From NCBI GenBank assembly GCA_963676565.1, contig OY781089.1, forward strand, positions 2,912,001 to 2,976,000: a DNA stretch of 64,000 bases. The letters are read 5' to 3'. Shown here in pieces: positions 1-64,000 of the stretch. Position 1 is the first letter of the stretch; every line of letters starts with the position of its first letter. The position numbers and the translations under genes were made by a program. Origin of the DNA: Halarcobacter sp. Its GTDB lineage: Bacteria > Campylobacterota > Campylobacteria > Campylobacterales > Arcobacteraceae. A model generated the notes under the pieces. The model worked only from the letters and a program-made list of their open reading frames with translations. It did not search any database and was not told the origin of the DNA.

Positions 1-593
1 CTATTAATATTCATTTTTTCTGCAACATTATTATTAGAATTTTTAAAACTACTAATTATTTCTTCATTTTTTAAATTAATCTCTTTTAATTGAGAATTGT
101 TTCTTTTTTCTATCTCTAAAATATTTTGAAGCTCTTCAATTGTCTTTTCTAATTTATTATATCTTTTACCATTATCGATAGGCTTTATAAAAGGCCTACA
201 TATTTTATCTTCAACCTTATTGTAACTTTTATAAAACCAACAAGCGATAAGATATGCTTCTTCTATTAGCCATAATGTTTCATTAAAATCAATTTTATTC
301 TCCCCATGAACAGCTTTATTCCCTTTAATTCTTATTGCATGAAACTTATCTAAAATTGTTCTATTTATAATCTTTTCAAATTCTTTATTCCTCAATTTAT
401 CCAGTAAATTCCAACTTTTATTACAGTATATATTTAAGTCTCTGTAAATAATGCCAATAGTTAGTTCAATAAAGCAACGAAGTTTCATTAATGAACTTTG
501 TGGATCTGAGTATGTATATAACTCAGCTTCAACCCCTAACTTGGCAAGCTCTGGCCAAGTATCTTTTAAAAAATTAAAATTATTTGTGATCAT
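1..593 (-). CDS. DUF4145-containing protein resembling the N-terminus of EcoKI-like HsdR (runs off left edge)
   Basis: Manual translation: MITNNFNFLKDTWPELAKLGVEAELYTYSDPQSSLMKLRCFIE...FHAIRIKGNKAVH; the R-x2-GN-x-A-x-H motif is typical of DUF4145. Not in the ORF track because it is open-ended. Confidence 0.7.
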   Translation of the reverse strand, partial: MITNNFNFLKDTWPELAKLGVEAELYTYSDPQSSLMKLRCFIELTIGIIYRDLNIYCNKSWNLLDKLRNKEFEKIINRTILDKFHAIRIKGNKAVHGENKIDFNETLWLIEEAYLIACWFYKSYNKVEDKICRPFIKPIDNGKRYNKLEKTIEELQNILEIEKRNNSQLKEINLKNEEIISSFKNSNNNVAEKMNIN

Positions 594-651
594 ATGTGTA
601 ACCATTGTTATTATATATTATCATTGATTATATCTATAGTATTATTATATA

Positions 652-975
652 TTAATGAGATAAGTGATGGTTTTCAACATCGTAACCAAGGTTAATAAGC
701 TCATTGTCATTTCTTGTTCCAAGCTGTCTTTTAAGTGCAGCAATATTATGAATCCACTTTTTACCATCTTTGACAAAGTATCTTCCATTATATGCATCTT
801 CATCATATACAATTTCAAACCCATTTTTTAAAGATAACCTTTCTCTTCTATTAAAGTTTTTAGAATTTGATTTTCTTGCTGAAAGGTAACTACTTCTACT
901 TTCATATTTTACGGCATATGGTATTCCCTCATTTCCCCAAAGTCCATTTTCTCTTCCATAATCATAATCACTCAT
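652..975 (-). CDS. Hypothetical protein (~107 aa)
   Basis: ORF track 652..1026; start reassigned to ATG at 975, which follows an AAAGGA SD and lies downstream of the predicted promoter. Confidence 0.7.
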   Translation of the reverse strand: MSDYDYGRENGLWGNEGIPYAVKYESRSSYLSARKSNSKNFNRRERLSLKNGFEIVYDEDAYNGRYFVKDGKKWIHNIAALKRQLGTRNDNELINLGYDVENHHLSH

Positions 976-1003
976 AACAAATCCTTTCAATTTATATGTT
1001 GTA

Positions 1004-1037
1004 ATTGTAAATATAATTATAGACATATATTGTCTAT
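1004..1037 (-). promoter_or_regulatory. Palindromic operator plus -10 box (site 1)
   Basis: Minus strand reads TAGACAATATATGTCTA-taattatatt-TACAAT (TGTCTA-N10-TAnnnT). Confidence 0.75.
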
Positions 1038-1073
1038 CTAAAATATAATTAATTTATATTCCTAATTTATAAA

Positions 1074-1105
1074 AGACATTATATGTCCAAACTAAAAAGT
1101 AAACT
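1074..1105 (+). promoter_or_regulatory. Palindromic operator plus -10 box (site 2)
   Basis: AGACATTATATGTCCA-aactaaaaag-TAAACT. Confidence 0.7.
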
Positions 1106-1129
1106 TCATAATTGAAATTGGAGAAAAAG

Positions 1130-2206
1130 ATGAAAAATAGAAAAAGAACTTTAGATATTAGAGTTATTCAATCATTACAAAAAAAACTAAATAAAAGTAT
1201 ATTTGCTCAAGACGAAGCTATATCAACATTAGTTGATTATATAACCATTAGTGCAGTTGGATTAAATAATAAAGAAAAACCAATTGGTTCTTTTCTCTTT
1301 ACAGGGCCAACAGGAGTTGGTAAAACAGAACTTGCAAAACAATTAGCAAAAAACCTTAATTTACATTTTCAAAGATTTGATATGAGTGAATATAGTACAG
1401 AAAGAAGTGCTGATAATCTAATAGGTGGTGCTGCTGGATTAGTAGGTTATGATGAAGGTGGACTTCTTACTAATGCAATATTAGACAACCCTGATTGTAT
1501 ATTGTTATTTGATGAAATAGAAAAAGCTGATAAATCAATATTAAATAAATTCTTACAAATTATGGATTATGGAAAACTAACAAGCTCAAAAGGAGAAGAA
1601 GTCTATTTTAATAATACTATCGTCATATTTACATCAAATTTAGGTTCAATAAAAACTACAAGAAGAACTGCTGGCTTTGGTTCTAAAACATATATTGAAA
1701 CAGAAAATGGTTTTGATGAATATCTAAGTCCTGAGTTTATAGGAAGAATAAATCAAATTGTAGAATTTAATCCAACAAATAAAGAGATATCAAAAATGAT
1801 TGTAAAAAAATTTTTTAATCAAATTGAAGAGATGTTAAAAAATAGAAATATTAGTGTTAAAGCTACTGAAGATATCATTAATAAAATCATTGAGAATAGT
1901 AATTCTAATTTAGGGGCAAGAAACTTAGAAAACTTAATCACTCAAAATATAAAAGTTATCATATCTCAAGAACTGCTATTAGGAAAAATTACAAACAATT
2001 CAATAATACTCTTTGATTGGGATAAAGATACTAATGAATACAAATATACTATTGAAAAAGCAGAGGTTTTAATTAAAATCCCTGAAATATTGTATGACAC
2101 TCCATATTTTAAGAATGCTGAAGAAGCACAAAACTATGCAAAACAAAACCCTGGAACAGTAATTATGAGAGATCCAAATACAGATGGATATATTATAAAA
2201 GAATGA
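1130..2206 (+). CDS. Stand-alone ClpA/ClpB C-terminal (D2) AAA+ ATPase
   Basis: Walker A GPTGVGKTELAK, RFDMSEY, pore loop GLVGYDEGG, Walker B LLFDEIEKA, GARNL. No N-domain or D1. GGAG SD precedes ATG at 1130. Confidence 0.85.
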   Translation: MKNRKRTLDIRVIQSLQKKLNKSIFAQDEAISTLVDYITISAVGLNNKEKPIGSFLFTGPTGVGKTELAKQLAKNLNLHFQRFDMSEYSTERSADNLIGGAAGLVGYDEGGLLTNAILDNPDCILLFDEIEKADKSILNKFLQIMDYGKLTSSKGEEVYFNNTIVIFTSNLGSIKTTRRTAGFGSKTYIETENGFDEYLSPEFIGRINQIVEFNPTNKEISKMIVKKFFNQIEEMLKNRNISVKATEDIINKIIENSNSNLGARNLENLITQNIKVIISQELLLGKITNNSIILFDWDKDTNEYKYTIEKAEVLIKIPEILYDTPYFKNAEEAQNYAKQNPGTVIMRDPNTDGYIIKE

Positions 2207-2213
2207 TATTAAA

Positions 2214-2246
2214 TAGACAATATATGTCTAAAACTATCTTTATAAT
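2214..2246 (+). promoter_or_regulatory. Palindromic operator plus -10 box (site 3)
   Basis: TAGACAATATATGTCTA-aaactatctt-TATAAT; the 17-bp operator is identical to site 1. Confidence 0.8.
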
Positions 2247-2277
2247 TACAATATAAAATTTAAAGAAGGAGTTTAAG

Positions 2278-2565
2278 ATGGTAGCAGTAACAACACACGG
2301 GATGGAAAGAATGAATCAAAGAGGTATCACAAAAGAGATGATAGAGATTGTTTTAGAGTATGGTGATTATATTCAGGATAAAGTCATCTTAAACTCAAGA
2401 AAACTAAAAAAACTAATAAAAAAAGTTTCTAAAGATTCAAAGCCAAAACTTTTAAAAGTATTGGATAAAGGTGGATTAGTAGTAGTTTTAAGTGATGATA
2501 ATACAGTAATTACAACATACAATCATAATAGAAAACCATTTCATAAAAGGACTGTAAATGTTTAA
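2278..2565 (+). CDS. DUF4258-like small protein
   Basis: TTHGMERMNQRGIT...VVV...TVITTY pattern; AAGGAG SD. Confidence 0.65.
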   Translation: MVAVTTHGMERMNQRGITKEMIEIVLEYGDYIQDKVILNSRKLKKLIKKVSKDSKPKLLKVLDKGGLVVVLSDDNTVITTYNHNRKPFHKRTVNV

Positions 2566-2787
2566 TGAAGTACAAAAAGAGTTTGACTCAAGTGTGAGAA
2601 GACTTGCAGAAAATAGTCTATTAAAAAAACTAAAAAAGCAAGGTATCAAAGAAGTGATATATCAAATGAACAGTTTGAAGAGTTTTTAGAAGCTGAAATA
2701 GAAATTATAAAAACAGATGGTAAAAAAGTTGGAGCTGGTATGGCTGTTGGTATTGGAATATCAATATTAACTGGTGGATTATTTTAA
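2558..2787 (+). pseudogene. Frameshifted small protein with glycine-rich hydrophobic C-terminus (~76 aa if restored)
   Basis: AAGGA SD + ATG 2558 gives MFNEVQKEFDSSVRRLAENSLLKKLKKQGIK. Adding one A at ~2648-2650 continues RSDISNEQFEEFLEAEIEIIKTDGKKVGAGMAVGIGISILTGGLF* to 2787, filling the operon gap exactly. Confidence 0.7.
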
Positions 2788-2796
2788 AGGACTACT

Positions 2797-3075
2797 ATGA
2801 ATACAAAAGAGTTAGAAAAAATTATAGATGGGACTTCAAGAAAATCAACAGCAGGGAAGGTTTGGACTATTACAAAATTCTTGTCAGTTTGTGGATGGTG
2901 TACTGGCAAATTTATTGTTAAAAATACTCCTACTGTATTAGGTGCTGCATGGGAGATAAAAAGAGAGATAAGTGATTCTATTGTTGAAGAGTATCAAGAG
3001 TATAAGAAAGAACAAAAAAAGCTTGAAATGGAAGAGAGAATAAAAATGCTTACACATAAAGGAGCAAAAAAATGA
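2797..3075 (+). CDS. Hypothetical protein
   Basis: AAGGA SD; translationally coupled to the next ORF. Confidence 0.75.
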   Translation: MNTKELEKIIDGTSRKSTAGKVWTITKFLSVCGWCTGKFIVKNTPTVLGAAWEIKREISDSIVEEYQEYKKEQKKLEMEERIKMLTHKGAKK

Positions 3076-3347
3076 GTGCTGAAAAACTACTTGATGACGC
3101 AATAAAATCTATAAAAGATGGAGCTAATACAGTATCAAACAAATATGAAGAACATATTAGAGAAAAAGCTATAGAAAAAGTAAATGCAAAAATCACTGAA
3201 AAAGGTTTAAATGTTGAACAAATAGAATCAGATGATTATGAAGCAATGATTTCTGATCTCTCAAAAGATATAAAAGAGGACTATGCAAAAAAAGCTTCAC
3301 AAGGTTTATTAGCATTTATTGGTCTTGATATGTTAATTGGATTTTAG
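3072..3347 (+). CDS. Hypothetical protein with hydrophobic C-terminal tail
   Basis: AAGGAG SD, ATGA overlap; resembles the restored 2558-2787 product. Confidence 0.75.
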   Translation: MSAEKLLDDAIKSIKDGANTVSNKYEEHIREKAIEKVNAKITEKGLNVEQIESDDYEAMISDLSKDIKEDYAKKASQGLLAFIGLDMLIGF

Positions 3348-3355
3348 GAGATTAG

Positions 3356-3736
3356 ATGTTAAAACTACTATTTAAAACAACTGCATACTATATCATATGG
3401 CAAAAGTTTAAGAAACAGATTATCTTAGTCTTTTCTTCAATAATACTAATCTCATTTATTGGAATAATCTACGAAGATTTACTTGAAGTAATGAAAGTAA
3501 ATAATAGAGATAGTGTAGGAGTATTGTTATTCTTCAAATGGTTTCTAATTTTTTCTATCATAGGTTTTAATATCTATGTTTTAAGAAAAACAAACATAGA
3601 TCCAAAAGAATTAAACTCCTCAAAACAAAAAGAACCATTTTTTACAAACTACTCAAAAAAAGAGCAAGAGATTCTAAAGAAAGAAGATGAGCTTATAACT
3701 ATTACTGATTTGATTTTAAAGAAGTATGAGAACTAA
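3356..3736 (+). CDS. Hypothetical membrane protein (2 TM)
   Basis: AGGAG SD; two hydrophobic segments. Confidence 0.75.
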   Translation: MLKLLFKTTAYYIIWQKFKKQIILVFSSIILISFIGIIYEDLLEVMKVNNRDSVGVLLFFKWFLIFSIIGFNIYVLRKTNIDPKELNSSKQKEPFFTNYSKKEQEILKKEDELITITDLILKKYEN

Positions 3737-4094
3737 TATGAAAACTATAACTCTAATTGCATTTATTCTATCTCTTTTAACTGCTTGTTCATCTGTAAAA
3801 AAGAATGAAAAATACTATCAAACAAACTTCTGTGAAGATTTAAATGGAAAAATAGAGTATAGATTAAAAGATAAAACAAGAGTAGATTGTCTAACAAATG
3901 ATTTTGCCATAGAAGTTGACTGGGCGAAAAAATGGGCTGAAGCTATTGGACAATCACTTTATTATTCTGAAATGACAAATAAAAAAGCAGCCATAGCTTT
4001 AATAGCCTCTTCAAAAGATAAAAGATTTATAAAAAGAGCAAAGAGATTAAGTGAAAAGTTTGATATTAAAATATTCATTATAGAAAAAGAGTAA
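3726..4094 (+). CDS. Predicted lipoprotein with PD-(D/E)xK-like nuclease fold
   Basis: Signal peptide with lipobox LTAC; RVDCLT...AIEVD...AIGQSLYY resembles D...ExK...QxxxY nuclease motifs. Start may be ATG 3738. Confidence 0.55.
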   Translation: MRTNMKTITLIAFILSLLTACSSVKKNEKYYQTNFCEDLNGKIEYRLKDKTRVDCLTNDFAIEVDWAKKWAEAIGQSLYYSEMTNKKAAIALIASSKDKRFIKRAKRLSEKFDIKIFIIEKE

Positions 4095-4095
4095 G

Positions 4096-5949
4096 ATGAA
4101 AGATAAAAGCCAAAGAGAAATTAGACTATTAAAAATATTCTTACTGTTTTTATTTATCACTTTTTGCTTGATAGCTTTACTGCTATCAACACTTAGCACT
4201 ATAAATAGTGATAGAAAAATCCCACCAATGACTATTTCCAAAAGTGAATTAGCAATAAGAGGAGATGTTTTTAGTAGTGATGATTTTAAAATAACTACTT
4301 CAAAAAAGATTTATAAAGCCTCTATTGATACAAGATATTTAGATACAAATAAAAAAGAGCTGTTTGTAAAACTATTTTCAATATATAGCAATATTCCATA
4401 TCAAAGAATATTAAAAAAAGTAGATAACTCTTTAAAAAAACCCTCAAATTTGGTTCTATCATATAACATAGATTCAAGAACTGCAAAAAATCTAAAAGAG
4501 CTCGGATTTAAACTAAGAAAACTAAATGTGTTTATCGCAAGAAGAGTAAATGGAATAAGAAATCTAAGAGGTCTTAGTATTATTGAAAGTGGAGAAAAAA
4601 GAGTCTATTCATATAAAAACACTTTAACTCCTGCAGTTGGTTATATAAGAAAATTTGAATCAAAAAAAGGAAAAACAAAAGTAAAAGGAATAAAAGGTAT
4701 TGAAAAAAAGTTTGATGGTATTTTAAATGGTAGTAATGATGGTTTACTAAAAGGAAATAGAGATGTTCTTTCATATATTAACTTTGATAAAAACTCCATT
4801 TTAAAACAAAGAGTTGATGGAGCAAATATTCATCTAAATATTCCCCTAAGACTTCAAAAGAACATAGAGATGATTTTAGATATCTATAAAAAGAAATTAA
4901 AAGCAGATGAGATTATAGTTTCTGTTATGGAAAGCTCTTCTGGAAATGTATTAACATTAGCCTCTTCTAATAGATTCAACCCTGAAAAGATTCTAACTAA
5001 AGATATGTCTTCATTAAATGTAAAAGCAGTAGAGTATCCATTTGAGCCAGGATCAGTTATAAAACCTATTTCCATATCGTTAGTTTTAGATAAAAAAAGA
5101 GTTAAAAGCAATAAACTATTTTTAGCCTATAATTTAAAAGGAAAGCCAAATAAAAAAGGAAAGTACCCAAAAGGAAGATATAAAATTGGAAGGTTTTGGA
5201 TTAGAGATGATCATAGATTTAAAAAGCATTATCTAACAATAGATGATATAGTTATATTCTCTTCAAATATTGGAACACTTCAACTTGCACAAAAATTATC
5301 AGGAAAAGAGATGCTTAAGGGTATGCAAAGATTTGGGTTTACTAAAAGAACAGGAATAGAATTACCTTATGAAAAAACAGGAAAGCTTCCCTCTTTAAAA
5401 CAATTATCAGTAGGTGAAAGTAAAAACAAAGATAATGTATATAAAGCAACTGTATCTTATGGACAAGGTATGACTTCTACTTTTATGCAAGTATTAAAAG
5501 CATATACAGTATTTAACAATAAAGGATATATATCAACTCCAAAACTAATCTCTTTTATAGAATCAAATAAAGGAATTTGTGAAGCACCAATTAGTAGTAA
5601 AGAAAGAGTTCTTTCAAAAGAGACTGCAGATGAGATAAAAAGACTTTTAATAAAAACGGTAAATAAAGGAACAGGAAAAGCTGCGAAAATTGAAGGTTTG
5701 GAAATTGGAGGAAAAACAGGAACTGCACAAATAGCAAGAAGAGGTAAATATCAAAAGAAGTATATCTCTTCATTTTTTGGCTTTGCAAATGATAGTAAAA
5801 ACTCATACACCATTGGAGTAACTGTCTTTAATCCAAATTCAAAAGGTAAACATTGGTATCAGTATTATGCTTCTAAATCTGCTGTTCCTGTATTTAAAGA
5901 AGTAGTAAATACTCTTTTAAAGTTTAACTACTTAAACAATAGTAAGTAG
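4096..5949 (+). CDS. ftsI: Class B penicillin-binding protein, FtsI/PBP3-like (island-borne paralogue)
   Basis: N-terminal TM, RGDVFSSD, GIEKKFD, SxxK (EPGSVIKP), SxN (FSSNIG), KTG (GGKTGTAQ). Confidence 0.85.
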   Translation: MKDKSQREIRLLKIFLLFLFITFCLIALLLSTLSTINSDRKIPPMTISKSELAIRGDVFSSDDFKITTSKKIYKASIDTRYLDTNKKELFVKLFSIYSNIPYQRILKKVDNSLKKPSNLVLSYNIDSRTAKNLKELGFKLRKLNVFIARRVNGIRNLRGLSIIESGEKRVYSYKNTLTPAVGYIRKFESKKGKTKVKGIKGIEKKFDGILNGSNDGLLKGNRDVLSYINFDKNSILKQRVDGANIHLNIPLRLQKNIEMILDIYKKKLKADEIIVSVMESSSGNVLTLASSNRFNPEKILTKDMSSLNVKAVEYPFEPGSVIKPISISLVLDKKRVKSNKLFLAYNLKGKPNKKGKYPKGRYKIGRFWIRDDHRFKKHYLTIDDIVIFSSNIGTLQLAQKLSGKEMLKGMQRFGFTKRTGIELPYEKTGKLPSLKQLSVGESKNKDNVYKATVSYGQGMTSTFMQVLKAYTVFNNKGYISTPKLISFIESNKGICEAPISSKERVLSKETADEIKRLLIKTVNKGTGKAAKIEGLEIGGKTGTAQIARRGKYQKKYISSFFGFANDSKNSYTIGVTVFNPNSKGKHWYQYYASKSAVPVFKEVVNTLLKFNYLNNSK

Positions 5950-5979
5950 ACATTATATGACCAAGATAATAAGTAAAAT
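5947..5979 (+). promoter_or_regulatory. Palindromic operator plus -10 box (site 4)
   Basis: TAGACATTATATGACCA-agataataag-TAAAAT. Confidence 0.65.
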
Positions 5980-6003
5980 CTTTTTAAATAAAAGGATTTA
6001 TAT

Positions 6004-6369
6004 ATGAAGTTTACATACCAAGAAGTTAAAGATATTTCAATGTTAATAGAGGCTTTTCAAAAAGAGTACTGGGTACATAGAAGTATGCATGACAAAGATT
6101 ATCCTTTTGAAAACTTATTACCATTAAATTTACTTGATGAAATTATCTATAGATTAAAAGAAGTATCAAATATAAAATCAAAGTATGCAGATTTTATCGA
6201 ACTAAAATCAGATATTGATTTTATTGAAGAGTATTATGAGATAAAGAAATTCCCAAATGTCAATATTTGGTTATCAAATACAAATAGTACTTTAAGAGAG
6301 ACTTTCTCTTCATATATTGAACAAGTAAAAAAAGTAAATCATTATGAAAAGAGTAGAAATGAAAATTAG
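6004..6369 (+). CDS. Hypothetical protein
   Basis: AAAGGA SD; first gene after site 4. Confidence 0.7.
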   Translation: MKFTYQEVKDISMLIEAFQKEYWVHRSMHDKDYPFENLLPLNLLDEIIYRLKEVSNIKSKYADFIELKSDIDFIEEYYEIKKFPNVNIWLSNTNSTLRETFSSYIEQVKKVNHYEKSRNEN

Positions 6370-7099
6370 AATAGCTTTATTTTTAACTATTTTTCTTTTT
6401 AATGTAAATAGCTTTGCAAGTGAATATAGTGACTATATAGTAAAAATACATGTTGGAAAAATTTATAATAGTGAAGAAGAGAGACTATATAGCCAAGGAG
6501 AATTAGTCTATTTAGAAGGTACTGGTTTAATTCTTAATAACAATAAAGTCTTAACATCGGCTAATTTATTAAGAGATTCAAACTGGATTACTATAAATAA
6601 AGAGAACCTACATAAATGGTATAGAGCAAAAATAGTTGAAGTCTCTTATATTACAAACTTAGCTATTTTGGAGATTGAGAATTATGAAATATCAGAAACT
6701 TTAAAACCTATATCTTTTGCAAAAAAAGTAGAAAAAGAAAGTATAGTTTCAGTTGTTGGCTTTGAAGCTGGGAACAATGAACTAACTATTTCCAAAAATC
6801 TTATATCAAGAATTAAAAAAAGTAATAAAAACAACTACAATATAAATTTCCCTGTAATACAGATTGACAGAGACTTAAATCATATTATCAGTGGAGCAGT
6901 TGTTTTAAATCTAAAAAATGAGTTAGTTGGAATTGGTATGCAGCCTTCTGAATATTTTAGTAGTAAAGCTTATATTGTTCCAATAGACTTAATAAGAATA
7001 TTTTTAAATGATTTAAACTACAAGAAGAGAAAAAGAAGAGATTACTTTTTTAAAAGAGAGCAATTTATCAATTTATTTGCAAAAGGAAAAAATATATGA
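6344..7099 (+). CDS. Exported trypsin-like (DegP/HtrA-type) protease domain, catalytically degenerate
   Basis: Signal peptide; GTGLIL..KVLTSANLL (His site is N), TNLAILEI (Asp site is N), IQID..LNHIISGAVV (degenerate GNSGG). Confidence 0.7.
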   Translation: MKRVEMKIRIALFLTIFLFNVNSFASEYSDYIVKIHVGKIYNSEEERLYSQGELVYLEGTGLILNNNKVLTSANLLRDSNWITINKENLHKWYRAKIVEVSYITNLAILEIENYEISETLKPISFAKKVEKESIVSVVGFEAGNNELTISKNLISRIKKSNKNNYNINFPVIQIDRDLNHIISGAVVLNLKNELVGIGMQPSEYFSSKAYIVPIDLIRIFLNDLNYKKRKRRDYFFKREQFINLFAKGKNI

Positions 7100-8670
7100 A
7101 TACTATAAATAAAATAGATTTAAACATAGATAGAAGTGACATAGAACCTATTACTGATGTTATAACAATAAGAGATACAGAACAAAGAGTTTTAAATTAT
7201 ATGATGATTTCTTTAGAAAACTATAACTATATTAATGAAATATTAAAAGATGAAGATTTTACTTTTTTGACACATACAAAGATATTTCAATATTTATTTG
7301 AAGATAATGACCTTCTTCCAAAAGAGACAGTTTATAATAGATTTGAAATAAATGAGTTAGAAAAGTTCATAGATATGTTTGCTCGTCTTTTAGAAGATAA
7401 AGAAAATGTTAAATATACATCTACTCTTAAAATTCTTTCAAAAGAGCCAAGTTCAGATATAAAAAAAGACATAGAGTTTTTAAAACAATACTCATTTGAA
7501 AAGGCTGTTGCATTTAGTGGATTTAAAAGTGATTATGCCGTAATTGAAGTTGCATTTGAAGATTTAAACAGTTTTACAAGTGGTCATTTTTATCAAAATA
7601 GACTTTGTAGTATTTTTACTACAAATATAGAAGATATTCCAGAAGAACTTTGTGATACAGCAATTAATACAATTAAATTTTTAGAACAAATAGATTTAAA
7701 TGATTCTATTTATAGAGCATCATTTTCTCCTGTAGAAATAGAGACAGTTGGTATTACGAAGTTTTATATAGAAAAAAACTATCAATTATTAGAACAAAAA
7801 AGAGAAAAGAAAGAAGCCGCTTTTCAAAAGCTTTTTGATTGGGCAGATAAATATGAATTAGATGAAAAGACCTTTCCAAGAGACATTAATAAACTATTAA
7901 AAATGCAAGAACTTGAAATCAAAAATAAAAACATAAAAGAACTACCTAAAGAGCTTATCTTATTAGAGAGACTTTTTTTACTTGATCTTAGTTTTAATAA
8001 AATCAAAACTATCCCTAAAGAGTTTAAAGAATTTAAGCACTTAAAGTTTTTAAAATTACAATCAAATGAGATAGAAGAAGTACCATCTGAGTTGTTTGAG
8101 ATACAAAGTTTACTTTTTTTAGTTCTAAAGGAAAACAGTATCATATCACTGCCCTCAAATATCTCAAAATTAAGAAACCTAAAGCATTTATGTATATGCC
8201 AAAATAAAATAGAGTTTATTCCAGATGAGATAACTAAATTGAAAAAGCTTGAAGGGTTTTGTATGCATAGAAATAGATTAAGTTCTCTGCCTAATGATAT
8301 AGGTGAACTTATAAATCTTAATACCTTAACTTTTTCAAACAATTATATAGAAGAAATACCTCAAAGTATAATTAGACTTGAAAAGCTTGAGTCTTTAGAG
8401 TTTGAAAACAATAAAATAAATAATATAGATTTACAATTGATACGATTAAATAAACTAAATCAACTTGCACTTGATGATAAACTTCTTTTATCTATTTATG
8501 AACCTATTCGTACTTCAAAAAAGTTTGATACTATAAACTTAGTTGAATCAAAAATCAAAGAAGATTCAAGACCAATAAGAAATCTAAGCTTTAAAATTGA
8601 AACAGAGTCTTGGATAGATGAAATTGATAGAAGAAATAATGGATGTATTGTATTGAAAAAGACTGAGTAA
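7096..8670 (+). CDS. DnaB N-terminal-like domain fused to leucine-rich repeats
   Basis: EQRVLNYMM...ILKDEDFTFLTHTKIF resembles the DnaB NTD; about 8 LRRs of ~23 aa (LxxLxLxxNxIxxLP). Confidence 0.7.
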   Translation: MNTINKIDLNIDRSDIEPITDVITIRDTEQRVLNYMMISLENYNYINEILKDEDFTFLTHTKIFQYLFEDNDLLPKETVYNRFEINELEKFIDMFARLLEDKENVKYTSTLKILSKEPSSDIKKDIEFLKQYSFEKAVAFSGFKSDYAVIEVAFEDLNSFTSGHFYQNRLCSIFTTNIEDIPEELCDTAINTIKFLEQIDLNDSIYRASFSPVEIETVGITKFYIEKNYQLLEQKREKKEAAFQKLFDWADKYELDEKTFPRDINKLLKMQELEIKNKNIKELPKELILLERLFLLDLSFNKIKTIPKEFKEFKHLKFLKLQSNEIEEVPSELFEIQSLLFLVLKENSIISLPSNISKLRNLKHLCICQNKIEFIPDEITKLKKLEGFCMHRNRLSSLPNDIGELINLNTLTFSNNYIEEIPQSIIRLEKLESLEFENNKINNIDLQLIRLNKLNQLALDDKLLLSIYEPIRTSKKFDTINLVESKIKEDSRPIRNLSFKIETESWIDEIDRRNNGCIVLKKTE

Positions 8671-8828
8671 AGGTTCAATTGTTTCTCTTGTCAATCGGGC
8701 TCAATACCCGACCCAAATTTTTCATAGAATTATAAAGAATAGCCTAAAATTAGACATTGTAAGCTTGTGATTCTTTTTTAATTTATCACTAAAACATAAC
8801 AGAATCACAAGTAGAGCAAAAATTGATT

Positions 8829-8950
8829 TTATGCAGCATCATGTTCTTCTCTCAACTTACGTATATCTTTCCACTGACCTTTTCCAAAAACAAAAGGATT
8901 AATAGATATTCTCCAATACCAATTCTTTTAAGTAAGTAATCTAATGTCTC
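8829..8950 (-). pseudogene. Possible RepL-like replication protein remnant
   Basis: Across one frameshift: DYLLKRIGIGEY/INPFVFGKGQWKDIRKLREEHDAA*; family assigned from memory of the NPxxFGKGxWxDI motif. Confidence 0.4.
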
Positions 8951-9290
8951 TTTTACAATATTTATACTAATATTTTTTTAGTGATTTTTGAAAGACTTTC
9001 TTTTTAAGTTAACAAAATATTAGCAGTTTGAAAAAATTAGCCCACTGTGAAATCAAAAAACTTTACAAAATCAAACATATATAATTATTATATTATAAAA
9101 ATGTCCAAACGCAAGCTATTAATTATGTAGTTAAATTTCAAGAACTTCTTTACTTGGAGTTCCATCTCTATATTTTTTATCAGAGGAGCATACAAAGGAA
9201 TTTTATAAAACAGATTATTTAAAGTGTCTTCAATTCCTTTTATGTGACTTGCAAAAGAAAAAGTCCAATCTGTTTCAGTTGATGTAATTG

Positions 9291-12131
9291 TTATCTTTCA
9301 TAAAACTTCTCTACATACCCAACTATTTTATCAAGAACTCTTGGAACTATTTTCTTTCTTTCTAAATATTTAGGTTTTACATTTAAAGTTGCTGCAACAT
9401 CATTTGCTAAAGGTTTTCTTTGCTCATAAATGAATGTATCAATAACCTTTTCAACTTTGTCATTATCTAAATTTTCTTCAACACAAAGTTCATCTAATGC
9501 TTTACCTTTTTCAACATCCCAGAATTTTTCAAACTCTTCTTCTATATCTTCACTATTTTCAATTTTCATCAAGTTATCATTGATGAATCTTTCAATTAGC
9601 TCTCTTTTACTTCTAAGCTGTGGATTATTGTTAAGGATATTACTGATATTTTCTCTTTGTTTAGTTCTAACACCTTCATCTTCTGTCTCTTTATATTGTG
9701 CAAGTAGTTTTAAAATATAACCAACATTGATTTCATCTTTATGGATTAATTCCAGCTCAAAGTCAACATCATCTAAAATAGAAACTTTCTCTGTTCCTTC
9801 TCCATTTCCAGTCGAATGTTTTATCTGTTCATAAAGGTCAAGATATTTAGATTTATAATCTTCAAACATTTGCTCAGTCATTGATAAGTCTGACCATTTG
9901 AAGTCTGTAAATCCTTCTAAAATATTTTTAATTCTCATTAAGTTTCTAAATGCTTTAATAAACTCTAATTTAATATCTTCTCCCATTAAATTATCAATAC
10001 TACTAACACTTGGTACAATAGTGATTAGCTTTATAAATGCTTCATTGAATTTTTTAACATAAACCTCATATGGCTCCATAATGATGATTTCTTTTGCATC
10101 TTTGTTAGAGAACAATGCTATTGCATCATCAGTAGCTTTTTTCAAGTTCCTAAAACAAACTATATTTCCTTGCGATTTTTGTTCGTTCAAGATTCTATTT
10201 GTTCTACTATATGATTGAATTAAACCATGATATTTCAAGTTCTTATCTACATACAATGTGTTTAGTGTTTTACTATCAAATCCAGTTAAGAACATGTTTA
10301 CAACAAGTAAAATATCTACTTCTCTTTGCTTAACTCTTTTTGACATATCATTATAGTAGTTATAAAAGCTCTGAGAATCTTTTGTTGAGTATTTACATCC
10401 AAACATTTTATTGTAGTCTTCAATAAACTCATCAAGCTTTTCTCTACTATGTTTATTGATGTGCTCTTCATCTACATGAGCACCATCAGCTTCATCTAAA
10501 TCAATGATTCCATCAGCATCTTTATCATCTTCATTTGCACTATATGAAAAAATTGTTGCAATTTTTAAATTATGTTTTTTAGATTTAAAAGCTTCATAAT
10601 ATTTAATAAGCATATCTACAGAACTAACACACATCATAGCTGTGAACTCTTTACTATGAGTTTTTCTTCCATGATTAGCAATGATATAGTCAACTATCTT
10701 TTCAAGTCTATCTTGACTTTCAAGAAGCTCTTTTGTATCAATTGCTTCAACTTCAATATCAACATTAGTTGCACTTCCTTCTTTCTCTTTATATCTACCT
10801 ATATATTCAACAGAAAACTTAAGTACATTGTCATCATTAATTGCATCTGTTATCACATAACTATGTAGTTGTTCATCAAATAACTCTTTTGTAGTTCTTT
10901 TTCCCAACTTGTTTCCAGTTGCATTCTCAGCAAAAATTGGAGTACCTGTAAATCCAATCATCTGATTTTTTTCAAAGAATCTTGTAATGTTTAAATGTGT
11001 TTCTCCAAATTGTGACCTATGACACTCATCAAAGATAAAGACAATATGTTTATCTTTTAGTTTTTCCATTGATGATAAATATTGCTTTTTAGAAATTGCT
11101 GTGTTAAGTTTTTGAATAGTTGTAACTATTAATTTTGTATCATTACTAAACTGTTTCACTAATGCTTTTGTATTATCTGTTCCATCAACTGAACCGTCTG
11201 AAAAACTATTAAATTCTTTAGTAGTTTGATAATCTAAATCTTTTCTATCTACTACAAAAACTACTTTATAAACATTAGGAAGCTTCATAAGAATCTGAGC
11301 AGTTTTAAAAGAAGTTAGAGTTTTACCAGAACCTGTTGTGTGCCAAATATATCCATTTTTATTTGTTTCACTAACTCTATTGATAATAGCTTCAACAGCC
11401 CAAAATTGATAAGGTCTTAAAATCATTAATATTTTTGGAACTTCTGCTAAAACTATATATTTACATATCATTTTAGATAAGTGACATCTCTCTAAAAAAG
11501 TTTTTGTAAATTCTTCTAAGTTAGTGATATTTCTATTGGCTTTATCAGCCCAATAGAATGTTTGCTTGAATGATTGTTTTTTATTATTAGCGTAATACTT
11601 GGTATTAACACCATTTGATATAACAAATAGTTGAATATAGTTAAATAGAGCGTTATTAGCACCATAAGAATGTTTTTGGTATCTATTTATTTGATTGAAT
11701 GCTTCTTTTAATTCTAATCCTCTTCTTTTTAGCTCTATTTGAACTAATGGCAGACCATTTATTAAAATCGTAACATCGTATCTGTTTTTATATTTACCTT
11801 CAACAGTCACTTGAGATGTAACTTGAAATAGGTTTTGACACCAATGTTCAGAATCCAAGAACTCAATATATTTTGTAGTGCCATCATCACAAGGAAGAAC
11901 AAATCTATCTCTTAGAATTTTTGACTTTTCAAAGACATTTCCCTTATTTAGATGGTTTAAAACTCTTTTAAATTCTGTATCTGTAATAGTAGTTTTATTA
12001 TGCTTTTCAAGTTGAGATTTTAAGTTTTTTTCTAAATCTTTATCATCTTTAATAACTACTCTTTGATATTGATTCTGTTCAAGTTGCTTAATTAAGTTTT
12101 CTTCTAAGATTGCTTCTGATTGTTTACTCAT
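9291..12131 (-). CDS. hsdR: Type I restriction enzyme R subunit
   Basis: RYDVTILINGLPLVQIELK nuclease motif, WHTTGSGKT, DECHR, FTGTP, MFLTGFD, QSYSRTNR. Confidence 0.96.
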   Translation of the reverse strand: MSKQSEAILEENLIKQLEQNQYQRVVIKDDKDLEKNLKSQLEKHNKTTITDTEFKRVLNHLNKGNVFEKSKILRDRFVLPCDDGTTKYIEFLDSEHWCQNLFQVTSQVTVEGKYKNRYDVTILINGLPLVQIELKRRGLELKEAFNQINRYQKHSYGANNALFNYIQLFVISNGVNTKYYANNKKQSFKQTFYWADKANRNITNLEEFTKTFLERCHLSKMICKYIVLAEVPKILMILRPYQFWAVEAIINRVSETNKNGYIWHTTGSGKTLTSFKTAQILMKLPNVYKVVFVVDRKDLDYQTTKEFNSFSDGSVDGTDNTKALVKQFSNDTKLIVTTIQKLNTAISKKQYLSSMEKLKDKHIVFIFDECHRSQFGETHLNITRFFEKNQMIGFTGTPIFAENATGNKLGKRTTKELFDEQLHSYVITDAINDDNVLKFSVEYIGRYKEKEGSATNVDIEVEAIDTKELLESQDRLEKIVDYIIANHGRKTHSKEFTAMMCVSSVDMLIKYYEAFKSKKHNLKIATIFSYSANEDDKDADGIIDLDEADGAHVDEEHINKHSREKLDEFIEDYNKMFGCKYSTKDSQSFYNYYNDMSKRVKQREVDILLVVNMFLTGFDSKTLNTLYVDKNLKYHGLIQSYSRTNRILNEQKSQGNIVCFRNLKKATDDAIALFSNKDAKEIIIMEPYEVYVKKFNEAFIKLITIVPSVSSIDNLMGEDIKLEFIKAFRNLMRIKNILEGFTDFKWSDLSMTEQMFEDYKSKYLDLYEQIKHSTGNGEGTEKVSILDDVDFELELIHKDEINVGYILKLLAQYKETEDEGVRTKQRENISNILNNNPQLRSKRELIERFINDNLMKIENSEDIEEEFEKFWDVEKGKALDELCVEENLDNDKVEKVIDTFIYEQRKPLANDVAATLNVKPKYLERKKIVPRVLDKIVGYVEKFYER

Positions 12132-12141
12132 TTCACTCTCT

Positions 12142-14487
12142 TTATAGATTGACTTTTTTGATGGTTAATTTTTGCTCAGATATTTCTGATTTAAAAAAAT
12201 TAATTTTTTGTTTTTGATTTCTTTCTAATTCAGAAATTATTGGTTTTAGAATAGCTTCATTCTTGAATTTTAATCCAAAAGTTATAGATTCAATTTGTAA
12301 TGCAATTATATTTTTTTCAATAGCTTCATTAATGTCAAAAGTATAAGATATTTTTTGTTTTTCCCCATAATGTAATAATCTCACTTCTTTTTCATATTCC
12401 CAATCTTCTGATTTTACAGTCCAATATTCTATAATACTATCAAAAATTTCTTTTTCATCTAAATTTGTATTTTTATATTTTACTTCATCTTTCCCAACAT
12501 AGTTAGGTAAATATAAAAATTTATAGCCGACACATATACCTGTATGTTCTTGTGTATAATGTGACCACATTAATTTATTGTCATTTATTTGTGACAAAGA
12601 ACACAATTTAAAATTATTTTTATTTAAACTTAAATCCTTAAATTGTTTTTCTAAAGATTCAGATGCAACATCAAAAGGGTCATTTAACTGATTAGGGTTT
12701 GCAAAGTATAAATAGTTCTCTGTCAAACTTGATAATGCATTAATGGAAAAAGTTTGATATTTATATAGAGTTCTTGAAAAGTAAGTTGTTCTGGTGTCTT
12801 TTTGATATGAGTTATAAAATATAAAGTCTTTTATACTTTTATCAAACAATGTTTTTTTATCCTCTTTAGCAGTTTTTATTTTTACTAATAAAAGTTCAGC
12901 TTCTCCATCCAGATTCACAAGATATTTTTCTGCTAAATTAATTGACTTCTCAAGATATTTAATAGCTTTTTTGTATTTTTTATTTTTTTTCTTTGATTTT
13001 TTATAATATAGCTTCCCAAGTTCTAAATAATATTTTGGATTTTCATTTTCACTTTTTATTCGATTTTTAATGATAGTAATTCTTTTATTTAGTGAAATTG
13101 AATCATTAAAAGCTGATAAATAATAAAGTTTTCTATCCTCAGTAAGAATAATATTAAGTTTTTTGGATTGAATGTAAATTTCTTTAATTTTTTTTATATA
13201 TAGTTTATGAAGTTTCTTGCGATATGAACCAGTTAATTTTGTAAACTCATTATTATATTCAATATTTAATTTTTTGATATATTTTTGCATTTCATGATAC
13301 GAGGATAAGATTGTATAACTAAGTCCAAAAACATCATCCAATTCAAAATCTTTTTCATCAATTACTCTTTGATATGATTTCTTGATATAATTTCGTGTTA
13401 TTATATAGTTATTTAAAATATATAACAAATAAATATCTTTTTTTAATTCTTTATAATGATTACTAAGCTCATTAAGAATGCCACTAAGATGATTTATACT
13501 ATCTGTATATTTTTTATCAATATTTAACAGCTTTGCTTCATAAAATACTTTATGTTCTTTATGAATTTTAGACTTTTCTTTGTTTAGTATATATTTAACT
13601 TCATTGTACCCATTAAGTTTAAATAACTTTTCAATACCATCTTGCCAATTTCCTGAATGAAAATTACTATAATAATCTTTATAACATTGTATTGCTTTTT
13701 CAGTTTTATTTGTTTCTTCATAGCATTGACCTAATATAAAAAAGTCATTACTATTTTTATTATAATTATTTTTATAATATTCTATTGCTTTATCATATTT
13801 TTTTAGTTTAAAACAAACTTCCCCATAAGAAATATTATTAGTTTTAGATTTTCTTTCTTCATTATGATTAAAATATTTATATAGCCACTTGTAATCTTTT
13901 TTTTGTATATAGTAGTATAAATCACTTTGTTCTGTAGTCAATTTATATTGTTTTTTGAGTTGCTGAGAATCATCTAAGAATTCTTCTTTAAACCAAAGTT
14001 TATTAAGAAATCTTTGTACAGTATTGGTATCTAATGTATTTTTACGCAAAAAATCAAAACATTCTTTATTTTTTTTATCAATGAAAAGTATATAGAATTG
14101 TGCTTCTAAATTATTTTGATTTTCTTTTACTGATTTATTTAGTAGATGTTTAGATATATCATATTTATTAAACCATGTATAATGTTCTAAAGTTCTAAAG
14201 TTATTCTCTAAAAATAAATATAATTGTAAGTTAGTAACTGATTTGTCATTTTGGTTAATTTGTAATATCTGATTAAAATACTTATTTTTATTTTCTTGTA
14301 TCATTTTTATGGTAGTACGTTTTTTATGACTACTAACCCAACTCATTAAATCATATAAATAATAATAGAAAAACAAATATTCTTTATCTTCTAAAAAATC
14401 AGTTTTTAATTTTTGAATGTTTATTTGTGCTTCATAAAAATTTGATTCATACAAATTGTCAATAATCATTTTTTTTAATTCTTGCAT
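12142..14487 (-). CDS. TPR-repeat protein with C-terminal DUF2971 domain
   Basis: TPR-like helices (YGEVCFKLKKYDKAIEYY; LGQCYEETNKTEKAIQCY); C-terminal LYKY...LNDPFD...LMWSHY...GICV...WEYEKEVR. Confidence 0.8.
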   Translation of the reverse strand: MQELKKMIIDNLYESNFYEAQINIQKLKTDFLEDKEYLFFYYYLYDLMSWVSSHKKRTTIKMIQENKNKYFNQILQINQNDKSVTNLQLYLFLENNFRTLEHYTWFNKYDISKHLLNKSVKENQNNLEAQFYILFIDKKNKECFDFLRKNTLDTNTVQRFLNKLWFKEEFLDDSQQLKKQYKLTTEQSDLYYYIQKKDYKWLYKYFNHNEERKSKTNNISYGEVCFKLKKYDKAIEYYKNNYNKNSNDFFILGQCYEETNKTEKAIQCYKDYYSNFHSGNWQDGIEKLFKLNGYNEVKYILNKEKSKIHKEHKVFYEAKLLNIDKKYTDSINHLSGILNELSNHYKELKKDIYLLYILNNYIITRNYIKKSYQRVIDEKDFELDDVFGLSYTILSSYHEMQKYIKKLNIEYNNEFTKLTGSYRKKLHKLYIKKIKEIYIQSKKLNIILTEDRKLYYLSAFNDSISLNKRITIIKNRIKSENENPKYYLELGKLYYKKSKKKNKKYKKAIKYLEKSINLAEKYLVNLDGEAELLLVKIKTAKEDKKTLFDKSIKDFIFYNSYQKDTRTTYFSRTLYKYQTFSINALSSLTENYLYFANPNQLNDPFDVASESLEKQFKDLSLNKNNFKLCSLSQINDNKLMWSHYTQEHTGICVGYKFLYLPNYVGKDEVKYKNTNLDEKEIFDSIIEYWTVKSEDWEYEKEVRLLHYGEKQKISYTFDINEAIEKNIIALQIESITFGLKFKNEAILKPIISELERNQKQKINFFKSEISEQKLTIKKVNL

Positions 14488-14508
14488 AATATCTCTTTTT
14501 TATAATTT

Positions 14509-15723
14509 TTAAACAAACATCTGTTGTAAAAGAGCTTTTTTAAACTCTTTTGTTTTTTCTAATTCTGTTTTTGTAACTTCAATTTTTTTGTCAATTGAAG
14601 AAAGAAAGTTAGCTATACTTTTTTGTTCTTCAAGACAAGGTAAATCCCATTTCAATTTTAAAAAGTCTTTTTTACTCATAACCCTATTTCTTCCAGCCCC
14701 TCCAGGAGAAATTAAATCTAACATAACCTTAAGTTTTTTTTGAATAATTTGATATTTAAAATAATGAGAGTTAGTTATCTTATTTTCAAACGTATATGTT
14801 GGAAATCGATGGGATACTAAGCCTTTGTTATCTTCTTTTTTTACGATAGCAATTGCACCTTCCCATGCAAATGTGATGTTTACAATTAAATCATTCTCTT
14901 TTACAACATATAGTTTATCCATTACAATTTTATCTGGTTCAGAATTAGGCTTTTGAAATGTTCCTTTACAATGACTTTTTACACCTATTGCTAAATAGGG
15001 TTCTTTTGGTTTTTCTATTTCTCTGAAAGTAGGAATTAAAAAATCAATAAATGAATATTCTTTCCACTCTGGAAAGTCATTTCCATTCTTATCTTTAAAA
15101 CGAATTTCATGAGAAAAAAATTTTTGCATTACACTTTGTTTATATTTATCTAAAAGTTTTTCTTTTTTTGTAAGTTGCTCTATCTTTGTGTCAACTAAAG
15201 TTAAAAAAGAAGCTATTTTAATTTGTTCATTTTTTGAAGGAATATGAATTGAATCAATCAAAACTTTTTGATTATTAATTTTCATGTCATTTTTTGCACC
15301 CTTTTGAACCAAAGGCCTTAAATACTTATTTAGATTATCAGATAGAGAAAAATAGTGATCTAAAAAATTTGAGTCAATGCTATCTTTACATCTATATACT
15401 GCATATAAAGTAGATACAATTCCTTCATGTTTTTTATTTGCCTTAATAATTCCATATGGAGCTGTAGCCAAAGGACTTTTAGTGTAGACAATATCGTTTA
15501 ATCTTACTATTGGATAATTAGATACGGATTTCCCGGCATAAGACCTGCCTAAATGTTCTATTTGATTTACTAAACCAAATTGTTGAGATACTGAAAGTAC
15601 TTCATTTTTAGAAAAAATATTTTTAAGGTTTTTTTCTTTATGTTCAAATAACAATTGAGATAATTTTTGACTTACCCAGTCTTTACTAAATTCTTTAAAT
15701 CTCAATTTAGGTACATTACTCAT
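14509..15723 (-). CDS. hsdS: Type I R-M specificity subunit
   Basis: VPKLRFKEF, two TRDs, repeated P..EQ..IA.FL...D conserved regions, ends LLQQMFV. Confidence 0.95.
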   Translation of the reverse strand: MSNVPKLRFKEFSKDWVSQKLSQLLFEHKEKNLKNIFSKNEVLSVSQQFGLVNQIEHLGRSYAGKSVSNYPIVRLNDIVYTKSPLATAPYGIIKANKKHEGIVSTLYAVYRCKDSIDSNFLDHYFSLSDNLNKYLRPLVQKGAKNDMKINNQKVLIDSIHIPSKNEQIKIASFLTLVDTKIEQLTKKEKLLDKYKQSVMQKFFSHEIRFKDKNGNDFPEWKEYSFIDFLIPTFREIEKPKEPYLAIGVKSHCKGTFQKPNSEPDKIVMDKLYVVKENDLIVNITFAWEGAIAIVKKEDNKGLVSHRFPTYTFENKITNSHYFKYQIIQKKLKVMLDLISPGGAGRNRVMSKKDFLKLKWDLPCLEEQKSIANFLSSIDKKIEVTKTELEKTKEFKKALLQQMFV

Positions 15724-15732
15724 GATAATCTC

Positions 15733-17295
15733 CTAAAATGGTGTAGATATGTTTAGTTCTTTACAATATGAAGCTATTTCTTCATCTGTAACTTTCATAT
15801 CTACTTCTAAAGCTTTTAATTCATTTGAAACAGCATCTAAATCAATAGGTTCTTCTTCTTCAAATGTGTCAACATATCTTGGGATATTTAAATTATAATC
15901 GTTCTCTTTAATTTCTTCAATTGAAGCTAAGTGTGAATATTTATCTTCTTCAACTCTATCTCTGTAAGTAGATACAATCTTATCAATATCTTCTTCTCTT
16001 AAATAGTTTTGATTTTTTGCTTTATCAAAATGAGCTGATGCATCAATAAATAAAACATTATCACTATCTTCTCTACACTTTTTAAATACTAAAATACAAG
16101 TAGGAATAGAAGTACCATAAAAAATATTTGCTGGAAGTCCAATAACTGCATCTAAATAGTTTCTATCTTCTATTAGATATTTTCTTATATGTCCTTCTGC
16201 TGAACCTCTAAATAAAACCCCATGAGGTAATACAATAGCCATAGTTCCATTATCATCAAGATGATGAACCATATGTTGAACAAAAGCAAAGTCTGCTTTA
16301 CTTGAAGGTGCTAATTTACCATATTGAGAAAATCTATCATCATTCAAATGAAGTGGGTTTGCTGACCATTTAGCAGAGAACGGAGGATTCGCAACTATTG
16401 CTTCAAATCTTTCATTTTCATGTTGAGGATTCTCTAATGTATCTTCTTGTTTGATATCAAACTTTCTATAATGAACATCATGCATAATCATATTCATTCT
16501 TGCAAGGTTATAAGTAGTTCTATTTAACTCTTGACCATAGAAGTTAGATACATCTTTAACTTCTTTTGAAACCCTTAGAAGTAGTGACCCAGAGCCACAT
16601 GTAGGGTCGTACACAGATTTTAGTTTACTTTTTTTAGTAGTTACAATCTTTGCTAATATCTTTGAAACTTCTTGTGGTGTATAAAACTCTCCAGCTTTTT
16701 TACCTGCTCCAGCTGCAAATTGACCAATTAGATATTCATATGCATCTCCAAGAACATCTCTATCATGATTTTTTAATTCAAAGTTGATATTGTCTAAGTG
16801 ATATAAAACTTTTGAGATAAGTTTATTCTTTGATTCTTCAGTTCTACCAAGTTTTGTAGAAGTTAAATCTAAATCTTCAAATAAGTGTTCAAAATCATCT
16901 TCACTTGCATGACCCATTGTTGATTGTTCTATATGTCTAAGAACTTGTGTTAAGTCTTCTAAAATGAAGTTATCAGAATCTGCATTTCCTTTTTTAGCCA
17001 TATATTTAAATAATTCATTTGGCTTTAAAAAATATCCAAGTTGCTCAATACAATCTTCTTTTAATCCTTCAAGGAAGTCTTTACCATCTTCTGAATTCTC
17101 ATCAATCTCTGTAAATTTAATTCCATCTTCTGCTAATAATTCATTTGTAAAATCTTCAATTTTTTCAGAAAGATATTTATAGAAAATAAATCCAAGAATA
17201 TAATCTCTAAACTCATCAGCATCCATTTTACCTCTAAGTTCATTTGCTATATTCCATAATTGTTGCTCTAAAGCTTTTTTATTTTCTTCACCCAT
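15733..17295 (-). CDS. hsdM: Type I R-M methyltransferase subunit (m6A)
   Basis: GEFYTP, YDPTCGSGSLL, ANPPF, VLPHGVLFRG. Confidence 0.96.
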   Translation of the reverse strand: MGEENKKALEQQLWNIANELRGKMDADEFRDYILGFIFYKYLSEKIEDFTNELLAEDGIKFTEIDENSEDGKDFLEGLKEDCIEQLGYFLKPNELFKYMAKKGNADSDNFILEDLTQVLRHIEQSTMGHASEDDFEHLFEDLDLTSTKLGRTEESKNKLISKVLYHLDNINFELKNHDRDVLGDAYEYLIGQFAAGAGKKAGEFYTPQEVSKILAKIVTTKKSKLKSVYDPTCGSGSLLLRVSKEVKDVSNFYGQELNRTTYNLARMNMIMHDVHYRKFDIKQEDTLENPQHENERFEAIVANPPFSAKWSANPLHLNDDRFSQYGKLAPSSKADFAFVQHMVHHLDDNGTMAIVLPHGVLFRGSAEGHIRKYLIEDRNYLDAVIGLPANIFYGTSIPTCILVFKKCREDSDNVLFIDASAHFDKAKNQNYLREEDIDKIVSTYRDRVEEDKYSHLASIEEIKENDYNLNIPRYVDTFEEEEPIDLDAVSNELKALEVDMKVTDEEIASYCKELNISTPF

Positions 17296-17406
17296 TTTTT
17301 CGAATCCTTATGTGTCATATTTGTTTGTATTTTAAAGTAAATATTATACTACTTCGCTACTTCCATACCTGTTAAAATTATATAATCAGTAAATTACTTA
17401 AATAGG

Positions 17407-20400
17407 TTATTCATCCCCTAACTCCAAAATATCAAATATATCATTCAGATATTTCATCTGTTCAATATTGATAACTCTATCATCTCTATATTGTTTAGGA
17501 ATTTTATTTCTAAACTCATCAATATTTAAAGGCTTGTGATTTATAAATTGTTCAATCATCATATCTGATAAAATACATCTTCTATCGTTTATGTCAAATT
17601 CTTTTGAAATCTCATCTTCTCTAAAGTTGATTAGCATTTCTTTTATCTCTTCATCTGGCAAAAATAATTGAGTATATTTATTTTGATTTAGTGTCTCTTC
17701 ATTATGATGATGTTCTTTTTTTTCTTTTTCAATTTCTTCTTGAATATCATCACTAATTTTTTTAACTTCAACCACTTCAATCTCTTGAACAGGCATAGAT
17801 TGTATTTTTCCATGATATTTTGCTTGAGCTTCTTTAACTACTTTTATCAACTTAGAAATTTCATTTTCTCTATTTTTATACCAGTCAACTGACCAAATTC
17901 TATAAACATCCCAGCCAAGTGTTTCTAAAACATCTTGTTTTAATCTATCTCTATCTCTTGCAGATTTAGATGAATGATAAGTTGCACCATCACATTCAAT
18001 AGCTAAAACAAAGTCATTTGGATTTTTAGCTGATGTCACAGCTAAATCAATGAAATATCCAGCAACACCAACTTGAGGAACTGCTTCAAATCCACAATCT
18101 TTTAAAATATTGTAAACAGAAACTTCAAACTCAGAATCAAAATCTCTATTTGTGATTTCTGGAGCTTCTGATACAACACCTTTTTCTAAATAATTTAAAA
18201 ATGCTTTTAGTGCTCTAACACCTCTTGAACTATTCTCAGAAATGATAATATCACTACTTCTCATTGATGTGAAGATTTCCATCTTTTGTTTAGAACGAGT
18301 GAACATAACGTTTAGTCTTCTCCATCCTGTATCAGAATTGATAGGACCAAATCTTTGATAAACTCTTCCTGTGTCTTTGTCTTTTCCAAAAGTTGTAGAG
18401 ATTAAAATTACATCTCTTTCATCCCCTTGAAGATTCTCAAGGTTTTTAATAAAGAATGGTTCACTTGTTTTAGACCATTTAGCAATATAGTTAGAAATAA
18501 TTGGAGATTCTTTTTCTCTTTCATCAACCATATCTTGAATTAAATCTCTTTGTGTAGAGTTAAATGTTCCAATACCAATTGACCTATCTGGATAGTTTTT
18601 CATTTGTTTTTCTAAATGTTCAATGATGATTTTTGCTTCAACTTTGTTTCTACTACTTTGATAAGCAGAATTTTCAATGTAATGATATTTAACACCTAAT
18701 TCATCACTATTTTTGCTTGATGGAGAAGGGAATACAATTAAATTGTCTTCATAAAATTGTTTATTTGAAAAATCAATTAAACTTTCATGTTGAGAACGAT
18801 AATGCCATCTAAGTTGTCTAATAGGTTTGTACAAATTTAAACATATATCTAAAATTGATTCACTTTCACTTGCAACTGTTTCTTCATCTTCTGTTTTATT
18901 CATAGAATCAAAGAATGATGTTGGAGGTAACTGTTTAGGGTCTCCAACAATTACAATTTGATTCACTCTTGCAATTGCTCCTAATGCTTCTTCTGGTTTT
19001 AACTGTGATGCTTCATCAACTATTAAAACATCAAACTCAACTTGATTAGGTGGTAAATATTGAGAAACAGATAATGGACTCATCATAAAACAAGGTTTTA
19101 GTGCTTGAATAGCTCCAGATGCTCTTGCAACTAATTGTCTAATTGGAATATGTCTTTTCTTTTTATTTATCTCATGCTCAACTAAACTATAATCAGTTAA
19201 ATCACTAACTCTGTTCCCTCTGTAACCATATGGAATATCTCTTTGACTTGCTAAATAAGCTACCTTTCGTTTATTTAATTCAATAAGCTTTATATCTAAC
19301 TCTTTAAATGTTTTAAGAGATTCTTCATGAGATAATCTACTAAATCTATTGAAAAGCTCATTCTTTCTAAATATTTCTTTCAATAGAGTGTGATAGAAAT
19401 TGTATTTAAAGTTTTTGATAATTTCAGTATTAGGTAGACTCTCATTTTCAATTGCAGTTATTATTGATGTTAAACTTTGATTATTTAAGTCATGAGTTAT
19501 CTGTCTAAAGTTAATCCAAATAGATAAAGTTTGTTTATTCTCATCTATTTTTTCAAGTTTCTCAATACAGTCACTTATCTTTATATTTTCTCCAAAGAAT
19601 TCATCTTTTATAGAACCTTTTGATTCTATTTCAACATAGATATTTTCAATATTTTTTTGTGTCGCTGCAATTGATTCAAGAATACTCATATTATCAATAT
19701 TTTGAGTTATATATTGTTTTAGATTATTATCAAGATTAGAGCCAAATATAAACTCATATAGCTCTTTTGTTCTAACTATCTGTTCATATAGTTCATCACT
19801 AAGTTCTATATCAATATTTTTAATTGATGAATTTATTTTTTGAGATAAATTAATGAACTCTTCAAAATTTAATATGAAATGATTAATTCCTACATCATTT
19901 CTTTTTAATATAGCAAATATATCTTCTAATTCATCACTTGTTATTAATTTAAATAGTTCTTCTTCTAAATTTGAGTTTTGATTTAAATTAGATGCCTTAT
20001 AAAATGATTCAATCAAATAATCAATATCATCATTGATAGTCTCTAATTTGTCTTTTAATTCGATTATATCAATATCATCTTTATCATAGTAAAGTTTTTT
20101 AATAAACTTTTTATCAGATGTTTTTTCTATTTCATTTAATAAATTATTATACGATTCTAAGTTTCCTGTCAATGAATCTTTATATGAAATTAATAAATTA
20201 TATTTTGATGTTTCTCCAGAGATTAATAAGTTTAGAATCTCTGAGATGTTTATCTCTTTTTTTATAACTAAAACCCAATTATGAAGTTTTTCAATATCAT
20301 TAGTGTTAGTTTCTATACCATTAAACATATTTTTAAAATATTCTATATAATGTTCATTATTTTCAAATTGTTCTCTACAATAAATATATTCTTTTATTTT

Positions 20401-22827
20401 AGTAATAATACTATTCCATTCAGAGTTGTTTTTAGGAAGAGAATCTAATAATAAAGAATTGATTAGTTTTTTTGCTGTTTTAAATTCTCCAGATAGAAAA
20501 TTAAAAAAAGAATCTTTTTTATCTTGGATAACCTTTTCGGCATAGTCAATCTCTTTAATTGAGATACTATCTACTTTATCAATTGATGCAATTAATCTTA
20601 AGTCTAATCGTAATTGTTTATAGTAACTTAAATCTTTTTTCATATCATCAAACTCTTTTGAGAATGATGTATCTAAGTAATTTGTGTTAATTGAAGAGTA
20701 TAAAGCTTCATCAACATGAGATAAGTATTTAATACCATTACACAGTTGATTAATGTATTCAATGTTCTTATTATTAGATGTGGTAGCTTCATTTTTGATA
20801 TGTTTTAAAATCTTATTAATCTTTGATATATTAATGATTAATTGTTCAAATAATTCACTGTTTTTACTAAAAGCTTCAATATCATTTTTAATATTTGATA
20901 TTGCATTTTTTACACTTTCAAAATTAGATAAATATTCATCATAGACATTCGGATTTTGAGATAGATTAGATAATATATTTTTAGAATATTCATCATCTCT
21001 TTTATTATATTCTTCTACAAAAGAATGAATCTTTTTACTTTCTGTATATTCATTTTGAATTTCAATATTTAATGATTTATATTGTTCTTCAAGCTTTTCA
21101 AAATCAAACTTAAGAGATTTAAGAGTTGTTATAAATGTATCTATATCAACAAAATTAAGATTATATGTATCTAAACCTCTCCAATAAAAGTTATTAAAGT
21201 CATACTCTTTTAAATAAGATTGATACTTTTTTAATATCTCAATCGTATTTGATAGTTTGTACGCATTATATTCATTTGCATTAGGAACATCAAATTTTAG
21301 GTATTCAGAAGACTTACTATATCTTTCAACTAACCAAAATATATTATAAACTTTTTTGTTTATTGCTCCATATGGTTCATGTAATAAATCAATATATGCT
21401 TTTAGTTCTTTCTTTTTTGCTTCAATTTGCTCAATTGTAATTTCTATGTATTCAACATAACCATATTTAGAGTCAATTCTTTTTTTGATACTTTCTAATA
21501 TTTTTGTTTTTTGTGATTTATGACTATGTAATTCTAAACAAAAATCTGAAAGACCAATTGAGCCAAGTCTTTTATGAACTACTTCTAATGCAGCAAGTTT
21601 TTCAGAAACAAATAAAACTGATTTTCCTTCAGCTAATAGTGCAGCAATTAAATTTGAAATTGTTTGGGACTTTCCTGTTCCTGGGGGTCCTTCTATTACA
21701 ATGTTTTTGCCATTTAAAACATCAACAATTGCACTATGTTGTGAAGAGTCAGCATTCATAACAAGAGGAATTTTATTCGCTAACTTATCTCCATCAATAT
21801 CATACTCCTCTGCAAACATTGCAGATTCAGATATTTCTTTTCCTTCAAAAATGTCTTTAAAAATATCTTTTTCAGATAAAGGTGTACCATTTTTCCAATT
21901 TTCTTCATTTAAATCTTGATACATTAGTATCTTCCCAAATTTTAGAAAATCAATTGCTATTTCATGTTTTAATGACCAATCTTTTTGTAGTTTTATAGCT
22001 TCACTTACTTCTTTTAAGTAGTCATAATAACTTAGCTCTTCTGTAAGTTCTGGAAGAATAATTCCATAGTCATTATTTAACTTTTCAGCTAATGACCTGT
22101 TTGTATCAATTCCAGCACCAGTATATTCTAAAGTAAATTCATATCTGTTGGCTCTTTTTTCTTTATTTAAAACAATTGGAATACTGATAAGTGGAGATTT
22201 ATTAGATTGTTCAGAGTTTTTTGCTTCTTTCCATTCTAATAATCCAAGAACAAGATAAAGCATGTTTGAACCAGTTTCTTCAATAATTGTTCTTGCATCT
22301 CTTTCAATTGAAGTTAATATTTTTTCCATTTCATTTGGATAATGAAGTGTCTGTAAAGAATCATCTGTATGTTTTTCTTCCACATCAGAACTATTTAAAT
22401 CAATTTCTGGAAGCTCTTTTGAAATATCATACCCTAATTCTTTTGCTCTTTCTTCTGCTGTAAGTAATGCTTGTTTTTGAAGCTCTTTCTTTTCTTCTTG
22501 TAAGCCTTCAATGATGAACTGCAATTGTTTAATAGCTTCATCATTTTCTTGTTTTATAGCTTCTTCTAATTCTTTCCTATGCTCATTGATTTCTTCATCA
22601 ATTTTTTCAAAATCTTTTTGAGAAATTGCTGGTTCTGGAATGAATTCAAATTTAAATGTGCCTTCTTCTTTAACTAAAAAGTTATAAATGAATTCAGCAG
22701 ATTCATCAATAATTCTTAGATTTTTAGTTTTAGAAGGTCTTTTATAGTTTATAAGTTTATTTCTTCTTGATGTATCAATTAACTTGTCTCGTAATTCACT
22801 AATTCCTCTTGAAAATAAATTACTCAT
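17407..22827 (-). CDS. DUF4011 + SF1 (DNA2/NAM7) helicase + Vsr/DUF559-like nuclease; Hhe-like anti-phage protein
   Basis: LIDTSRRNKLINY (DUF4011), GPPGTGKSQT, DEASQ, GDPKQLPPT, HYRS, QGDERD, RLNVMFTRSK, FDSEFE...IDLAV...AIECDGATYH...LGW. Confidence 0.88.
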   Translation of the reverse strand: MSNLFSRGISELRDKLIDTSRRNKLINYKRPSKTKNLRIIDESAEFIYNFLVKEEGTFKFEFIPEPAISQKDFEKIDEEINEHRKELEEAIKQENDEAIKQLQFIIEGLQEEKKELQKQALLTAEERAKELGYDISKELPEIDLNSSDVEEKHTDDSLQTLHYPNEMEKILTSIERDARTIIEETGSNMLYLVLGLLEWKEAKNSEQSNKSPLISIPIVLNKEKRANRYEFTLEYTGAGIDTNRSLAEKLNNDYGIILPELTEELSYYDYLKEVSEAIKLQKDWSLKHEIAIDFLKFGKILMYQDLNEENWKNGTPLSEKDIFKDIFEGKEISESAMFAEEYDIDGDKLANKIPLVMNADSSQHSAIVDVLNGKNIVIEGPPGTGKSQTISNLIAALLAEGKSVLFVSEKLAALEVVHKRLGSIGLSDFCLELHSHKSQKTKILESIKKRIDSKYGYVEYIEITIEQIEAKKKELKAYIDLLHEPYGAINKKVYNIFWLVERYSKSSEYLKFDVPNANEYNAYKLSNTIEILKKYQSYLKEYDFNNFYWRGLDTYNLNFVDIDTFITTLKSLKFDFEKLEEQYKSLNIEIQNEYTESKKIHSFVEEYNKRDDEYSKNILSNLSQNPNVYDEYLSNFESVKNAISNIKNDIEAFSKNSELFEQLIINISKINKILKHIKNEATTSNNKNIEYINQLCNGIKYLSHVDEALYSSINTNYLDTSFSKEFDDMKKDLSYYKQLRLDLRLIASIDKVDSISIKEIDYAEKVIQDKKDSFFNFLSGEFKTAKKLINSLLLDSLPKNNSEWNSIITKIKEYIYCREQFENNEHYIEYFKNMFNGIETNTNDIEKLHNWVLVIKKEINISEILNLLISGETSKYNLLISYKDSLTGNLESYNNLLNEIEKTSDKKFIKKLYYDKDDIDIIELKDKLETINDDIDYLIESFYKASNLNQNSNLEEELFKLITSDELEDIFAILKRNDVGINHFILNFEEFINLSQKINSSIKNIDIELSDELYEQIVRTKELYEFIFGSNLDNNLKQYITQNIDNMSILESIAATQKNIENIYVEIESKGSIKDEFFGENIKISDCIEKLEKIDENKQTLSIWINFRQITHDLNNQSLTSIITAIENESLPNTEIIKNFKYNFYHTLLKEIFRKNELFNRFSRLSHEESLKTFKELDIKLIELNKRKVAYLASQRDIPYGYRGNRVSDLTDYSLVEHEINKKKRHIPIRQLVARASGAIQALKPCFMMSPLSVSQYLPPNQVEFDVLIVDEASQLKPEEALGAIARVNQIVIVGDPKQLPPTSFFDSMNKTEDEETVASESESILDICLNLYKPIRQLRWHYRSQHESLIDFSNKQFYEDNLIVFPSPSSKNSDELGVKYHYIENSAYQSSRNKVEAKIIIEHLEKQMKNYPDRSIGIGTFNSTQRDLIQDMVDEREKESPIISNYIAKWSKTSEPFFIKNLENLQGDERDVILISTTFGKDKDTGRVYQRFGPINSDTGWRRLNVMFTRSKQKMEIFTSMRSSDIIISENSSRGVRALKAFLNYLEKGVVSEAPEITNRDFDSEFEVSVYNILKDCGFEAVPQVGVAGYFIDLAVTSAKNPNDFVLAIECDGATYHSSKSARDRDRLKQDVLETLGWDVYRIWSVDWYKNRENEISKLIKVVKEAQAKYHGKIQSMPVQEIEVVEVKKISDDIQEEIEKEKKEHHHNEETLNQNKYTQLFLPDEEIKEMLINFREDEISKEFDINDRRCILSDMMIEQFINHKPLNIDEFRNKIPKQYRDDRVINIEQMKYLNDIFDILELGDE

Positions 22828-22897
22828 TTGCTTCCTTGTTTAAATTGTATTCCAAAATATCATATTATAAAATATTTAAATTACCTAATTAAGTAAT

Positions 22898-23821
22898 TCA
22901 TTGTTTTTTTAAATATTCATCTATATTCTTTTTAATCTCTTTTTTTAACTCATCTGGTTCAATAACAGATATATATGGCATATATCTTTGAATTGTTGGA
23001 ATAATTTCCATCAAATCAGTTATTGTCACTTCTATTTCAAGAGAACCATCTTTATGTTTTTTTAAAATTCTTTGGGCAGATGATAATGGTTTTCTTATAA
23101 AATATCTTGCAACATTTCTATAAATATATAGTTGAACATTAATAAGCTCATTTTCTGGTTTATAATAAGCTGTTATTGCTTTATCAAAACCTTTTACTTT
23201 CTTTTTATCAAATTGAAAGTTTGAATGAAGAACTTCAATTTCTTTAATTGTATTAAGATGAAATGTTTTAATTTTGTCATCTTTAGGTTCATAAATAATT
23301 AGATACCAATATCCTTCAAGATTTAAAATCTTCAAAGGAAAGATTTCTCTGTGCTTATTGTTATAAAAACATTTGATTATATTTTTTGCCTCAATAGCAT
23401 TTCTAATTTGAATTATTTCTTCTTTGAATTCATCAAATTTTTCTACCGAGGATTGTTGATAAATGTTATTAGACAATTCATCTTCAAATTTATGAAATAG
23501 AGCATCAGTCTTTTCAAATAAATCCTCATCTGTATGTTTGTCTTTTGATTTAAATTTTAAGATAGAAATAACAGCTAATTCATCTGCATTAAAAAGTGTT
23601 TTTGTTAAAAAATTGTTAGATGCTTTATAAACTTTTTCAGAATAATTGTATTTTATCTTTTCATCTAAAAATAATGGAATAATGTAATCTTTAAAATCAG
23701 TTTGAATGATTTTTTTAGAAACTCCAAATCTTTCAGCAACATCAGGTGTAGATAAAGAATAACCTTTTGAAAGTAGTGTAAGAATGGATGATAATCTCTT
23801 TATTCTATTTGTTAAGTTCAT
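22898..23821 (-). CDS. WYL-domain transcriptional regulator (wHTH-WYL-WCX)
   Basis: N-terminal HTH (DVAERFGVSKKIIQTD), GYWYLI motif, KTFHLNTI, C-terminal VIEPDELK. Confidence 0.92.
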   Translation of the reverse strand: MNLTNRIKRLSSILTLLSKGYSLSTPDVAERFGVSKKIIQTDFKDYIIPLFLDEKIKYNYSEKVYKASNNFLTKTLFNADELAVISILKFKSKDKHTDEDLFEKTDALFHKFEDELSNNIYQQSSVEKFDEFKEEIIQIRNAIEAKNIIKCFYNNKHREIFPLKILNLEGYWYLIIYEPKDDKIKTFHLNTIKEIEVLHSNFQFDKKKVKGFDKAITAYYKPENELINVQLYIYRNVARYFIRKPLSSAQRILKKHKDGSLEIEVTITDLMEIIPTIQRYMPYISVIEPDELKKEIKKNIDEYLKKQ

Positions 23822-23951
23822 TTAAATATAATATAACAAAACCATTAATTTATTACTTAAAAAAGTTATTTTAAATCAATCACATTTATTTTTTTTGTGC
23901 CTAATTTACTAAATTACTTAATTAGGTACTTCACTATGAATAAAATAATTT

Positions 23952-24397
23952 AAAAAAGCTTAGAGATTTGATATAAATGAATTAAAAAACTCAACTTACC
24001 ATAATTATTGAAGTAGTCTTTTTCTTGGCTACATCTGGCATTTAATATTCTATCTTTTGAATATACTTATTATACAAAGAGATATGAGGACACTCTTCTT
24101 TGATTTGTTTTACTTTTAGATCTATATTTACATACAGTTGAGTACAACTTTCTACATTTTCTGTTGTTGGGTTCACTGATAAAAGACCTGCACATAGACT
24201 GTGAACATCATTTAAAACTTTAATATCATCTGTGATTCTTATAAAGTTAGGAAGTTCTTCATTCATTTTAGAGTGTACATATGAAGTTAAAACATATGAA
24301 ACTCCTATGCCAATAAGTGCTGAAATAGATGTTATCTTTAATAGTCTTATAACTTTGTTTTTCATCTTAAAATCATATCAAATCTCTAAGCTTTTTT
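23952..24397. repeat. Perfect 23-bp inverted repeat flanking the 107-aa ORF
   Basis: AAAAAAGCTTAGAGATTTGATAT at 23952-23974; exact reverse complement at 24375-24397. Confidence 0.9.
24042..24365 (-). CDS. Small membrane-anchored hypothetical protein
   Basis: N-terminal hydrophobic helix, three Cys; TGATATGAT extended -10-like motif 6 nt before ATG (possibly leaderless). Confidence 0.65.
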   Translation of the reverse strand: MKNKVIRLLKITSISALIGIGVSYVLTSYVHSKMNEELPNFIRITDDIKVLNDVHSLCAGLLSVNPTTENVESCTQLYVNIDLKVKQIKEECPHISLYNKYIQKIEY

Positions 24398-24467
24398 CAA
24401 ATAACTTACTTGAGCTTTATATTCTTTGAACTATCTTGATATTTCATCTTCTTAACTCTTTACCTTT

Positions 24468-24956
24468 TCTTGAGGTTGCACAGAATATTGGCCTAAGAGA
24501 AAAAAATCTCTTAAGTGTAATCTTTCCGTCGGAAGTCCCAAAAGAATGGGAATAGAATTAAATTATATTGTCATATCTCAATATCTTTAACGAGAACTGT
24601 CTTTTAAAGACACACTTGGGCGGAGCCCCTTACCCTTTGCAGCAATTTCTTGCAAGTTCAAGTGATTGGCTAATCTCCTAAAGCATCGATTAAAGCTCGG
24701 CATATCTGGTGATATAAACAGTCTATTTCCGAAACTATTCAAAAGACAGAGTCTTTTTTATTCTTCAACCCATATGCTTTAAAGCACTTAGGAGAGGGAA
24801 TCGGCACACCAAAGGCGGGTTTTTCTTTTGCTTATATATGAGGGCTTAGAACAATGATAAGAAACTGTATCAACAAACAATTCTGCTTTAGGTTGTTTTT
24901 GACACCAATAGGCACCTCAAAAGCTCTTCTAAAAAAAACCAAAAAAAGCTTTTATT
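24468..24956 (-). ncRNA. Candidate large structured non-coding RNA (unknown family)
   Basis: No long ORF, locally GC-richer, 5'-3' closing helix, many nested hairpins whose irregular pairs are G-U on the minus strand, GAAA tetraloop, TATAAT at 24968-24963. Confidence 0.6.
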
Positions 24957-25247
24957 TTCTGTATTATATTCACTATGGAAAATTAATCCACTGTAATATA
25001 TAAAATTTGTAAAATAATTTTTATATATTCTTTCTTTTGTAAAAAATATATTTACATTAACCATATAATAGATGGTTTATAAAAGTTATTACACTAAATT
25101 AAACTTAATCAAACATTAAAGTAATAAAAATAATTAAATTTAAGAATTTAAAAGTTAATTATATTAAAGTTAAGAAAATTTTAAGAATAACCTTATAATA
25201 TTTTCCTCAAGAGATGGCCATCTCCTAAAAAACAATTAGGAGAACTA

Positions 25248-25940
25248 ATGAAAAAAACATACCCGAATAAAATCAAGATTGAATTTGATTTTACAAATGA
25301 AGAAAGAACTTACAGCAAAGAAGAAATTGTAAATGATTATATTTTCAGATGTTTGGAAAATATAGAAAGAGCTGTTTTAAATAAGTATATAAATACGTAT
25401 GGCGATCCAACTTGTGGATTATGGAATCAAGTTGAAATCTTATGTACCAACTTTGTCTCTACACTTGAGAAAATAATTGAAACTAATGATTTAGAATATT
25501 CAAACTTTATCATTAATAACATAGAACAATTTCTAACTAAAGATAGAAAATATAGACAACAAAACCAAAAGCTTTTTTTACCATCTTTAGATATTGAGAA
25601 CTTGGATGATGAATCTTTTGTTTGTGAACTTCTTGGATTAAAGAGTGAAACAAAAGACGTTAGAAAAAATTTAGAGAAAATCAAAAGTAAATATTACTTT
25701 GAAGATTCGGAAGAGGTAAGTCATTGCATTAAAAAAGACTATATTGCTTCTTACGGAGATATTATTGGTAAGGTATTTACACAGTTAGAAATTTTTCATG
25801 AGCAAATTTTAGAGATCTATGAAGAGGCAATGAAAATTAATGATTCAAACTTTTACACAAAGTTTGTAAGCAACAATATTGATGAGTTTTTAATTAGAGA
25901 CCAAAAGTATTTAAATGCTCAATTAAAAAGGAGTATCTAA
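25248..25940 (+). CDS. Hypothetical protein with internal domain duplication
   Basis: AGGAG SD; two related halves (YINTYGD...NNIEQFLTKDRKY / YIASYGD...NNIDEFLIRDQKY). Confidence 0.8.
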   Translation: MKKTYPNKIKIEFDFTNEERTYSKEEIVNDYIFRCLENIERAVLNKYINTYGDPTCGLWNQVEILCTNFVSTLEKIIETNDLEYSNFIINNIEQFLTKDRKYRQQNQKLFLPSLDIENLDDESFVCELLGLKSETKDVRKNLEKIKSKYYFEDSEEVSHCIKKDYIASYGDIIGKVFTQLEIFHEQILEIYEEAMKINDSNFYTKFVSNNIDEFLIRDQKYLNAQLKRSI

Positions 25941-26218
25941 TGAATTTTAGTGGGAATGCAAATGAAGAATTTCTATTCAGATTTATAGAACAAAAAATTA
26001 CTGAAGGATCTATTGAAAATATAGACTTCAGTAAGTGCAGTATATCAGGTTACGATTTCTCTCATATAAAATTTTATAATGTAAGCTTTAAAAAAGCTGC
26101 TCTTGTTGATTGTAATTTCGACAATGCAACTTTTGAAAATGTTAATTTAGATTTAGTAACTATTGAAAAGTGTAGTTTTGAAAATGTAGAATTGATAAAT
26201 ACCGAGTTGACTTATTAG
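25940..26218 (+). CDS. Pentapeptide-repeat protein
   Basis: Repeating IDFSK/YDFSH/VSFKK/CNFDN/ATFEN/CSFEN units; TAATG coupling. Confidence 0.85.
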   Translation: MNFSGNANEEFLFRFIEQKITEGSIENIDFSKCSISGYDFSHIKFYNVSFKKAALVDCNFDNATFENVNLDLVTIEKCSFENVELINTELTY

Positions 26219-26227
26219 ATATATACA

Positions 26228-26254
26228 ATAAGGGAGATTATTACTCTCTTATTA
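26228..26254. terminator. Putative intrinsic terminator between convergent genes
   Basis: AATAAGGGAG-attatta-CTCTCTTATT hairpin. Confidence 0.5.
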
Positions 26255-26302
26255 TTAACTTGTTAAGTTATATAAATTCCTTTATTTTGAATATTTTATC
26301 CT

Positions 26303-27037
26303 CTATATATTATCCTTCTCTAATAAGTCTATGTATCTTAATAAAAGTCTTCCTAATGGAGTTATAGTATGTCCAATTGCTTTAATCATTCCTGTTTCTT
26401 CATCAAACTCTGGGAGTTCTCCTTTTCGTGGCTTTTTAAAATTTCTTTGTAATAAATTAAATCTCACAAGTTTATCTCTATATGTATCAAATAAAATACT
26501 TTGATCAATCAGCTCAGAAGATAAACCAAGTTCTTCAGTATGAGACATAAGAAGTTCTTCATGTTTTTTATTGAACTCATCATCATATCTTGCTTCATCA
26601 GTATGACTATATAAAATTAGAACCTCTATATCATTTAATTCATTCATAATATTAAGAAAAATATTTTTTTGAATTTCATCAAGATTATCATCATCTAATC
26701 CATTAATCAAAATAGATGCTAAATATTCTTTTCTTTCATTTGATGTAGCCTTAGTAGATTGCCAACTTGCTTCTGAAAATAGATCTAAAAATCCTTCATC
26801 TGTCATTTTAGATTTTAAAGTATTAATATCTTCACCCATTTCTCCAAGTTTTCTATCCAAAACTTTTAGAAAGTCACTTATTCTATCCATTCTTTGACCT
26901 GGAATAAGAGAACCGATCATTTCGGCTAAAATAGGTCCAGCAATAGGAATAGCTCCTATTCCACCTTTTACATATCCAGTTAGTGTATCTACTGACTGCT
27001 CTTCTGTGTCATAAACTGTAATTTCATCATTTTTCAT
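26303..27037 (-). CDS. Hypothetical protein, Abi-alpha/DUF4393-like architecture
   Basis: GAIPIAGPILAE N-terminus, ERKEYLASIL, ELNDIEVLIL, C-terminal wHTH ending ITPLGRLLL. Confidence 0.5.
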   Translation of the reverse strand: MKNDEITVYDTEEQSVDTLTGYVKGGIGAIPIAGPILAEMIGSLIPGQRMDRISDFLKVLDRKLGEMGEDINTLKSKMTDEGFLDLFSEASWQSTKATSNERKEYLASILINGLDDDNLDEIQKNIFLNIMNELNDIEVLILYSHTDEARYDDEFNKKHEELLMSHTEELGLSSELIDQSILFDTYRDKLVRFNLLQRNFKKPRKGELPEFDEETGMIKAIGHTITPLGRLLLRYIDLLEKDNI

Positions 27038-28433
27038 TTTTTTCTCTCTCTTCTAATTCTTTTTCTAATTTATCAAACACATCTAAATAAATACTATTTA
27101 AATATCTATTCTCATAGTCAAAAAACAATGATAACTGTTGTCTATTATTATCTTTTGGTTGTTCAAAATACTCTACAATCTTTTCAAAAGGATTATCTAT
27201 TAATATCTCAAAATCAATTATCGATAATATGTATATATTGTCTATAAAACTATAGTTCAATCTTTTTTTAATAAGATCTAAGTAATTTTCTAACATTAAT
27301 GTATGAGTATGGATAACAATAATTCCATATTGATTTTTCGCATTAATTTTATTAAAACATGATTCTATTTGTCCTAATGCTTTATCCATTGTTTTAATGA
27401 ATTCATCTTCAAGCTCTTTAATCTGACCGTTAAGGATTATGTTCTCATTAACTGGAAGTAATTTACTTTCAACAACTATTACAGAATCATCTTTTAATAG
27501 ATAATATTCAGCTTTATCTCTATTTTTTTCTTTTATTAGATTATCACATTCATAGAAGTATTCATTATGAGTGAACTTTGTCATTCTTCTTGTATAGTTC
27601 TCAAATGTAATTCCAAAGCTTCTTTTAAATCCTTTTTCATTAACTTGTAATTCACATAAAGTATCAAAAACTCTATATGTTAACGCTTCAGATAAAGAGT
27701 TTATAGATGGGATGAAATATCTTTCATTACCCAAATCAATAATTGGATACTGATCTATCAATCTCATATTCTTGACAACATCTTTTGTATATCCTAATTC
27801 TTTACATTTCATTCTATAAGATTTTATAGAAATAGAAAATTTTGATAAAAAAAGTTCAAGTTTTTTTGCTTTAATTTTTGGATCATACCCTTTTAAATGA
27901 TCAAGAATAATTTTAAAAGTAAAAGGACTATTTATATTATGATGAGAATTATGTATAGTTACAAAATAAAACATCTGTTTTGGACTAAGTCCCAAAAACT
28001 GTTTAAATAAAAGTTCTTTTTCTTCATATAAATCTAATAATCTTGAGATATCATTTCTTAATGGAGTATATTTTCTAAGTTGCTCATGGGCATATCTTGA
28101 CATAGAAACATGCAGTGAAACTTTTAAATCATTTCTAAAATTAGATTCATTATCTTTTGAATTTAAATAAAAAGATATAAATTTTCTATAATCAAGCTTA
28201 TTAGGTATTTCATTTAATTTAACAATCCTATCATCAGAATTTGAAAATCTTATTGCTAAATCTAAAATTATTGAATACCAATTTGAATTTTGTAGACAAA
28301 ATCTTTCTAATGAATCTTGTTCAAGTTTATAAAAATCTGTATCTGATAAATTTTCAAGTCTCTTTATAAACAGCATCCATTGAAATACAGTATAAGACTT
28401 CATATGATTTATTAAATTTTTATTTGTTTTCAT
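27027..28433 (-). CDS. Hypothetical protein with C-terminal PD-(D/E)xK/NERD-like nuclease domain
   Basis: FGITFENY...KAEYYL...VIVVESK...KALGQI; overlaps the next gene. Confidence 0.55.
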   Translation of the reverse strand: MKTNKNLINHMKSYTVFQWMLFIKRLENLSDTDFYKLEQDSLERFCLQNSNWYSIILDLAIRFSNSDDRIVKLNEIPNKLDYRKFISFYLNSKDNESNFRNDLKVSLHVSMSRYAHEQLRKYTPLRNDISRLLDLYEEKELLFKQFLGLSPKQMFYFVTIHNSHHNINSPFTFKIILDHLKGYDPKIKAKKLELFLSKFSISIKSYRMKCKELGYTKDVVKNMRLIDQYPIIDLGNERYFIPSINSLSEALTYRVFDTLCELQVNEKGFKRSFGITFENYTRRMTKFTHNEYFYECDNLIKEKNRDKAEYYLLKDDSVIVVESKLLPVNENIILNGQIKELEDEFIKTMDKALGQIESCFNKINAKNQYGIIVIHTHTLMLENYLDLIKKRLNYSFIDNIYILSIIDFEILIDNPFEKIVEYFEQPKDNNRQQLSLFFDYENRYLNSIYLDVFDKLEKELEEREKNEK

Positions 28434-28671
28434 TCAGAATTTATCGACCTTTATTTTTAATAACTTAATCAACACTCTTTTTGTATACTTAATTATATTA
28501 TAACTTTTAAATATATAAATAACATTTAGTTTAATATTATTTTTGTTTTTATCAGTAAGAAATCTCTCCCCAAAAAATTACATAAATTTCTATGTACAAG
28601 AAAAGCCCCATAAATAAGGTATTTCTAAAACACACAAACAGAAAGATAAACCTCAATCACAGTATTCCCGA

Positions 28672-28848
28672 TTAAAAGTATATCTTTAACAATAAAAAAG
28701 GTTTCGTTTAATGATGAGGGAGAGAAGATGATTCCCTTGAAGGGAGTGGTTGTTTAGAGGAGGTTTGAGGTGATAGGTTGGAGAAGGAAGGGGTGAGAGG
28801 AGAGAACTTGAATGGTTCGGGCTCTCCTACTCAAAGATATACTTTTAA
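28672..28848. repeat. Perfect 16-bp inverted repeat enclosing a G-rich, C-free tract
   Basis: TTAAAAGTATATCTTT (28672-28687) and AAAGATATACTTTTAA (28833-28848). Confidence 0.85.
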
Positions 28849-28852
28849 AGTT

Positions 28853-29410
28853 TTAACTACTGCCTGCAGCTGGTATCCATCGATACAATGTGGCTAATGA
28901 AATATTTAAATCCATTGCAACATCCTTTGGTAAAGAACCAGCTTTTAGTAACTTCTTTGCAGCATTTATTTTACTTTCTGTCATAACTCTTTTACGTCCT
29001 CCAATTCTACCTTGTGCTCTTGCTGCTTTCAATCCAGCTATGGTTCTTTCTTTTATCAACTCACGTTCCATCTGGGCCAGTGCAGCCATCATATGAAAGA
29101 AAAACTTGCCAGCAGGTGTCGAGGTATCAATTGAATCTGTTAAGCTCTGAAAGTTAACTCCTCTATCTTCTAATTCTCCTATTAGTGTGATAAGACTCGT
29201 CAAACTCCTTCCAAGTCGGTCAAGCTTCCATACGATTAAGGTATCTCCTTCTCTTAATACTTCAAGTAATTGATTTAATCCTGGTCTATCATCTTTAGAT
29301 CCTGATATCTGATCTTCAAATATCTTTTCACACTCTACTTTAGTTAATGCATCTCTTTGAAGAGATAGGTTTTGTTCCGAGGTAGATATTCTTGCATATC
29401 CTATTTTCAT
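28853..29410 (-). CDS. Small serine recombinase (resolvase/invertase family)
   Basis: IGYARIST, DRPGL, VWKLDRLGRS, ERELIKERTIAGL..AR..GR.GGRK, C-terminal HTH ISLATLYRW. Confidence 0.95.
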   Translation of the reverse strand: MKIGYARISTSEQNLSLQRDALTKVECEKIFEDQISGSKDDRPGLNQLLEVLREGDTLIVWKLDRLGRSLTSLITLIGELEDRGVNFQSLTDSIDTSTPAGKFFFHMMAALAQMERELIKERTIAGLKAARAQGRIGGRKRVMTESKINAAKKLLKAGSLPKDVAMDLNISLATLYRWIPAAGSS

Positions 29411-29419
29411 CTTTTATCC

Positions 29420-29555
29420 TTTCTTAAAACTCATAAGCTCTTACTTATTTGAGTAAACAGTTATAAGAATGGTTTTTGAGAATTAATCAGTTCCCATTTC
29501 TTCTTTACACAATTCTCAATTCTCTTTTTTCTATTAATCCATCCTTTTTGAGAAT
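29420..29555. promoter_or_regulatory. Putative res site upstream of the resolvase
   Basis: Several TTCTYAA / TTTTGAGAA half-sites in both orientations directly upstream of the gene. Confidence 0.5.
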
Positions 29556-29833
29556 CAAAGTCTTCTTTTTAGCATCGATAAAGGGAAATAGCATTTTCAA
29601 TAATATTTAAGTTTAAGACCATTGTATTCTATTTGGACAGTTCTAATATATGAATTTTTTATATGTTTTTTGATTGGCAAATTTAAATAAAATTATAAAG
29701 AATAAGACAGCTCTTTAATTACGCTTATATTTTAATTAACACTTCTTCATAAAAAATATGAAACTCTCACATAGTTTAAAGAAAATTAATATTAAGAGAC
29801 ACTTTCTCTTATGACTTATTTAACAGAATAATC

Positions 29834-30388
29834 TTATATTTTTAGATATTCACCTGTATTTGTAAAATGAAGATTCATTTTATCCTTAAAATCATTTATC
29901 CTACGCGAATATTTCCCTATCTTTTTCATTAGTGAGATATCTGCTTTTATTCCACAAAATATTTTTTCCGTTTCATCAGGTTTTATACTCCGTGTTTGTT
30001 GTAACATTCTAAAATCAGCATATTCTTCTTCTACTTTTGCTTCATATGTAGCAGTAAGATGTTTATATTGAAAATAAAGCTGCTCTAATTTTTTTAAAGA
30101 TGTTAATTTATCTTGAATTTCAATTACACTCATTTTTGATAATTTATTTTTTCCTAAATAACAAATTTGTATTTTTGTTCTTTGCTCATAACCAGTAGGT
30201 TCTCCTTCATTATTTAAAGAAGCATATGTTTCAGCCCCTACAAATCTAAAAGGCATAGTATTGGATAATTTAAGACTCTGAAAGCTTACAAAACGAATAA
30301 CACTTAATTTTATATCTAAATTTATAAGAAGTCTTTCAATTTTATTTTCTACTTCTTTTATGGCTTTATCATAATCTTCAAGCTCCAC
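29834..30388 (-). CDS. Hypothetical protein divergent from xis-int
   Basis: AGGAG SD before GTG start; 184 aa. Confidence 0.7.
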   Translation of the reverse strand: MELEDYDKAIKEVENKIERLLINLDIKLSVIRFVSFQSLKLSNTMPFRFVGAETYASLNNEGEPTGYEQRTKIQICYLGKNKLSKMSVIEIQDKLTSLKKLEQLYFQYKHLTATYEAKVEEEYADFRMLQQTRSIKPDETEKIFCGIKADISLMKKIGKYSRRINDFKDKMNLHFTNTGEYLKI

Positions 30389-30568
30389 TTTAATACTCCT
30401 AATTTTATTTTACTTTATAAAATATATCAAAGAACAAATTAAAGAATGATTTTTTTGCCACATTGTGAACAAATTAAGAAAAATTTAAGATTTATTTTGT
30501 AGTATTTCTTGTTCACAATTTGAACGGTTCTTTTTGTGAACACAATTAATTATACAAGGAGTAGATAA

Positions 30569-31021
30569 ATGAGTAATAAAATAAGAGCAGATTATTTGAC
30601 AAAATTAGAGTCATTAACAGAAAAAATTGTTGTCATTAAAAAAGAAACATCATTTAAATTAAATAGAGTAGAAGATGAGATCTACTATGTCTTAAATGAA
30701 TTTAAAGAGTTCGAGAAATCACAAGACATTGAAAATAAATATGATTTAACAAGATCAAAAGATGTTGAAAAATTTTTAGAACTATCAAGAGAATCTCTTA
30801 GAAGATTTAGAGAAGATGGTAGATTTAAAGAAAATGTTCATTTTAAATATGATGAGAATGAAAGAGTGAAATACATTCCGGAAGGAATCATTTCATTTGA
30901 AAAAACATTCGTTAAAAATGAAAGAAAAATTAGAACTGATAAAGAAAAACAAAATAAAGAAAAAATTAGAAAGAGTAATTTGAGTCAGTTAAATATCAAA
31001 TTTGCAGGGAGGGCTGCATAA
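30569..31021 (+). CDS. Excisionase-like HTH protein
   Basis: LTRSKDVEKFLELSRESLRRFREDGRF (MerR-like wHTH); coupled to the integrase. Confidence 0.6.
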   Translation: MSNKIRADYLTKLESLTEKIVVIKKETSFKLNRVEDEIYYVLNEFKEFEKSQDIENKYDLTRSKDVEKFLELSRESLRRFREDGRFKENVHFKYDENERVKYIPEGIISFEKTFVKNERKIRTDKEKQNKEKIRKSNLSQLNIKFAGRAA

Positions 31022-32343
31022 TGGAAACTACAAAAAATTATGAGTCAGTTGTAACTAACTATGGAATTGTTAAGCTAAGAAAAGATGGAAAATCAGGTAA
31101 TATTCTGATGGATTATAACTATTATAATATTGAGGGTAAAAAGAAAAGACGAAAAAAATCTCTTGGCATTGAATATAATGACTATAACATAAGTGACGCA
31201 AAAGAGTGGTTGCTAACTCTTGTTATGGATAAAGAAGGTAATTTTATTGTAAGAAAAGAGATTAAGAGTAAAAATTTGTTAGTTAGTGATTTTATGAAAG
31301 AAGTAAAAGAATTTTTCATGGCAGAGAAAAATAGGTCACAAACTAATAAAACATATGTTTCAATGTTAGAGAATCATTTTGTTCCTGTTTTTTCTAACCA
31401 TTATGTTCACGAAATTACTACAAGTGATTTAAATGCTTTGTTCTTAAACATTAAGAATAAAAGCAAGTATGATCAAGCAGGCGTGGAATTAAATGTAAAA
31501 ACTCTACGAAATATCAAGACCCCTATTAGTAAGTTCTTTCAAATAGCTATTGATGCAAAGATTATTACTATTAATCCAATGATAAACATCAATAAATCAT
31601 ATTTTAAAAACAAAAAGCAAATACTTACAAAAGGGAAAGGATATGATCTTAATACTAAAAAAGAATTAATTGATAACGATGAAAATCATGTTGATCCTTT
31701 CACTGAAGACGAGATTATAAAGCTTCTTGCTGCTGCAAAAGGAAAATTTAGAAATTTTATAGGAATCTTATTTTTTACAGGAATGAGACCCTCTGAACTT
31801 ATTTGTTTAAAATGGGAGAATATAGATATTGAAGGCAGATTCTTAATTATTGAAGAAGCAAGGACAGGAAATGAAACTGAAGAGGAGACTGCAGCAGGAT
31901 TGACAAAAACTCGATCATCAAAAAGGAGCATAGACCTTTCAGAAAAAGCACTTCATTTTATTAAAGAACAATACAAATACTCAGGCGAAACTGAGGGTGA
32001 ACTTTTTAAAACTCAATATGGTGAACCTTATAAAAACCATGATACTTTTACTGCCAACGATTGGGGCAAGCTTTTTGACAAAGTAAGAAAAGATAAGGCA
32101 AAAAACCATATTCCAAACAATTTAAATATTAGACATAGAAGACTTTATCAGCTAAGACATAGTTTTGCATCAATTAACCTTTCTGGAAACAAATTACCTC
32201 TTCTATATGTTAGTAAAATTTTAGGACATAGAGATCCCGAAACAACACTAAGAAAATATTCGAAATGGGTTGATTTAAATAAAGACTCTTCTTTTAATAT
32301 GTTAGATAAAGCAACTGAAGCATTTGATTCTTTAATAGCATAA
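31021..32343 (+). CDS. Tyrosine recombinase/integrase
   Basis: TGMRPSEL, TKT, YQLRHSFAS, ILGH, TTLRKY catalytic motifs; adjacent to tRNA. Confidence 0.95.
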   Translation: METTKNYESVVTNYGIVKLRKDGKSGNILMDYNYYNIEGKKKRRKKSLGIEYNDYNISDAKEWLLTLVMDKEGNFIVRKEIKSKNLLVSDFMKEVKEFFMAEKNRSQTNKTYVSMLENHFVPVFSNHYVHEITTSDLNALFLNIKNKSKYDQAGVELNVKTLRNIKTPISKFFQIAIDAKIITINPMININKSYFKNKKQILTKGKGYDLNTKKELIDNDENHVDPFTEDEIIKLLAAAKGKFRNFIGILFFTGMRPSELICLKWENIDIEGRFLIIEEARTGNETEEETAAGLTKTRSSKRSIDLSEKALHFIKEQYKYSGETEGELFKTQYGEPYKNHDTFTANDWGKLFDKVRKDKAKNHIPNNLNIRHRRLYQLRHSFASINLSGNKLPLLYVSKILGHRDPETTLRKYSKWVDLNKDSSFNMLDKATEAFDSLIA

Positions 32344-32570
32344 TACTTTACTAAAAAACTGAAACTGTAAAACCTCAATTCATAGTTTTCTATGTACTGG
32401 GGTTTTTTCTATAACGATTCTCTTCTTTTCCCATAATAATAACAGTAATTTTATCATTCCCTAAATTATAAAATTTAGAAAAAAGGTAACACTCTTTAAA
32501 GTTAAAGCATCTTAATTAATTTTTTGATTTTCTTGTTTGTCCGAAAGTTGTCCGAAGAAGTTTTTGGAGT

Positions 32571-32604
32571 TTTGATATAAGCCCCATAAATGGGCTATAT
32601 CAAA
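32571..32604 (-). terminator. Hairpin immediately 3' of tRNA-Ser
   Basis: TTTGATATA-A-GCCC...GGGC-TATATCAAA. Confidence 0.55.
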
Positions 32605-32695
32605 TGGCGGACAAGGAGGGATTCGAACCCTCGGTACCGTTGCCAGTACGCATCCTTAGCAGGGATGTGGTTTCAGCCAACTCACCCACTTGTCC
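32605..32695 (-). tRNA. tRNA-Ser(GCT)
   Basis: GGACAAG acceptor, CATCC-CTGCTAA-GGATG anticodon arm, long variable arm, GGTTCGAATCC, CCA end. Confidence 0.97.
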
Positions 32696-32807
32696 TTATG
32701 AATTAGGGATGTAATTTTACTTACTAAGTACTTAAAAAATTCTTAATTTTATAACTTTTTTTCATCTTTTTTAAAAGTTATTAAAAAAGGAAAAAAGAAA
32801 TGGAAAA

Positions 32808-33494
32808 TTAAATATTTTCCAATATCTTTTTTACTACCTCTTTAGGATTTTCTGCTTTATAAATTGGTCTTCCAACTACAATAAAATCAACTAAATTCTC
32901 TTTTGAAAAAGGGATAGTAGCTACTCTTTTTTGATCACCACTATCTTCACCAAAAGGTCTAATACCTGGACATAAAGTTATAAACTCTGTAGATGTATTA
33001 TTTTTAATATCTAAACTTTCAAAAGCAGAACAAACTACACCATCAACTTTTGATTCAAAAGTATCTATAGCCATTTTAGTTGCTTTAGTTTCTATATCTT
33101 CATTATATACAGCCTTGAACTCTTCATTATCAAAAGATGTTAGAGCTGTAACTGCTAAAACCAATGGTTTATTTGGAATATCTTTAATTCTATCCATTAC
33201 AGTATTCATAGCTGTTTTACCTGAACTTGCATGAACATTAAACATATCGACTAAACCAAATTGAGCAATCTCTTGGGCTGCATCAGCCATGGTATTTGGT
33301 ATATCATAAAGTTTTAAATCTAAAAATATTTTGAAATTAGAATTAATTGCTTTTAAATCTTCTAAAAACTTTTTACCATCTCTAATGTAAGATCTAAATC
33401 CAACTTTTAACCATACATCAAAATCTTTAATTTGTTCTACTAAGGCCAAATTTTCTTTTGCACTTGGTAAATCTAATGATACACAAAGTTTCAT
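32808..33494 (-). CDS. pyrF: Orotidine-5'-phosphate decarboxylase
   Basis: [24 protein letters not shown]. Confidence 0.97.
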
Positions 33495-33495
33495 C

Positions 33496-33891
33496 TTAAG
33501 CCTTGTTGATTTTGTCTAAAAGACCATTTATAAATTTAGGCGCTCCATCACTTGCTAGTCTTTTTGAAAGTTCAATTGCTTCATTTATAACTATTGGTTT
33601 ATCTAAATCTTTAAATAAAATCTCATAAATTGCAAGTCTTAAAATTGATTTTTCAACTGAACCAATATCTTTTATTCCACCTTGATTTAGATGTGAAACT
33701 ATCTCCTCATCAATTTTTTCAATGTTATTTACTACACCATTAAATAAATCAAGGGCAAATTCTTTTTGCTTGTTTCTGATTTTTTTGTCTTCTAAAATCT
33801 CATCAACATATTTAACAATACCTTCATTACCTAAATCATACGCATATAAAAGACCAATTACTGATTCTCTAGCTTGTGTTCTTGTAGCCAA
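33496..33891 (-). CDS. nusB: Transcription antitermination factor NusB
   Basis: [30 protein letters not shown]. Confidence 0.96.
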
Positions 33892-33892
33892 A

Positions 33893-34363
33893 TTATTTTC
33901 CTATTTCACTATATAAATCTAACATCTCAATAATAGTAACCATAGCCTCTGCACCTTTGTTTCCAACTTTACTTCCAGCTCTTTCAATCGCTTGTTCAAT
34001 TGTATCAGTTGTTAAAACTCCATTTGAAACAGGTTTTCCATATTTTAATGTAACAGTTGCAATACCTTTAGTTGCTTCAGCAGAGATATAATCAAAATGA
34101 GGAGTTGCACCTCTAATTACAGCACCTACACAACAAACTGCATCATATTTTCCAGTTTCAAGAGCTTTTTCTAAAGCAAATGGGATTTCAAATGCACCTG
34201 GAACTAAAATCAAATCTAAATTCTCTTCATTTCCACCATGTCTAACAAAGGCATCTTTTGCACCTTCAACTAATCTATCTGTAATAATGTGATTAAATCT
34301 TCCATTGATAACGGCAACTTTTTCATCACCTTTTAATCTTAATTTTCCTTCAATAATGTTCAT
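33893..34363 (-). CDS. ribH: 6,7-dimethyl-8-ribityllumazine synthase
   Basis: [27 protein letters not shown]. Confidence 0.97.
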
Positions 34364-34392
34364 ACTTACCTCTTTAATTTTAACTAAGGGCG

Positions 34393-35193
34393 CTAATTAT
34401 ACCCTAATACATCTTTGATAGCAAAAATGTCTTCTACAACCTTATATAACTCATCCACTTGAACCATATTTGGTCCATCACTTAAAGCAACACTTGGATC
34501 AAAATGAGTTTCAAAGAAAAATCCATCAACACCAACTGCAGCTGCTGCTTTTGCTAAACTTGGAACAATTGCAGCATTTCCTCCTGTTGTTCCACCTGTA
34601 CTTGGAACTTGTGCAGAGTGAGTTGCATCAAAAATTACTGGAGCATACTCTCTCATTGCAATTAGATTTTTCATATCCACAACTAATGCACCATATCCAA
34701 AGGTATTACCTCTTTCACAAAGCCAAACATTGTTTTCCTTAGAGTTTTCATATGAAACCTCATCACAACCTCTAGTTCTTAATACTTTTTCAACTGGGTG
34801 TTTCATAGAACCAGCTGCTAAAAACTGCCCCTTTTTAATATTAATTTTACAATCTGTCTTAGCAGCAGCTACTAATAAATCTGTTTGTCTACATAAAAAA
34901 GCAGGAATTTGAAGCACATCTAATACTTCAGCAGCAGGTGCAGCTTGGTAAGATTCGTGAATATCAGTTACAAGTCGATATCCAAATTGTTCTTTTACTT
35001 CTTGGAATAATTTTAATCCCTCATCTAATCCAGGTCCTCTAAAAGAGTCTAAACTAGTCCTATTTGCTTTATCAAATGAAGCTTTAAAATAAAAATCTAC
35101 CCTTTTATCTTCACTTAATGGTTTCAATTTTTCTGCAATTCTCATTACAGTATCTCTATCTTCTAAAACACATGGTCCTGTTAATACAATCAC
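34393..35193 (-). CDS. kdsA: KDO-8-phosphate synthase
   Basis: [33 protein letters not shown]. Confidence 0.97.
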
Positions 35194-35208
35194 ACATTAT
35201 CCTTTTTT

Positions 35209-36894
35209 CTAATTCTTATTAAATATTGTTCTTTTCTCTTCACCTGTGTAAACATAATGAAACTCATAAAAGTTTTGAGCAATATATTCTATATCATTTT
35301 TTGCATTTTCATCACAAGCAAAAAGTATCTCATCTTCTTCATGTAATTTTATATCATGTTCTGGTAAAAGTTTATATTCACCGTTTCTATGAATCAATAG
35401 CGGTATTATATTGTTTTTTTGTTCTCTATTATATAAAGAGCAATTAAAAATCTCTAAAAAAATCTCTTTATTTTCTTTAATTGCCTTAAAAATCTCAGGG
35501 GAATTAGTCTTATCTATCTTTTGTTCATGTAAGATTGGATTTTCATCTATTGTCTGTATTAAATCTTTTACAAGTTTAGAAGCCCATACATCATCTTGCT
35601 TACACATCATTCTAATAAATTTATCAGATAGTGGACTTATAAGTGCATTTGTAGTTTTATTAATTAAAATTCTTGAAGGCATAAAAATATGATCAATTTT
35701 AGCACTTTTGAAAATAGATAAATCCTCCATCTCATTTTCTCTTGCTATTGTCATAATCTTTGGATTCAATTTCTTTGCAGTTGCTAAGATTGAAAGATTT
35801 GTTGTATCATTATTTGTAGCAGAAATAATAGCAACAGCATCTTCAATACCCACATTTAGAAGTAGTTCTTTATCATCTGCATTACCAAAAGTTATATGTC
35901 TTTTTAGATCACTATTAAAAGTTCCAACTTTTGCTTTATTCATCTCTATAAACTCAGCTTCAACCTTATCTGAACGTAAAACATTATAAATATGTTGTCC
36001 CATTCTCCCAAATCCACAAACTATATATTTACCCTTAGGGAAAACTGGAAGATTTGCATTTAGATTATCTATTTTATAAATCCATTTTTCAAGTTTTAAT
36101 AAGTTTGGTGCATTTATTGCCATTTCTATTTCACTTGAAATTATAGAAAAAGGGTTTGCTATTATCTCCACATCCAAATCCCTTAAGTTTTCACTGTGGT
36201 TTGTAGTAGTAGATTTAATAGCAAGTCTTACATGTGGATTTAAAAGTTTTGAAGTTAAGGCAATTCTTAAATTCAAAGAGTCATTTTCAAAAATTGAAAC
36301 TAATCCTTTACAATTGTATTTTTTAATACCAGCTTCCTCTAAGGCCTTTGGAGTAAAAGCATCAGCAACTAAAACTGGAACTGTAGGGGTAAAGTTTTCA
36401 AGTCTTAGGGCACTTGCCCTTTCTTCATCCTTTTCAATTACAACTGTTCTAATACCTTGTTCAATTGCTCTATTTATAATTTCACTTGTGATTTGATTAT
36501 AACCTAAAATGATTATGAATTTATCTTTTAATCTTTTTACTTGATGAATAAATCTTGTTCGCTCAATCTCCCTTAAAAAAAGTTTATCTTGAAGTAAGGC
36601 AACCAAAGTACCAATTCCATAAAACCACCCAAGAACAGTTAGATAGATAGAAAAGCTAACCCAAAGTCTTTGGGGATAAGTAAAGGTATATGGAGTTTCA
36701 CCAAAACCAATTGTTGAGGCAGTATATGATACAAAATAAAATGCATCAAAAATACTCATATGATAAATATTTCCTTTATCATCAACTCCATCAATTATTA
36801 ATAAACCAATAATAGCAATGGTATATGTAACAATAATTACAATAAATGGTCTTCTCATCCTTTGAAGGATGATAAATAAAGAACTATTTTTCAA
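35209..36894 (-). CDS. Potassium channel protein with two TrkA-N (RCK) domains
   Basis: TASTIGFGE pore motif; ILGYNQI and VCGFGRMG Rossmann motifs. Confidence 0.88.
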   Translation of the reverse strand: MKNSSLFIILQRMRRPFIVIIVTYTIAIIGLLIIDGVDDKGNIYHMSIFDAFYFVSYTASTIGFGETPYTFTYPQRLWVSFSIYLTVLGWFYGIGTLVALLQDKLFLREIERTRFIHQVKRLKDKFIIILGYNQITSEIINRAIEQGIRTVVIEKDEERASALRLENFTPTVPVLVADAFTPKALEEAGIKKYNCKGLVSIFENDSLNLRIALTSKLLNPHVRLAIKSTTTNHSENLRDLDVEIIANPFSIISSEIEMAINAPNLLKLEKWIYKIDNLNANLPVFPKGKYIVCGFGRMGQHIYNVLRSDKVEAEFIEMNKAKVGTFNSDLKRHITFGNADDKELLLNVGIEDAVAIISATNNDTTNLSILATAKKLNPKIMTIARENEMEDLSIFKSAKIDHIFMPSRILINKTTNALISPLSDKFIRMMCKQDDVWASKLVKDLIQTIDENPILHEQKIDKTNSPEIFKAIKENKEIFLEIFNCSLYNREQKNNIIPLLIHRNGEYKLLPEHDIKLHEEDEILFACDENAKNDIEYIAQNFYEFHYVYTGEEKRTIFNKN

Positions 36895-36906
36895 AAAAAG
36901 CCTTTA

Positions 36907-37284
36907 TTATCTTTTTGATTTTAAAGTATCACCAACATACAACATAACTGAAACTATGTTTGCTAATAACGCTCCACCTGATAAAGATATAATTACTGAT
37001 ATAATCTCCGTATTTATTGTATAAGCATATGCCGCAACTGTCCAAACTGTAGCTGCTGCAATCAATTGAATATCTGCAACAAGTGAAGTTGCTAATAAAA
37101 CTGAACCCATTTGTGTTTTATCACCAAGCTTTAATATTGTAGCTATTACATTAATTATAATTGCCGCCATAAGTTCATATTTACTATGGTGTTCTAAAGA
37201 ACTCATATCTCCATAGAAGAAACCAAAATTTATTGTCATTGCTAAAATAATAAAAAAACCTGAGATAACCTTATCAAGATTCAT
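36907..37284 (-). CDS. Conserved membrane protein (DUF6394-like), channel-associated
   Basis: Four hydrophobic helices; LATSLVADIQLIAA. Confidence 0.7.
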   Translation of the reverse strand: MNLDKVISGFFIILAMTINFGFFYGDMSSLEHHSKYELMAAIIINVIATILKLGDKTQMGSVLLATSLVADIQLIAAATVWTVAAYAYTINTEIISVIISLSGGALLANIVSVMLYVGDTLKSKR

Positions 37285-37311
37285 ATATCTTCCTTTAATT
37301 CTATTTGGGAA

Positions 37312-38196
37312 TTAATCCTTCTTTGAAGAGACTAAAACTCCACTGAAAACTATCAGCATTATACCTAAGATAATCCAAATATCAGGAAAAGCATCACCTA
37401 GCATAAGGCCAATCAAAATTGAAAAAGCGATATTTGCATATGAAATAGTTCCTATAATTCCAGCTTTTGCAACAGAATAAGCCTTTGTCATATAAATTTG
37501 TGCAAAGGTAGCAACTATTCCAAGTAATATAATAAATAACCAATCTTCAGATTTTGGCATAACAAATTTAGCAAAAACAAAATCTAAACTAGGGTTTGTG
37601 TAAAATTCTGAAATTATCATTAAAATAATAGGACCTAATGTTCCAATTCCCATAAACGATAAAACAATAGTTCTGCCATCATAAAACTTTCTAAGCTCTC
37701 TAATTGAAGTGTATGCAAGCCCTGCTCCAACACCACATAAAATACCTAGCCAATCAGTTTTATCTAAAGATGAACCATCAAACTTTGTTATAAACAAAAT
37801 TCCTATAAATCCAATAAATACACCAAGCCAACCTTTAAAACCAATTTTCTCTTTTACAAAAATATAAGCAAAAATTGCAGTAAAAATAGTAGAAGTTCTA
37901 GAAAAAGTCATTGCTTCCCCTAAAGGGATATTTGCAATATTATAAAAAAACATCAAAAGTGCAGTAAATCCAGCTAAACCTCTAAATATCAACAACCAAG
38001 GTTTTCCACCAACTTGCTTTACGGGTTTTCTGTATATTGAAATTAAAATTAAAAAAACTCCAAAAACATTCCTAAAAAATACAACTTCTAAAGAACTCAT
38101 TGAATTACTTAGTTCTTTTGCGAAAGCTCCCATTAGGGCAAATAAAAAAGAGGCAAAAAGCATATACTTTATGCCTAAAGATACATCATTAGTCAT
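37312..38196 (-). CDS. DMT/EamA family transporter
   Basis: About 10 TM helices, EVVFFR, KEKIG. Confidence 0.9.
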   Translation of the reverse strand: MTNDVSLGIKYMLFASFLFALMGAFAKELSNSMSSLEVVFFRNVFGVFLILISIYRKPVKQVGGKPWLLIFRGLAGFTALLMFFYNIANIPLGEAMTFSRTSTIFTAIFAYIFVKEKIGFKGWLGVFIGFIGILFITKFDGSSLDKTDWLGILCGVGAGLAYTSIRELRKFYDGRTIVLSFMGIGTLGPIILMIISEFYTNPSLDFVFAKFVMPKSEDWLFIILLGIVATFAQIYMTKAYSVAKAGIIGTISYANIAFSILIGLMLGDAFPDIWIILGIMLIVFSGVLVSSKKD

Positions 38197-38342
38197 TAAA
38201 CGTCCTCTAAAAAACGAATTTTAGTCACTTTGCAGTTAAAGGTTTATTATTAATTAACTTAAATTTAAAAATTAATATTTTTAGTTTCATTTGGGTAAAA
38301 TTATTAAAATTTTAAAGATAATAGATGTTTATAGGAAAATAA

Positions 38343-39608
38343 TTGGAATACTTAAAGATTAATGGTGAATCAAAACTAACTGGTGAGGTTGAAATCTCTG
38401 GAGCAAAAAACGCTGCATTACCCCTAATAGCAGCAACAATTTTAGCAAAAAATGAAATTAGCATTTGTAATATGCCTAATGTTGTTGATATTAATACATT
38501 ATTAAAACTTATTGATAAACTTGGTGGAACTTTCAAAAAAGAAGAAACATGTATCAAAATTGATACTTCTAAACTAAGTAAAACAACTGCAACATACGAT
38601 ATTGTAAAAACTATGAGAGCCTCAATTTTAGTTCTAGGACCTATTTTAGCTAGATTTGGTCATTGTGAAGTTTCACTTCCAGGTGGTTGTGCAATTGGCC
38701 AAAGACCAGTAGATTTACACCTAAAAGCACTTGAAGCAATGGGCGCACAAATAAAAATAAATCATGGATATATTGAAGCTACTGCTCCTAATGGTCTGAA
38801 AGGAACAAAAATTGTATTCGATAAAGTTACTGTTGGTGGAACTGAGAATACTGTAATGGCTGCAGCTTTAGCAGATGGTGTTACAACTATTATAAATGCG
38901 GCAAAAGAGCCTGAAGTTCAACAACTTTGTGAAGTTATAAGAGATGCTGGGGTTTTAATAGAAGGAATAGGAACTGATACTTTAATTATTCACGGAACAA
39001 ATAGAAAACTTTTAGAGTTTAAAGATTTTGATGTTATTCCAGATAGAATTGAAGCAGGAACGTACCTTTGTGCAGCAGCAATTACAAATTCGAAACTAAA
39101 AATAAGTAAGGTTAATCCTATTCACCTTGAAGCGATACTTTCAAAACTTGAAGAGATGAACTTTGAACTTATTCAAGATGAAACGTCAATAACTGTATTA
39201 CCAACAGATGAGATTAAACCTGTAAATATTGTAACAAGAGAATATCCAGGTTTCCCAACAGATATGCAAGCTCAATTTATGGCATTGGCAACTCAAGCAA
39301 ATGGTACAAGTACAATTGATGAGAGACTATTTGAAAATAGATTTATGCATGTTAGTGAGTTACTAAGACTTGGTGCAGATATCCATTTAAATGGAAATAT
39401 AGCAACAATTAATGGAAAAGCTAATTCACTTAATGGAACTGATGTTATGGCTACAGATTTAAGAGCTTCATCAGCATTGGTTTTATCAGCTTTAGTAGCA
39501 AAGGGAGAAACATCAATTCACAGAATCTATCACCTAGATAGAGGATATGAAGATTTAGAAGGAAAATTAAATCAAATTGGTGCAAAAGTTGATAGGTTTA
39601 ATGAATAG
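38343..39608 (+). CDS. murA: UDP-N-acetylglucosamine enolpyruvyl transferase
   Basis: [37 protein letters not shown]. Confidence 0.98.
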
Positions 39609-39655
39609 TTAGGATAAAAATAAAACAAAATTGAAATAATAAAAAAGGCTGTTAA

Positions 39656-40753
39656 ATGAAGTTAGAAATTTCTCTATTTAGATTTGATTATAAATCAGAT
39701 TATTTACCGTATTACACAAAAAACTTTATCAAAGTTGATAAACAAAAAACACTGTTGGATATTTTAAATACAATAAATCAAGAATACCCTTTTGGATATG
39801 AAAAGAGTACAGATTTTAATGTAGTAGTAAATGGTGTATACTTAACATTAGGTATTTCAATTGATGAATTGGTGGATAATTTTGGGAAAGATTTAACAAT
39901 AGAGCCAATCTCAATTAGAAGAGCACATACAGACCTTTTAATAAATCAAGCTGATTTTGAAGATAGATTAAAAGTTTTAAGTGAATTTATTGATGAAGAA
40001 GATAAAAAAATTTATGAAGATTATAAAATTTATTTTTATGCTTCAAATACAATAAACTATGAGTATGATTATATTGGTGATTCAATTTTATTACTTGCTT
40101 ATGATTTAATTGAAAAAAACCCTTCAAATGAAAAAGAGATTTTAGAGGCTTTAAATGAATATGAGTGTTCAGCTTCATATCATACAAGTTTACAAAATAG
40201 AGTTTATAAAATTGACTCTTCAATTGAAGAAAAAATATCTAAAATCAAAAACAAATTAGGTTTAACAAAACCAGTTAATGAACAAGACTTATTTTTAGAA
40301 AAGAAAAACCCTATAGATTTTGGAACTTTTGATGAAACAAAAGAGATTAAACATGATTTCTCTGATTTTAATTTAGCATACTTCAAAGGTATTGAAACTG
40401 ATGAACAAACAAATAAACTAATAGCTAATTTAAATGCAAAAATTATAAACACTCCATTATCTAATATTGATTTAGCTTTAGATACCTTTCATTTAAATAG
40501 TGATTTTACAATGAAACTAGCATCAAATGTTATGTTAGAAGCATTTGATAATGGAGCTGATTTGATAATTGTTGATGATGAAAATATATTTAATCTATTT
40601 GATTCAAATAGAAGAAGTTTAGAAAATGCTTGTGGAAGAGAGATTCCAATTCCTGTACTTCATAAAAATGAATTACAAAAACTTGCATGCGCAGAACATG
40701 AAAGTGTAAAAGAGAGTTTATCAAAACATATTATTGACCCTGAAATAATTTAA
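39656..40753 (+). CDS. Conserved Campylobacterota protein (DUF5644-like; SdhB-N/HdrB-C-like folds)
   Basis: LFRFDYKSDYLPYY N-terminus; AFDNGAD...GREIPIPVLH C-terminus. Confidence 0.6.
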   Translation: MKLEISLFRFDYKSDYLPYYTKNFIKVDKQKTLLDILNTINQEYPFGYEKSTDFNVVVNGVYLTLGISIDELVDNFGKDLTIEPISIRRAHTDLLINQADFEDRLKVLSEFIDEEDKKIYEDYKIYFYASNTINYEYDYIGDSILLLAYDLIEKNPSNEKEILEALNEYECSASYHTSLQNRVYKIDSSIEEKISKIKNKLGLTKPVNEQDLFLEKKNPIDFGTFDETKEIKHDFSDFNLAYFKGIETDEQTNKLIANLNAKIINTPLSNIDLALDTFHLNSDFTMKLASNVMLEAFDNGADLIIVDDENIFNLFDSNRRSLENACGREIPIPVLHKNELQKLACAEHESVKESLSKHIIDPEII

Positions 40754-40761
40754 GGATACAA

Positions 40762-41382
40762 ATGTTTCTTGATTTCAAGTTTGTATTTTTTGGTTCTTTA
40801 ATAACCTTAAGCTTAATACCTTTGTATATCTATAGAAAAGAGATATACAAAAGGTTTTCAAAAAAAGGGAATCTAAAAGTATTTATAAAAGATTTAAATG
40901 CCTATTTGACATATAACTATCCAAAAATAAACTTTAATTTTGATATTGTTGAAAAACTTGATGAAAAAGACTTACTAAAAACAAAACAAATTTTGATTAT
41001 CGAAGATTTAACCAGACAATTTGTATACTTTGAATATGAACTTAGTACGCAAAAAAGTGTATCTAAAGAGAAACTTTGGAGTTCATACGATCAAAATTCT
41101 ACTTTACATAAAGATAATAAATTTCCTGTAGATTGGCCTCAAAGAAAAGAAGCTGCATGGAATAGAGAAGAAGGTAAATGTAATAGATGTGGTACTAAAA
41201 CTAAGCTTGTAGATGCAAATGCTCTACTTGCTAAACAGATGAAAAATGGTGGTGGCTTTAATCTTGAAAATGTTGTAATCTTATGTAATGATTGTGCGAG
41301 AATTATAAAATCTCAAAATTTAGAAAAAACAAAAAAAGATTTAAACTTTTTAGATAAACTTATGAAAAAAGTTTCATACTAG
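40762..41382 (+). CDS. Membrane-anchored protein with degenerate HNH-like Zn domain
   Basis: N-terminal TM; CNRCG...GG...LENVVILCNDC with no catalytic His. Confidence 0.6.
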   Translation: MFLDFKFVFFGSLITLSLIPLYIYRKEIYKRFSKKGNLKVFIKDLNAYLTYNYPKINFNFDIVEKLDEKDLLKTKQILIIEDLTRQFVYFEYELSTQKSVSKEKLWSSYDQNSTLHKDNKFPVDWPQRKEAAWNREEGKCNRCGTKTKLVDANALLAKQMKNGGGFNLENVVILCNDCARIIKSQNLEKTKKDLNFLDKLMKKVSY

Positions 41383-42866
41383 TTTATATTAAAATATTTT
41401 TTCATTCTTAACTTATGTTTCTCTTCATTTGTTAATTGATTTTTTGAAACCTGTGAAGAGTTTTTCAACCCTTTTTTTGATTTATCTTTAGCATTTAAAA
41501 TCAATAAAACTTTTTCTAAAAACTCATCCTCTAAACTTTTTAATTTTGATAATTCTTCCCTTATATAAGTCAAATCTTTGTTTAATGGAACAACATAAGG
41601 TGTTATTATTACAACTAGACTTTTATTTTGCACATCATTTAGCCTATTTTTAAATAACTCACCAATTAATGGAATATCTCCTGCAATTGGTATTTTTTCA
41701 ACAGATTTTTGATTTTTATTTTCTATTAAACCTCCTAGAATGACACTTTCACCGTTGTTTACAACAGCTGTTGTTCTTAACTCTTTTTTAGAAGTATTAG
41801 GGTTTGAGTTTGTATAATTCTCATTTTTTATACCTTCTAAAATAGTATCTATTTGAATTAAAACTTTATTTTCTTTAGAAACTCTTGGTTTTACTTTTAA
41901 AGTCAAACCTACATCTTCCCTTTCAAAATTTGTTTTTGTAGTTCCACCATCAGTTGTTGTACTTCCCGTTTGAATAGAGATAGTTTCCCCTACATATATT
42001 GAACTTTGCTTATTGTTTATACATAAAATTGAAGGTTGAGATATAATATCCAAGGCATATGTTTTATTTAAAAGATTTAAACTAGCCCCTAAAGCAATAG
42101 ATGAACTTACATTTGGAATTTGTATATTTAAACTACTTGTATCAATTGCAATTGCTTCCCCTAGATTTAAATTTGAAGCAAAGGTATATAAACCTCCACT
42201 AAAAGCTTTTCCTCCAAAAATGCCAAATCTTAACCCCACATCTTGTAAAAGATTGTTGTTTAGCTCTATTATATTTGCCTTAATATAAACTTGCTTTTTC
42301 TCAACATCTAATTTACTAATAAGTGTCTTTAAATTTTTGACCTCATCATAATTTCCATCAATAATAATTGAATTGAACTCTTCATCTATTGCTATTGTAG
42401 TTTTTTCTTCCCTTTTAGCAATTACCTCTTTTAATATTTTTTCAAGATTTTTAGCTTCTATATTTGAGAGAAAAACAACTTCTGTATTAATATCTTTTTT
42501 TATACTTTTTGTTATATTTTTACTAATAATTTTATTTTGTTTTTGGACTACTTTTCTTCTAATTGGTGTTAAAACTTTAAAATCACTTTTTACAACCCTT
42601 AAAATATTGTCACTTTCAATTAATTTATAACCATTTGATTCTAAACTAAATTTTAATATTGACAAAAGTTTACTCTTTTCAATTGGTTCATTTGAGATAA
42701 AATCTACTTCACCCTCAATTGAATCAGTAACAAGAATACTTTTATTGATACTTTTTGATGTTACATCAATAAGTTCTTTTAGTTTTAAACCTTTAAAGTT
42801 TATATTTATTAGTTCACTAGAGAATAAATTTGTAAGTAATAATAAAAGAAGAAAAAATAGTTTCAT
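41379..42866 (-). CDS. Secretin (GspD/PulD-like)
   Basis: ININFK..L, QVYIKANIIE, VGLTLKVKP, GESVILGGLI, KIPIAGDIPLIGELF. Confidence 0.9.
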   Translation of the reverse strand: MKLFFLLLLLLTNLFSSELININFKGLKLKELIDVTSKSINKSILVTDSIEGEVDFISNEPIEKSKLLSILKFSLESNGYKLIESDNILRVVKSDFKVLTPIRRKVVQKQNKIISKNITKSIKKDINTEVVFLSNIEAKNLEKILKEVIAKREEKTTIAIDEEFNSIIIDGNYDEVKNLKTLISKLDVEKKQVYIKANIIELNNNLLQDVGLRFGIFGGKAFSGGLYTFASNLNLGEAIAIDTSSLNIQIPNVSSSIALGASLNLLNKTYALDIISQPSILCINNKQSSIYVGETISIQTGSTTTDGGTTKTNFEREDVGLTLKVKPRVSKENKVLIQIDTILEGIKNENYTNSNPNTSKKELRTTAVVNNGESVILGGLIENKNQKSVEKIPIAGDIPLIGELFKNRLNDVQNKSLVVIITPYVVPLNKDLTYIREELSKLKSLEDEFLEKVLLILNAKDKSKKGLKNSSQVSKNQLTNEEKHKLRMKKYFNIN

Positions 42867-42916
42867 AAAGTTTCCAAAATAATTTTAACAATTATAATAA
42901 AAGCTTACTTATAATT

Positions 42917-43498
42917 TTATTTATTATTTAAGATTTCAACTTCCCTTGGTAGTTGAGCTTCTAAACTCGTTTTTTGTTCTAAGCTAAGAGATAAAGTAAG
43001 AATCACACTATTTGTAAACTCTTTATTGGAAATTTGTATATCAAATTGATTTAGAATATATTCAACTTTCGAAAGTATTGAGTAATCTAATTGAATAATC
43101 ATATTTTCAAGTTTTTTATAGGTATGAAGTTCTGAGTTTTCAATCACTAAGTTTACTGCATCACTATAAGCTCTTACAAGTCCACCAGTTCCTAATTTGA
43201 TTCCACCAAAATATCTAACAATTATAACTGCACTATCAATTATTTCATGTCCTGCTAAAACATTTAATGATGGTTTTCCACTAGTTCCCTTAGGCTCACC
43301 ATCATCACTACAATTTTCAACTATTTGGTCAAACTCATTTAAATATCTATAGGCATACACATGATGTCTAGCTTTTGGATGCTCTTTTTTTAATCTTTGC
43401 ATAACTTCATCAAAATTATCATATGGCATAATATAAGCTATAAATTTTGATTTTTTTTCCTCGTAGCATTGCGTGAACTCATTTTTTACAAAAAACAA
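42917..43498 (-). CDS. yigZ: IMPACT/YigZ family protein
   Basis: KKSKFIA, SDDGEPKGTSG, VRYFGGIKLGTGGLVRAY. Confidence 0.93.
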   Translation of the reverse strand: MFFVKNEFTQCYEEKKSKFIAYIMPYDNFDEVMQRLKKEHPKARHHVYAYRYLNEFDQIVENCSDDGEPKGTSGKPSLNVLAGHEIIDSAVIIVRYFGGIKLGTGGLVRAYSDAVNLVIENSELHTYKKLENMIIQLDYSILSKVEYILNQFDIQISNKEFTNSVILTLSLSLEQKTSLEAQLPREVEILNNK

Positions 43499-43597
43499 AC
43501 TTCAAATTATCCTTATTTTTTAGATTTTTCTTTATATTATACTTAATTTATTTAAACCTAACCAAAAAATAACTTAGTTTTAATTATAATTTCATCC

Positions 43598-44305
43598 ATG
43601 AGACTAGACCTATATCTTACAAAAAACTTTGATATTCAAAGCAGAAATAAAGCAAGCGAAATAATAAAAACCAATAAAATAAAAATCGATGGCAAAATTA
43701 TTACGAAACCCTCTTTTAATGTTGAAGACTCAATGAATGTTGAAATTTTAGAAGATGATTTTTATGTAAGTAGAGCTGCATATAAACTAAAATATTTTTT
43801 AGAAGAAATTAATATTGATTTAGAAAATAAAAATTCTTTAGATATAGGAAGTAGTACTGGAGGCTTTACACAAATATTGCTTGAGAATAATGTATCAGGT
43901 GTAACTTGTGTTGATGTTGGTTCTAATCAATTACATGAAAGAATAAAAGAGGATAAAAGAATTAAATTCTTTGAAAATCAGGATATTAGAACCTTTCAAA
44001 GTAATGAAATTTTTGAAATTGTAACTTGTGATGTTTCTTTTATCTCAATTTTAAATATTATCAACGATATAAATAGATTGTCAAGCAACAAAATAATAAT
44101 ACTTTTTAAACCACAGTTTGAAGTTGGAACAAATGTAAAAAGGGATAAAAAAGGTGTTGTAAAAGATAAAAAAGCTATATTACAAGCAAGAGATAAATTC
44201 TTAGAAGAAACAAAAAAATTAAATTGGAACTTGGAAAAAAGTTCAATGAGTAAACTTGAAGGAAAAGATGGAAATGAAGAAGAGCTCTTCTATTTTAATA
44301 AATAA
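43598..44305 (+). CDS. tlyA: TlyA rRNA 2'-O-methyltransferase
   Basis: S4 domain, YVSRAAYKL, LDIGSSTGGFT, DVSFIS, KPQFE. Confidence 0.95.
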   Translation: MRLDLYLTKNFDIQSRNKASEIIKTNKIKIDGKIITKPSFNVEDSMNVEILEDDFYVSRAAYKLKYFLEEINIDLENKNSLDIGSSTGGFTQILLENNVSGVTCVDVGSNQLHERIKEDKRIKFFENQDIRTFQSNEIFEIVTCDVSFISILNIINDINRLSSNKIIILFKPQFEVGTNVKRDKKGVVKDKKAILQARDKFLEETKKLNWNLEKSSMSKLEGKDGNEEELFYFNK

Positions 44306-45113
44306 AAGTTCAATTACAGCAATTGCAATTGGTGGATTTGATGGGATGCACCTAGCACACCAAGAACTTTTCAAACACTTAGGAGAAAATGGAGGAATTG
44401 TTTCGATTGAATCTGATTATGCAAATTTAACTCCAAAAACTTTTAGACAAGAGTATTCTGTCTATCCAATCTATTATTATGTATTAGCAAATATCAAACA
44501 CCTATCAGGGGAAGAGTTTATAAGATTAATAAAAGAGGAATTCCCAAAGTTAGAAAAGATAGTTGTAGGTTTTGATTTTTGTTTTGGGAAAAATAGAAAA
44601 AACTGCACAGAAGAATTGAAAAAACTTTTTAATGGAGAGGTTATTGTTGTCCAAGAGTTTACATTAAATGGAATCCCCGTACACTCAAGGCATATTAGAG
44701 AATTTTTAAATGATGGCTTAATAAAAAAAGCAAATAAATTTTTAGGAAAAGAGTATAAAATCTTTGGTAAACAGATAAAAGGACAAGGTTTAGGTTCTAA
44801 AAGTTTTGTTCCAACTATTAACTTAAATGTTGATGAGTTTTTACTTCCTAAAGAGGGTGTTTATATAACAAAAACAATCCTAAATGAAGAAGAATATGAT
44901 TCAATTACTTTTTTAGGACATAGGAAAACAACTGATGATTCCTTTGCAGTTGAAACTCATATTTTAAATAAAGAGATAAAAAACAAATTTTCAACAGTTC
45001 AAATAAAATTTGTAGATAGAATTAGAGACAATAAAAAATTTGACTCTTTTGAAGATTTAAAAAATCAAATTGAGCTGGACATATCTTGTGCAAAATCATT
45101 TTTTGATAAATAA
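44274..45113 (+). CDS. ribF: Bifunctional riboflavin kinase/FAD synthetase
   Basis: IGGFDGMHLAHQ, VGFDFCFG, PTINL, VETHIL; start taken as ATG 44274. Confidence 0.94.
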   Translation: MKKSSSILINKSSITAIAIGGFDGMHLAHQELFKHLGENGGIVSIESDYANLTPKTFRQEYSVYPIYYYVLANIKHLSGEEFIRLIKEEFPKLEKIVVGFDFCFGKNRKNCTEELKKLFNGEVIVVQEFTLNGIPVHSRHIREFLNDGLIKKANKFLGKEYKIFGKQIKGQGLGSKSFVPTINLNVDEFLLPKEGVYITKTILNEEEYDSITFLGHRKTTDDSFAVETHILNKEIKNKFSTVQIKFVDRIRDNKKFDSFEDLKNQIELDISCAKSFFDK

Positions 45114-45147
45114 AAAAGATAGTATAATACTTTATACTATCTTTTTT
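45112..45147. terminator. Bidirectional intrinsic terminator
   Basis: AAAAAAGATAGTATAA-tact-TTATACTATCTTTTTT between convergent genes. Confidence 0.75.
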
Positions 45148-45156
45148 CACTAAAAT

Positions 45157-46179
45157 TTATTTATTTCTTACACACCTAACATAATTACTGACATTTTTAA
45201 AATCAGCATATCCATCACCATTATCAAAAAAAATACTCCATGCAAGTTCACTATTCATAGAATTTGTTGTATCACTCCAATACCAATTAGAACCAACATT
45301 CTTTAAATATTCTTTTTGTAATGAAAGATTTTTTAATTCATCTTTTGTAGGCATTCGCCAATCTTTGAAATCTCCAAGAATAAGTTCTTTGCAATAAGTT
45401 GCTGCAGTATCACCTTTTGTATCAGAATATTTTTTATTTTTGTAGTTTTCTTTTGTTAACCAAGGTTTTATATTTTTTAAAACCATATTATCATCTTGCC
45501 AAATAAGGTTTTGTTTTTTGTCTATATAAAGTTTTTCTTTTCTTTCTTTTTCAATTTTCTTTTTTCTTAATTTCTCTTTTCTTAACTCTTCTTTTCTTAA
45601 TTTCTCTTTTCTTAACTTTTCTTCTTCAATTTTTTTTATAGCTATTCTTCTTTTTTCTGCTTCTATATCAAATTCTAAAGTTATATTCATTTTTGTATCT
45701 TGATTTAATTCAACATCCAAACTTTTATTTAAGTATTTATCAGCTTTTATATTAATTTTATAATTACCCTCTACTAATCTTTTATTAGGTTCATATGTTT
45801 CATTATTAATCATTATTGTTGAAGTGGAAGGATTAACGCTCAAAGTTAAAAAATATGTTTTTTTAGTTTCAATATCATCAAAACTTATCCAAACATCATT
45901 TTTAAGATTATTACTTTCATTTTTCTCCAATCGTAGAAAATTCTCTTTAATATCTACAACATTATACTCTTCACCTCTTTTTAAAACTTGTAATACTTTT
46001 TTATCTACTTTATAGGTATCATATGTTTCTGCATCATTTTTAATATATATTTTTTGTGTAATATTTTTCTGATTTAACATAGTTTGTAATGCCTTTTGAG
46101 AAGGTAAACAACCGCTCATAAAAGACATAATAAAAATACCTAAAAATAATTGAATTATTTTTTTTATTTTTTTTATCAT
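45157..46179 (-). CDS. Lipoprotein with PEGA-like and C-terminal DUF1566 domain
   Basis: Lipobox MSGC; LIWQD...YCKEL..GDFKDWRMPTKDEL...YWS...VRCVR. Confidence 0.8.
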   Translation of the reverse strand: MIKKIKKIIQLFLGIFIMSFMSGCLPSQKALQTMLNQKNITQKIYIKNDAETYDTYKVDKKVLQVLKRGEEYNVVDIKENFLRLEKNESNNLKNDVWISFDDIETKKTYFLTLSVNPSTSTIMINNETYEPNKRLVEGNYKINIKADKYLNKSLDVELNQDTKMNITLEFDIEAEKRRIAIKKIEEEKLRKEKLRKEELRKEKLRKKKIEKERKEKLYIDKKQNLIWQDDNMVLKNIKPWLTKENYKNKKYSDTKGDTAATYCKELILGDFKDWRMPTKDELKNLSLQKEYLKNVGSNWYWSDTTNSMNSELAWSIFFDNGDGYADFKNVSNYVRCVRNK

Positions 46180-46321
46180 TTGCTCCCATTTAATATTTTT
46201 AATGTTAATTATAACGAATTTTCATTAATCACAAATTATATAAGCTCACCTTGATAAGCAGATTTGGAGCAATTTTTCTGTACAATTATATCTTTAAATA
46301 TTATCTATATAAGGAATCTAT

Positions 46322-48853
46322 TTGAGATATATTATATTTAGTGTTATTATGGTGAGTTTATTTCAAATGTTTTTTTGGATTTCTCATAATGATTTAGTTT
46401 CATTAATTGAGGCACCATACAAAAAAGTAGAGTCACTTTCATATACTCCATATTATGGATATGAAAGGAAAGCCTTATCATCTAAACAAATACAAAATGA
46501 TTTAAATCTATTATTTCCAATTACTAAAAAAATTAGAACATACTCTTCAGAAGATGCAAAAATCATTTTAGAAGCTTCATCAAAACAAATATTACCTATA
46601 GATTTAGGTATTTGGTTAAGTAGCAATTATGAAGAGAACTACTTAGAGATTCAAAAAGCTTTAAAGTTATTAAAAGCATATCCAAATAGTATAGAAAATA
46701 TTATTGTAGGGAATGAGGTTCTTCTAAGAAAAGATTTAAATAAAATTGAATTATTTGCATATATTAACTTTTTAAAAGCCTTTACAGATAAACCTATTTC
46801 AACTGCTGAAACATGGGATATATGGGAAAAGTTTCCAAATCTAACTAAGCATGTTGATTTTATAACAATTCATATTTTACCTTATTGGGAAAAAGCATCA
46901 ATTGAAAATTTTGATGACTTTATACTAAAAAAATATTCAATTATAAAAAATTTATTCCCAAATAAAAAAATATATATTGGAGAGATTGGATGGCCAAGTA
47001 ATGGATATAATAATAACAAAGCAATACCAAGCTTAGAAAATCAAGCAAAAGCTATTAGAGGTTTTGTAAACCTTGCTAAAAAAAACAACTGGTCTTATAA
47101 TATTATTGAAGCTTTTGATCAGCCATGGAAAGGTTACGAAGAAGGGAATATCGGCCAATACTGGGGAATTTTTGATGCAAATAGAAAACTAAAATTCAAT
47201 TTAGCTGGAGCTATTGAGACAAACCAATATTGGCTTTATCAAATGATAGGAGCTATATTTATTGGGGCTTTACTTACATTCTTTGGATTAAGACATAAAA
47301 AACTAAATCTAAATCACACTTTAGCTTATGCAATAGTAGCTCAAGGTATGGGCTTTGGTATTGTAATGGCTTTAATATATCCATTTATCAATTATATGAA
47401 TTTTGGTATGTGGATTATGTGGGGGATGGGAACATTTTTAATGATTCCTCTTGTTATTATAACTTTAGCAAAAGCAAATGAACTATTTAAATCCTCACTT
47501 GGAACACCTCCATCAAGGTTAGTTCCCATTGATTTAAAATCTAAAAATATCCCTTTTGTTTCTATTCATGTCCCAGCATATAAAGAAGAACCTCATGTTT
47601 TAGAAAAAACTTTAAGAGCTTTATCAAATCTAAATTATCCTAATTATGAAGTTTTAGTAATTATAAATAACACACCTGAAGAGTATTATTACAAACCTAT
47701 AGAAGCTTTATGTAAAGAGTTAGGTGAAAAATTTGTATTTATGAATATAGTTTGTTCTGGATTTAAAGCTGGTGCATTAAATAAAGCTTTGGAGCAAACA
47801 AATAAAGAAGCTGAAATAATTGCAGTTATTGATGCTGATTATGTAGTTGAATCACCTTGGCTAATAGATTTAGTCCCATTATTTGATGACTTAAAGGTGG
47901 CAATTGTACAAGCACCACAAGATCATAGAGATGGAGAAGAATCGATTCTAAAAACTGCTATGAATGCAGAATATGCAGGGTTCTTTGATATTGGAATGGT
48001 TGATAGAAATGAAGAAAATGCAATAGTGGTACATGGAACAATGGTTATGGTAAGATTAAGTGCAATGCTTGAAGTTGGGGGTTGGGGAACAGATACTATT
48101 GTTGAAGATAGTGAACTTGGTCTTAGATTATTTGAAGCTGGCTATATAGCTCATTATACAAACAAAAGATATGGTTATGGATTATTACCTGATACCTTTG
48201 AAGCTTTTAAAACACAAAGACATAGATGGGCCTACGGAGCTATTCAGATTTTGAAAAAACATTGGAGAGAATTAAAACCAAGTGCTACTAGACTTACCCC
48301 TACCCAAAAGAAAAAGTTTATTGCAGGATGGTTTTTTTGGCTAAGTGATGCTATGGGTCCTATTATGGTTGTGATGAATCTTATTTGGGTTCCTGTTATT
48401 GTTTTTGTAGGGGTTACAATCCCTACAATTCCACTAACAATCCCAATTATTACAATGTTTTTAGTAAATCTTTTCCATACATTTATTTTATATAAAATTA
48501 AAGTAAAAGCAAGTTTAAAAGAGACTTTTCTAAGCGCCATAGCTTCTATGAGTTTGCAACTTATTATTTTTAAAGCTGTTTGGGATGGATTTGTAAAAGA
48601 TGGATTACCATTTAAAAGAACTAAAAAAGGTGGAAAAGCTAAAAAAAGTAAAAGTCCTATAATATTTGAAATAATTTTGTGTTTCTTATTGTTGACATCT
48701 TTTTTTACATTAATTTTTATAAATAAAACAGATATTATTGAGATTTATGTATTTGCAGCAACTATATTTATTCAAAGTATTCCATATATATCTGCTATTA
48801 TTATGAGAACCTTAGAATTATATTCTATTAATTATCAAAAATCATTAGAGTAA
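46322..48853 (+). CDS. GH17 + GT2 fusion, NdvB-like beta-1,3-glucan synthase
   Basis: IVGNEVLLR, HILPYWE, IGEIGWPS (GH17); KAGALN, DADY, EDSELG, QRHRW (GT2). Confidence 0.88.
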   Translation: MRYIIFSVIMVSLFQMFFWISHNDLVSLIEAPYKKVESLSYTPYYGYERKALSSKQIQNDLNLLFPITKKIRTYSSEDAKIILEASSKQILPIDLGIWLSSNYEENYLEIQKALKLLKAYPNSIENIIVGNEVLLRKDLNKIELFAYINFLKAFTDKPISTAETWDIWEKFPNLTKHVDFITIHILPYWEKASIENFDDFILKKYSIIKNLFPNKKIYIGEIGWPSNGYNNNKAIPSLENQAKAIRGFVNLAKKNNWSYNIIEAFDQPWKGYEEGNIGQYWGIFDANRKLKFNLAGAIETNQYWLYQMIGAIFIGALLTFFGLRHKKLNLNHTLAYAIVAQGMGFGIVMALIYPFINYMNFGMWIMWGMGTFLMIPLVIITLAKANELFKSSLGTPPSRLVPIDLKSKNIPFVSIHVPAYKEEPHVLEKTLRALSNLNYPNYEVLVIINNTPEEYYYKPIEALCKELGEKFVFMNIVCSGFKAGALNKALEQTNKEAEIIAVIDADYVVESPWLIDLVPLFDDLKVAIVQAPQDHRDGEESILKTAMNAEYAGFFDIGMVDRNEENAIVVHGTMVMVRLSAMLEVGGWGTDTIVEDSELGLRLFEAGYIAHYTNKRYGYGLLPDTFEAFKTQRHRWAYGAIQILKKHWRELKPSATRLTPTQKKKFIAGWFFWLSDAMGPIMVVMNLIWVPVIVFVGVTIPTIPLTIPIITMFLVNLFHTFILYKIKVKASLKETFLSAIASMSLQLIIFKAVWDGFVKDGLPFKRTKKGGKAKKSKSPIIFEIILCFLLLTSFFTLIFINKTDIIEIYVFAATIFIQSIPYISAIIMRTLELYSINYQKSLE

Positions 48854-48895
48854 GAATAAATAGTTATTAATATTCATTTAGCTAAAATATCTCCT

Positions 48896-49609
48896 ATGAC
48901 AGATAAAGTATTTGATAAATCAATAACAAAACAGTTCGAGTTTGATGAAGAGGTTGCATCGGTCTTTGATGATATGTTAACCCGTTCTGTACCATTTTAT
49001 AAAGAGATGCAAAGATTAACAATAAGCTTTGCACTTAACTATTTAGAAGATGAAGATAAAGTGTATGATTTAGGTTGTTCTACAGCTTCAACTCTAATAG
49101 AGCTTAGTAAACATTCATCTAAAAAACTTCAATTAATAGGGATAGATAACTCAGAAGCTATGCTTGAAAGAGCTTCAAATAAATCTAAAGCTTTTGGGGT
49201 AGATATAAACTTCATAAATGAAGACTTGCACAATACAAGTTTTGATGATGCTAAACTAATCATTTCAAACTACACCCTACAATTTATTAGACCTCTTCAA
49301 AGAGAAAAATTAGTAAAAAAAATCTATAATAGTTTACAAAATAATGGTATTTTTATTTTTAGTGAAAAAGTAATCTCATCAGATAAAGTATTATCAAAAC
49401 AATATATTGATGAGTATTATGAATTTAAGAAAACTCAAGGTTATAGTGAATATGAAATATCACAAAAAAGAGAAGCCTTAGAGAATGTTCTTATACCTTA
49501 TACTGAAGAAGAAAATAAAAAAATGATATTGGATGCTGGATTTACCCATTGTGAAACACTTTTTAAGTGGGTTAATTTTGCAACATTTATCGCTATAAAA
49601 AAATCATAA
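48896..49609 (+). CDS. cmoA: Carboxy-SAM synthase
   Basis: [41 protein letters not shown]. Confidence 0.95.
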
Positions 49610-49664
49610 AGCTTCTTTTAATAGGAATTTATTTTCTATTAAAGAAATAAAAAGGAATATTAAT

Positions 49665-50171
49665 ATGTTAGAAATTGGACAGCAAGCTCCAGACTTTTGT
49701 GCAAAAAACCAAGATGATATTGAAATTTGTTCTAGAGATTTAAAAGGTAAATGGATTGTATTATACTTTTATCCAAAAGATTTAACTCCAGGTTGTACTA
49801 CACAAGCTTGTGATTTCACTGAAGCTGAGCCACAATTTGATGACTTAGATGCAATCATTTTAGGAGTAAGTCCTGATGATACTGCTAAACATAGAAAATT
49901 TATAGAGAAAAAAGAACTTTCTATTACACTTTTATCAGATGAATCAAAAAAGATGTGTGAAGATTATGGTGTATGGCAATTAAAAAAATTCATGGGTAAA
50001 GAGTATATGGGTGTAGTAAGAACTACATTTATTATAAATCCGGATGGAAATATCGCTGCTATTTGGGATAAAGTTAATGTTAGAAAGAAAAAAACTGTAA
50101 AAGGTGAGAAGATAGAAATTCTTCATGTTAATGAAGTAAAAGAGAAACTTCAAGAACTACAATCAAAATAA
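49665..50171 (+). CDS. bcp: Peroxiredoxin Bcp
   Basis: YFYPKDLTPGCTTQACDF. Confidence 0.95.
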   Translation: MLEIGQQAPDFCAKNQDDIEICSRDLKGKWIVLYFYPKDLTPGCTTQACDFTEAEPQFDDLDAIILGVSPDDTAKHRKFIEKKELSITLLSDESKKMCEDYGVWQLKKFMGKEYMGVVRTTFIINPDGNIAAIWDKVNVRKKKTVKGEKIEILHVNEVKEKLQELQSK

Positions 50172-50179
50172 GGAATAAT

Positions 50180-51262
50180 ATGAAGTATTTAACAAAAGGC
50201 TTAATAACAATTTTTGCTTCAACTTTTATAGTTCAAGGTTTAAATGCAAAAACTACAATGTGTTACAAAAATGAATGGAAATCTCCTTCAACTATTGAAA
50301 CTGTAAAACTAGATGGTGGTGAATGTAATGGTAACTTCTCATACAAAGAGATGATGAAAAAAGGCTGGAACTTAAAAGATATTACAATTACTAAAGGGAA
50401 AGAGGGATTAAATTATACTTATTTACTTAGTGATGAAGAAGAAATAAAAGTTGACAACTCAAATTTTATGGAGAATAAAGTTGCAAAACTAGACTATCGA
50501 GCTATGGCAACAAGATTAAAAAATGTTACAGACGATAGTGCAACAATTGCTATTGGTAACTTAAGAGTTGGTCAAAGTGCTGTAATCCAACACAATTATG
50601 AAAATGGAAAATCTTTACTTGTAGCAAATGGTTTTGTTACTTCATCAAATGAAAATAGCTCAACATTAAAATTAACTCCTTTTTTAGATATAAAACAAAA
50701 TGCTCTACCAACTTCAAATAGAAAAGCTGTTGAAGGTGATATTGCTATTATTAACTATTTATATGATACATCTTTAATTATTGCACCTTCGCAAGATGCC
50801 TTTACAGCAACAAGAAACAAATACAGAGATAATAACTTCTTACACTCTGATTTATTTGCAGCAAAATTAAAAGATGAAGGTGAACCAATCCCTTCTAAAA
50901 AAATAATTCAAGATTATGCAATATCACAAAATATTGGGACAATATTTTTTGTTATTAAAAATAAAGTTTATATTGTAGATTCAAAAACATTTGCAATATT
51001 AGATAGTGATACAATCTCTTATAACTTTGTAGAAAATGAACAAATGCCATTTTATACAAGAATTGAAAAGATTGAAAAGAACATTATAAAAAAAGTTACA
51101 GAGTATACTGAATGGTTCTCATTTTTAGATAGATTTATTGGAAATGATAAAAGAACAGAAGATGAAGTTTTATTAGAAGATTATGTTAAGTCAGGGGAAC
51201 TTGAAGTAAAAGCTGAAATTTATAATGATTATTATGAAAAATTATTAGGTATTAAAAAATGA
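50180..51262 (+). CDS. Exported protein with plasminogen-binding protein (PgbA) N-terminal-like domain
   Basis: Signal peptide; VGQSAVI, LIIAP, FLHSDLFA, PFYTR. Confidence 0.7.
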   Translation: MKYLTKGLITIFASTFIVQGLNAKTTMCYKNEWKSPSTIETVKLDGGECNGNFSYKEMMKKGWNLKDITITKGKEGLNYTYLLSDEEEIKVDNSNFMENKVAKLDYRAMATRLKNVTDDSATIAIGNLRVGQSAVIQHNYENGKSLLVANGFVTSSNENSSTLKLTPFLDIKQNALPTSNRKAVEGDIAIINYLYDTSLIIAPSQDAFTATRNKYRDNNFLHSDLFAAKLKDEGEPIPSKKIIQDYAISQNIGTIFFVIKNKVYIVDSKTFAILDSDTISYNFVENEQMPFYTRIEKIEKNIIKKVTEYTEWFSFLDRFIGNDKRTEDEVLLEDYVKSGELEVKAEIYNDYYEKLLGIKK

Positions 51263-52650
51263 TAGATGAAGCGCATATTGACTACTTTAAATCAGTAGTT
51301 GGTGAAGAAAATGTAAAAGCTGATAAGGCACATTTGATTGCATATTGTTATGATGCAACAAGGGAAAGATTTGAACCAGATGCAGTAGTATTTCCAAGGG
51401 ATGAAGAAGATATCTCTAAAATATTAAAATATTGCAATGAACACAAAGTTGTAATTGTACCAAGGGGAGCAGGTTCTGGTTTTACAGGTGGTTCACTTCC
51501 ATCAAATGGAGGAATTATCTTAAGCCTTGAGCGACATATGAATAAGCTTTTAGAAATAGATATGGAAAATATGGTTGGGGTAGTTCAACCAGGACTTATT
51601 AATATGGATTTCCAAAAAGCAGTTGAAAAAGTTGGTTTATTTTATCCGCCAGACCCTGCAAGTGAAGACTACTCTACTTTAGGGGGAAATGTTTCTGAAA
51701 ATGCAGGTGGAATGAGAGCAGCAAAATATGGGATTACAAAAGATTATGTAGTTGCACTAAGAGCTGTACTACCAAATGGAGATATTATAGTTGCAGGTAA
51801 AAAAACTATCAAAGATGTAGCTGGATATAATACAGCTGGTATCTTAATAGCAAGTGAAGGAACATTAGCAGTTATTACTGAAATTACTTTAAAACTAATT
51901 CCAAAACCAAAATTTAGCCAAACATATATGGGTATTTTCCCAGATGTAAATAAAGCAATGAATGCAGTATTTAAATCACTTGCAAGTGGTGCTAATCCTG
52001 TTGCAATGGAGTTTTTAGATTCACTTGTAATAAAAGCTTTAAAACAAAAGTTTCCACAAGTGGAATTACCAAGTGATGCAGGTGGAATATTAGTTGGGGA
52101 TGTTGATGGAAGTAGTGAAGCTGAAATCAAAGCTCAACTTGAAACATTGAAAGAATCATTTGCAAATAATGGTTCTATTGACTTTATTGAAGCAAGAGAT
52201 GAAAACCATGGAAAACAACTATGGTTTGCAAGAAGAAATGCAAGTCCTGCAACGGCTATTTATGGAACAAAAAAATTAAATGAAGATATTTCTGTTCCAA
52301 GAAGTAAACTTCCAGAAGCATTAGATGGTATTTATGCAATTGGTGAAAAGTATGGATTTAATGTTCCTTGTTTTGGTCATGCAGGGGATGGAAATATTCA
52401 CGTTAATGTAATGGTTAAAGATAAGACAAATGAAAAAGAAATGGAAGATGGACACAAAGCTATTGAAGAGATTTTCCAACTTGTTGTTGATATGGGTGGA
52501 ACTTTAAGTGGTGAGCATGGAATTGGTTTATCAAAAGCTCCATTTATGAATATTGCCTTTACAGATGCTGAACTAAATTTATTTAGTAATATCAAAAAAG
52601 CTTTTGATCCAAACAACATTTTAAATCCATTTAAAATGGGATTAAAATAA
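51259..52650 (+). CDS. glcD: FAD-linked oxidase, glycolate oxidase subunit GlcD-like
   Basis: PRGAGSG, YPPDPAS, GHAGDGNIH, SGEHGIG, LNP. Confidence 0.9.
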   Translation: MIDEAHIDYFKSVVGEENVKADKAHLIAYCYDATRERFEPDAVVFPRDEEDISKILKYCNEHKVVIVPRGAGSGFTGGSLPSNGGIILSLERHMNKLLEIDMENMVGVVQPGLINMDFQKAVEKVGLFYPPDPASEDYSTLGGNVSENAGGMRAAKYGITKDYVVALRAVLPNGDIIVAGKKTIKDVAGYNTAGILIASEGTLAVITEITLKLIPKPKFSQTYMGIFPDVNKAMNAVFKSLASGANPVAMEFLDSLVIKALKQKFPQVELPSDAGGILVGDVDGSSEAEIKAQLETLKESFANNGSIDFIEARDENHGKQLWFARRNASPATAIYGTKKLNEDISVPRSKLPEALDGIYAIGEKYGFNVPCFGHAGDGNIHVNVMVKDKTNEKEMEDGHKAIEEIFQLVVDMGGTLSGEHGIGLSKAPFMNIAFTDAELNLFSNIKKAFDPNNILNPFKMGLK

Positions 52651-52660
52651 AGAATATGAA

Positions 52661-53455
52661 ATGGAAGAGCCAGAGATTGTAAAACATCCAGTTAAGACAA
52701 TATTAAGGGCATTAGACTCATTTTTTAATGATGACACAACTTATTATGCCGCAAGTCTTAGCTTCTTTACAATCTTCTCTTTACTACCTATAATTGCCCT
52801 ATTAATTGCAATTATCTCAAGCTTAGAAGTAACTCAACAATATCTTGATATATTTGTAAACTATATCTTTGATTTATTAAACCCTACTCACTCAAAAGAT
52901 TTTATTGATACATTAAAAAACTATATATCAAATTCTGGAAAACTAGGTTTGTTAGGTATTTTATATATGCTTTTTGTATTTATTATGTTTTTTAAAGACT
53001 ATGAGTATATTGTTAATAAGATACATAGAGCAAAGAGAAAACCATTATTACAATCATTTTTCTTTTATCTATTTTTTCTAATAACACTTCCTATGATGTT
53101 AGCAGTTTTAAATATTGCACTATCTTTTTATGACAATACAATTTTTAATTGGTTAGTAACATTTTCTTTTGCTTGGTTAATTTTCTTTGGTTTGTTTAAA
53201 CTAAGTGTTAATAAGCCAATAAGTACAAAAGCAGCTGCTATATCATCACTATTTACTTTAATAGTACTTTCTATTACAAAAAACCTATTTATCTACTATG
53301 TGGTCTATAATAAAACATATACAACTATCTATGGCTCACTAGCTATTTTACTTTTTTCATTTTTTTGGATTTATATCTCTTGGATAATTTACCTTTATGG
53401 AATTAAAATGTGTCACAGAATAAATATTCAAGAAAAAAGACAAGATAACAAATAA
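52661..53455 (+). CDS. YihY/BrkB family membrane protein
   Basis: AASLSFFTIFSLLP, YTTIYGSLA...WIYISW. Confidence 0.9.
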   Translation: MEEPEIVKHPVKTILRALDSFFNDDTTYYAASLSFFTIFSLLPIIALLIAIISSLEVTQQYLDIFVNYIFDLLNPTHSKDFIDTLKNYISNSGKLGLLGILYMLFVFIMFFKDYEYIVNKIHRAKRKPLLQSFFFYLFFLITLPMMLAVLNIALSFYDNTIFNWLVTFSFAWLIFFGLFKLSVNKPISTKAAAISSLFTLIVLSITKNLFIYYVVYNKTYTTIYGSLAILLFSFFWIYISWIIYLYGIKMCHRINIQEKRQDNK

Positions 53456-53509
53456 AAAATTAGACACACATATCAAATAAGAGTATACTTCTTCTTAAAG
53501 GAGTTCATT

Positions 53510-54061
53510 ATGAAATTAATTAAATTATTTACACTAATTACATTATTTATATCTATAGTATATGCAGATAGCGTTGTTCAAAAAAGAACAGAGATAAATA
53601 AAGAAAATAATAAAATACTAAATATGCTTTATAAAACTTATCCTAAATCAAAATCACAAATCCAAAATGCGTATGGGTATGCAACATTTAGTAATATTGG
53701 AGTAAATCTAATTTTCTTCTCTGCTGAAGGTGGCAGTGGCGTAGCTGTTAATAATAAAACAAAAAAAAGAATATATATGAAAATGGGCTCAGCAGGGGTT
53801 GGTATAGGTCTTGGAGTTAAAGACTTTCGTGCAATTTTTATCTTTGATAATAAAAAAGTTTTCAATACCTTTATCAATAATGGATGGGAAGCAAATGCAC
53901 AAGCAGATGCAGCAGCAAAATCTGATAAAAAAGGTGGCTCTATAGAAGGAGCAATAACAGTTCAACCTGGTATGAAGCTATATAAACTTACAAAAAATGG
54001 TTTAGCACTGCAAACAACAATTCAAGGTACTAAGTATTGGAAAGATGGTGATTTAAATTAG
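53510..54061 (+). CDS. Exported Ysc84/SYLF-like protein
   Basis: Signal peptide; AYGYATF, GGSG, GVGIGLG, GTKYWKD. Confidence 0.75.
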   Translation: MKLIKLFTLITLFISIVYADSVVQKRTEINKENNKILNMLYKTYPKSKSQIQNAYGYATFSNIGVNLIFFSAEGGSGVAVNNKTKKRIYMKMGSAGVGIGLGVKDFRAIFIFDNKKVFNTFINNGWEANAQADAAAKSDKKGGSIEGAITVQPGMKLYKLTKNGLALQTTIQGTKYWKDGDLN

Positions 54062-54079
54062 TAAGTCTATTTTATTAGC

Positions 54080-54155
54080 TGGTGCCCACAGCAAGATTTG
54101 AACTTGCAACCTCCTCCTTACCATGGAGTTGCTCTACCGTTGGAGCTATGCAGGC
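54080..54155 (-). tRNA. tRNA-Thr(GGT), somewhat divergent
   Basis: 76-nt cloverleaf GCCTGCA...TGTGGGCACCA; anticodon loop ATGGTAA; T-loop TTCAAAT. Confidence 0.88.
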
Positions 54156-54257
54156 ACATTCTAAAATGAGAATGAAATTTTATCTTTCAAGCCCTTTGTT
54201 TATCCTTAATTTAAATTAAATGATATAATATGTTTTATTTTTTATTTTAGGCTACTT

Positions 54258-55034
54258 ATGACACATTCAAATTTAGATAATTTTCACCTAGTTGATATTC
54301 AAAACCCTATTCATCCATCTATATTTTATGATGATCAAGAGTATGATCTTTTTATTTTAAGATTACCCCAAATAAAAAATGATAGTTTTGATTTACACAG
54401 TTATGCTTTTATAATTACTCAAGAGAGCTATTACTACTATGATAAAAATAAAGATGGATTTAATGACTTAAAAGACTTTAAGCATTTTTATCAGTTTTTA
54501 AATAAGTTAATAAATAACACAATGAAATTAACCACAAGTTTTTCTACAAATATTTCTGAATTAGAAGAACATGTTTATCAAGAAAAGACACATAAAAACT
54601 TTAACGCAACATGGTTTTCCCATAAAAATGATTTAATAAAAATAAATAGAGTGCTTCTTAAAGCAACTGAAGCTATTGAAGATATCATGTTTAAATATAA
54701 GAATGAAGATGACTATCTCGAAAGAAACTTTGCAGATATTCAAGAACATATTCAAAGAGCAAATAGAAATATAGAGCATTGTTTAGAGAAGCTAGATACC
54801 TTATTTAGTTTTTATCAAACACAAATTAATGAGCAATCTAATAAAATTGTCTATATACTAACTTTACTTTCAGGAATTTTTTTACCATTAAATTTTATAG
54901 TTGGATTCTTTGGTATGAATACAACCTCTCTACCCTTTACAAAAGAAAATGGTGGTACTTTAACCGTTGTGATTATATTAATAATAACAGGATTACTAAC
55001 AACATTAATAACCTTGTTGATGAGAAGAAGGTAG
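54258..55034 (+). CDS. corA: CorA family Mg2+/Co2+ transporter
   Basis: FLPLNFIVGFFGMN motif and two C-terminal TM helices. Confidence 0.88.
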   Translation: MTHSNLDNFHLVDIQNPIHPSIFYDDQEYDLFILRLPQIKNDSFDLHSYAFIITQESYYYYDKNKDGFNDLKDFKHFYQFLNKLINNTMKLTTSFSTNISELEEHVYQEKTHKNFNATWFSHKNDLIKINRVLLKATEAIEDIMFKYKNEDDYLERNFADIQEHIQRANRNIEHCLEKLDTLFSFYQTQINEQSNKIVYILTLLSGIFLPLNFIVGFFGMNTTSLPFTKENGGTLTVVIILIITGLLTTLITLLMRRR

Positions 55035-55227
55035 CAAATAGTAAAAACTAATTACGAGAATATAAAAAAGATAAGAAGTAAAAATAAAAAAGATAAAGAT
55101 TATGAGGGGGAAAAGGCTAAAAAAAAAGCTTCACCCAGATCAACTAAAAAAAGTTAACTAGAATGAAGCTTCAGAATTTGTCCCTGAAAAAGATGATAAT
55201 CTTTTTTAGTACAAATATATACTCAAG

Positions 55228-55344
55228 AGCTGGCAGCGGCCTACGTTTCCACAAGGGGACCCTGCAGTATTATCAGCGCAGAAGTGCTTGACTTCCAGGT
55301 TCGGAATGGAGCTGGGTATTTCCACTTCGCTAAAACCACCAGCA
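55228..55344 (-). rRNA. rrf: 5S rRNA
   Basis: Conserved 5S sequence (CCATTCCGAAC on minus strand); ends approximate. Confidence 0.95.
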
Positions 55345-55530
55345 ATATGAGTAAAGAAAGTAATTAGTAATTGGTTACTAGTAATTAGTAACGTTACTCT
55401 CTTTACTCACATTAGGTTCTATGAGTTTTAAAAGTTAAATGTTAAAAGTCTTTGCGTTATTGCTAACGTCTTACACAATTTGTATTAAATGCTATACATT
55501 TAATAAGATAGTAAACCAAGAAATATATAA

Positions 55531-58406
<2,876 letters not shown>

Positions 58407-58782
58407 AATAAAAGTATCTCTACTTCTACCTTATTTGAGAAATTAACTAATTAAAGTTAATTGCTTTTTTGAATAATTATTCCTTGGCTACTATCTTATT
58501 AAACATATTGCTATATTAAATAAAACAGTTGTGTCTATCATTAATTAGATATTTAATTAAAAATATCTGATTTAGATATGAAATTTTTTATTTTTTAAAT
58601 CATCTTCATACGAAAGATTAATTTAAACGAAAAAAATTAAAGACTTTAACATTAAATTTTTAAATAACATAATCATTTTTCAATGATTGTTTAGATCATA
58701 AGATCTAATATAAATTCAAATTCATTTGAACTTATATTAAATCTATTTATTTGATTTTTACTTTTATAGTTTATTTAATAGA

Positions 58783-58858
58783 TGGTGGAGATAAGCGGGA
58801 TCGAACCGCTGACCTCCTGCGTGCAAGGCAGGCGCTCTCCCAGCTGAGCTATATCCCC
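58783..58858 (-). tRNA. tRNA-Ala(TGC)
   Basis: GGGGATATAGCTCAG...CTTGCAC...TCCACCA in the ITS. Confidence 0.97.
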
Positions 58859-58892
58859 ACATATAATCTTATTATCAAAGATTATTTAATAA

Positions 58893-58969
58893 TGGTGGGC
58901 CTACCAGGACTTGAACCTGGGACCTCACGATTATCAGTCGAGCGCTCTAGCCAGCTGAGCTATAGGCCC
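58893..58969 (-). tRNA. tRNA-Ile(GAT)
   Basis: GGGCCTATAGCTCAG...CTGATAA...CCCACCA in the ITS. Confidence 0.97.
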
Positions 58970-59137
58970 ATTTGTCACCTATTTTTTAAATAATCTTTAT
59001 AAACCGAACACAATAAACTATCTATTTTTTTTCTCATCTTATTTGCTACATTTGTACGCTTAAAAAATCTACGATTTTCCAAGGTAACTGTCGTGTTGTA
59101 GCTTCTGAGCTAAGAAACGAATCTTAGCTCTTTCTCT

Positions 59138-60654
<1,517 letters not shown>

Positions 60655-60927
60655 ATAAAAAGTTTAATCTTGACTTTATTTTAGTAACTCTAAAGTTACA
60701 AAATAAATCTCAATTTGTAAAGCTAAGCTTTATGTTAAATAGACAAGGATATGTTATTACCATATTCTTGTTTCGTGTTTATTTCTCTACATCTTCATGT
60801 AGTAAATAGTTTTATCATATTCGGTTTATAAAGATTATTATCTTAACAAACCTTTTATTGTTAAAGAACGTTTGAATCGATACTCTCAACCTTGTTTCGT
60901 TAAGTGTGTCACTCAAATTGGACGGGA

Positions 60928-60956
60928 ATTATAATAGAATTTTTACCCCTTGTCAA
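60928..60956 (-). promoter_or_regulatory. rRNA operon sigma-70 promoter
   Basis: TTGACA-17 nt-TATAAT on minus strand; boxA-like GTTCTTTAACA downstream (~60859-60869). Confidence 0.85.
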
Positions 60957-61008
60957 GGGTTTTTTATTAATATTCGCTTAAATTTTGAAATTCTTTGAAA
61001 TTTAGTTT

Positions 61009-63417
61009 TTATTGATATATAAACACTTTACTTTCTGATAGTTTGGCAGATGAAAGTGCATAAAAAGATTTATCTAATATAGTACTTGCTTTCCCTCTTG
61101 AAATACCGATAGTTGGCACAAGGTCATACTCAGTTCCATCATAAGTTATTTTAAGTTCTTCTAAATATGTGATGATTTCTTTATAGTCTTTATTTTCATC
61201 TACTATAAATCCAATTTTTGGACCAAATAATCTAAATGGTTTTAACTCTTCAGAAATCTTGTCTGTAATTGCCTTAAAAAACTCATTTGAAGTTTTAACA
61301 TTATGTGATTTTGAAAACTCTACCAATGCATTTAGATAAACTTCAAAAAATAAAATCTCTTCTTGATCTTTTTCTCTTAATATATTTTTCAATTTATTAA
61401 TATTTGGTATTTTTGTAACAACATCAGTATATGATGGTATATTGTTTAAATAGTTTTTTAAAATATTTTGTACAACTAATCGGATAAACTCTTTTTTACT
61501 CTCTAATAGTTTTATTACAGCATTTTTATAAAAACTTGAATAATATAGTTTCATTTTATAATCATTGATCAAATCAAGTTCTATAAAATCAAAACCAACT
61601 TCTACTTTTTTATCCTCTTCTTCTGTATTTACAATTTCAGCTTTTACTAAACCATGAAATATATTATTTATAACTAAAGACTCAATCTCTTTATTTAACC
61701 ATTTTTCATTTGGCTCATTCATATCTAAAATACTTTTTGTAAGTGTTTCAATAGATAATAAAGAGTTGTTTTCTATCTCTAGATCTTTTTGTTTCATAAA
61801 AGAGTGAATTAAATTTTGTCCTATTTGGATAAATTGAACATTTGAAAAATTAACTTGTGATCTAAAGTTAAACTCATAAAAATAGTTTTTACCATAATTA
61901 AATAGTATTTGTTTATTGATTGAATGAAACTCTTTTTCTAAATAAGAATTATTATCTAATCTTTTATATATAAAATAAAACTCTTTTGATTTATCTTGAG
62001 AACCTATTAACTTTTCGTATGAAAAATATAAAGAAAGACTAAGATAAATTTTTGAGTAAATACCTGTAAGGTGAGAAACTAAATTGTTTTTTTCAACATA
62101 AGTAATAATTTGTTCAATATATTGATTTTTTGATGTTTCAATTTTAAGAGAAATATACTTTTGTAAAATTCTATCTATAATTTTTAATTTATAATATTCA
62201 AAATAATCATTGTCATATTTATTCTTTTCAAGTAAAGAACTAAACAAGTTATCAAGTTTTTCTTTTGAAATATTATCACTGTATAAAACTATATTATGAA
62301 TGATTATCATATCAACATTTGATATCTCTTCTTGACTAATAAAATAATCAATTAAATCTTGGTTTTCATTTAAAGAACTATTTTTAGTACTTGAGTGAAT
62401 AAGTTTATACTTAAGTAAAAGTTTATCCCTAAAATCATTTAGATTATCACTTTGAATAACTTCATTTTCATTTACATGTTTGTTATATAAAATAAAAAGC
62501 TCTTCTAATTCTTTTGAATCAGCTAACTTAATGTTCTCAATATGAAGCTTTGATTTTAATTTATAAATTAGTGTTAATACTAATGTAACTATCTTCTCAA
62601 GGAAAGTTATGTAGTAATTTTTATCTTGATTTAAAAGATTATAACCATCAAAAATTTTTCCTAGCATAAATACATATTTTTGAATAACTATATTTTTATT
62701 GTTTGAATCAATTGAAAGATAAGTTAAATTTGTAAAATATAAAAGTATTTTCCCTAAAATTGCATTTAAAGAATCAATTCTATTTTTATCTAATGTTATT
62801 TTGCTTTTTGTATTAGTTATAGAAGAAGTAATTAACTCTAAAATGACATTTATATTTTTTCTTCTTTGAATATCAATTGAATTGATGATACAAACTTCAT
62901 TTAATAATTCTAATAATGATAAATAAAAACTAAATGAAAGTTCAAAACTCTTTTCATCATTTTTTAAAAACTCTTCACAAACTTGAATTTCATAATCAGA
63001 AAGTAGTTCTTGAAGTTTTTGTGATGAGAATCCATTTGTTTCATCTATAAGATTGTAATTTTTTCCATTTGACAAAAGGTTTAATAAAATATATATCTCT
63101 TTAAATATATTAACAGAACTTTTTGTGATGATATCTTTCATTCTAGTTTCAATATCTTTTAATAAATAAATTCTATAGTTGTAACTGTTTTTTATAAAGT
63201 CTTTTAAATCGTCAGGTAATTCTTTATTCTCTAAATAAATTTTTGAAATAAAATTTGTAATAATAAAATATTGAGATTCAATGGTATTAACTAAACTACC
63301 CTCTTCTTCTAGATTATATATTTTTAATAAATTTTGAACTTCAAAATTGTCATTATCAATTGGTAAAAGATTATTGGTGTCTAGATTCTCTAAAAGTTCA
63401 TTTTCTACACTAAACAT
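61009..63417 (-). CDS. Large protein with degenerate C-terminal GGDEF-like domain
   Basis: TDVVTKIPN...FRLFGPKIG...TIGIS...ALSSAK matches the GGDEF fold without the catalytic motif. Confidence 0.65.
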   Translation of the reverse strand: MFSVENELLENLDTNNLLPIDNDNFEVQNLLKIYNLEEEGSLVNTIESQYFIITNFISKIYLENKELPDDLKDFIKNSYNYRIYLLKDIETRMKDIITKSSVNIFKEIYILLNLLSNGKNYNLIDETNGFSSQKLQELLSDYEIQVCEEFLKNDEKSFELSFSFYLSLLELLNEVCIINSIDIQRRKNINVILELITSSITNTKSKITLDKNRIDSLNAILGKILLYFTNLTYLSIDSNNKNIVIQKYVFMLGKIFDGYNLLNQDKNYYITFLEKIVTLVLTLIYKLKSKLHIENIKLADSKELEELFILYNKHVNENEVIQSDNLNDFRDKLLLKYKLIHSSTKNSSLNENQDLIDYFISQEEISNVDMIIIHNIVLYSDNISKEKLDNLFSSLLEKNKYDNDYFEYYKLKIIDRILQKYISLKIETSKNQYIEQIITYVEKNNLVSHLTGIYSKIYLSLSLYFSYEKLIGSQDKSKEFYFIYKRLDNNSYLEKEFHSINKQILFNYGKNYFYEFNFRSQVNFSNVQFIQIGQNLIHSFMKQKDLEIENNSLLSIETLTKSILDMNEPNEKWLNKEIESLVINNIFHGLVKAEIVNTEEEDKKVEVGFDFIELDLINDYKMKLYYSSFYKNAVIKLLESKKEFIRLVVQNILKNYLNNIPSYTDVVTKIPNINKLKNILREKDQEEILFFEVYLNALVEFSKSHNVKTSNEFFKAITDKISEELKPFRLFGPKIGFIVDENKDYKEIITYLEELKITYDGTEYDLVPTIGISRGKASTILDKSFYALSSAKLSESKVFIYQ

Positions 63418-63425
63418 AATAATCC

Positions 63426-64000
63426 TTATCTTTCATGCAATGCATTTTGTTTTGTTTTTAAAATAGGTTTTAAAATAAAATCTAAGATTGTTTTCTTTCC
63501 AGTTTTAATATCAACAGAAGCAATCATACCTGGAATAATTGGAAGTTTTTCACCATTTTTTTCTAAATAATTCTTTTCTGTACGAATTACAACTTTATAA
63601 TAACTTTTTTCATCCCTTGACTCTTTATCTTTTATACTATCAGCAGATATTTCAACAATCTTACCATCTAAACCGCCATAAATAGAAAAATCATAAGCTG
63701 TAATCTTTACTATTGCTTGTTGTTTTGGATTAATAAAAGCAATATCTTTGGGATCGATCTTTGCTTCTACAAGTAATATTTCACTATCAGGGACAATCTC
63801 AATTAAATCCATACCAGATTTTATAACTCCACCAATTGTATTCATATTTATTTGCTTAATTATCCCATTTACAGGTGAAATTAAAATAGTTTTTGAAAGT
63901 TTATCTTCTTCTGAGATAAGTTTTGATTCATATTTTTTTATTTCTGTATTTATTTTTTGAAGTTCATTAAAAACTTCAGCTTTAAAAGTTTTTAGTTTTT
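63426..64000 (-). CDS. HlyD family T1SS periplasmic adaptor (C-terminal part; runs off right edge)
   Basis: Frame open to the window end: ISPVNGIIK..NTIGGVI, DIAFI, AYDFSIYGGLDG, IIPGM, ALHER. Confidence 0.92.
   Translation of the reverse strand, partial: KLKTFKAEVFNELQKINTEIKKYESKLISEEDKLSKTILISPVNGIIKQINMNTIGGVIKSGMDLIEIVPDSEILLVEAKIDPKDIAFINPKQQAIVKITAYDFSIYGGLDGKIVEISADSIKDKESRDEKSYYKVVIRTEKNYLEKNGEKLPIIPGMIASVDIKTGKKTILDFILKPILKTKQNALHER

Follow-up and report, generated by a model that had tools for sequence, protein, structure and literature searches.

The window analysed here, a stretch of 64,000 nucleotides from Halarcobacter sp. (GCA_963676565.1 OY781089.1:2912001-2976000), takes in the right end of a putative mobile island. 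Exact 26-bp repeats 52.4 kb apart bound this integrase-bearing island at a tRNA-Ser gene, with the far copy 19,853 bp before the window start; as the integrase adjoins the tRNA and a tRNA 3'-end repeat stands at the far border, the 52.4-kb element reads, on its sequence, as an integrative genomic island at a tRNA gene. The features that matter here are as follows (window coordinates, unless a contig is named).

605 to beyond the window start: 911-aa TOTE helicase (DUF4145 + SF1 + TBP-TOTE), unit 1, headed by promoter 1
Same unit: 770-aa DUF7017/S1CSD-TOTE protein, headed by promoter 1
975-652, minus strand: 107-aa protein, unit 1, headed by promoter 1
1130-2206, plus strand: short ClpB-like AAA+ ATPase, 358 aa (AAA_2 + ClpB_D2-small; matches PADLOC PDC-M37B and DolB), headed by promoter 2
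2278-5949, plus strand: cargo of unit 3
2278-2565, plus strand: DUF4258 protein, unit 3, headed by promoter 3
2558-4094, plus strand: several small tail-anchored or membrane proteins, unit 3
4096-5949, plus strand: 617-aa PBP transpeptidase, unit 3
6004-8670, plus strand: cargo of unit 4, its first gene encoding a 121-aa protein
6344-7099, plus strand: trypsin-like peptidase, unit 4
7096-8670, plus strand: 524-aa LRR protein, unit 4
22898-23821, minus strand: 307-aa WYL protein (HTH_11 + WYL + WCX), excluded from the regulon
31021-32627: right-end feature of the island
31021-32343, plus strand: tyrosine integrase (Phage_integrase)
32605-32695, minus strand: tRNA-Ser, insertion site of the island
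32602-32627: 26-bp direct repeat, inside the tRNA-Ser 3' end
G000:C1:2905757-2907073, minus strand: 439-aa WYL+WCX protein, just upstream of the window and within the regulon

In all there are seven promoters, whose seven units comprise about 23 genes. Beyond those listed, the units hold the 439-aa WYL gene itself, genes for a 90-aa protein, a MYG1-like protein and SSB, and, just upstream of the window, adjacent ZorA, ZorB and ZorE genes that constitute Zorya type II (PADLOC: ZorA2 8.8e-191, ZorB2 7.1e-98, ZorE2 4.3e-124); the TOTE unit is also typed as a TOTE/PDC-M16 system. An earlier note on this DNA had proposed one WYL-controlled regulon of about 12 cargo genes on a mobile island, and the sites do look like the promoters of such a regulon, but one that is larger than was thought.

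Promoter sites and their restriction to the island

Four of the promoters lie in the window, all at exactly the positions claimed earlier, each with a GAC-N7-GTC-type box followed by ten nucleotides (N10) and a -10 hexamer; the right half of the promoter 4 box reads GAC instead of GTC.

1004-1036, minus strand: promoter 1; box TAGACAATATATGTCTA at 1020-1036, N10 at 1010-1019, -10 TACAAT at 1004-1009; 32.2 bits, the top matrix match
1073-1105, plus strand: promoter 2; box AAGACATTATATGTCCA at 1073-1089, N10, -10 TAAACT at 1100-1105; 22.0 bits
2214-2246, plus strand: promoter 3; box TAGACAATATATGTCTA at 2214-2230, N10, -10 TATAAT at 2241-2246; 30.9 bits
5947-5979, plus strand: promoter 4; box TAGACATTATATGACCA at 5947-5963, N10, -10 TAAAAT at 5974-5979; 20.8 bits

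Three further sites just upstream of the window bring the total to seven, the seventh (TAGACAAAATGTGACCT-N10-TATACT) coming from a looser scan. The constant spacing that had been claimed holds throughout, N10 and TAnnnT being observed at 7/7 island sites against a background for TAnnnT at any one spacing of about 3.7% (28/748). This layout (GAC-N7-GTC, then 12 nt, then the hexamer) places the box over the -35 position and, if transcription starts 7 nt past the -10, the proximal half-site TGTCyA at -28 to -23. The boxes are 17 bp long and always upstream of the -10, unlike the long inverted repeats (about 20 bp or more), at or downstream of it, of BrxR/CapW-type repressors. From site to start codon the distance is 20-35 nt, with a ribosome-binding site present, except at the 439-aa WYL gene, whose site lies about 450 nt upstream. 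The box of promoter 3 begins 8 nt past the stop codon of the ClpB-like gene, and that of promoter 4 overlaps the stop codon of the PBP gene.

The bare GAC-N7-GTC core is not significant alone in the window (5 occurrences vs 2.25 expected, with 6/100 shuffles reaching 5). The fuller pattern AGACANTATATGTC matches four times there with at most one mismatch and never with two; a further 35 matches have three, this last level being that of shuffled sequence (total 39 vs a shuffle mean of 30.5 in the window). Genome-wide, 0-1 mismatch yields 11 oriented matches, counted per strand among the matches listed: six lie inside or adjoin the window and carry N10 and TAnnnT in 6/6 cases, vs 0/5, in the listed orientation, for the five elsewhere, one of which, at 2714683, does carry TAnnnT, but on the other strand. 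A motif scan of the whole 3.34-Mb genome, as the earlier note had suggested, was made with a 33-column matrix trained on 19 sites, all from other genomes; the seven island sites are its top seven matches (20.8-32.2 bits), followed by two borderline matches at 20.4 bits and then a fall to 12.7. All seven lie in one 16-kb part of the island, and this genome yielded no box beyond it.

A candidate regulator and its relatives

The 439-aa WYL gene is flanked by the boxes, with one site upstream and another 2 nt past its stop codon. Its product comprises an N-terminal extension of about 95 aa, a wHTH (from about residue 96, by alignment), a three-helix bundle, WYL and WCX; Pfam reports WYL and WCX, and the PADLOC WYL model spans residues 99-424. 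Against the PDB, the best phmmer matches are chains of DriD, from E 6.9e-5, and a profile of the family matches DriD (2.6e-11), PafC (5e-5) and PafBC (2.4e-3) among solved structures, with BrxR and CapW absent at E <= 0.01. The AlphaFold model (mean pLDDT 74.9, poor at residues 1-90 and 190-220) aligns with DriD chains over its full length, and Foldseek ranks DriD (2e-13) and PafBC (2e-10) before CapW (1e-6) and BrxR (2e-5). By sequence and predicted fold, the protein is nearer to the activators DriD and, after it, PafBC than to the repressors CapW and BrxR.

At the level of residues, the available DriD text has Arg41 reading a guanine, and the recognition-helix arginines R37 and R41 together reading the GAC/GTC core. 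The invariant R160 of the 439-aa family aligns with Arg41; at the Arg37 position the TAGACA subfamily has Lys and the CGGACA/ACGACA subfamily Arg, the wHTH part of this profile alignment scoring weakly. Of the ssDNA contacts of DriD, Y168 pairs with Y277 and R207 with R317, both invariant in the family, and Y192 corresponds to Y302, likewise invariant, only if the printed alignment is shifted by hand by one residue; the Y240 position holds an aromatic residue and R288 is partly conserved, while S172, R178 and R204 are not conserved in the family alignment.

The same boxes accompany relatives of this protein. In Sulfurimonas relatives of 45-46% identity, the box, N10 and TATAAT stand directly before or after the WYL gene. 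We surveyed 29 loci per WYL family, from 401 genomes of the order; the loci are related, some being near-duplicates, and the counts overstate their independence. Around the 439-aa family there are 44 oriented exact GAC-N7-GTC, 23 of which have TAnnnT exactly 12 nt past the GTC, vs 0-10 at each of the other spacings from 0 to 25. This layout is found in 16/29 loci, and in 12/22 loci the WYL gene has a box no more than 200-300 bp away. Over 61 distinct sites (this genome and relatives), the consensus is a GAC-N7-GTC core with an AT-rich centre, degeneracy is greater in the proximal half-site than in the distal one (20 vs 7 mismatched triplets), and an 'A' peak falls 7-8 nt past the -10, as expected of a start site. 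A relative of the ClpB-like gene, in another family, also lies behind such a box (locus L041), as does an LRR gene (locus L037), and in other Campylobacterales the same type of module heads DarT, Cas10, RT-Cas1, RtcB and histidine-kinase conflict genes. In one genome, G299 (98% complete, 120 contigs), a ClpB-like gene is preceded by a box but no member of the 439-aa family is detectable. As judged from these loci, the boxes appear to follow one regulator family, the 439-aa one.

The 307-aa WYL protein, to which control had previously been assigned, does share the island and has HTH_11, WYL and WCX domains, but the 439-aa protein inside the regulon is the better candidate. The two are 29% identical over the WCX domain only, and the 307-aa protein has no significant match among solved structures. 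Its gene lies 17 kb from the nearest box and adjoins a Hhe-type helicase-nuclease gene (17407-22827); a long inverted repeat of another kind, with CCTAATTAAGTA half-sites, precedes the 307-aa gene (23897-23929), and a further CCTAATTAAGTA copy stands before the Hhe gene. Among the 29 loci of its relatives the layout occurs at 2/22 oriented sites, both in one locus (1/29 loci vs 16/29 for the 439-aa family), and the 307-aa family is far commoner (141/401 genomes vs 51/401 for the box-associated family). That it regulates these boxes is hardly credible. The 307-aa protein carries YWYL, not RWHVR.

A proposed mode of control and its rivals

Since the seven island sites top a matrix trained on other genomes and track the 439-aa family, we take them to mark an operator of that family. 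We propose, with a probability of roughly 60%, that each of them is an operator-promoter module served by a DriD-type WYL activator of transcription, the 439-aa protein, which co-induces about 23 genes on ligand binding. The sites, their confinement to the island, their constant geometry and their association with this protein family are observed; that the protein binds them, what ligand it senses and that it activates rather than represses are what we infer. A dimer of the protein would bind the 17-bp box tAGACA-N5-TGTCyA, which would then span about -39 to -23 in place of a -35 element, with its proximal half-site (-28 to -23) at the position of PafBC's -26 element. The WYL domain would bind a ligand, most likely ssDNA from phage attack or DNA damage, and the liganded protein might then assist the housekeeping RNA polymerase in starting from promoters whose sole core element is the -10. 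In this way the seven promoters would co-induce the regulator's own gene, Zorya type II (ZorA, ZorB, ZorE) and TOTE/PDC-M16, together with the 90-aa, MYG1-like and SSB genes, the ClpB-like ATPase, the DUF4258-to-PBP cluster and the trypsin-LRR pair.

The same regulator and boxes could instead serve repression, with the protein blocking polymerase over the -35 region until ssDNA releases it, as in CapW and BrxR. Promoters of the Campylobacterota generally lack a -35 and need none; as several sites here also have a strong -10, and several a perfect TATAAT, they might fire unaided, and a box at -39 to -23, which overlaps the polymerase footprint, might simply be an obstacle. Precedent points the same way: the characterised defence-island WYL regulators described so far in the available text, BrxR and CapW, are repressors released by ssDNA (PMC11662680, PMC9122601). 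The nearest solved relatives, however, are the activators DriD and PafBC, and the RWHVR motif, which is described as marking repressors of the CapW/BrxR type (PMC11662680), is absent from the 439-aa family, where N-F-Y-L/V occupies its place in 21/21 aligned sequences. The BrxR operator, moreover, as far as its source is available, is built of 11-bp arms and sits on the downstream side of the -10 (PMC9122601), unlike the boxes here. An extended -10 TG is found in only 3 of the 61 sites, and, though the proteins share only 30-50% identity, the boxes have diverged and the spacers are unrelated, the box keeps a single distance to the -10, a constancy that steric blocking does not need. We consider repression a serious but unlikely option.

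It might also be that the boxes are not operators at all, but copies of a duplicated promoter cassette or sites of another factor, for example a recombinase acting at cassette borders. Boxes abut preceding stop codons (2214 and 5947 in the window; 2 nt past the WYL stop) and so could mark module boundaries, and differing cargo stands behind the same type of box across genomes. Against this, neither the N10 spacers nor the flanks are related between sites, and the sites are therefore not recent duplicates; conservation is confined to the two half-sites, the spacing and the -10, the boxes go with one regulator family, and the GAC/GTC core is what the recognition-helix arginines of DriD read, one of them being invariant in the 439-aa family. 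We regard this as very improbable.

Returning to activation by the 439-aa protein, we speculate, more tentatively, that the island carries a portable 'alarm' circuit: its own ssDNA-sensing, DriD-type activator and a set of 'plug-in' modules (box, 10 bp, -10), each placed directly after the preceding cassette's stop, such that unrelated defence systems stay silent until attack and then fire together. If so, a newly acquired gene that gained the box would join the regulon, the SSB gene within it could give negative feedback, and control of the defence island would be activation-based, the opposite logic to that of BrxR and CapW.

Comparison with known WYL regulators

The closest counterpart is DriD, the Caulobacter crescentus WYL activator of an SOS-independent response to DNA damage, which is the best sequence and fold match to the 439-aa protein and shares its homodimer-type wHTH-3HB-WYL-WCX layout. 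As stated in the earlier note, DriD binds a palindrome with a GAC-N7-GTC core, ATACGAC(X)7GTCGTAT (PMC13004042), and the available text of that paper describes sites that overlap the -35 position, always equally far from the -10, in promoters that lack a -35; the oligonucleotides printed in its Methods give GAC-N7-GTC, 12 nt and the hexamer, a distance derived to within +/-1 bp. The likeness extends, so far as that source goes, to the pseudo-palindrome, its core and AT-rich centre, the fixed position over the -35 and the 12 nt from GTC to hexamer, as well as to Arg41 and the ssDNA contacts Y168 and R207 (with Y192 after the one-residue shift). By contrast, identity to the 439-aa protein is only 15-20%, the half-site is tAGACA here vs ATACGAC in DriD, with Lys as the Arg37 equivalent, and the 439-aa protein has the additional N-terminal extension of about 95 aa and a wHTH insertion; it is also encoded on a mobile island, with boxes before defence systems.

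PafBC, a mycobacterial WYL activator that works by sigma adaptation, is the second-best fold and profile match. The formula TGTCGG-N10-TAnnnT, given earlier for its promoters, agrees with the published PafBC motif. The source describes a canonical -10 and a -26 element with a conserved GTC, which PafB reads in the -23 to -28 region (PMC8635444); the exact formula is not found in the part of its text available. The proximal half-site here falls at the same place, likewise without a -35, and DriD and PafBC both respond to ssDNA in the accounts available, as had been stated. PafBC is, however, a heterodimer with one non-palindromic element and about 150 chromosomal genes, whereas the island has a palindrome of two half-sites and presumably a homodimer.

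BrxR and CapW, as the available descriptions have them, are likewise wHTH-WYL-WCX regulators that respond to ssDNA, with a place in defence islands next to BREX, CBASS and others; they differ in being repressors, in carrying RWHVR, in using longer inverted repeats that lie on the -10 or beyond it, and in matching the 439-aa model less well by fold. By context it is the 307-aa protein that is closer to this type, its gene being preceded by the long inverted repeat. As a precedent for activation, DdaA, a WYL activator of the DNA damage response and defence genes in Moraxellaceae, controls ssb, RM and CRISPR genes through the palindrome CGWCA-N5-TGWCG (PMC12392091), which has the same GAC-N7-GTC frame, in a regulon that holds ssb, RM and CRISPR-Cas. 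The available text places its motif about 50 bp before the start site, an arrangement that the authors contrast with that of PafBC, and DdaA is a chromosomal global regulator that replaces SOS, whereas the sites here have the DriD/PafBC geometry and the 439-aa regulator is island-borne and local.

Seven promoters of one layout

All four promoters that the earlier note had proposed in the window were found, to the base, where it had placed them. Each carries a 17-mer ‘box’ of the form (T/A)AGACA-N5-TG(T/A)C(T/C)A, then 10 unrelated bases and a TAnnnT -10 element; the right half of site 4 has GAC in place of GTC. A scan of the whole genome (3.34 Mb, 28.4% G+C) added two sites with 0–1 mismatch and the same layout just upstream of the window, and a looser genome scan recovered a seventh. 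Together the seven promoters span 20.6 kb.

Box promoters of the island (positions are those of the window or of L001, the 20 kb that precede it)
Site 1: box 1020–1036, -10 TACAAT 1004–1009, minus strand, window
Site 2: box 1073–1089, -10 TAAACT 1100–1105, window
Site 3: box 2214–2230, -10 TATAAT 2241–2246, window
Site 4: box 5947–5963, -10 TAAAAT 5974–5979, window
Upstream site: box L001 9642–9658, -10 TATAAT, minus strand
Upstream site: box L001 13736–13752, -10 TATACT, minus strand
Upstream site: box L001 15547–15563, -10 TAGAAT, minus strand; precedes the gene for a 439-aa WYL protein and, alone among the seven, has an extended -10 (TGATAGAAT)

Within the window the 14-base core of the box gives four matches at 0–1 mismatch and none at two, reaching background level only at three, and none of the remaining five 0–1-mismatch matches in the genome shows the layout in its listed orientation, one having a chance TAnnnT on the other strand (the chance rate of TAnnnT at any one given spacing is ~3.7%). 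When a 33-column matrix trained exclusively on 19 sites from other genomes was used, the seven island sites took the top seven scores in the genome (20.8–32.2 bits), followed by two borderline matches at 20.4 bits and a drop to 12.7; the borderline pair was not counted, one lying antisense within a 1003-aa gene and the other having a poor right half-site. The bare GAC-N7-GTC pattern shows no significant excess in the window, and a loose genome scan for GACA-N5-TGTC (≤1 mismatch; 374 sites, 748 oriented) gives no genome-wide spacing peak; the sites stand out from noise only with the stricter motif or the matrix.

An integrative island and its cargo

A 26-bp repeat of the 3′ end of tRNA-Ser (window 32602–32627, with a second copy at L001 147–172), along with an integrase gene at window 31021–32343, delimits a 52.4-kb integrative island. 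Boxes adjoin the preceding stop codons at window 2214 and 5947, and another lies 2 nt past the stop codon of the WYL gene; the units therefore look like cassettes, each with its own promoter.

Transcription units headed by the boxes
107-aa protein; 911-aa DUF4145/SF1/TBP-TOTE helicase; 770-aa DUF7017/S1CSD-TOTE protein (PDC-M16B)
439-aa WYL protein, after a ~450-nt leader
43-aa basic peptide; ZorA2; ZorB2; ZorE2
90-aa protein; MYG1-like protein; SSB
ClpB-like AAA+ ATPase (matches PDC-M37B and DolB)
DUF4258 protein; small membrane proteins; PBP transpeptidase
121-aa protein; trypsin-like peptidase; LRR protein

The SSB gene (L001 8052–8486, minus) is the last in its unit and, if single-stranded DNA (ssDNA) is the inducer, its product could provide negative feedback. 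A full-length PBP with dimerisation and transpeptidase domains (window 4096–5949), an odd cargo for a defence island, ends another unit. A 43-aa ORF at window 2558–2797 stops early, probably through a frameshift near an A-run, as the shifted frame runs into a C-terminal membrane anchor resembling the anchors of the two small proteins that follow. Between the box and the 439-aa gene, 4.6–4.9 kb before the window (L001 15080–15410, minus), the leader holds an open frame of ~110 codons that has no ATG, GTG or TTG start and is probably a decayed gene.

Elsewhere in the region, close to the island's left end, are three tandem metallophosphoesterase paralogues (275–278 aa each; L001 2501–4998, minus); after them come an RNase H-like (RVT_3) gene and an ATPase_2/DUF234 gene that is split. 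The type I restriction-modification operon (HsdR, HsdS, HsdM; window 9291–17295) has a 781-aa TPR/DUF2971 (PDC-S31-like) gene sitting between hsdR and hsdS. A non-coding stretch at window 24400–24950, with G+C above its surroundings and many short inverted repeats, could be an unclassified RNA; it has no match in Rfam.

Choice between the two WYL proteins

The island encodes two WYL proteins, which share 29% identity confined to the WCX domain: the 439-aa WYL+WCX protein (L001 13754–15073, minus), and a 307-aa protein (window 22898–23821, minus) that the earlier note had taken for the regulator. Relatives of the former occur in 51 of the 401 genomes of the order, and those of the latter in 141. 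In the 439-aa family, 29 loci (106.6 kb) contain 44 oriented exact GAC-N7-GTC sites, 23 of them with TAnnnT exactly 12 nt past the GTC, as against 0–10 at any other spacing from 0 to 25. The layout occurs in 16/29 of these loci versus 1/29 in the control set for the 307-aa family (98.3 kb; 2 of 22 oriented sites, both in one locus), which makes the 307-aa protein an unlikely regulator of the boxes. This gene has its own inverted repeat upstream (16-nt arms with CCTAATTAAGTA half-sites, window 23897–23929), and the stretch from its stop codon to the downstream gene for a 1806-aa Hhe helicase-nuclease holds one more CCTAATTAAGTA-type half-site; protein and repeats look like a separate, BrxR-style local circuit.

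We are thus confident, short of certainty, in naming the 439-aa protein as the cognate regulator. Its relatives on Sulfurimonas contigs are 45–46% identical, and the same layout recurs beside the family genes; of 22 loci, 12 have a box no more than 200–300 bp from the WYL gene (6 same-strand and upstream, 9 divergent). In relatives of only 30–37% identity the half-sites are shifted (CGGACA, ACGACA, TTGACA) and the spacing is kept. Against strict co-occurrence, one genome (G299; 98% complete, 120 contigs) has no detectable member of the family and yet carries a box, followed at N10 by TACAAT, ~570 bp upstream of a ClpB-like gene. Searching the order for this ATPase was swamped by housekeeping ClpA-type genes (382/401 genomes); it yielded just three short-form relatives, two with a box (L086, the G299 locus, and L088) and one (L085) at a contig end without one.

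In relatives, genes under such promoters encode, among others, a ClpB-like ATPase, an LRR protein, DarT, Cas10, RT-Cas1, paired RtcB ligases, an SF1 helicase and a conflict-type histidine kinase. Distant family members (~33–36% identical; L047, L048, L050), one of them from the same genus as the organism studied here, have CGGACA-type boxes before one RtcB ligase gene or two. The C-terminal half of the protein also has a relative, of 50% identity, on a contig that bears the label of a Candidatus Gracilibacteria MAG, through either inter-phylum transfer or a binning error. Two further WYL genes of the present genome (2369631–2370479 and 2332795–2333652) have no such box nearby. A plasmid search for the 439-aa protein gave 11 records, each with less than 36% identity and partial coverage only, and scanning viral contigs for box, N10 and TAnnnT gave 44 single matches, treated as chance because none has a relative of the protein within 3 kb.

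Mode of action and known WYL systems

We propose that the 439-aa protein is a ligand-dependent activator of the DriD type, the most likely mechanism, to which as a joint claim we give a probability of about 0.6; that it activates rather than represses is, taken singly, likely. Repression by this same protein is the main rival. Little is understood of how defence islands are switched on and, to our knowledge, the WYL regulators that such islands encode and that have been studied to date each repress one neighbouring system. A fold search with an AlphaFold model (mean pLDDT 74.9; poor at residues 1–90 and 190–220) does reach the repressors CapW (1e-6) and BrxR (2e-5), after DriD (2e-13) and PafBC (2e-10). 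DriD chains are also the best solved relatives by sequence, and a profile of 21 family members finds DriD (2.6e-11), PafC (5e-5) and PafBC (2.4e-3), with BrxR and CapW absent at E ≤ 0.01. The RWHVR motif, which characterises a group of WYL repressors (PMC11662680), is absent from the family alignment.

In DriD, Arg37 and Arg41 read the two guanines (PMC10853764); Arg41 aligns with the invariant R160 of the family, and the position of Arg37 holds Lys or Arg. Of the residues that contact ssDNA, Y168 and R207 have invariant counterparts in the family, as has Y192 only once the printed alignment is moved by one residue; the other contacts are not conserved. None of the 20 aligned relatives has the ~95-aa N-terminal extension or the wHTH insertion of the 439-aa protein, both modelled with low confidence. 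Over 61 distinct sites, mismatched triplets number 20 in the proximal half and 7 in the distal half, an asymmetry that is tied to promoter direction; an extended -10 TG is present in only 3, and an ‘A’ peak lies 7–8 nt past the -10.

The sequence predicts an activator-type WYL protein that acts from within a mobile element to coordinate seven promoters and, with them, no fewer than five unrelated systems, Zorya II and TOTE among them; our literature search turned up no paper describing a WYL activator of defence systems that is borne on an island, nor one in Campylobacterota. A WYL activator of RM and CRISPR genes, DdaA, is already known (PMC12392091), with a motif ~50 bp upstream of the start site; its regulon also includes ssb, as does a box-driven unit here, and beside the PBP cargo we note that the DriD regulon contains a cell-division inhibitor. 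WYL activators with the present geometry are likewise known. The DriD promoter oligonucleotides of PMC13004042, including a version with added TTGACA, have GAC-N7-GTC, 12 nt and then the hexamer (read from printed sequences, ±1 bp), the same distance as in the island. If the start lies 7 nt past the -10, the TGTCyA of the island falls at -28 to -23, in the place of the PafBC element with its conserved GTC (-23 to -28; PMC8635444). This fixed GTC–12 nt–(-10) geometry, common to Caulobacter, mycobacteria and many Campylobacterales, suggests a family-wide rule that could allow WYL activator regulons to be predicted straight from genome sequence.

Follow-up and report, generated by a model that had tools for sequence, protein, structure and literature searches.

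The minus strand of positions 24470–24956 of the window (the whole stretch of 64,000 nucleotides analysed) appears to be a free-standing gene for a compact non-coding RNA of about 485 nt, which would belong to a family not represented in Rfam and be carried as cargo of mobile or defence islands in AT-rich bacteria of a single family; we give this reading a probability of about 0.7. Most likely, the RNA belongs to a new, rare family of structured RNAs with two known members. Its 5' end was inferred from a −10 box, and its 3' end from the end of a terminal helix together with the end of homology. A previous sequence-only reading of this DNA had proposed that the minus strand specifies a large structured RNA of no recognised family, and this core inference is supported: no Rfam match was obtained, one homologue has coinciding limits, and the two copies differ by compensatory changes.

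The block had been picked out as free of ORFs and richer in GC than its surroundings, and both traits were borne out. GC content is 0.36–0.40 (0.355–0.395 in 24500–24899) versus 0.12–0.30 in the flanks. BLASTN and nhmmer found the block as a single copy in the 3.34-Mb host genome, in which only 26 clusters of ORF-poor 300-nt windows have a GC content of at least 0.36; rRNA, tRNA, tmRNA or RNase P account for 23 of them, and the block is among the remaining three. Two of these three unexplained blocks lie in the same island. The longest stop-to-stop frames span 56–62 aa and gave no Pfam match below E 0.03; every frame, in the window copy and in the homologue L077 described below, contains 7–14 stops, and the 127 substitutions between both copies lack three-base periodicity (44/47/36, p 0.47). 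The codon-usage score of the block was −0.92, compared with −0.75 for rRNA and −0.72 for RNase P, the minimum among 500 random coding pieces being 0.047. In view of short frames, codon score and absence of Pfam matches and of periodicity, a decayed protein gene was rejected.

The homologue was found by scanning metagenome contigs with a pattern combining the 11-nt GAAA-tetraloop receptor and the GCAA-GAAA-UUGC hairpin. Fourteen metagenome loci were returned, one of which, L077, was a true homologue (nhmmer E 3.1e-32, covering window positions 24960–24479), with 70% identity over 245 nt by BLASTN and about 70–78% over the block as a whole. Homology starts just past the −10-like box and stops at the terminal helix, and the flanking genes are unrelated, indicating that the conserved unit is the RNA itself. 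The TATAAT that the sequence-only reading placed upstream of the block is present (Table 1), and L077 has TAAAAT (2852–2847) 15 nt upstream of the shared conserved AAGCUUUUUUU block; a −10-like hexamer is thus found 11–15 nt ahead of the start of conservation in both copies. Insertions sit in loops or extend stems, as with 10 nt in L077 that lengthen the stem of hairpin gamma from 4 to 9 bp and the enlarged loop of the receptor hairpin (UA to GAAGCAU).

Collecting homologues, as had been suggested, provided a relative with compensatory changes, and only one. When 183 other genomes of the family were queried with the block by BLASTN, the matches were all AT-rich and short, at most 57 nt, and nhmmer on the loci retained from these matches gave nothing at E ≤ 10; a BLASTN search of 400 other genomes drawn from the whole phylum gave no match at E ≤ 1e-4, and none was found in PLSDB plasmids and INPHARED phages searched in 'distant' mode. 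Within the family, BLASTN with the L077 copy returned the host genome and three short AT-rich matches. A covariance model of the 3' core domain (R1) retrieved nothing from 150 other family genomes, and a two-sequence HMM run on the collected loci (to L092, and also L094–L102) and on the host genome retrieved the two known copies only. Pattern scans of viral contigs gave zero matches in four cases and 8, 1, 3 and 6 in the others, all unrelated by nhmmer or BLASTN, and a first receptor pattern with purine/pyrimidine coding gave none in metagenome and none in genome contigs. With a 230-aa neighbour as an anchor, 98 pattern stretches were obtained in genome contigs, none of them a relative; next to the one homologue of this neighbour in the family (G030, 42% identity) there is no GC-rich block. 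Since no further homologue was found in these other searches, the family is very rare or recent, and its two known sequences both come apparently from one bacterial family.

Whether the minus strand is the folding one was assessed in several ways. The sequence-only reading had pointed to irregular G-U pairs, and several helices do include G-U pairs whose plus-strand equivalents would be A-C. Folding energy, proposed as a check, gave z-scores of −1.97 and −2.38 for the minus strand versus −0.30 and −0.97 for the plus strand; the same method gave −3.31 for the RNase P and −1.63 for the tmRNA of the host. The RNAalifold consensus energy of the minus strand was −58.6, versus −32.8 ± 4.9 in column shuffles (z −5.2, 0/100), and that of the plus strand was −39.0 (z −3.4). 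Eight helices of at least 5 bp with at least two double changes were counted on the minus strand (3.5 ± 1.8 in shuffles, with 1/60 reaching 8) and four on the plus strand (1.8 in shuffles, with 7/60 reaching this number), so that an excess of compensated helices was confined to the minus strand. Both controls are independent of our choice of structure, and these unbiased controls agree in favouring the minus strand. When the MFE or centroid fold of one copy was imposed on its counterpart, the signals were weak, permutations reaching the observed count in 867–2688 of 20000 cases, and in this single-sequence test the plus strand did no worse than the minus strand. Short helices with double changes also arise by chance in this AT-rich alignment, at 12 ± 4 per shuffle.

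The structure derived from the unedited MAFFT alignment of the two copies (A1) comprises 61 pairs in 13 helices (Table 1), paired in 122 of 122 cells. Fifteen pairs are changed on both sides, five on one side and none is broken, a result reached by none of 500 shuffles, although, because the structure was chosen with knowledge of both sequences, this pair count overstates the support. With slid partners, 36–51% of the cells pair, with 0–2 double changes.

Table 1. Features of the candidate RNA gene and its upstream and downstream signals, in order along the minus strand (window coordinates)
Feature	Position	Strand	Sequence or pairing	Remarks
−10-like hexamer	24963–24968	minus	TATAAT	putative, by consensus match; 11 nt upstream of conservation start
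Helix alpha, 5' strand	24932–24940	minus	GGUUUUUUU	pairs with 24826–24818
P1, 5' strand	24905–24920	minus	UUGAGGU-GC-c-UAUUGG	terminal helix
Helix beta	24919–24915 with 24843–24839	minus	3' strand CCUCA	alternative to P1a
Hairpin P2	24867–24905	minus	loop CCUAAAGCAGAA	13 bp, one bulged G; hairpin at same place in L077
Strongly conserved block	24845–24867	minus	CAGUUUCUUAUCAUUGUUCUAAG	near-invariant, A1 columns 104–125
Helix alpha, 3' strand	24818–24826	minus	AGAAAAACC	partner of 24940–24932
Hairpin gamma	24807–24817	minus	CGCC-UUU-GGUG	first CCGCC..GUGUG motif
Helix delta, 5' strand	24801–24804	minus	CCGA	pairs with UCGG, 24732–24729; encloses receptor hairpin and H3
11-nt GAAA-tetraloop receptor	24770–24792	minus	CCUAAG-[UGCUU-UA-AAGCA]-UAUGG	exact consensus
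Hairpin H3	24741–24757	minus	AAAAGAC-UCU-GUCUUUU	different stem in L077
Hairpin kappa	24669–24696	minus	GCU(UU)AAUC ... GAUUAGC	variable; 7 bp in both copies
3' core domain	24590–24663	minus	24663–24656 with 24597–24590	closed by epsilon
GNRA hairpin	24642–24653	minus	GCAA-GAAA-UUGC	116 nt downstream of receptor
Zeta	24640–24638 with 24614–24612	minus		inside epsilon
GGGU-AA-GG hairpin	24618–24635	minus		inside epsilon
GUC hairpin	24599–24611	minus		inside epsilon
Hairpin eta	24565–24584	minus	AUAUUG-AGAUAUGA-CAAUAU	loop AGAUAURA conserved
Hairpin theta	24492–24515	minus	CUUAAGAGA-U6-UCUCUUAGG	then conserved GGCCAA
P1, 3' strand	24470–24491	minus	CCAAUA-uucugu-GC-a-ACCUCAA	terminal helix
Promoter-like site	24372–24400	minus	TTGAAA-17-TATGAT	TG before −10; between RNA and 107-aa ORF, outside RNA

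The pairing ends described earlier were recovered as helix P1, in which 24920–24914 pair with 24476–24470 (UUGAGGU/ACCUCAA, P1a) and 24910–24905 with 24491–24486 (UAUUGG/CCAAUA, P1c), with GC/GC between them; the counterparts in L077 are GGGCC/GGCCC for P1a and AUAUUUU/AAAAUAU for P1c. Helix alpha, of 9 bp in both copies, has two pairs changed on both sides and one on one side, and crosses P1. Helix beta, with 5 bp in the window, 8 bp in L077 and two double changes, competes with P1a. P2 has a different stem in L077 (UAGUU/AACUA plus CAG/UUG), the loop likewise beginning with CCUA. A second exclusive pairing may join CAGUUUCUU (24867–24859) to AAGAAAUUG (24651–24643), a 9-bp alternative present in both copies that competes with the GAAA hairpin. 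The other short hairpins of the sequence-only reading (GUGUCAAAAACAA/UUGUUUgUUGAUAC, GCAA-GAAA-UUGC, GUCUU/AAGAC, UCCCA/UGGGA, UUCC/GGAA and CUUAAGAGA/UCUCUUAGG) were all verified, as was the double occurrence of the CCGCC-N3/4-GUGUG motif; all features named in that reading were recovered at their given positions.

In the central part, helix delta changes from CCGA/UCGG to UUCC/GGAG in L077, with three pairs changed on both sides and one on one side; at 4 bp it is short, and similar helices of this length are also produced by chance. Delta was preferred over hairpin H4 (9 bp in the window) because only 6 of the 9 pairs of H4 hold in L077. The L077 counterpart of H3 is AGCGC-UCUGGU-GCGCU, located between the same conserved flanks, although in different MAFFT columns. 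The long arm proposed earlier survives in part. Its first helix, 8 bp between UCUCCUAA (24795–24788) and UUAGGAGA (24681–24674), exists and is part of a fold no more than 1 kcal/mol above the MFE; it competes with the receptor reading CCUAAG...UAUGG, and 6 of its 8 pairs are retained in L077 as read from the A1 columns. The second helix, UUAAAGC/GCUUUAA, was displaced by the better supported hairpin kappa, which in L077 reads CU(U)GACUG ... CAGUCAG, with a 3' strand differing at 5 of 7 positions, all compensated, the 5' strands falling in a gapped part of the alignment.

In the 3' part, epsilon also encloses the GAAA hairpin, whose loop is identical in L077 (GCGA-GAAA-UUGC) while an A-U pair of the stem is replaced by G-U. 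The 28 pairs of the 3' core plus eta are all formed in both copies, eight being changed on both sides and two on one side; 2 of 500 shuffles reach this, and slid partners pair in 34–42% of cells with no double change. Three of the six pairs of eta are changed on both sides (AUGUCA/UGACAU in L077), and theta has a different stem with the same U-rich loop (CUGAC-U7G-GUCAG).

The receptor consensus is found on the two strands of a helix and the GAAA loop on a stem in the same molecule, and judging from these motifs the receptor, 116 nt upstream, is probably the docking site of the loop. All 11 receptor nucleotides are identical in L077. The receptor flanking a hairpin of at least 4 bp occurs twice in 6.68 Mb of the host genome (both strands), the other copy lying inside a coding gene, and the receptor-plus-GAAA pattern has one match in the window and none in 100 shuffles. 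GAAA tetraloops with 11-nt receptors are known from the P4–P6 domain of the Tetrahymena group I intron, from the zeta–zeta' contact of group II introns and from some riboswitches. The RNA resembles these in its exact receptor and its GAAA loop on a 4-bp stem, both invariant here. However, it is no group I or group II intron, RNase P or known riboswitch, has no Rfam match, interrupts no gene and contains no domain V, and its receptor nucleotides can also join an ordinary helix with 24681–24674.

Combined, these features suggest an RNA that would be transcribed from its own −10-type promoter. A 5' domain would consist of helix alpha, hairpin P2 and the conserved single-stranded block, followed by a central domain closed by delta and carrying the receptor hairpin and H3, then by the variable hairpin kappa, by a 3' core junction closed by epsilon and containing the GAAA hairpin, and by three further hairpins, with P1 joining the two ends. 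Docking of the GAAA loop would clamp the central and 3' domains together, and the invariant unpaired blocks CAGUUUCUUAUCAUUGUU, GUUGAAGAAUAAA, GUUUAUAUCA and AUAUGCCGA, with the AGAUAURA loop, may be where the RNA acts, by contacting a protein or a ligand or by catalysis.

Known RNA classes were compared with the block. Rfam 15 (4227 models) run on the whole window at gathering score matched only rRNA and tRNA elsewhere, and at E ≤ 10 the regions 24000–25400 and 24460–24930 gave only snoRNA- or miRNA-type matches of 12–21 bits, leaving the block without an assignable family at either threshold, as the sequence-only reading had anticipated. A group I intron was rejected, with no match at E ≤ 10 and neither a split gene nor a tRNA in the flanks, which hold an AT-rich promoter region and a distinct small ORF. 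A group II intron was rejected likewise, with no model match at E ≤ 10 and no ORF longer than 62 aa inside; the GAAA hairpin, of only 4 bp, also lacks the AGC/CGC triad expected of a group II intron. RNase P of type A is similar in size, in having a terminal helix that joins the ends and, for the host enzyme, in a shared 9-mer (GGGUAAGGG), but its conserved P4 sequences are absent from the block. The host RNase P lies elsewhere in the genome (RF00010 at G000 2419597–2419932, 262 bits), and its local alignment score with the block was 18, versus 19.7 ± 2.4 for shuffles, so that a paralogue was discarded. A MITE or IS-derived repeat was also discarded, the block being single copy and sequence reading revealing no direct repeats flanking the terminal helix. 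An antisense regulator of a host gene was rejected too: apart from their own positions, the conserved unpaired blocks of 22–24 nt have no complementary site at up to 4 mismatches, save for one site with 4 mismatches for the eta-loop block, and the 17-nt and U-rich blocks have many low-complexity matches.

ROOL and GOLLD, and also OLE and raiA, are large 'ornate' bacterial RNAs carried by prophages and mobile elements. The RNA described here shares with them a length of several hundred nucleotides, many helices, a GC content above that of an AT-rich host, a free-standing gene and a location on mobile DNA with an integrase and a tRNA gene close by; it differs in having no match to Rfam, which presumably contains models for all four, in having two known members, in one bacterial family, and in lacking a tRNA-like module. 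Bridge RNAs of IS110, omega RNAs of IscB/TnpB (HEARO) and retron or DRT ncRNAs are likewise structured RNAs on mobile elements, with a recombinase close by in the present case too. Here, no IS110, IscB, TnpB or reverse-transcriptase gene adjoins the RNA, the sole shared neighbour is a small resolvase-type serine recombinase, and Rfam, whose HEARO model we take to be among those scanned, gave no match.

The gene neighbourhood bears on how the RNA would act. In the surroundings of the block, an att repeat of tRNA-Ser was sought and no repeat of at least 15 nt was found. Its position directly upstream of, and co-oriented with, a 107-aa ORF, a WYL gene and an Hhe gene was confirmed, and could mean that these genes are controlled by the block as a long 5' leader acting in cis, either like a riboswitch or as a platform to which the WYL regulator binds. 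No terminator is predicted after the block, so that read-through into the 107-aa ORF is possible, and the exclusive pairings (beta against P1a, CAGUUUCUU against the GAAA hairpin) could form a switch. However, the association with the small ORF, WYL, Hhe and restriction-modification genes put forward earlier is absent at L077, where some 700 ORF-free nt and then an IS256-type transposase come after the RNA, and 19 other loci encoding homologues of the 107-aa protein have no comparable GC-rich block upstream and no receptor motif. In addition, a promoter-like site with 10 of 12 consensus matches lies between RNA and ORF in the window, in a scan that as a whole gave no more sites than shuffles, and the 3' end offers no platform for sequestering a Shine-Dalgarno sequence or for termination. 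The RNA is therefore not a conserved leader of the WYL and Hhe genes, and control of these genes in cis in the window is quite unlikely; action in trans, as for other large ornate RNAs of mobile elements, would be the most likely mode. What both loci do share, answering the earlier suggestion to look for co-occurring neighbours, is a small resolvase-type serine recombinase upstream of the RNA and on the same strand.

This shared neighbour would also suit a block that works as single-stranded DNA, as a single-strand origin, a priming region or another cis site in mobilisation or replication of the island, possibly with the recombinase; covariation and strand bias show that one strand folds and do not separate RNA from DNA. 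Against this, both copies keep unchanged the GAAA tetraloop and the 11-nt receptor, which are tertiary motifs of RNA, the onset of conservation is marked by a −10-like box in each of them, none of the ORFs scanned (17.4–32.3 kb of the window, and L077) belonged to a Rep, relaxase or primase family, and the two recombinases are only 36% identical, that of the window being 3.9 kb from the RNA. We consider a DNA function very unlikely. Equally improbable is that two related islands share, by common descent in the recent past, a relic without function that was once a foreign gene, an intron or a piece of an element, the apparent compensations being due to chance in an AT-rich sequence. The two copies known, apparently from one family, the frequency of chance double-change helices, the weak fold transfer and the clustering of unexplained GC-rich blocks in this island would fit such a relic, but the flanks have diverged past recognition while the block has kept its identity within sharp limits, none of the substitutions among the 122 paired columns abolishes a pair, the block carries no trace of coding and matches neither rRNA nor intron nor any other model, and repeat-element features are lacking in this single-copy block. 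The free-standing RNA gene is retained as the preferred reading.

To our knowledge, bacteria have few large structured RNAs that contain genuine tertiary motifs, and nearly every such class so far has turned out to act as a ribozyme or riboswitch or to form a ribonucleoprotein core. An RNA without a database relative, in the defence island of an AT-rich bacterium of marine type, extends the series of ornate orphan RNAs carried by mobile and defence islands, and its textbook tetraloop-receptor pair makes it directly testable. A bolder and rather doubtful extension is that the two copies are the first members of a hitherto undescribed class of large RNAs with tertiary structure, which mobile defence islands would carry as a functional component and not as a passenger. 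In its boldest version, the RNA may be the partner of the small serine recombinase of the island, guiding, scaffolding or timing excision or cassette exchange; alternatively, it may be a self-folding ribozyme or sensor that switches between beta and P1 and between the CAGUUUCUU pairing and the GAAA hairpin. Were the RNA to serve recombinase or defence genes, a new kind of RNA–protein partnership would be at hand; were it only a rare passenger, it would still represent a new RNA fold family. The recovery of L077 illustrates that patterns of tertiary motifs can reach RNA homologues missed by BLAST-type searches. Separately, contigs from four sequencing runs hardly covered the interior of the block, and one of them (organism B) spans 23900–24574 with 2 differences; this coverage was counted neither for nor against the reading proposed.

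The block at 24468–24956, inside the defence island, had been described from sequence alone as ORF-less and GC-richer than its surroundings, and both properties were borne out. The longest stop-to-stop frame is 56–62 aa across all six frames, none of 14 fragments of the block gave a Pfam match better than E 0.039, and the codon-usage score of its best frame was −0.92, compared with −0.75 for a piece of 23S rRNA, −0.72 for RNase P RNA and a mean of 0.455 (minimum 0.047) for 500 random 455-nt coding pieces. GC content is 0.355–0.395 across 24500–24899 versus 0.12–0.30 in both flanks (200-nt windows). The host genome (3.34 Mb, 28% GC, single contig) was scanned by marking ORFs of at least 70 aa and keeping 300-nt windows with an ORF cover below 15% and a GC content of at least 0.36. 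Of the 26 clusters of such windows, 12 were pieces of four rRNA operons, nine contained tRNA genes, and one each corresponded to tmRNA and RNase P; three were unexplained, namely the block, a CU-rich tract of the same island and a further region of the genome (L059).

Folding of the minus strand exceeded that of dinucleotide shuffles (z −1.97 and −2.38 with 489 and 455 nt, respectively; matched by 2/100 shuffles), and the plus strand showed no excess (z −0.30 and −0.97), as the sequence-only reading had anticipated. By the same method RNase P RNA and tmRNA of the host scored −3.31 and −1.63, so the block scores as genuine structured RNAs of this host do. The terminal pairing and hairpins listed in that reading are present on the minus strand, as are both CCGCC..GUGUG motifs and the upstream TATAAT.

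The block had not been recognized as a known family, and Rfam 15 indeed gave no match at gathering score; at E ≤ 10, scans of 24000–25400 and 24460–24930 returned just snoRNA/miRNA-type matches of 12–21 bits. RNase P RNA was considered and rejected, since that gene sits elsewhere in the genome; the two share only a 9-mer, and their local alignment scored 18 versus 19.7 ± 2.4 in shuffles. The block is single-copy in its genome (BLASTN and nhmmer). ROOL, GOLLD, OLE and raiA, the 'ornate' orphan RNAs found on mobile elements, are comparable in size, complexity and setting, but according to the Rfam 15 scans the block belongs to none of these families. Among the titles and abstracts listed for Hhe or WYL with non-coding RNA none was relevant, and the available parts of a GC-IGR survey (PMC11109978) mention neither Arcobacter, Campylobacter or Epsilonproteobacteria nor tetraloop or phage defense.

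Two elements of the candidate RNA suggested a tertiary contact: a GCAA-GAAA-UUGC hairpin and CCUAAG-[UGCUU-UA-AAGCA]-UAUGG, which we take to be the canonical 11-nt GAAA-tetraloop receptor. CCTAAG and TATGG lie 6–50 nt apart 29 times in the host genome (both strands, 6.68 Mb), and in only two of these does the spacer close as a hairpin of at least four pairs, once in the block and once within an ORF that spans 548 aa or more. The combined pattern (receptor, 100–130 nt, GAAA hairpin, purine/pyrimidine code) matched the window once and 0/100 shuffles.

Similarity searches of 183 other genomes of the family (rechecked with nhmmer), of 400 other genomes across the phylum and of plasmids and phages revealed no relative of the block, nor did exact-match scans in which a first receptor pattern was run against genome, metagenome and viral collections, or the use of the 230-aa neighbour as anchor. 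A metagenome scan with the combined pattern returned 14 loci, 13 of them unrelated and one a true homologue (L077), which is part of a 6667-nt contig of 29% GC (nhmmer E 3.1e-32; BLASTN 70% identity over 245 nt). A third copy did not emerge from searches with the L077 sequence, a two-sequence HMM or a covariance model built on the 3' core, nor from three more viral scans. The transposase encoded in L077 has copies 95–97% identical in five genomes from four genera of the window's family, so the contig probably derives from that family; more distant copies occur in 74/184 genomes (E ≤ 1e-30). The IS256/Mutator-family element is an active insertion sequence, widely shared in the family.

Location of the candidate RNA, its elements and neighbouring features (window coordinates unless indicated)
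Feature	Position	Strand	Description
TATAAT	24968–24963	minus	-10-like hexamer
Region aligned with L077	24960–24479; L077 2840–2352	minus	nhmmer alignment
Helix beta	24919–24915 with 24843–24839	minus	8 bp in L077
CAGUUUCUU pairing	24867–24859 with 24651–24643	minus	9 bp with strand of GAAA hairpin
Long arm, first helix	24795–24788/24681–24674	minus	8 pairs
Receptor	24792–24770	minus	11-nt consensus
GAAA hairpin	24653–24642	minus
1806-aa protein gene	17407–23821	minus	PADLOC PDC-S37 1286 bits, Hhe 957 bits; DUF4011, SF1 helicase, MTES_1575 nuclease; preceded by WYL-WCX regulator
107-aa ORF	24042–24365	minus	beside the RNA; diverged member of a small-protein family
107-aa family, second copy	host genome 277285–277575
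Hairpin	25218–25243	plus	TCTCCTAA-N10-TTAGGAGA; 3' arm is Shine-Dalgarno of 230-aa gene (ATG 25248)
92-aa pentapeptide-repeat protein gene	25940–26218	plus	overlaps stop of 230-aa gene
468-aa and 244-aa genes	26303–28433	minus	overlapping, in defence island
CU-rich tract	28551–28875		ORF-less, between resolvase gene and 468-aa gene; 3.6 kb from block; CU-rich on minus, GA-rich with many GGA/AGGA on plus; densest 28720–28830; fold z −1.68 minus, −0.94 plus
L059	G000:C1:1657351–1657650		GC 0.36; no Rfam match at gathering score
Transposase gene	L077 351–1553	minus	IS256/Mutator family

The two copies agree at all 11 nucleotides of the receptor and in the GAAA loop. Thirteen nested helices with 61 pairs in total, chosen knowing both sequences, were scored on the unedited MAFFT alignment of the copies (538 columns, mean column identity 78%). 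All 122/122 cells were standard, with 15 pairs changed on both sides, five on one side and none broken, a result equalled by 0/500 shuffles; sliding the partners by 1–3 columns left 36–51% pairing and 0–2 double changes. Scored alone, the 3' core had 28 pairs with eight double and two single changes (equalled by 2/500 shuffles), and the central domain 24 pairs with three doubles, all in helix delta (59/500). Six helices occupy equivalent places in both copies and not the same MAFFT columns: P1a (UUGAGGU/ACCUCAA in the window, GGGCC/GGCCC in L077), P1c (UAUUGG/CCAAUA, AUAUUUU/AAAAUAU), H3 (AAGAC/GUCUU, AGCGC/GCGCU), P2 and theta, whose stem sequences differ, and kappa, of 7 bp in both with five positions compensated. 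Insertions in L077 extend the gamma stem from 4 to 9 bp and enlarge the receptor-hairpin loop.

Because the helices were picked with both sequences known, choice-independent tests were run. RNAalifold gave −58.55 kcal/mol on the minus strand versus −32.8 ± 4.9 for column shuffles that kept conservation and gap pattern (z −5.2, 0/100), and −38.99 on the plus strand (z −3.4). A census of all helices of at least four pairs in the same columns of both sequences counted 19 with at least two double changes on the minus strand (12.0 ± 4.1 in shuffles; reached by 3/60), or eight when restricted to at least five pairs (3.5 ± 1.8; 1/60); plus-strand counts were 6 versus 6.2 (35/60) and 4 versus 1.8 (7/60), respectively. 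A weaker fold-transfer test, in which one sequence was folded and its pairs checked in the other, was equalled by 867–2688 of 20000 permutations, and the plus strand did equally well; we attribute this to the poor folds obtained when a 500-nt AT-rich RNA is predicted from one sequence, and it counts against over-confidence.

Several pairings compete. Bases of beta overlap P1a in the window, and alpha, which crosses P1, represents a pseudoknot or else an alternative pairing. Regarding the long arm proposed earlier, its first helix is present in the window and retains 6/8 pairs in L077 (alignment columns read by eye), competing with the receptor, and the second is displaced by kappa. CAGUUUCUU can pair with the GAAA-hairpin strand in both copies. 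Such competition may be noise or a conformational switch.

The block is best read as a free-standing gene that encodes a compact ~485-nt non-coding RNA and is carried by mobile islands. We rate it a new and rare RNA family of an already known kind, with a probability of about 0.7–0.8 that it is real. Homology starts just past a -10-like hexamer at both loci (TATAAT 11 nt ahead of the common AAGCUUUUUUU in the window, TAAAAT 15 nt ahead in L077) and ends at the terminal helix. A decayed coding sequence fits poorly: codon periodicity is absent in 127 substitutions between the copies (columns 18–440; 44/47/36, p 0.47), and each frame of both holds 7–14 stops. The block could instead work as single-stranded DNA, which is possible on sequence alone. 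The setting noted earlier, upstream of and co-oriented with the small ORF, WYL and Hhe genes, is not shared by L077, and the RNA is not a conserved leader of the WYL/Hhe operon: outside the limits of homology the loci do not align and the neighbours differ. In the window the RNA is flanked by the divergent 230-aa gene and, on the other side, by the 107-aa ORF, WYL and Hhe. In L077 a divergent ORF of 92 aa, which bears no relation to the 230-aa protein, lies on one side, and on the other an ORF-free stretch of ~700 nt leads to the transposase. The sole common neighbour is an upstream resolvase-type serine recombinase on the same strand (36% identity between loci); it is next to the RNA in L077 and at a distance of 3.9 kb in the window.

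On this reading, transcription would start at a promoter of the RNA's own, the terminal helix would close the molecule and tetraloop–receptor docking would clamp it; invariant unpaired blocks would provide a functional surface, and action would be in trans. For the conserved unpaired blocks of 22–24 nt, the host genome offered no complementary site, and shorter and U-rich ones gave low-complexity matches only.

Homologues of the 107-aa protein (23–46% identity) occur in 35/183 other genomes of the family, and a block-like region was absent upstream at 19/19 other loci checked. In a sequencing run of organism C, the WYL gene carries 58 differences in 1040 nt and the upstream sequence differs from the window. 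For the 468-aa and 244-aa proteins, searches of Pfam, PADLOC, NCBIfam and PHROGs gave no match; their genes are a candidate uncharacterised two-gene system. The pentapeptide-repeat protein resembles the Hailong effector HalA and Qnr proteins only weakly, with NCBIfam scores well under the cut-off. The hairpin ahead of the 230-aa gene, a possible translational control element judging by its position, resembles part of the RNA's receptor region (direct repeat D2, 77%).
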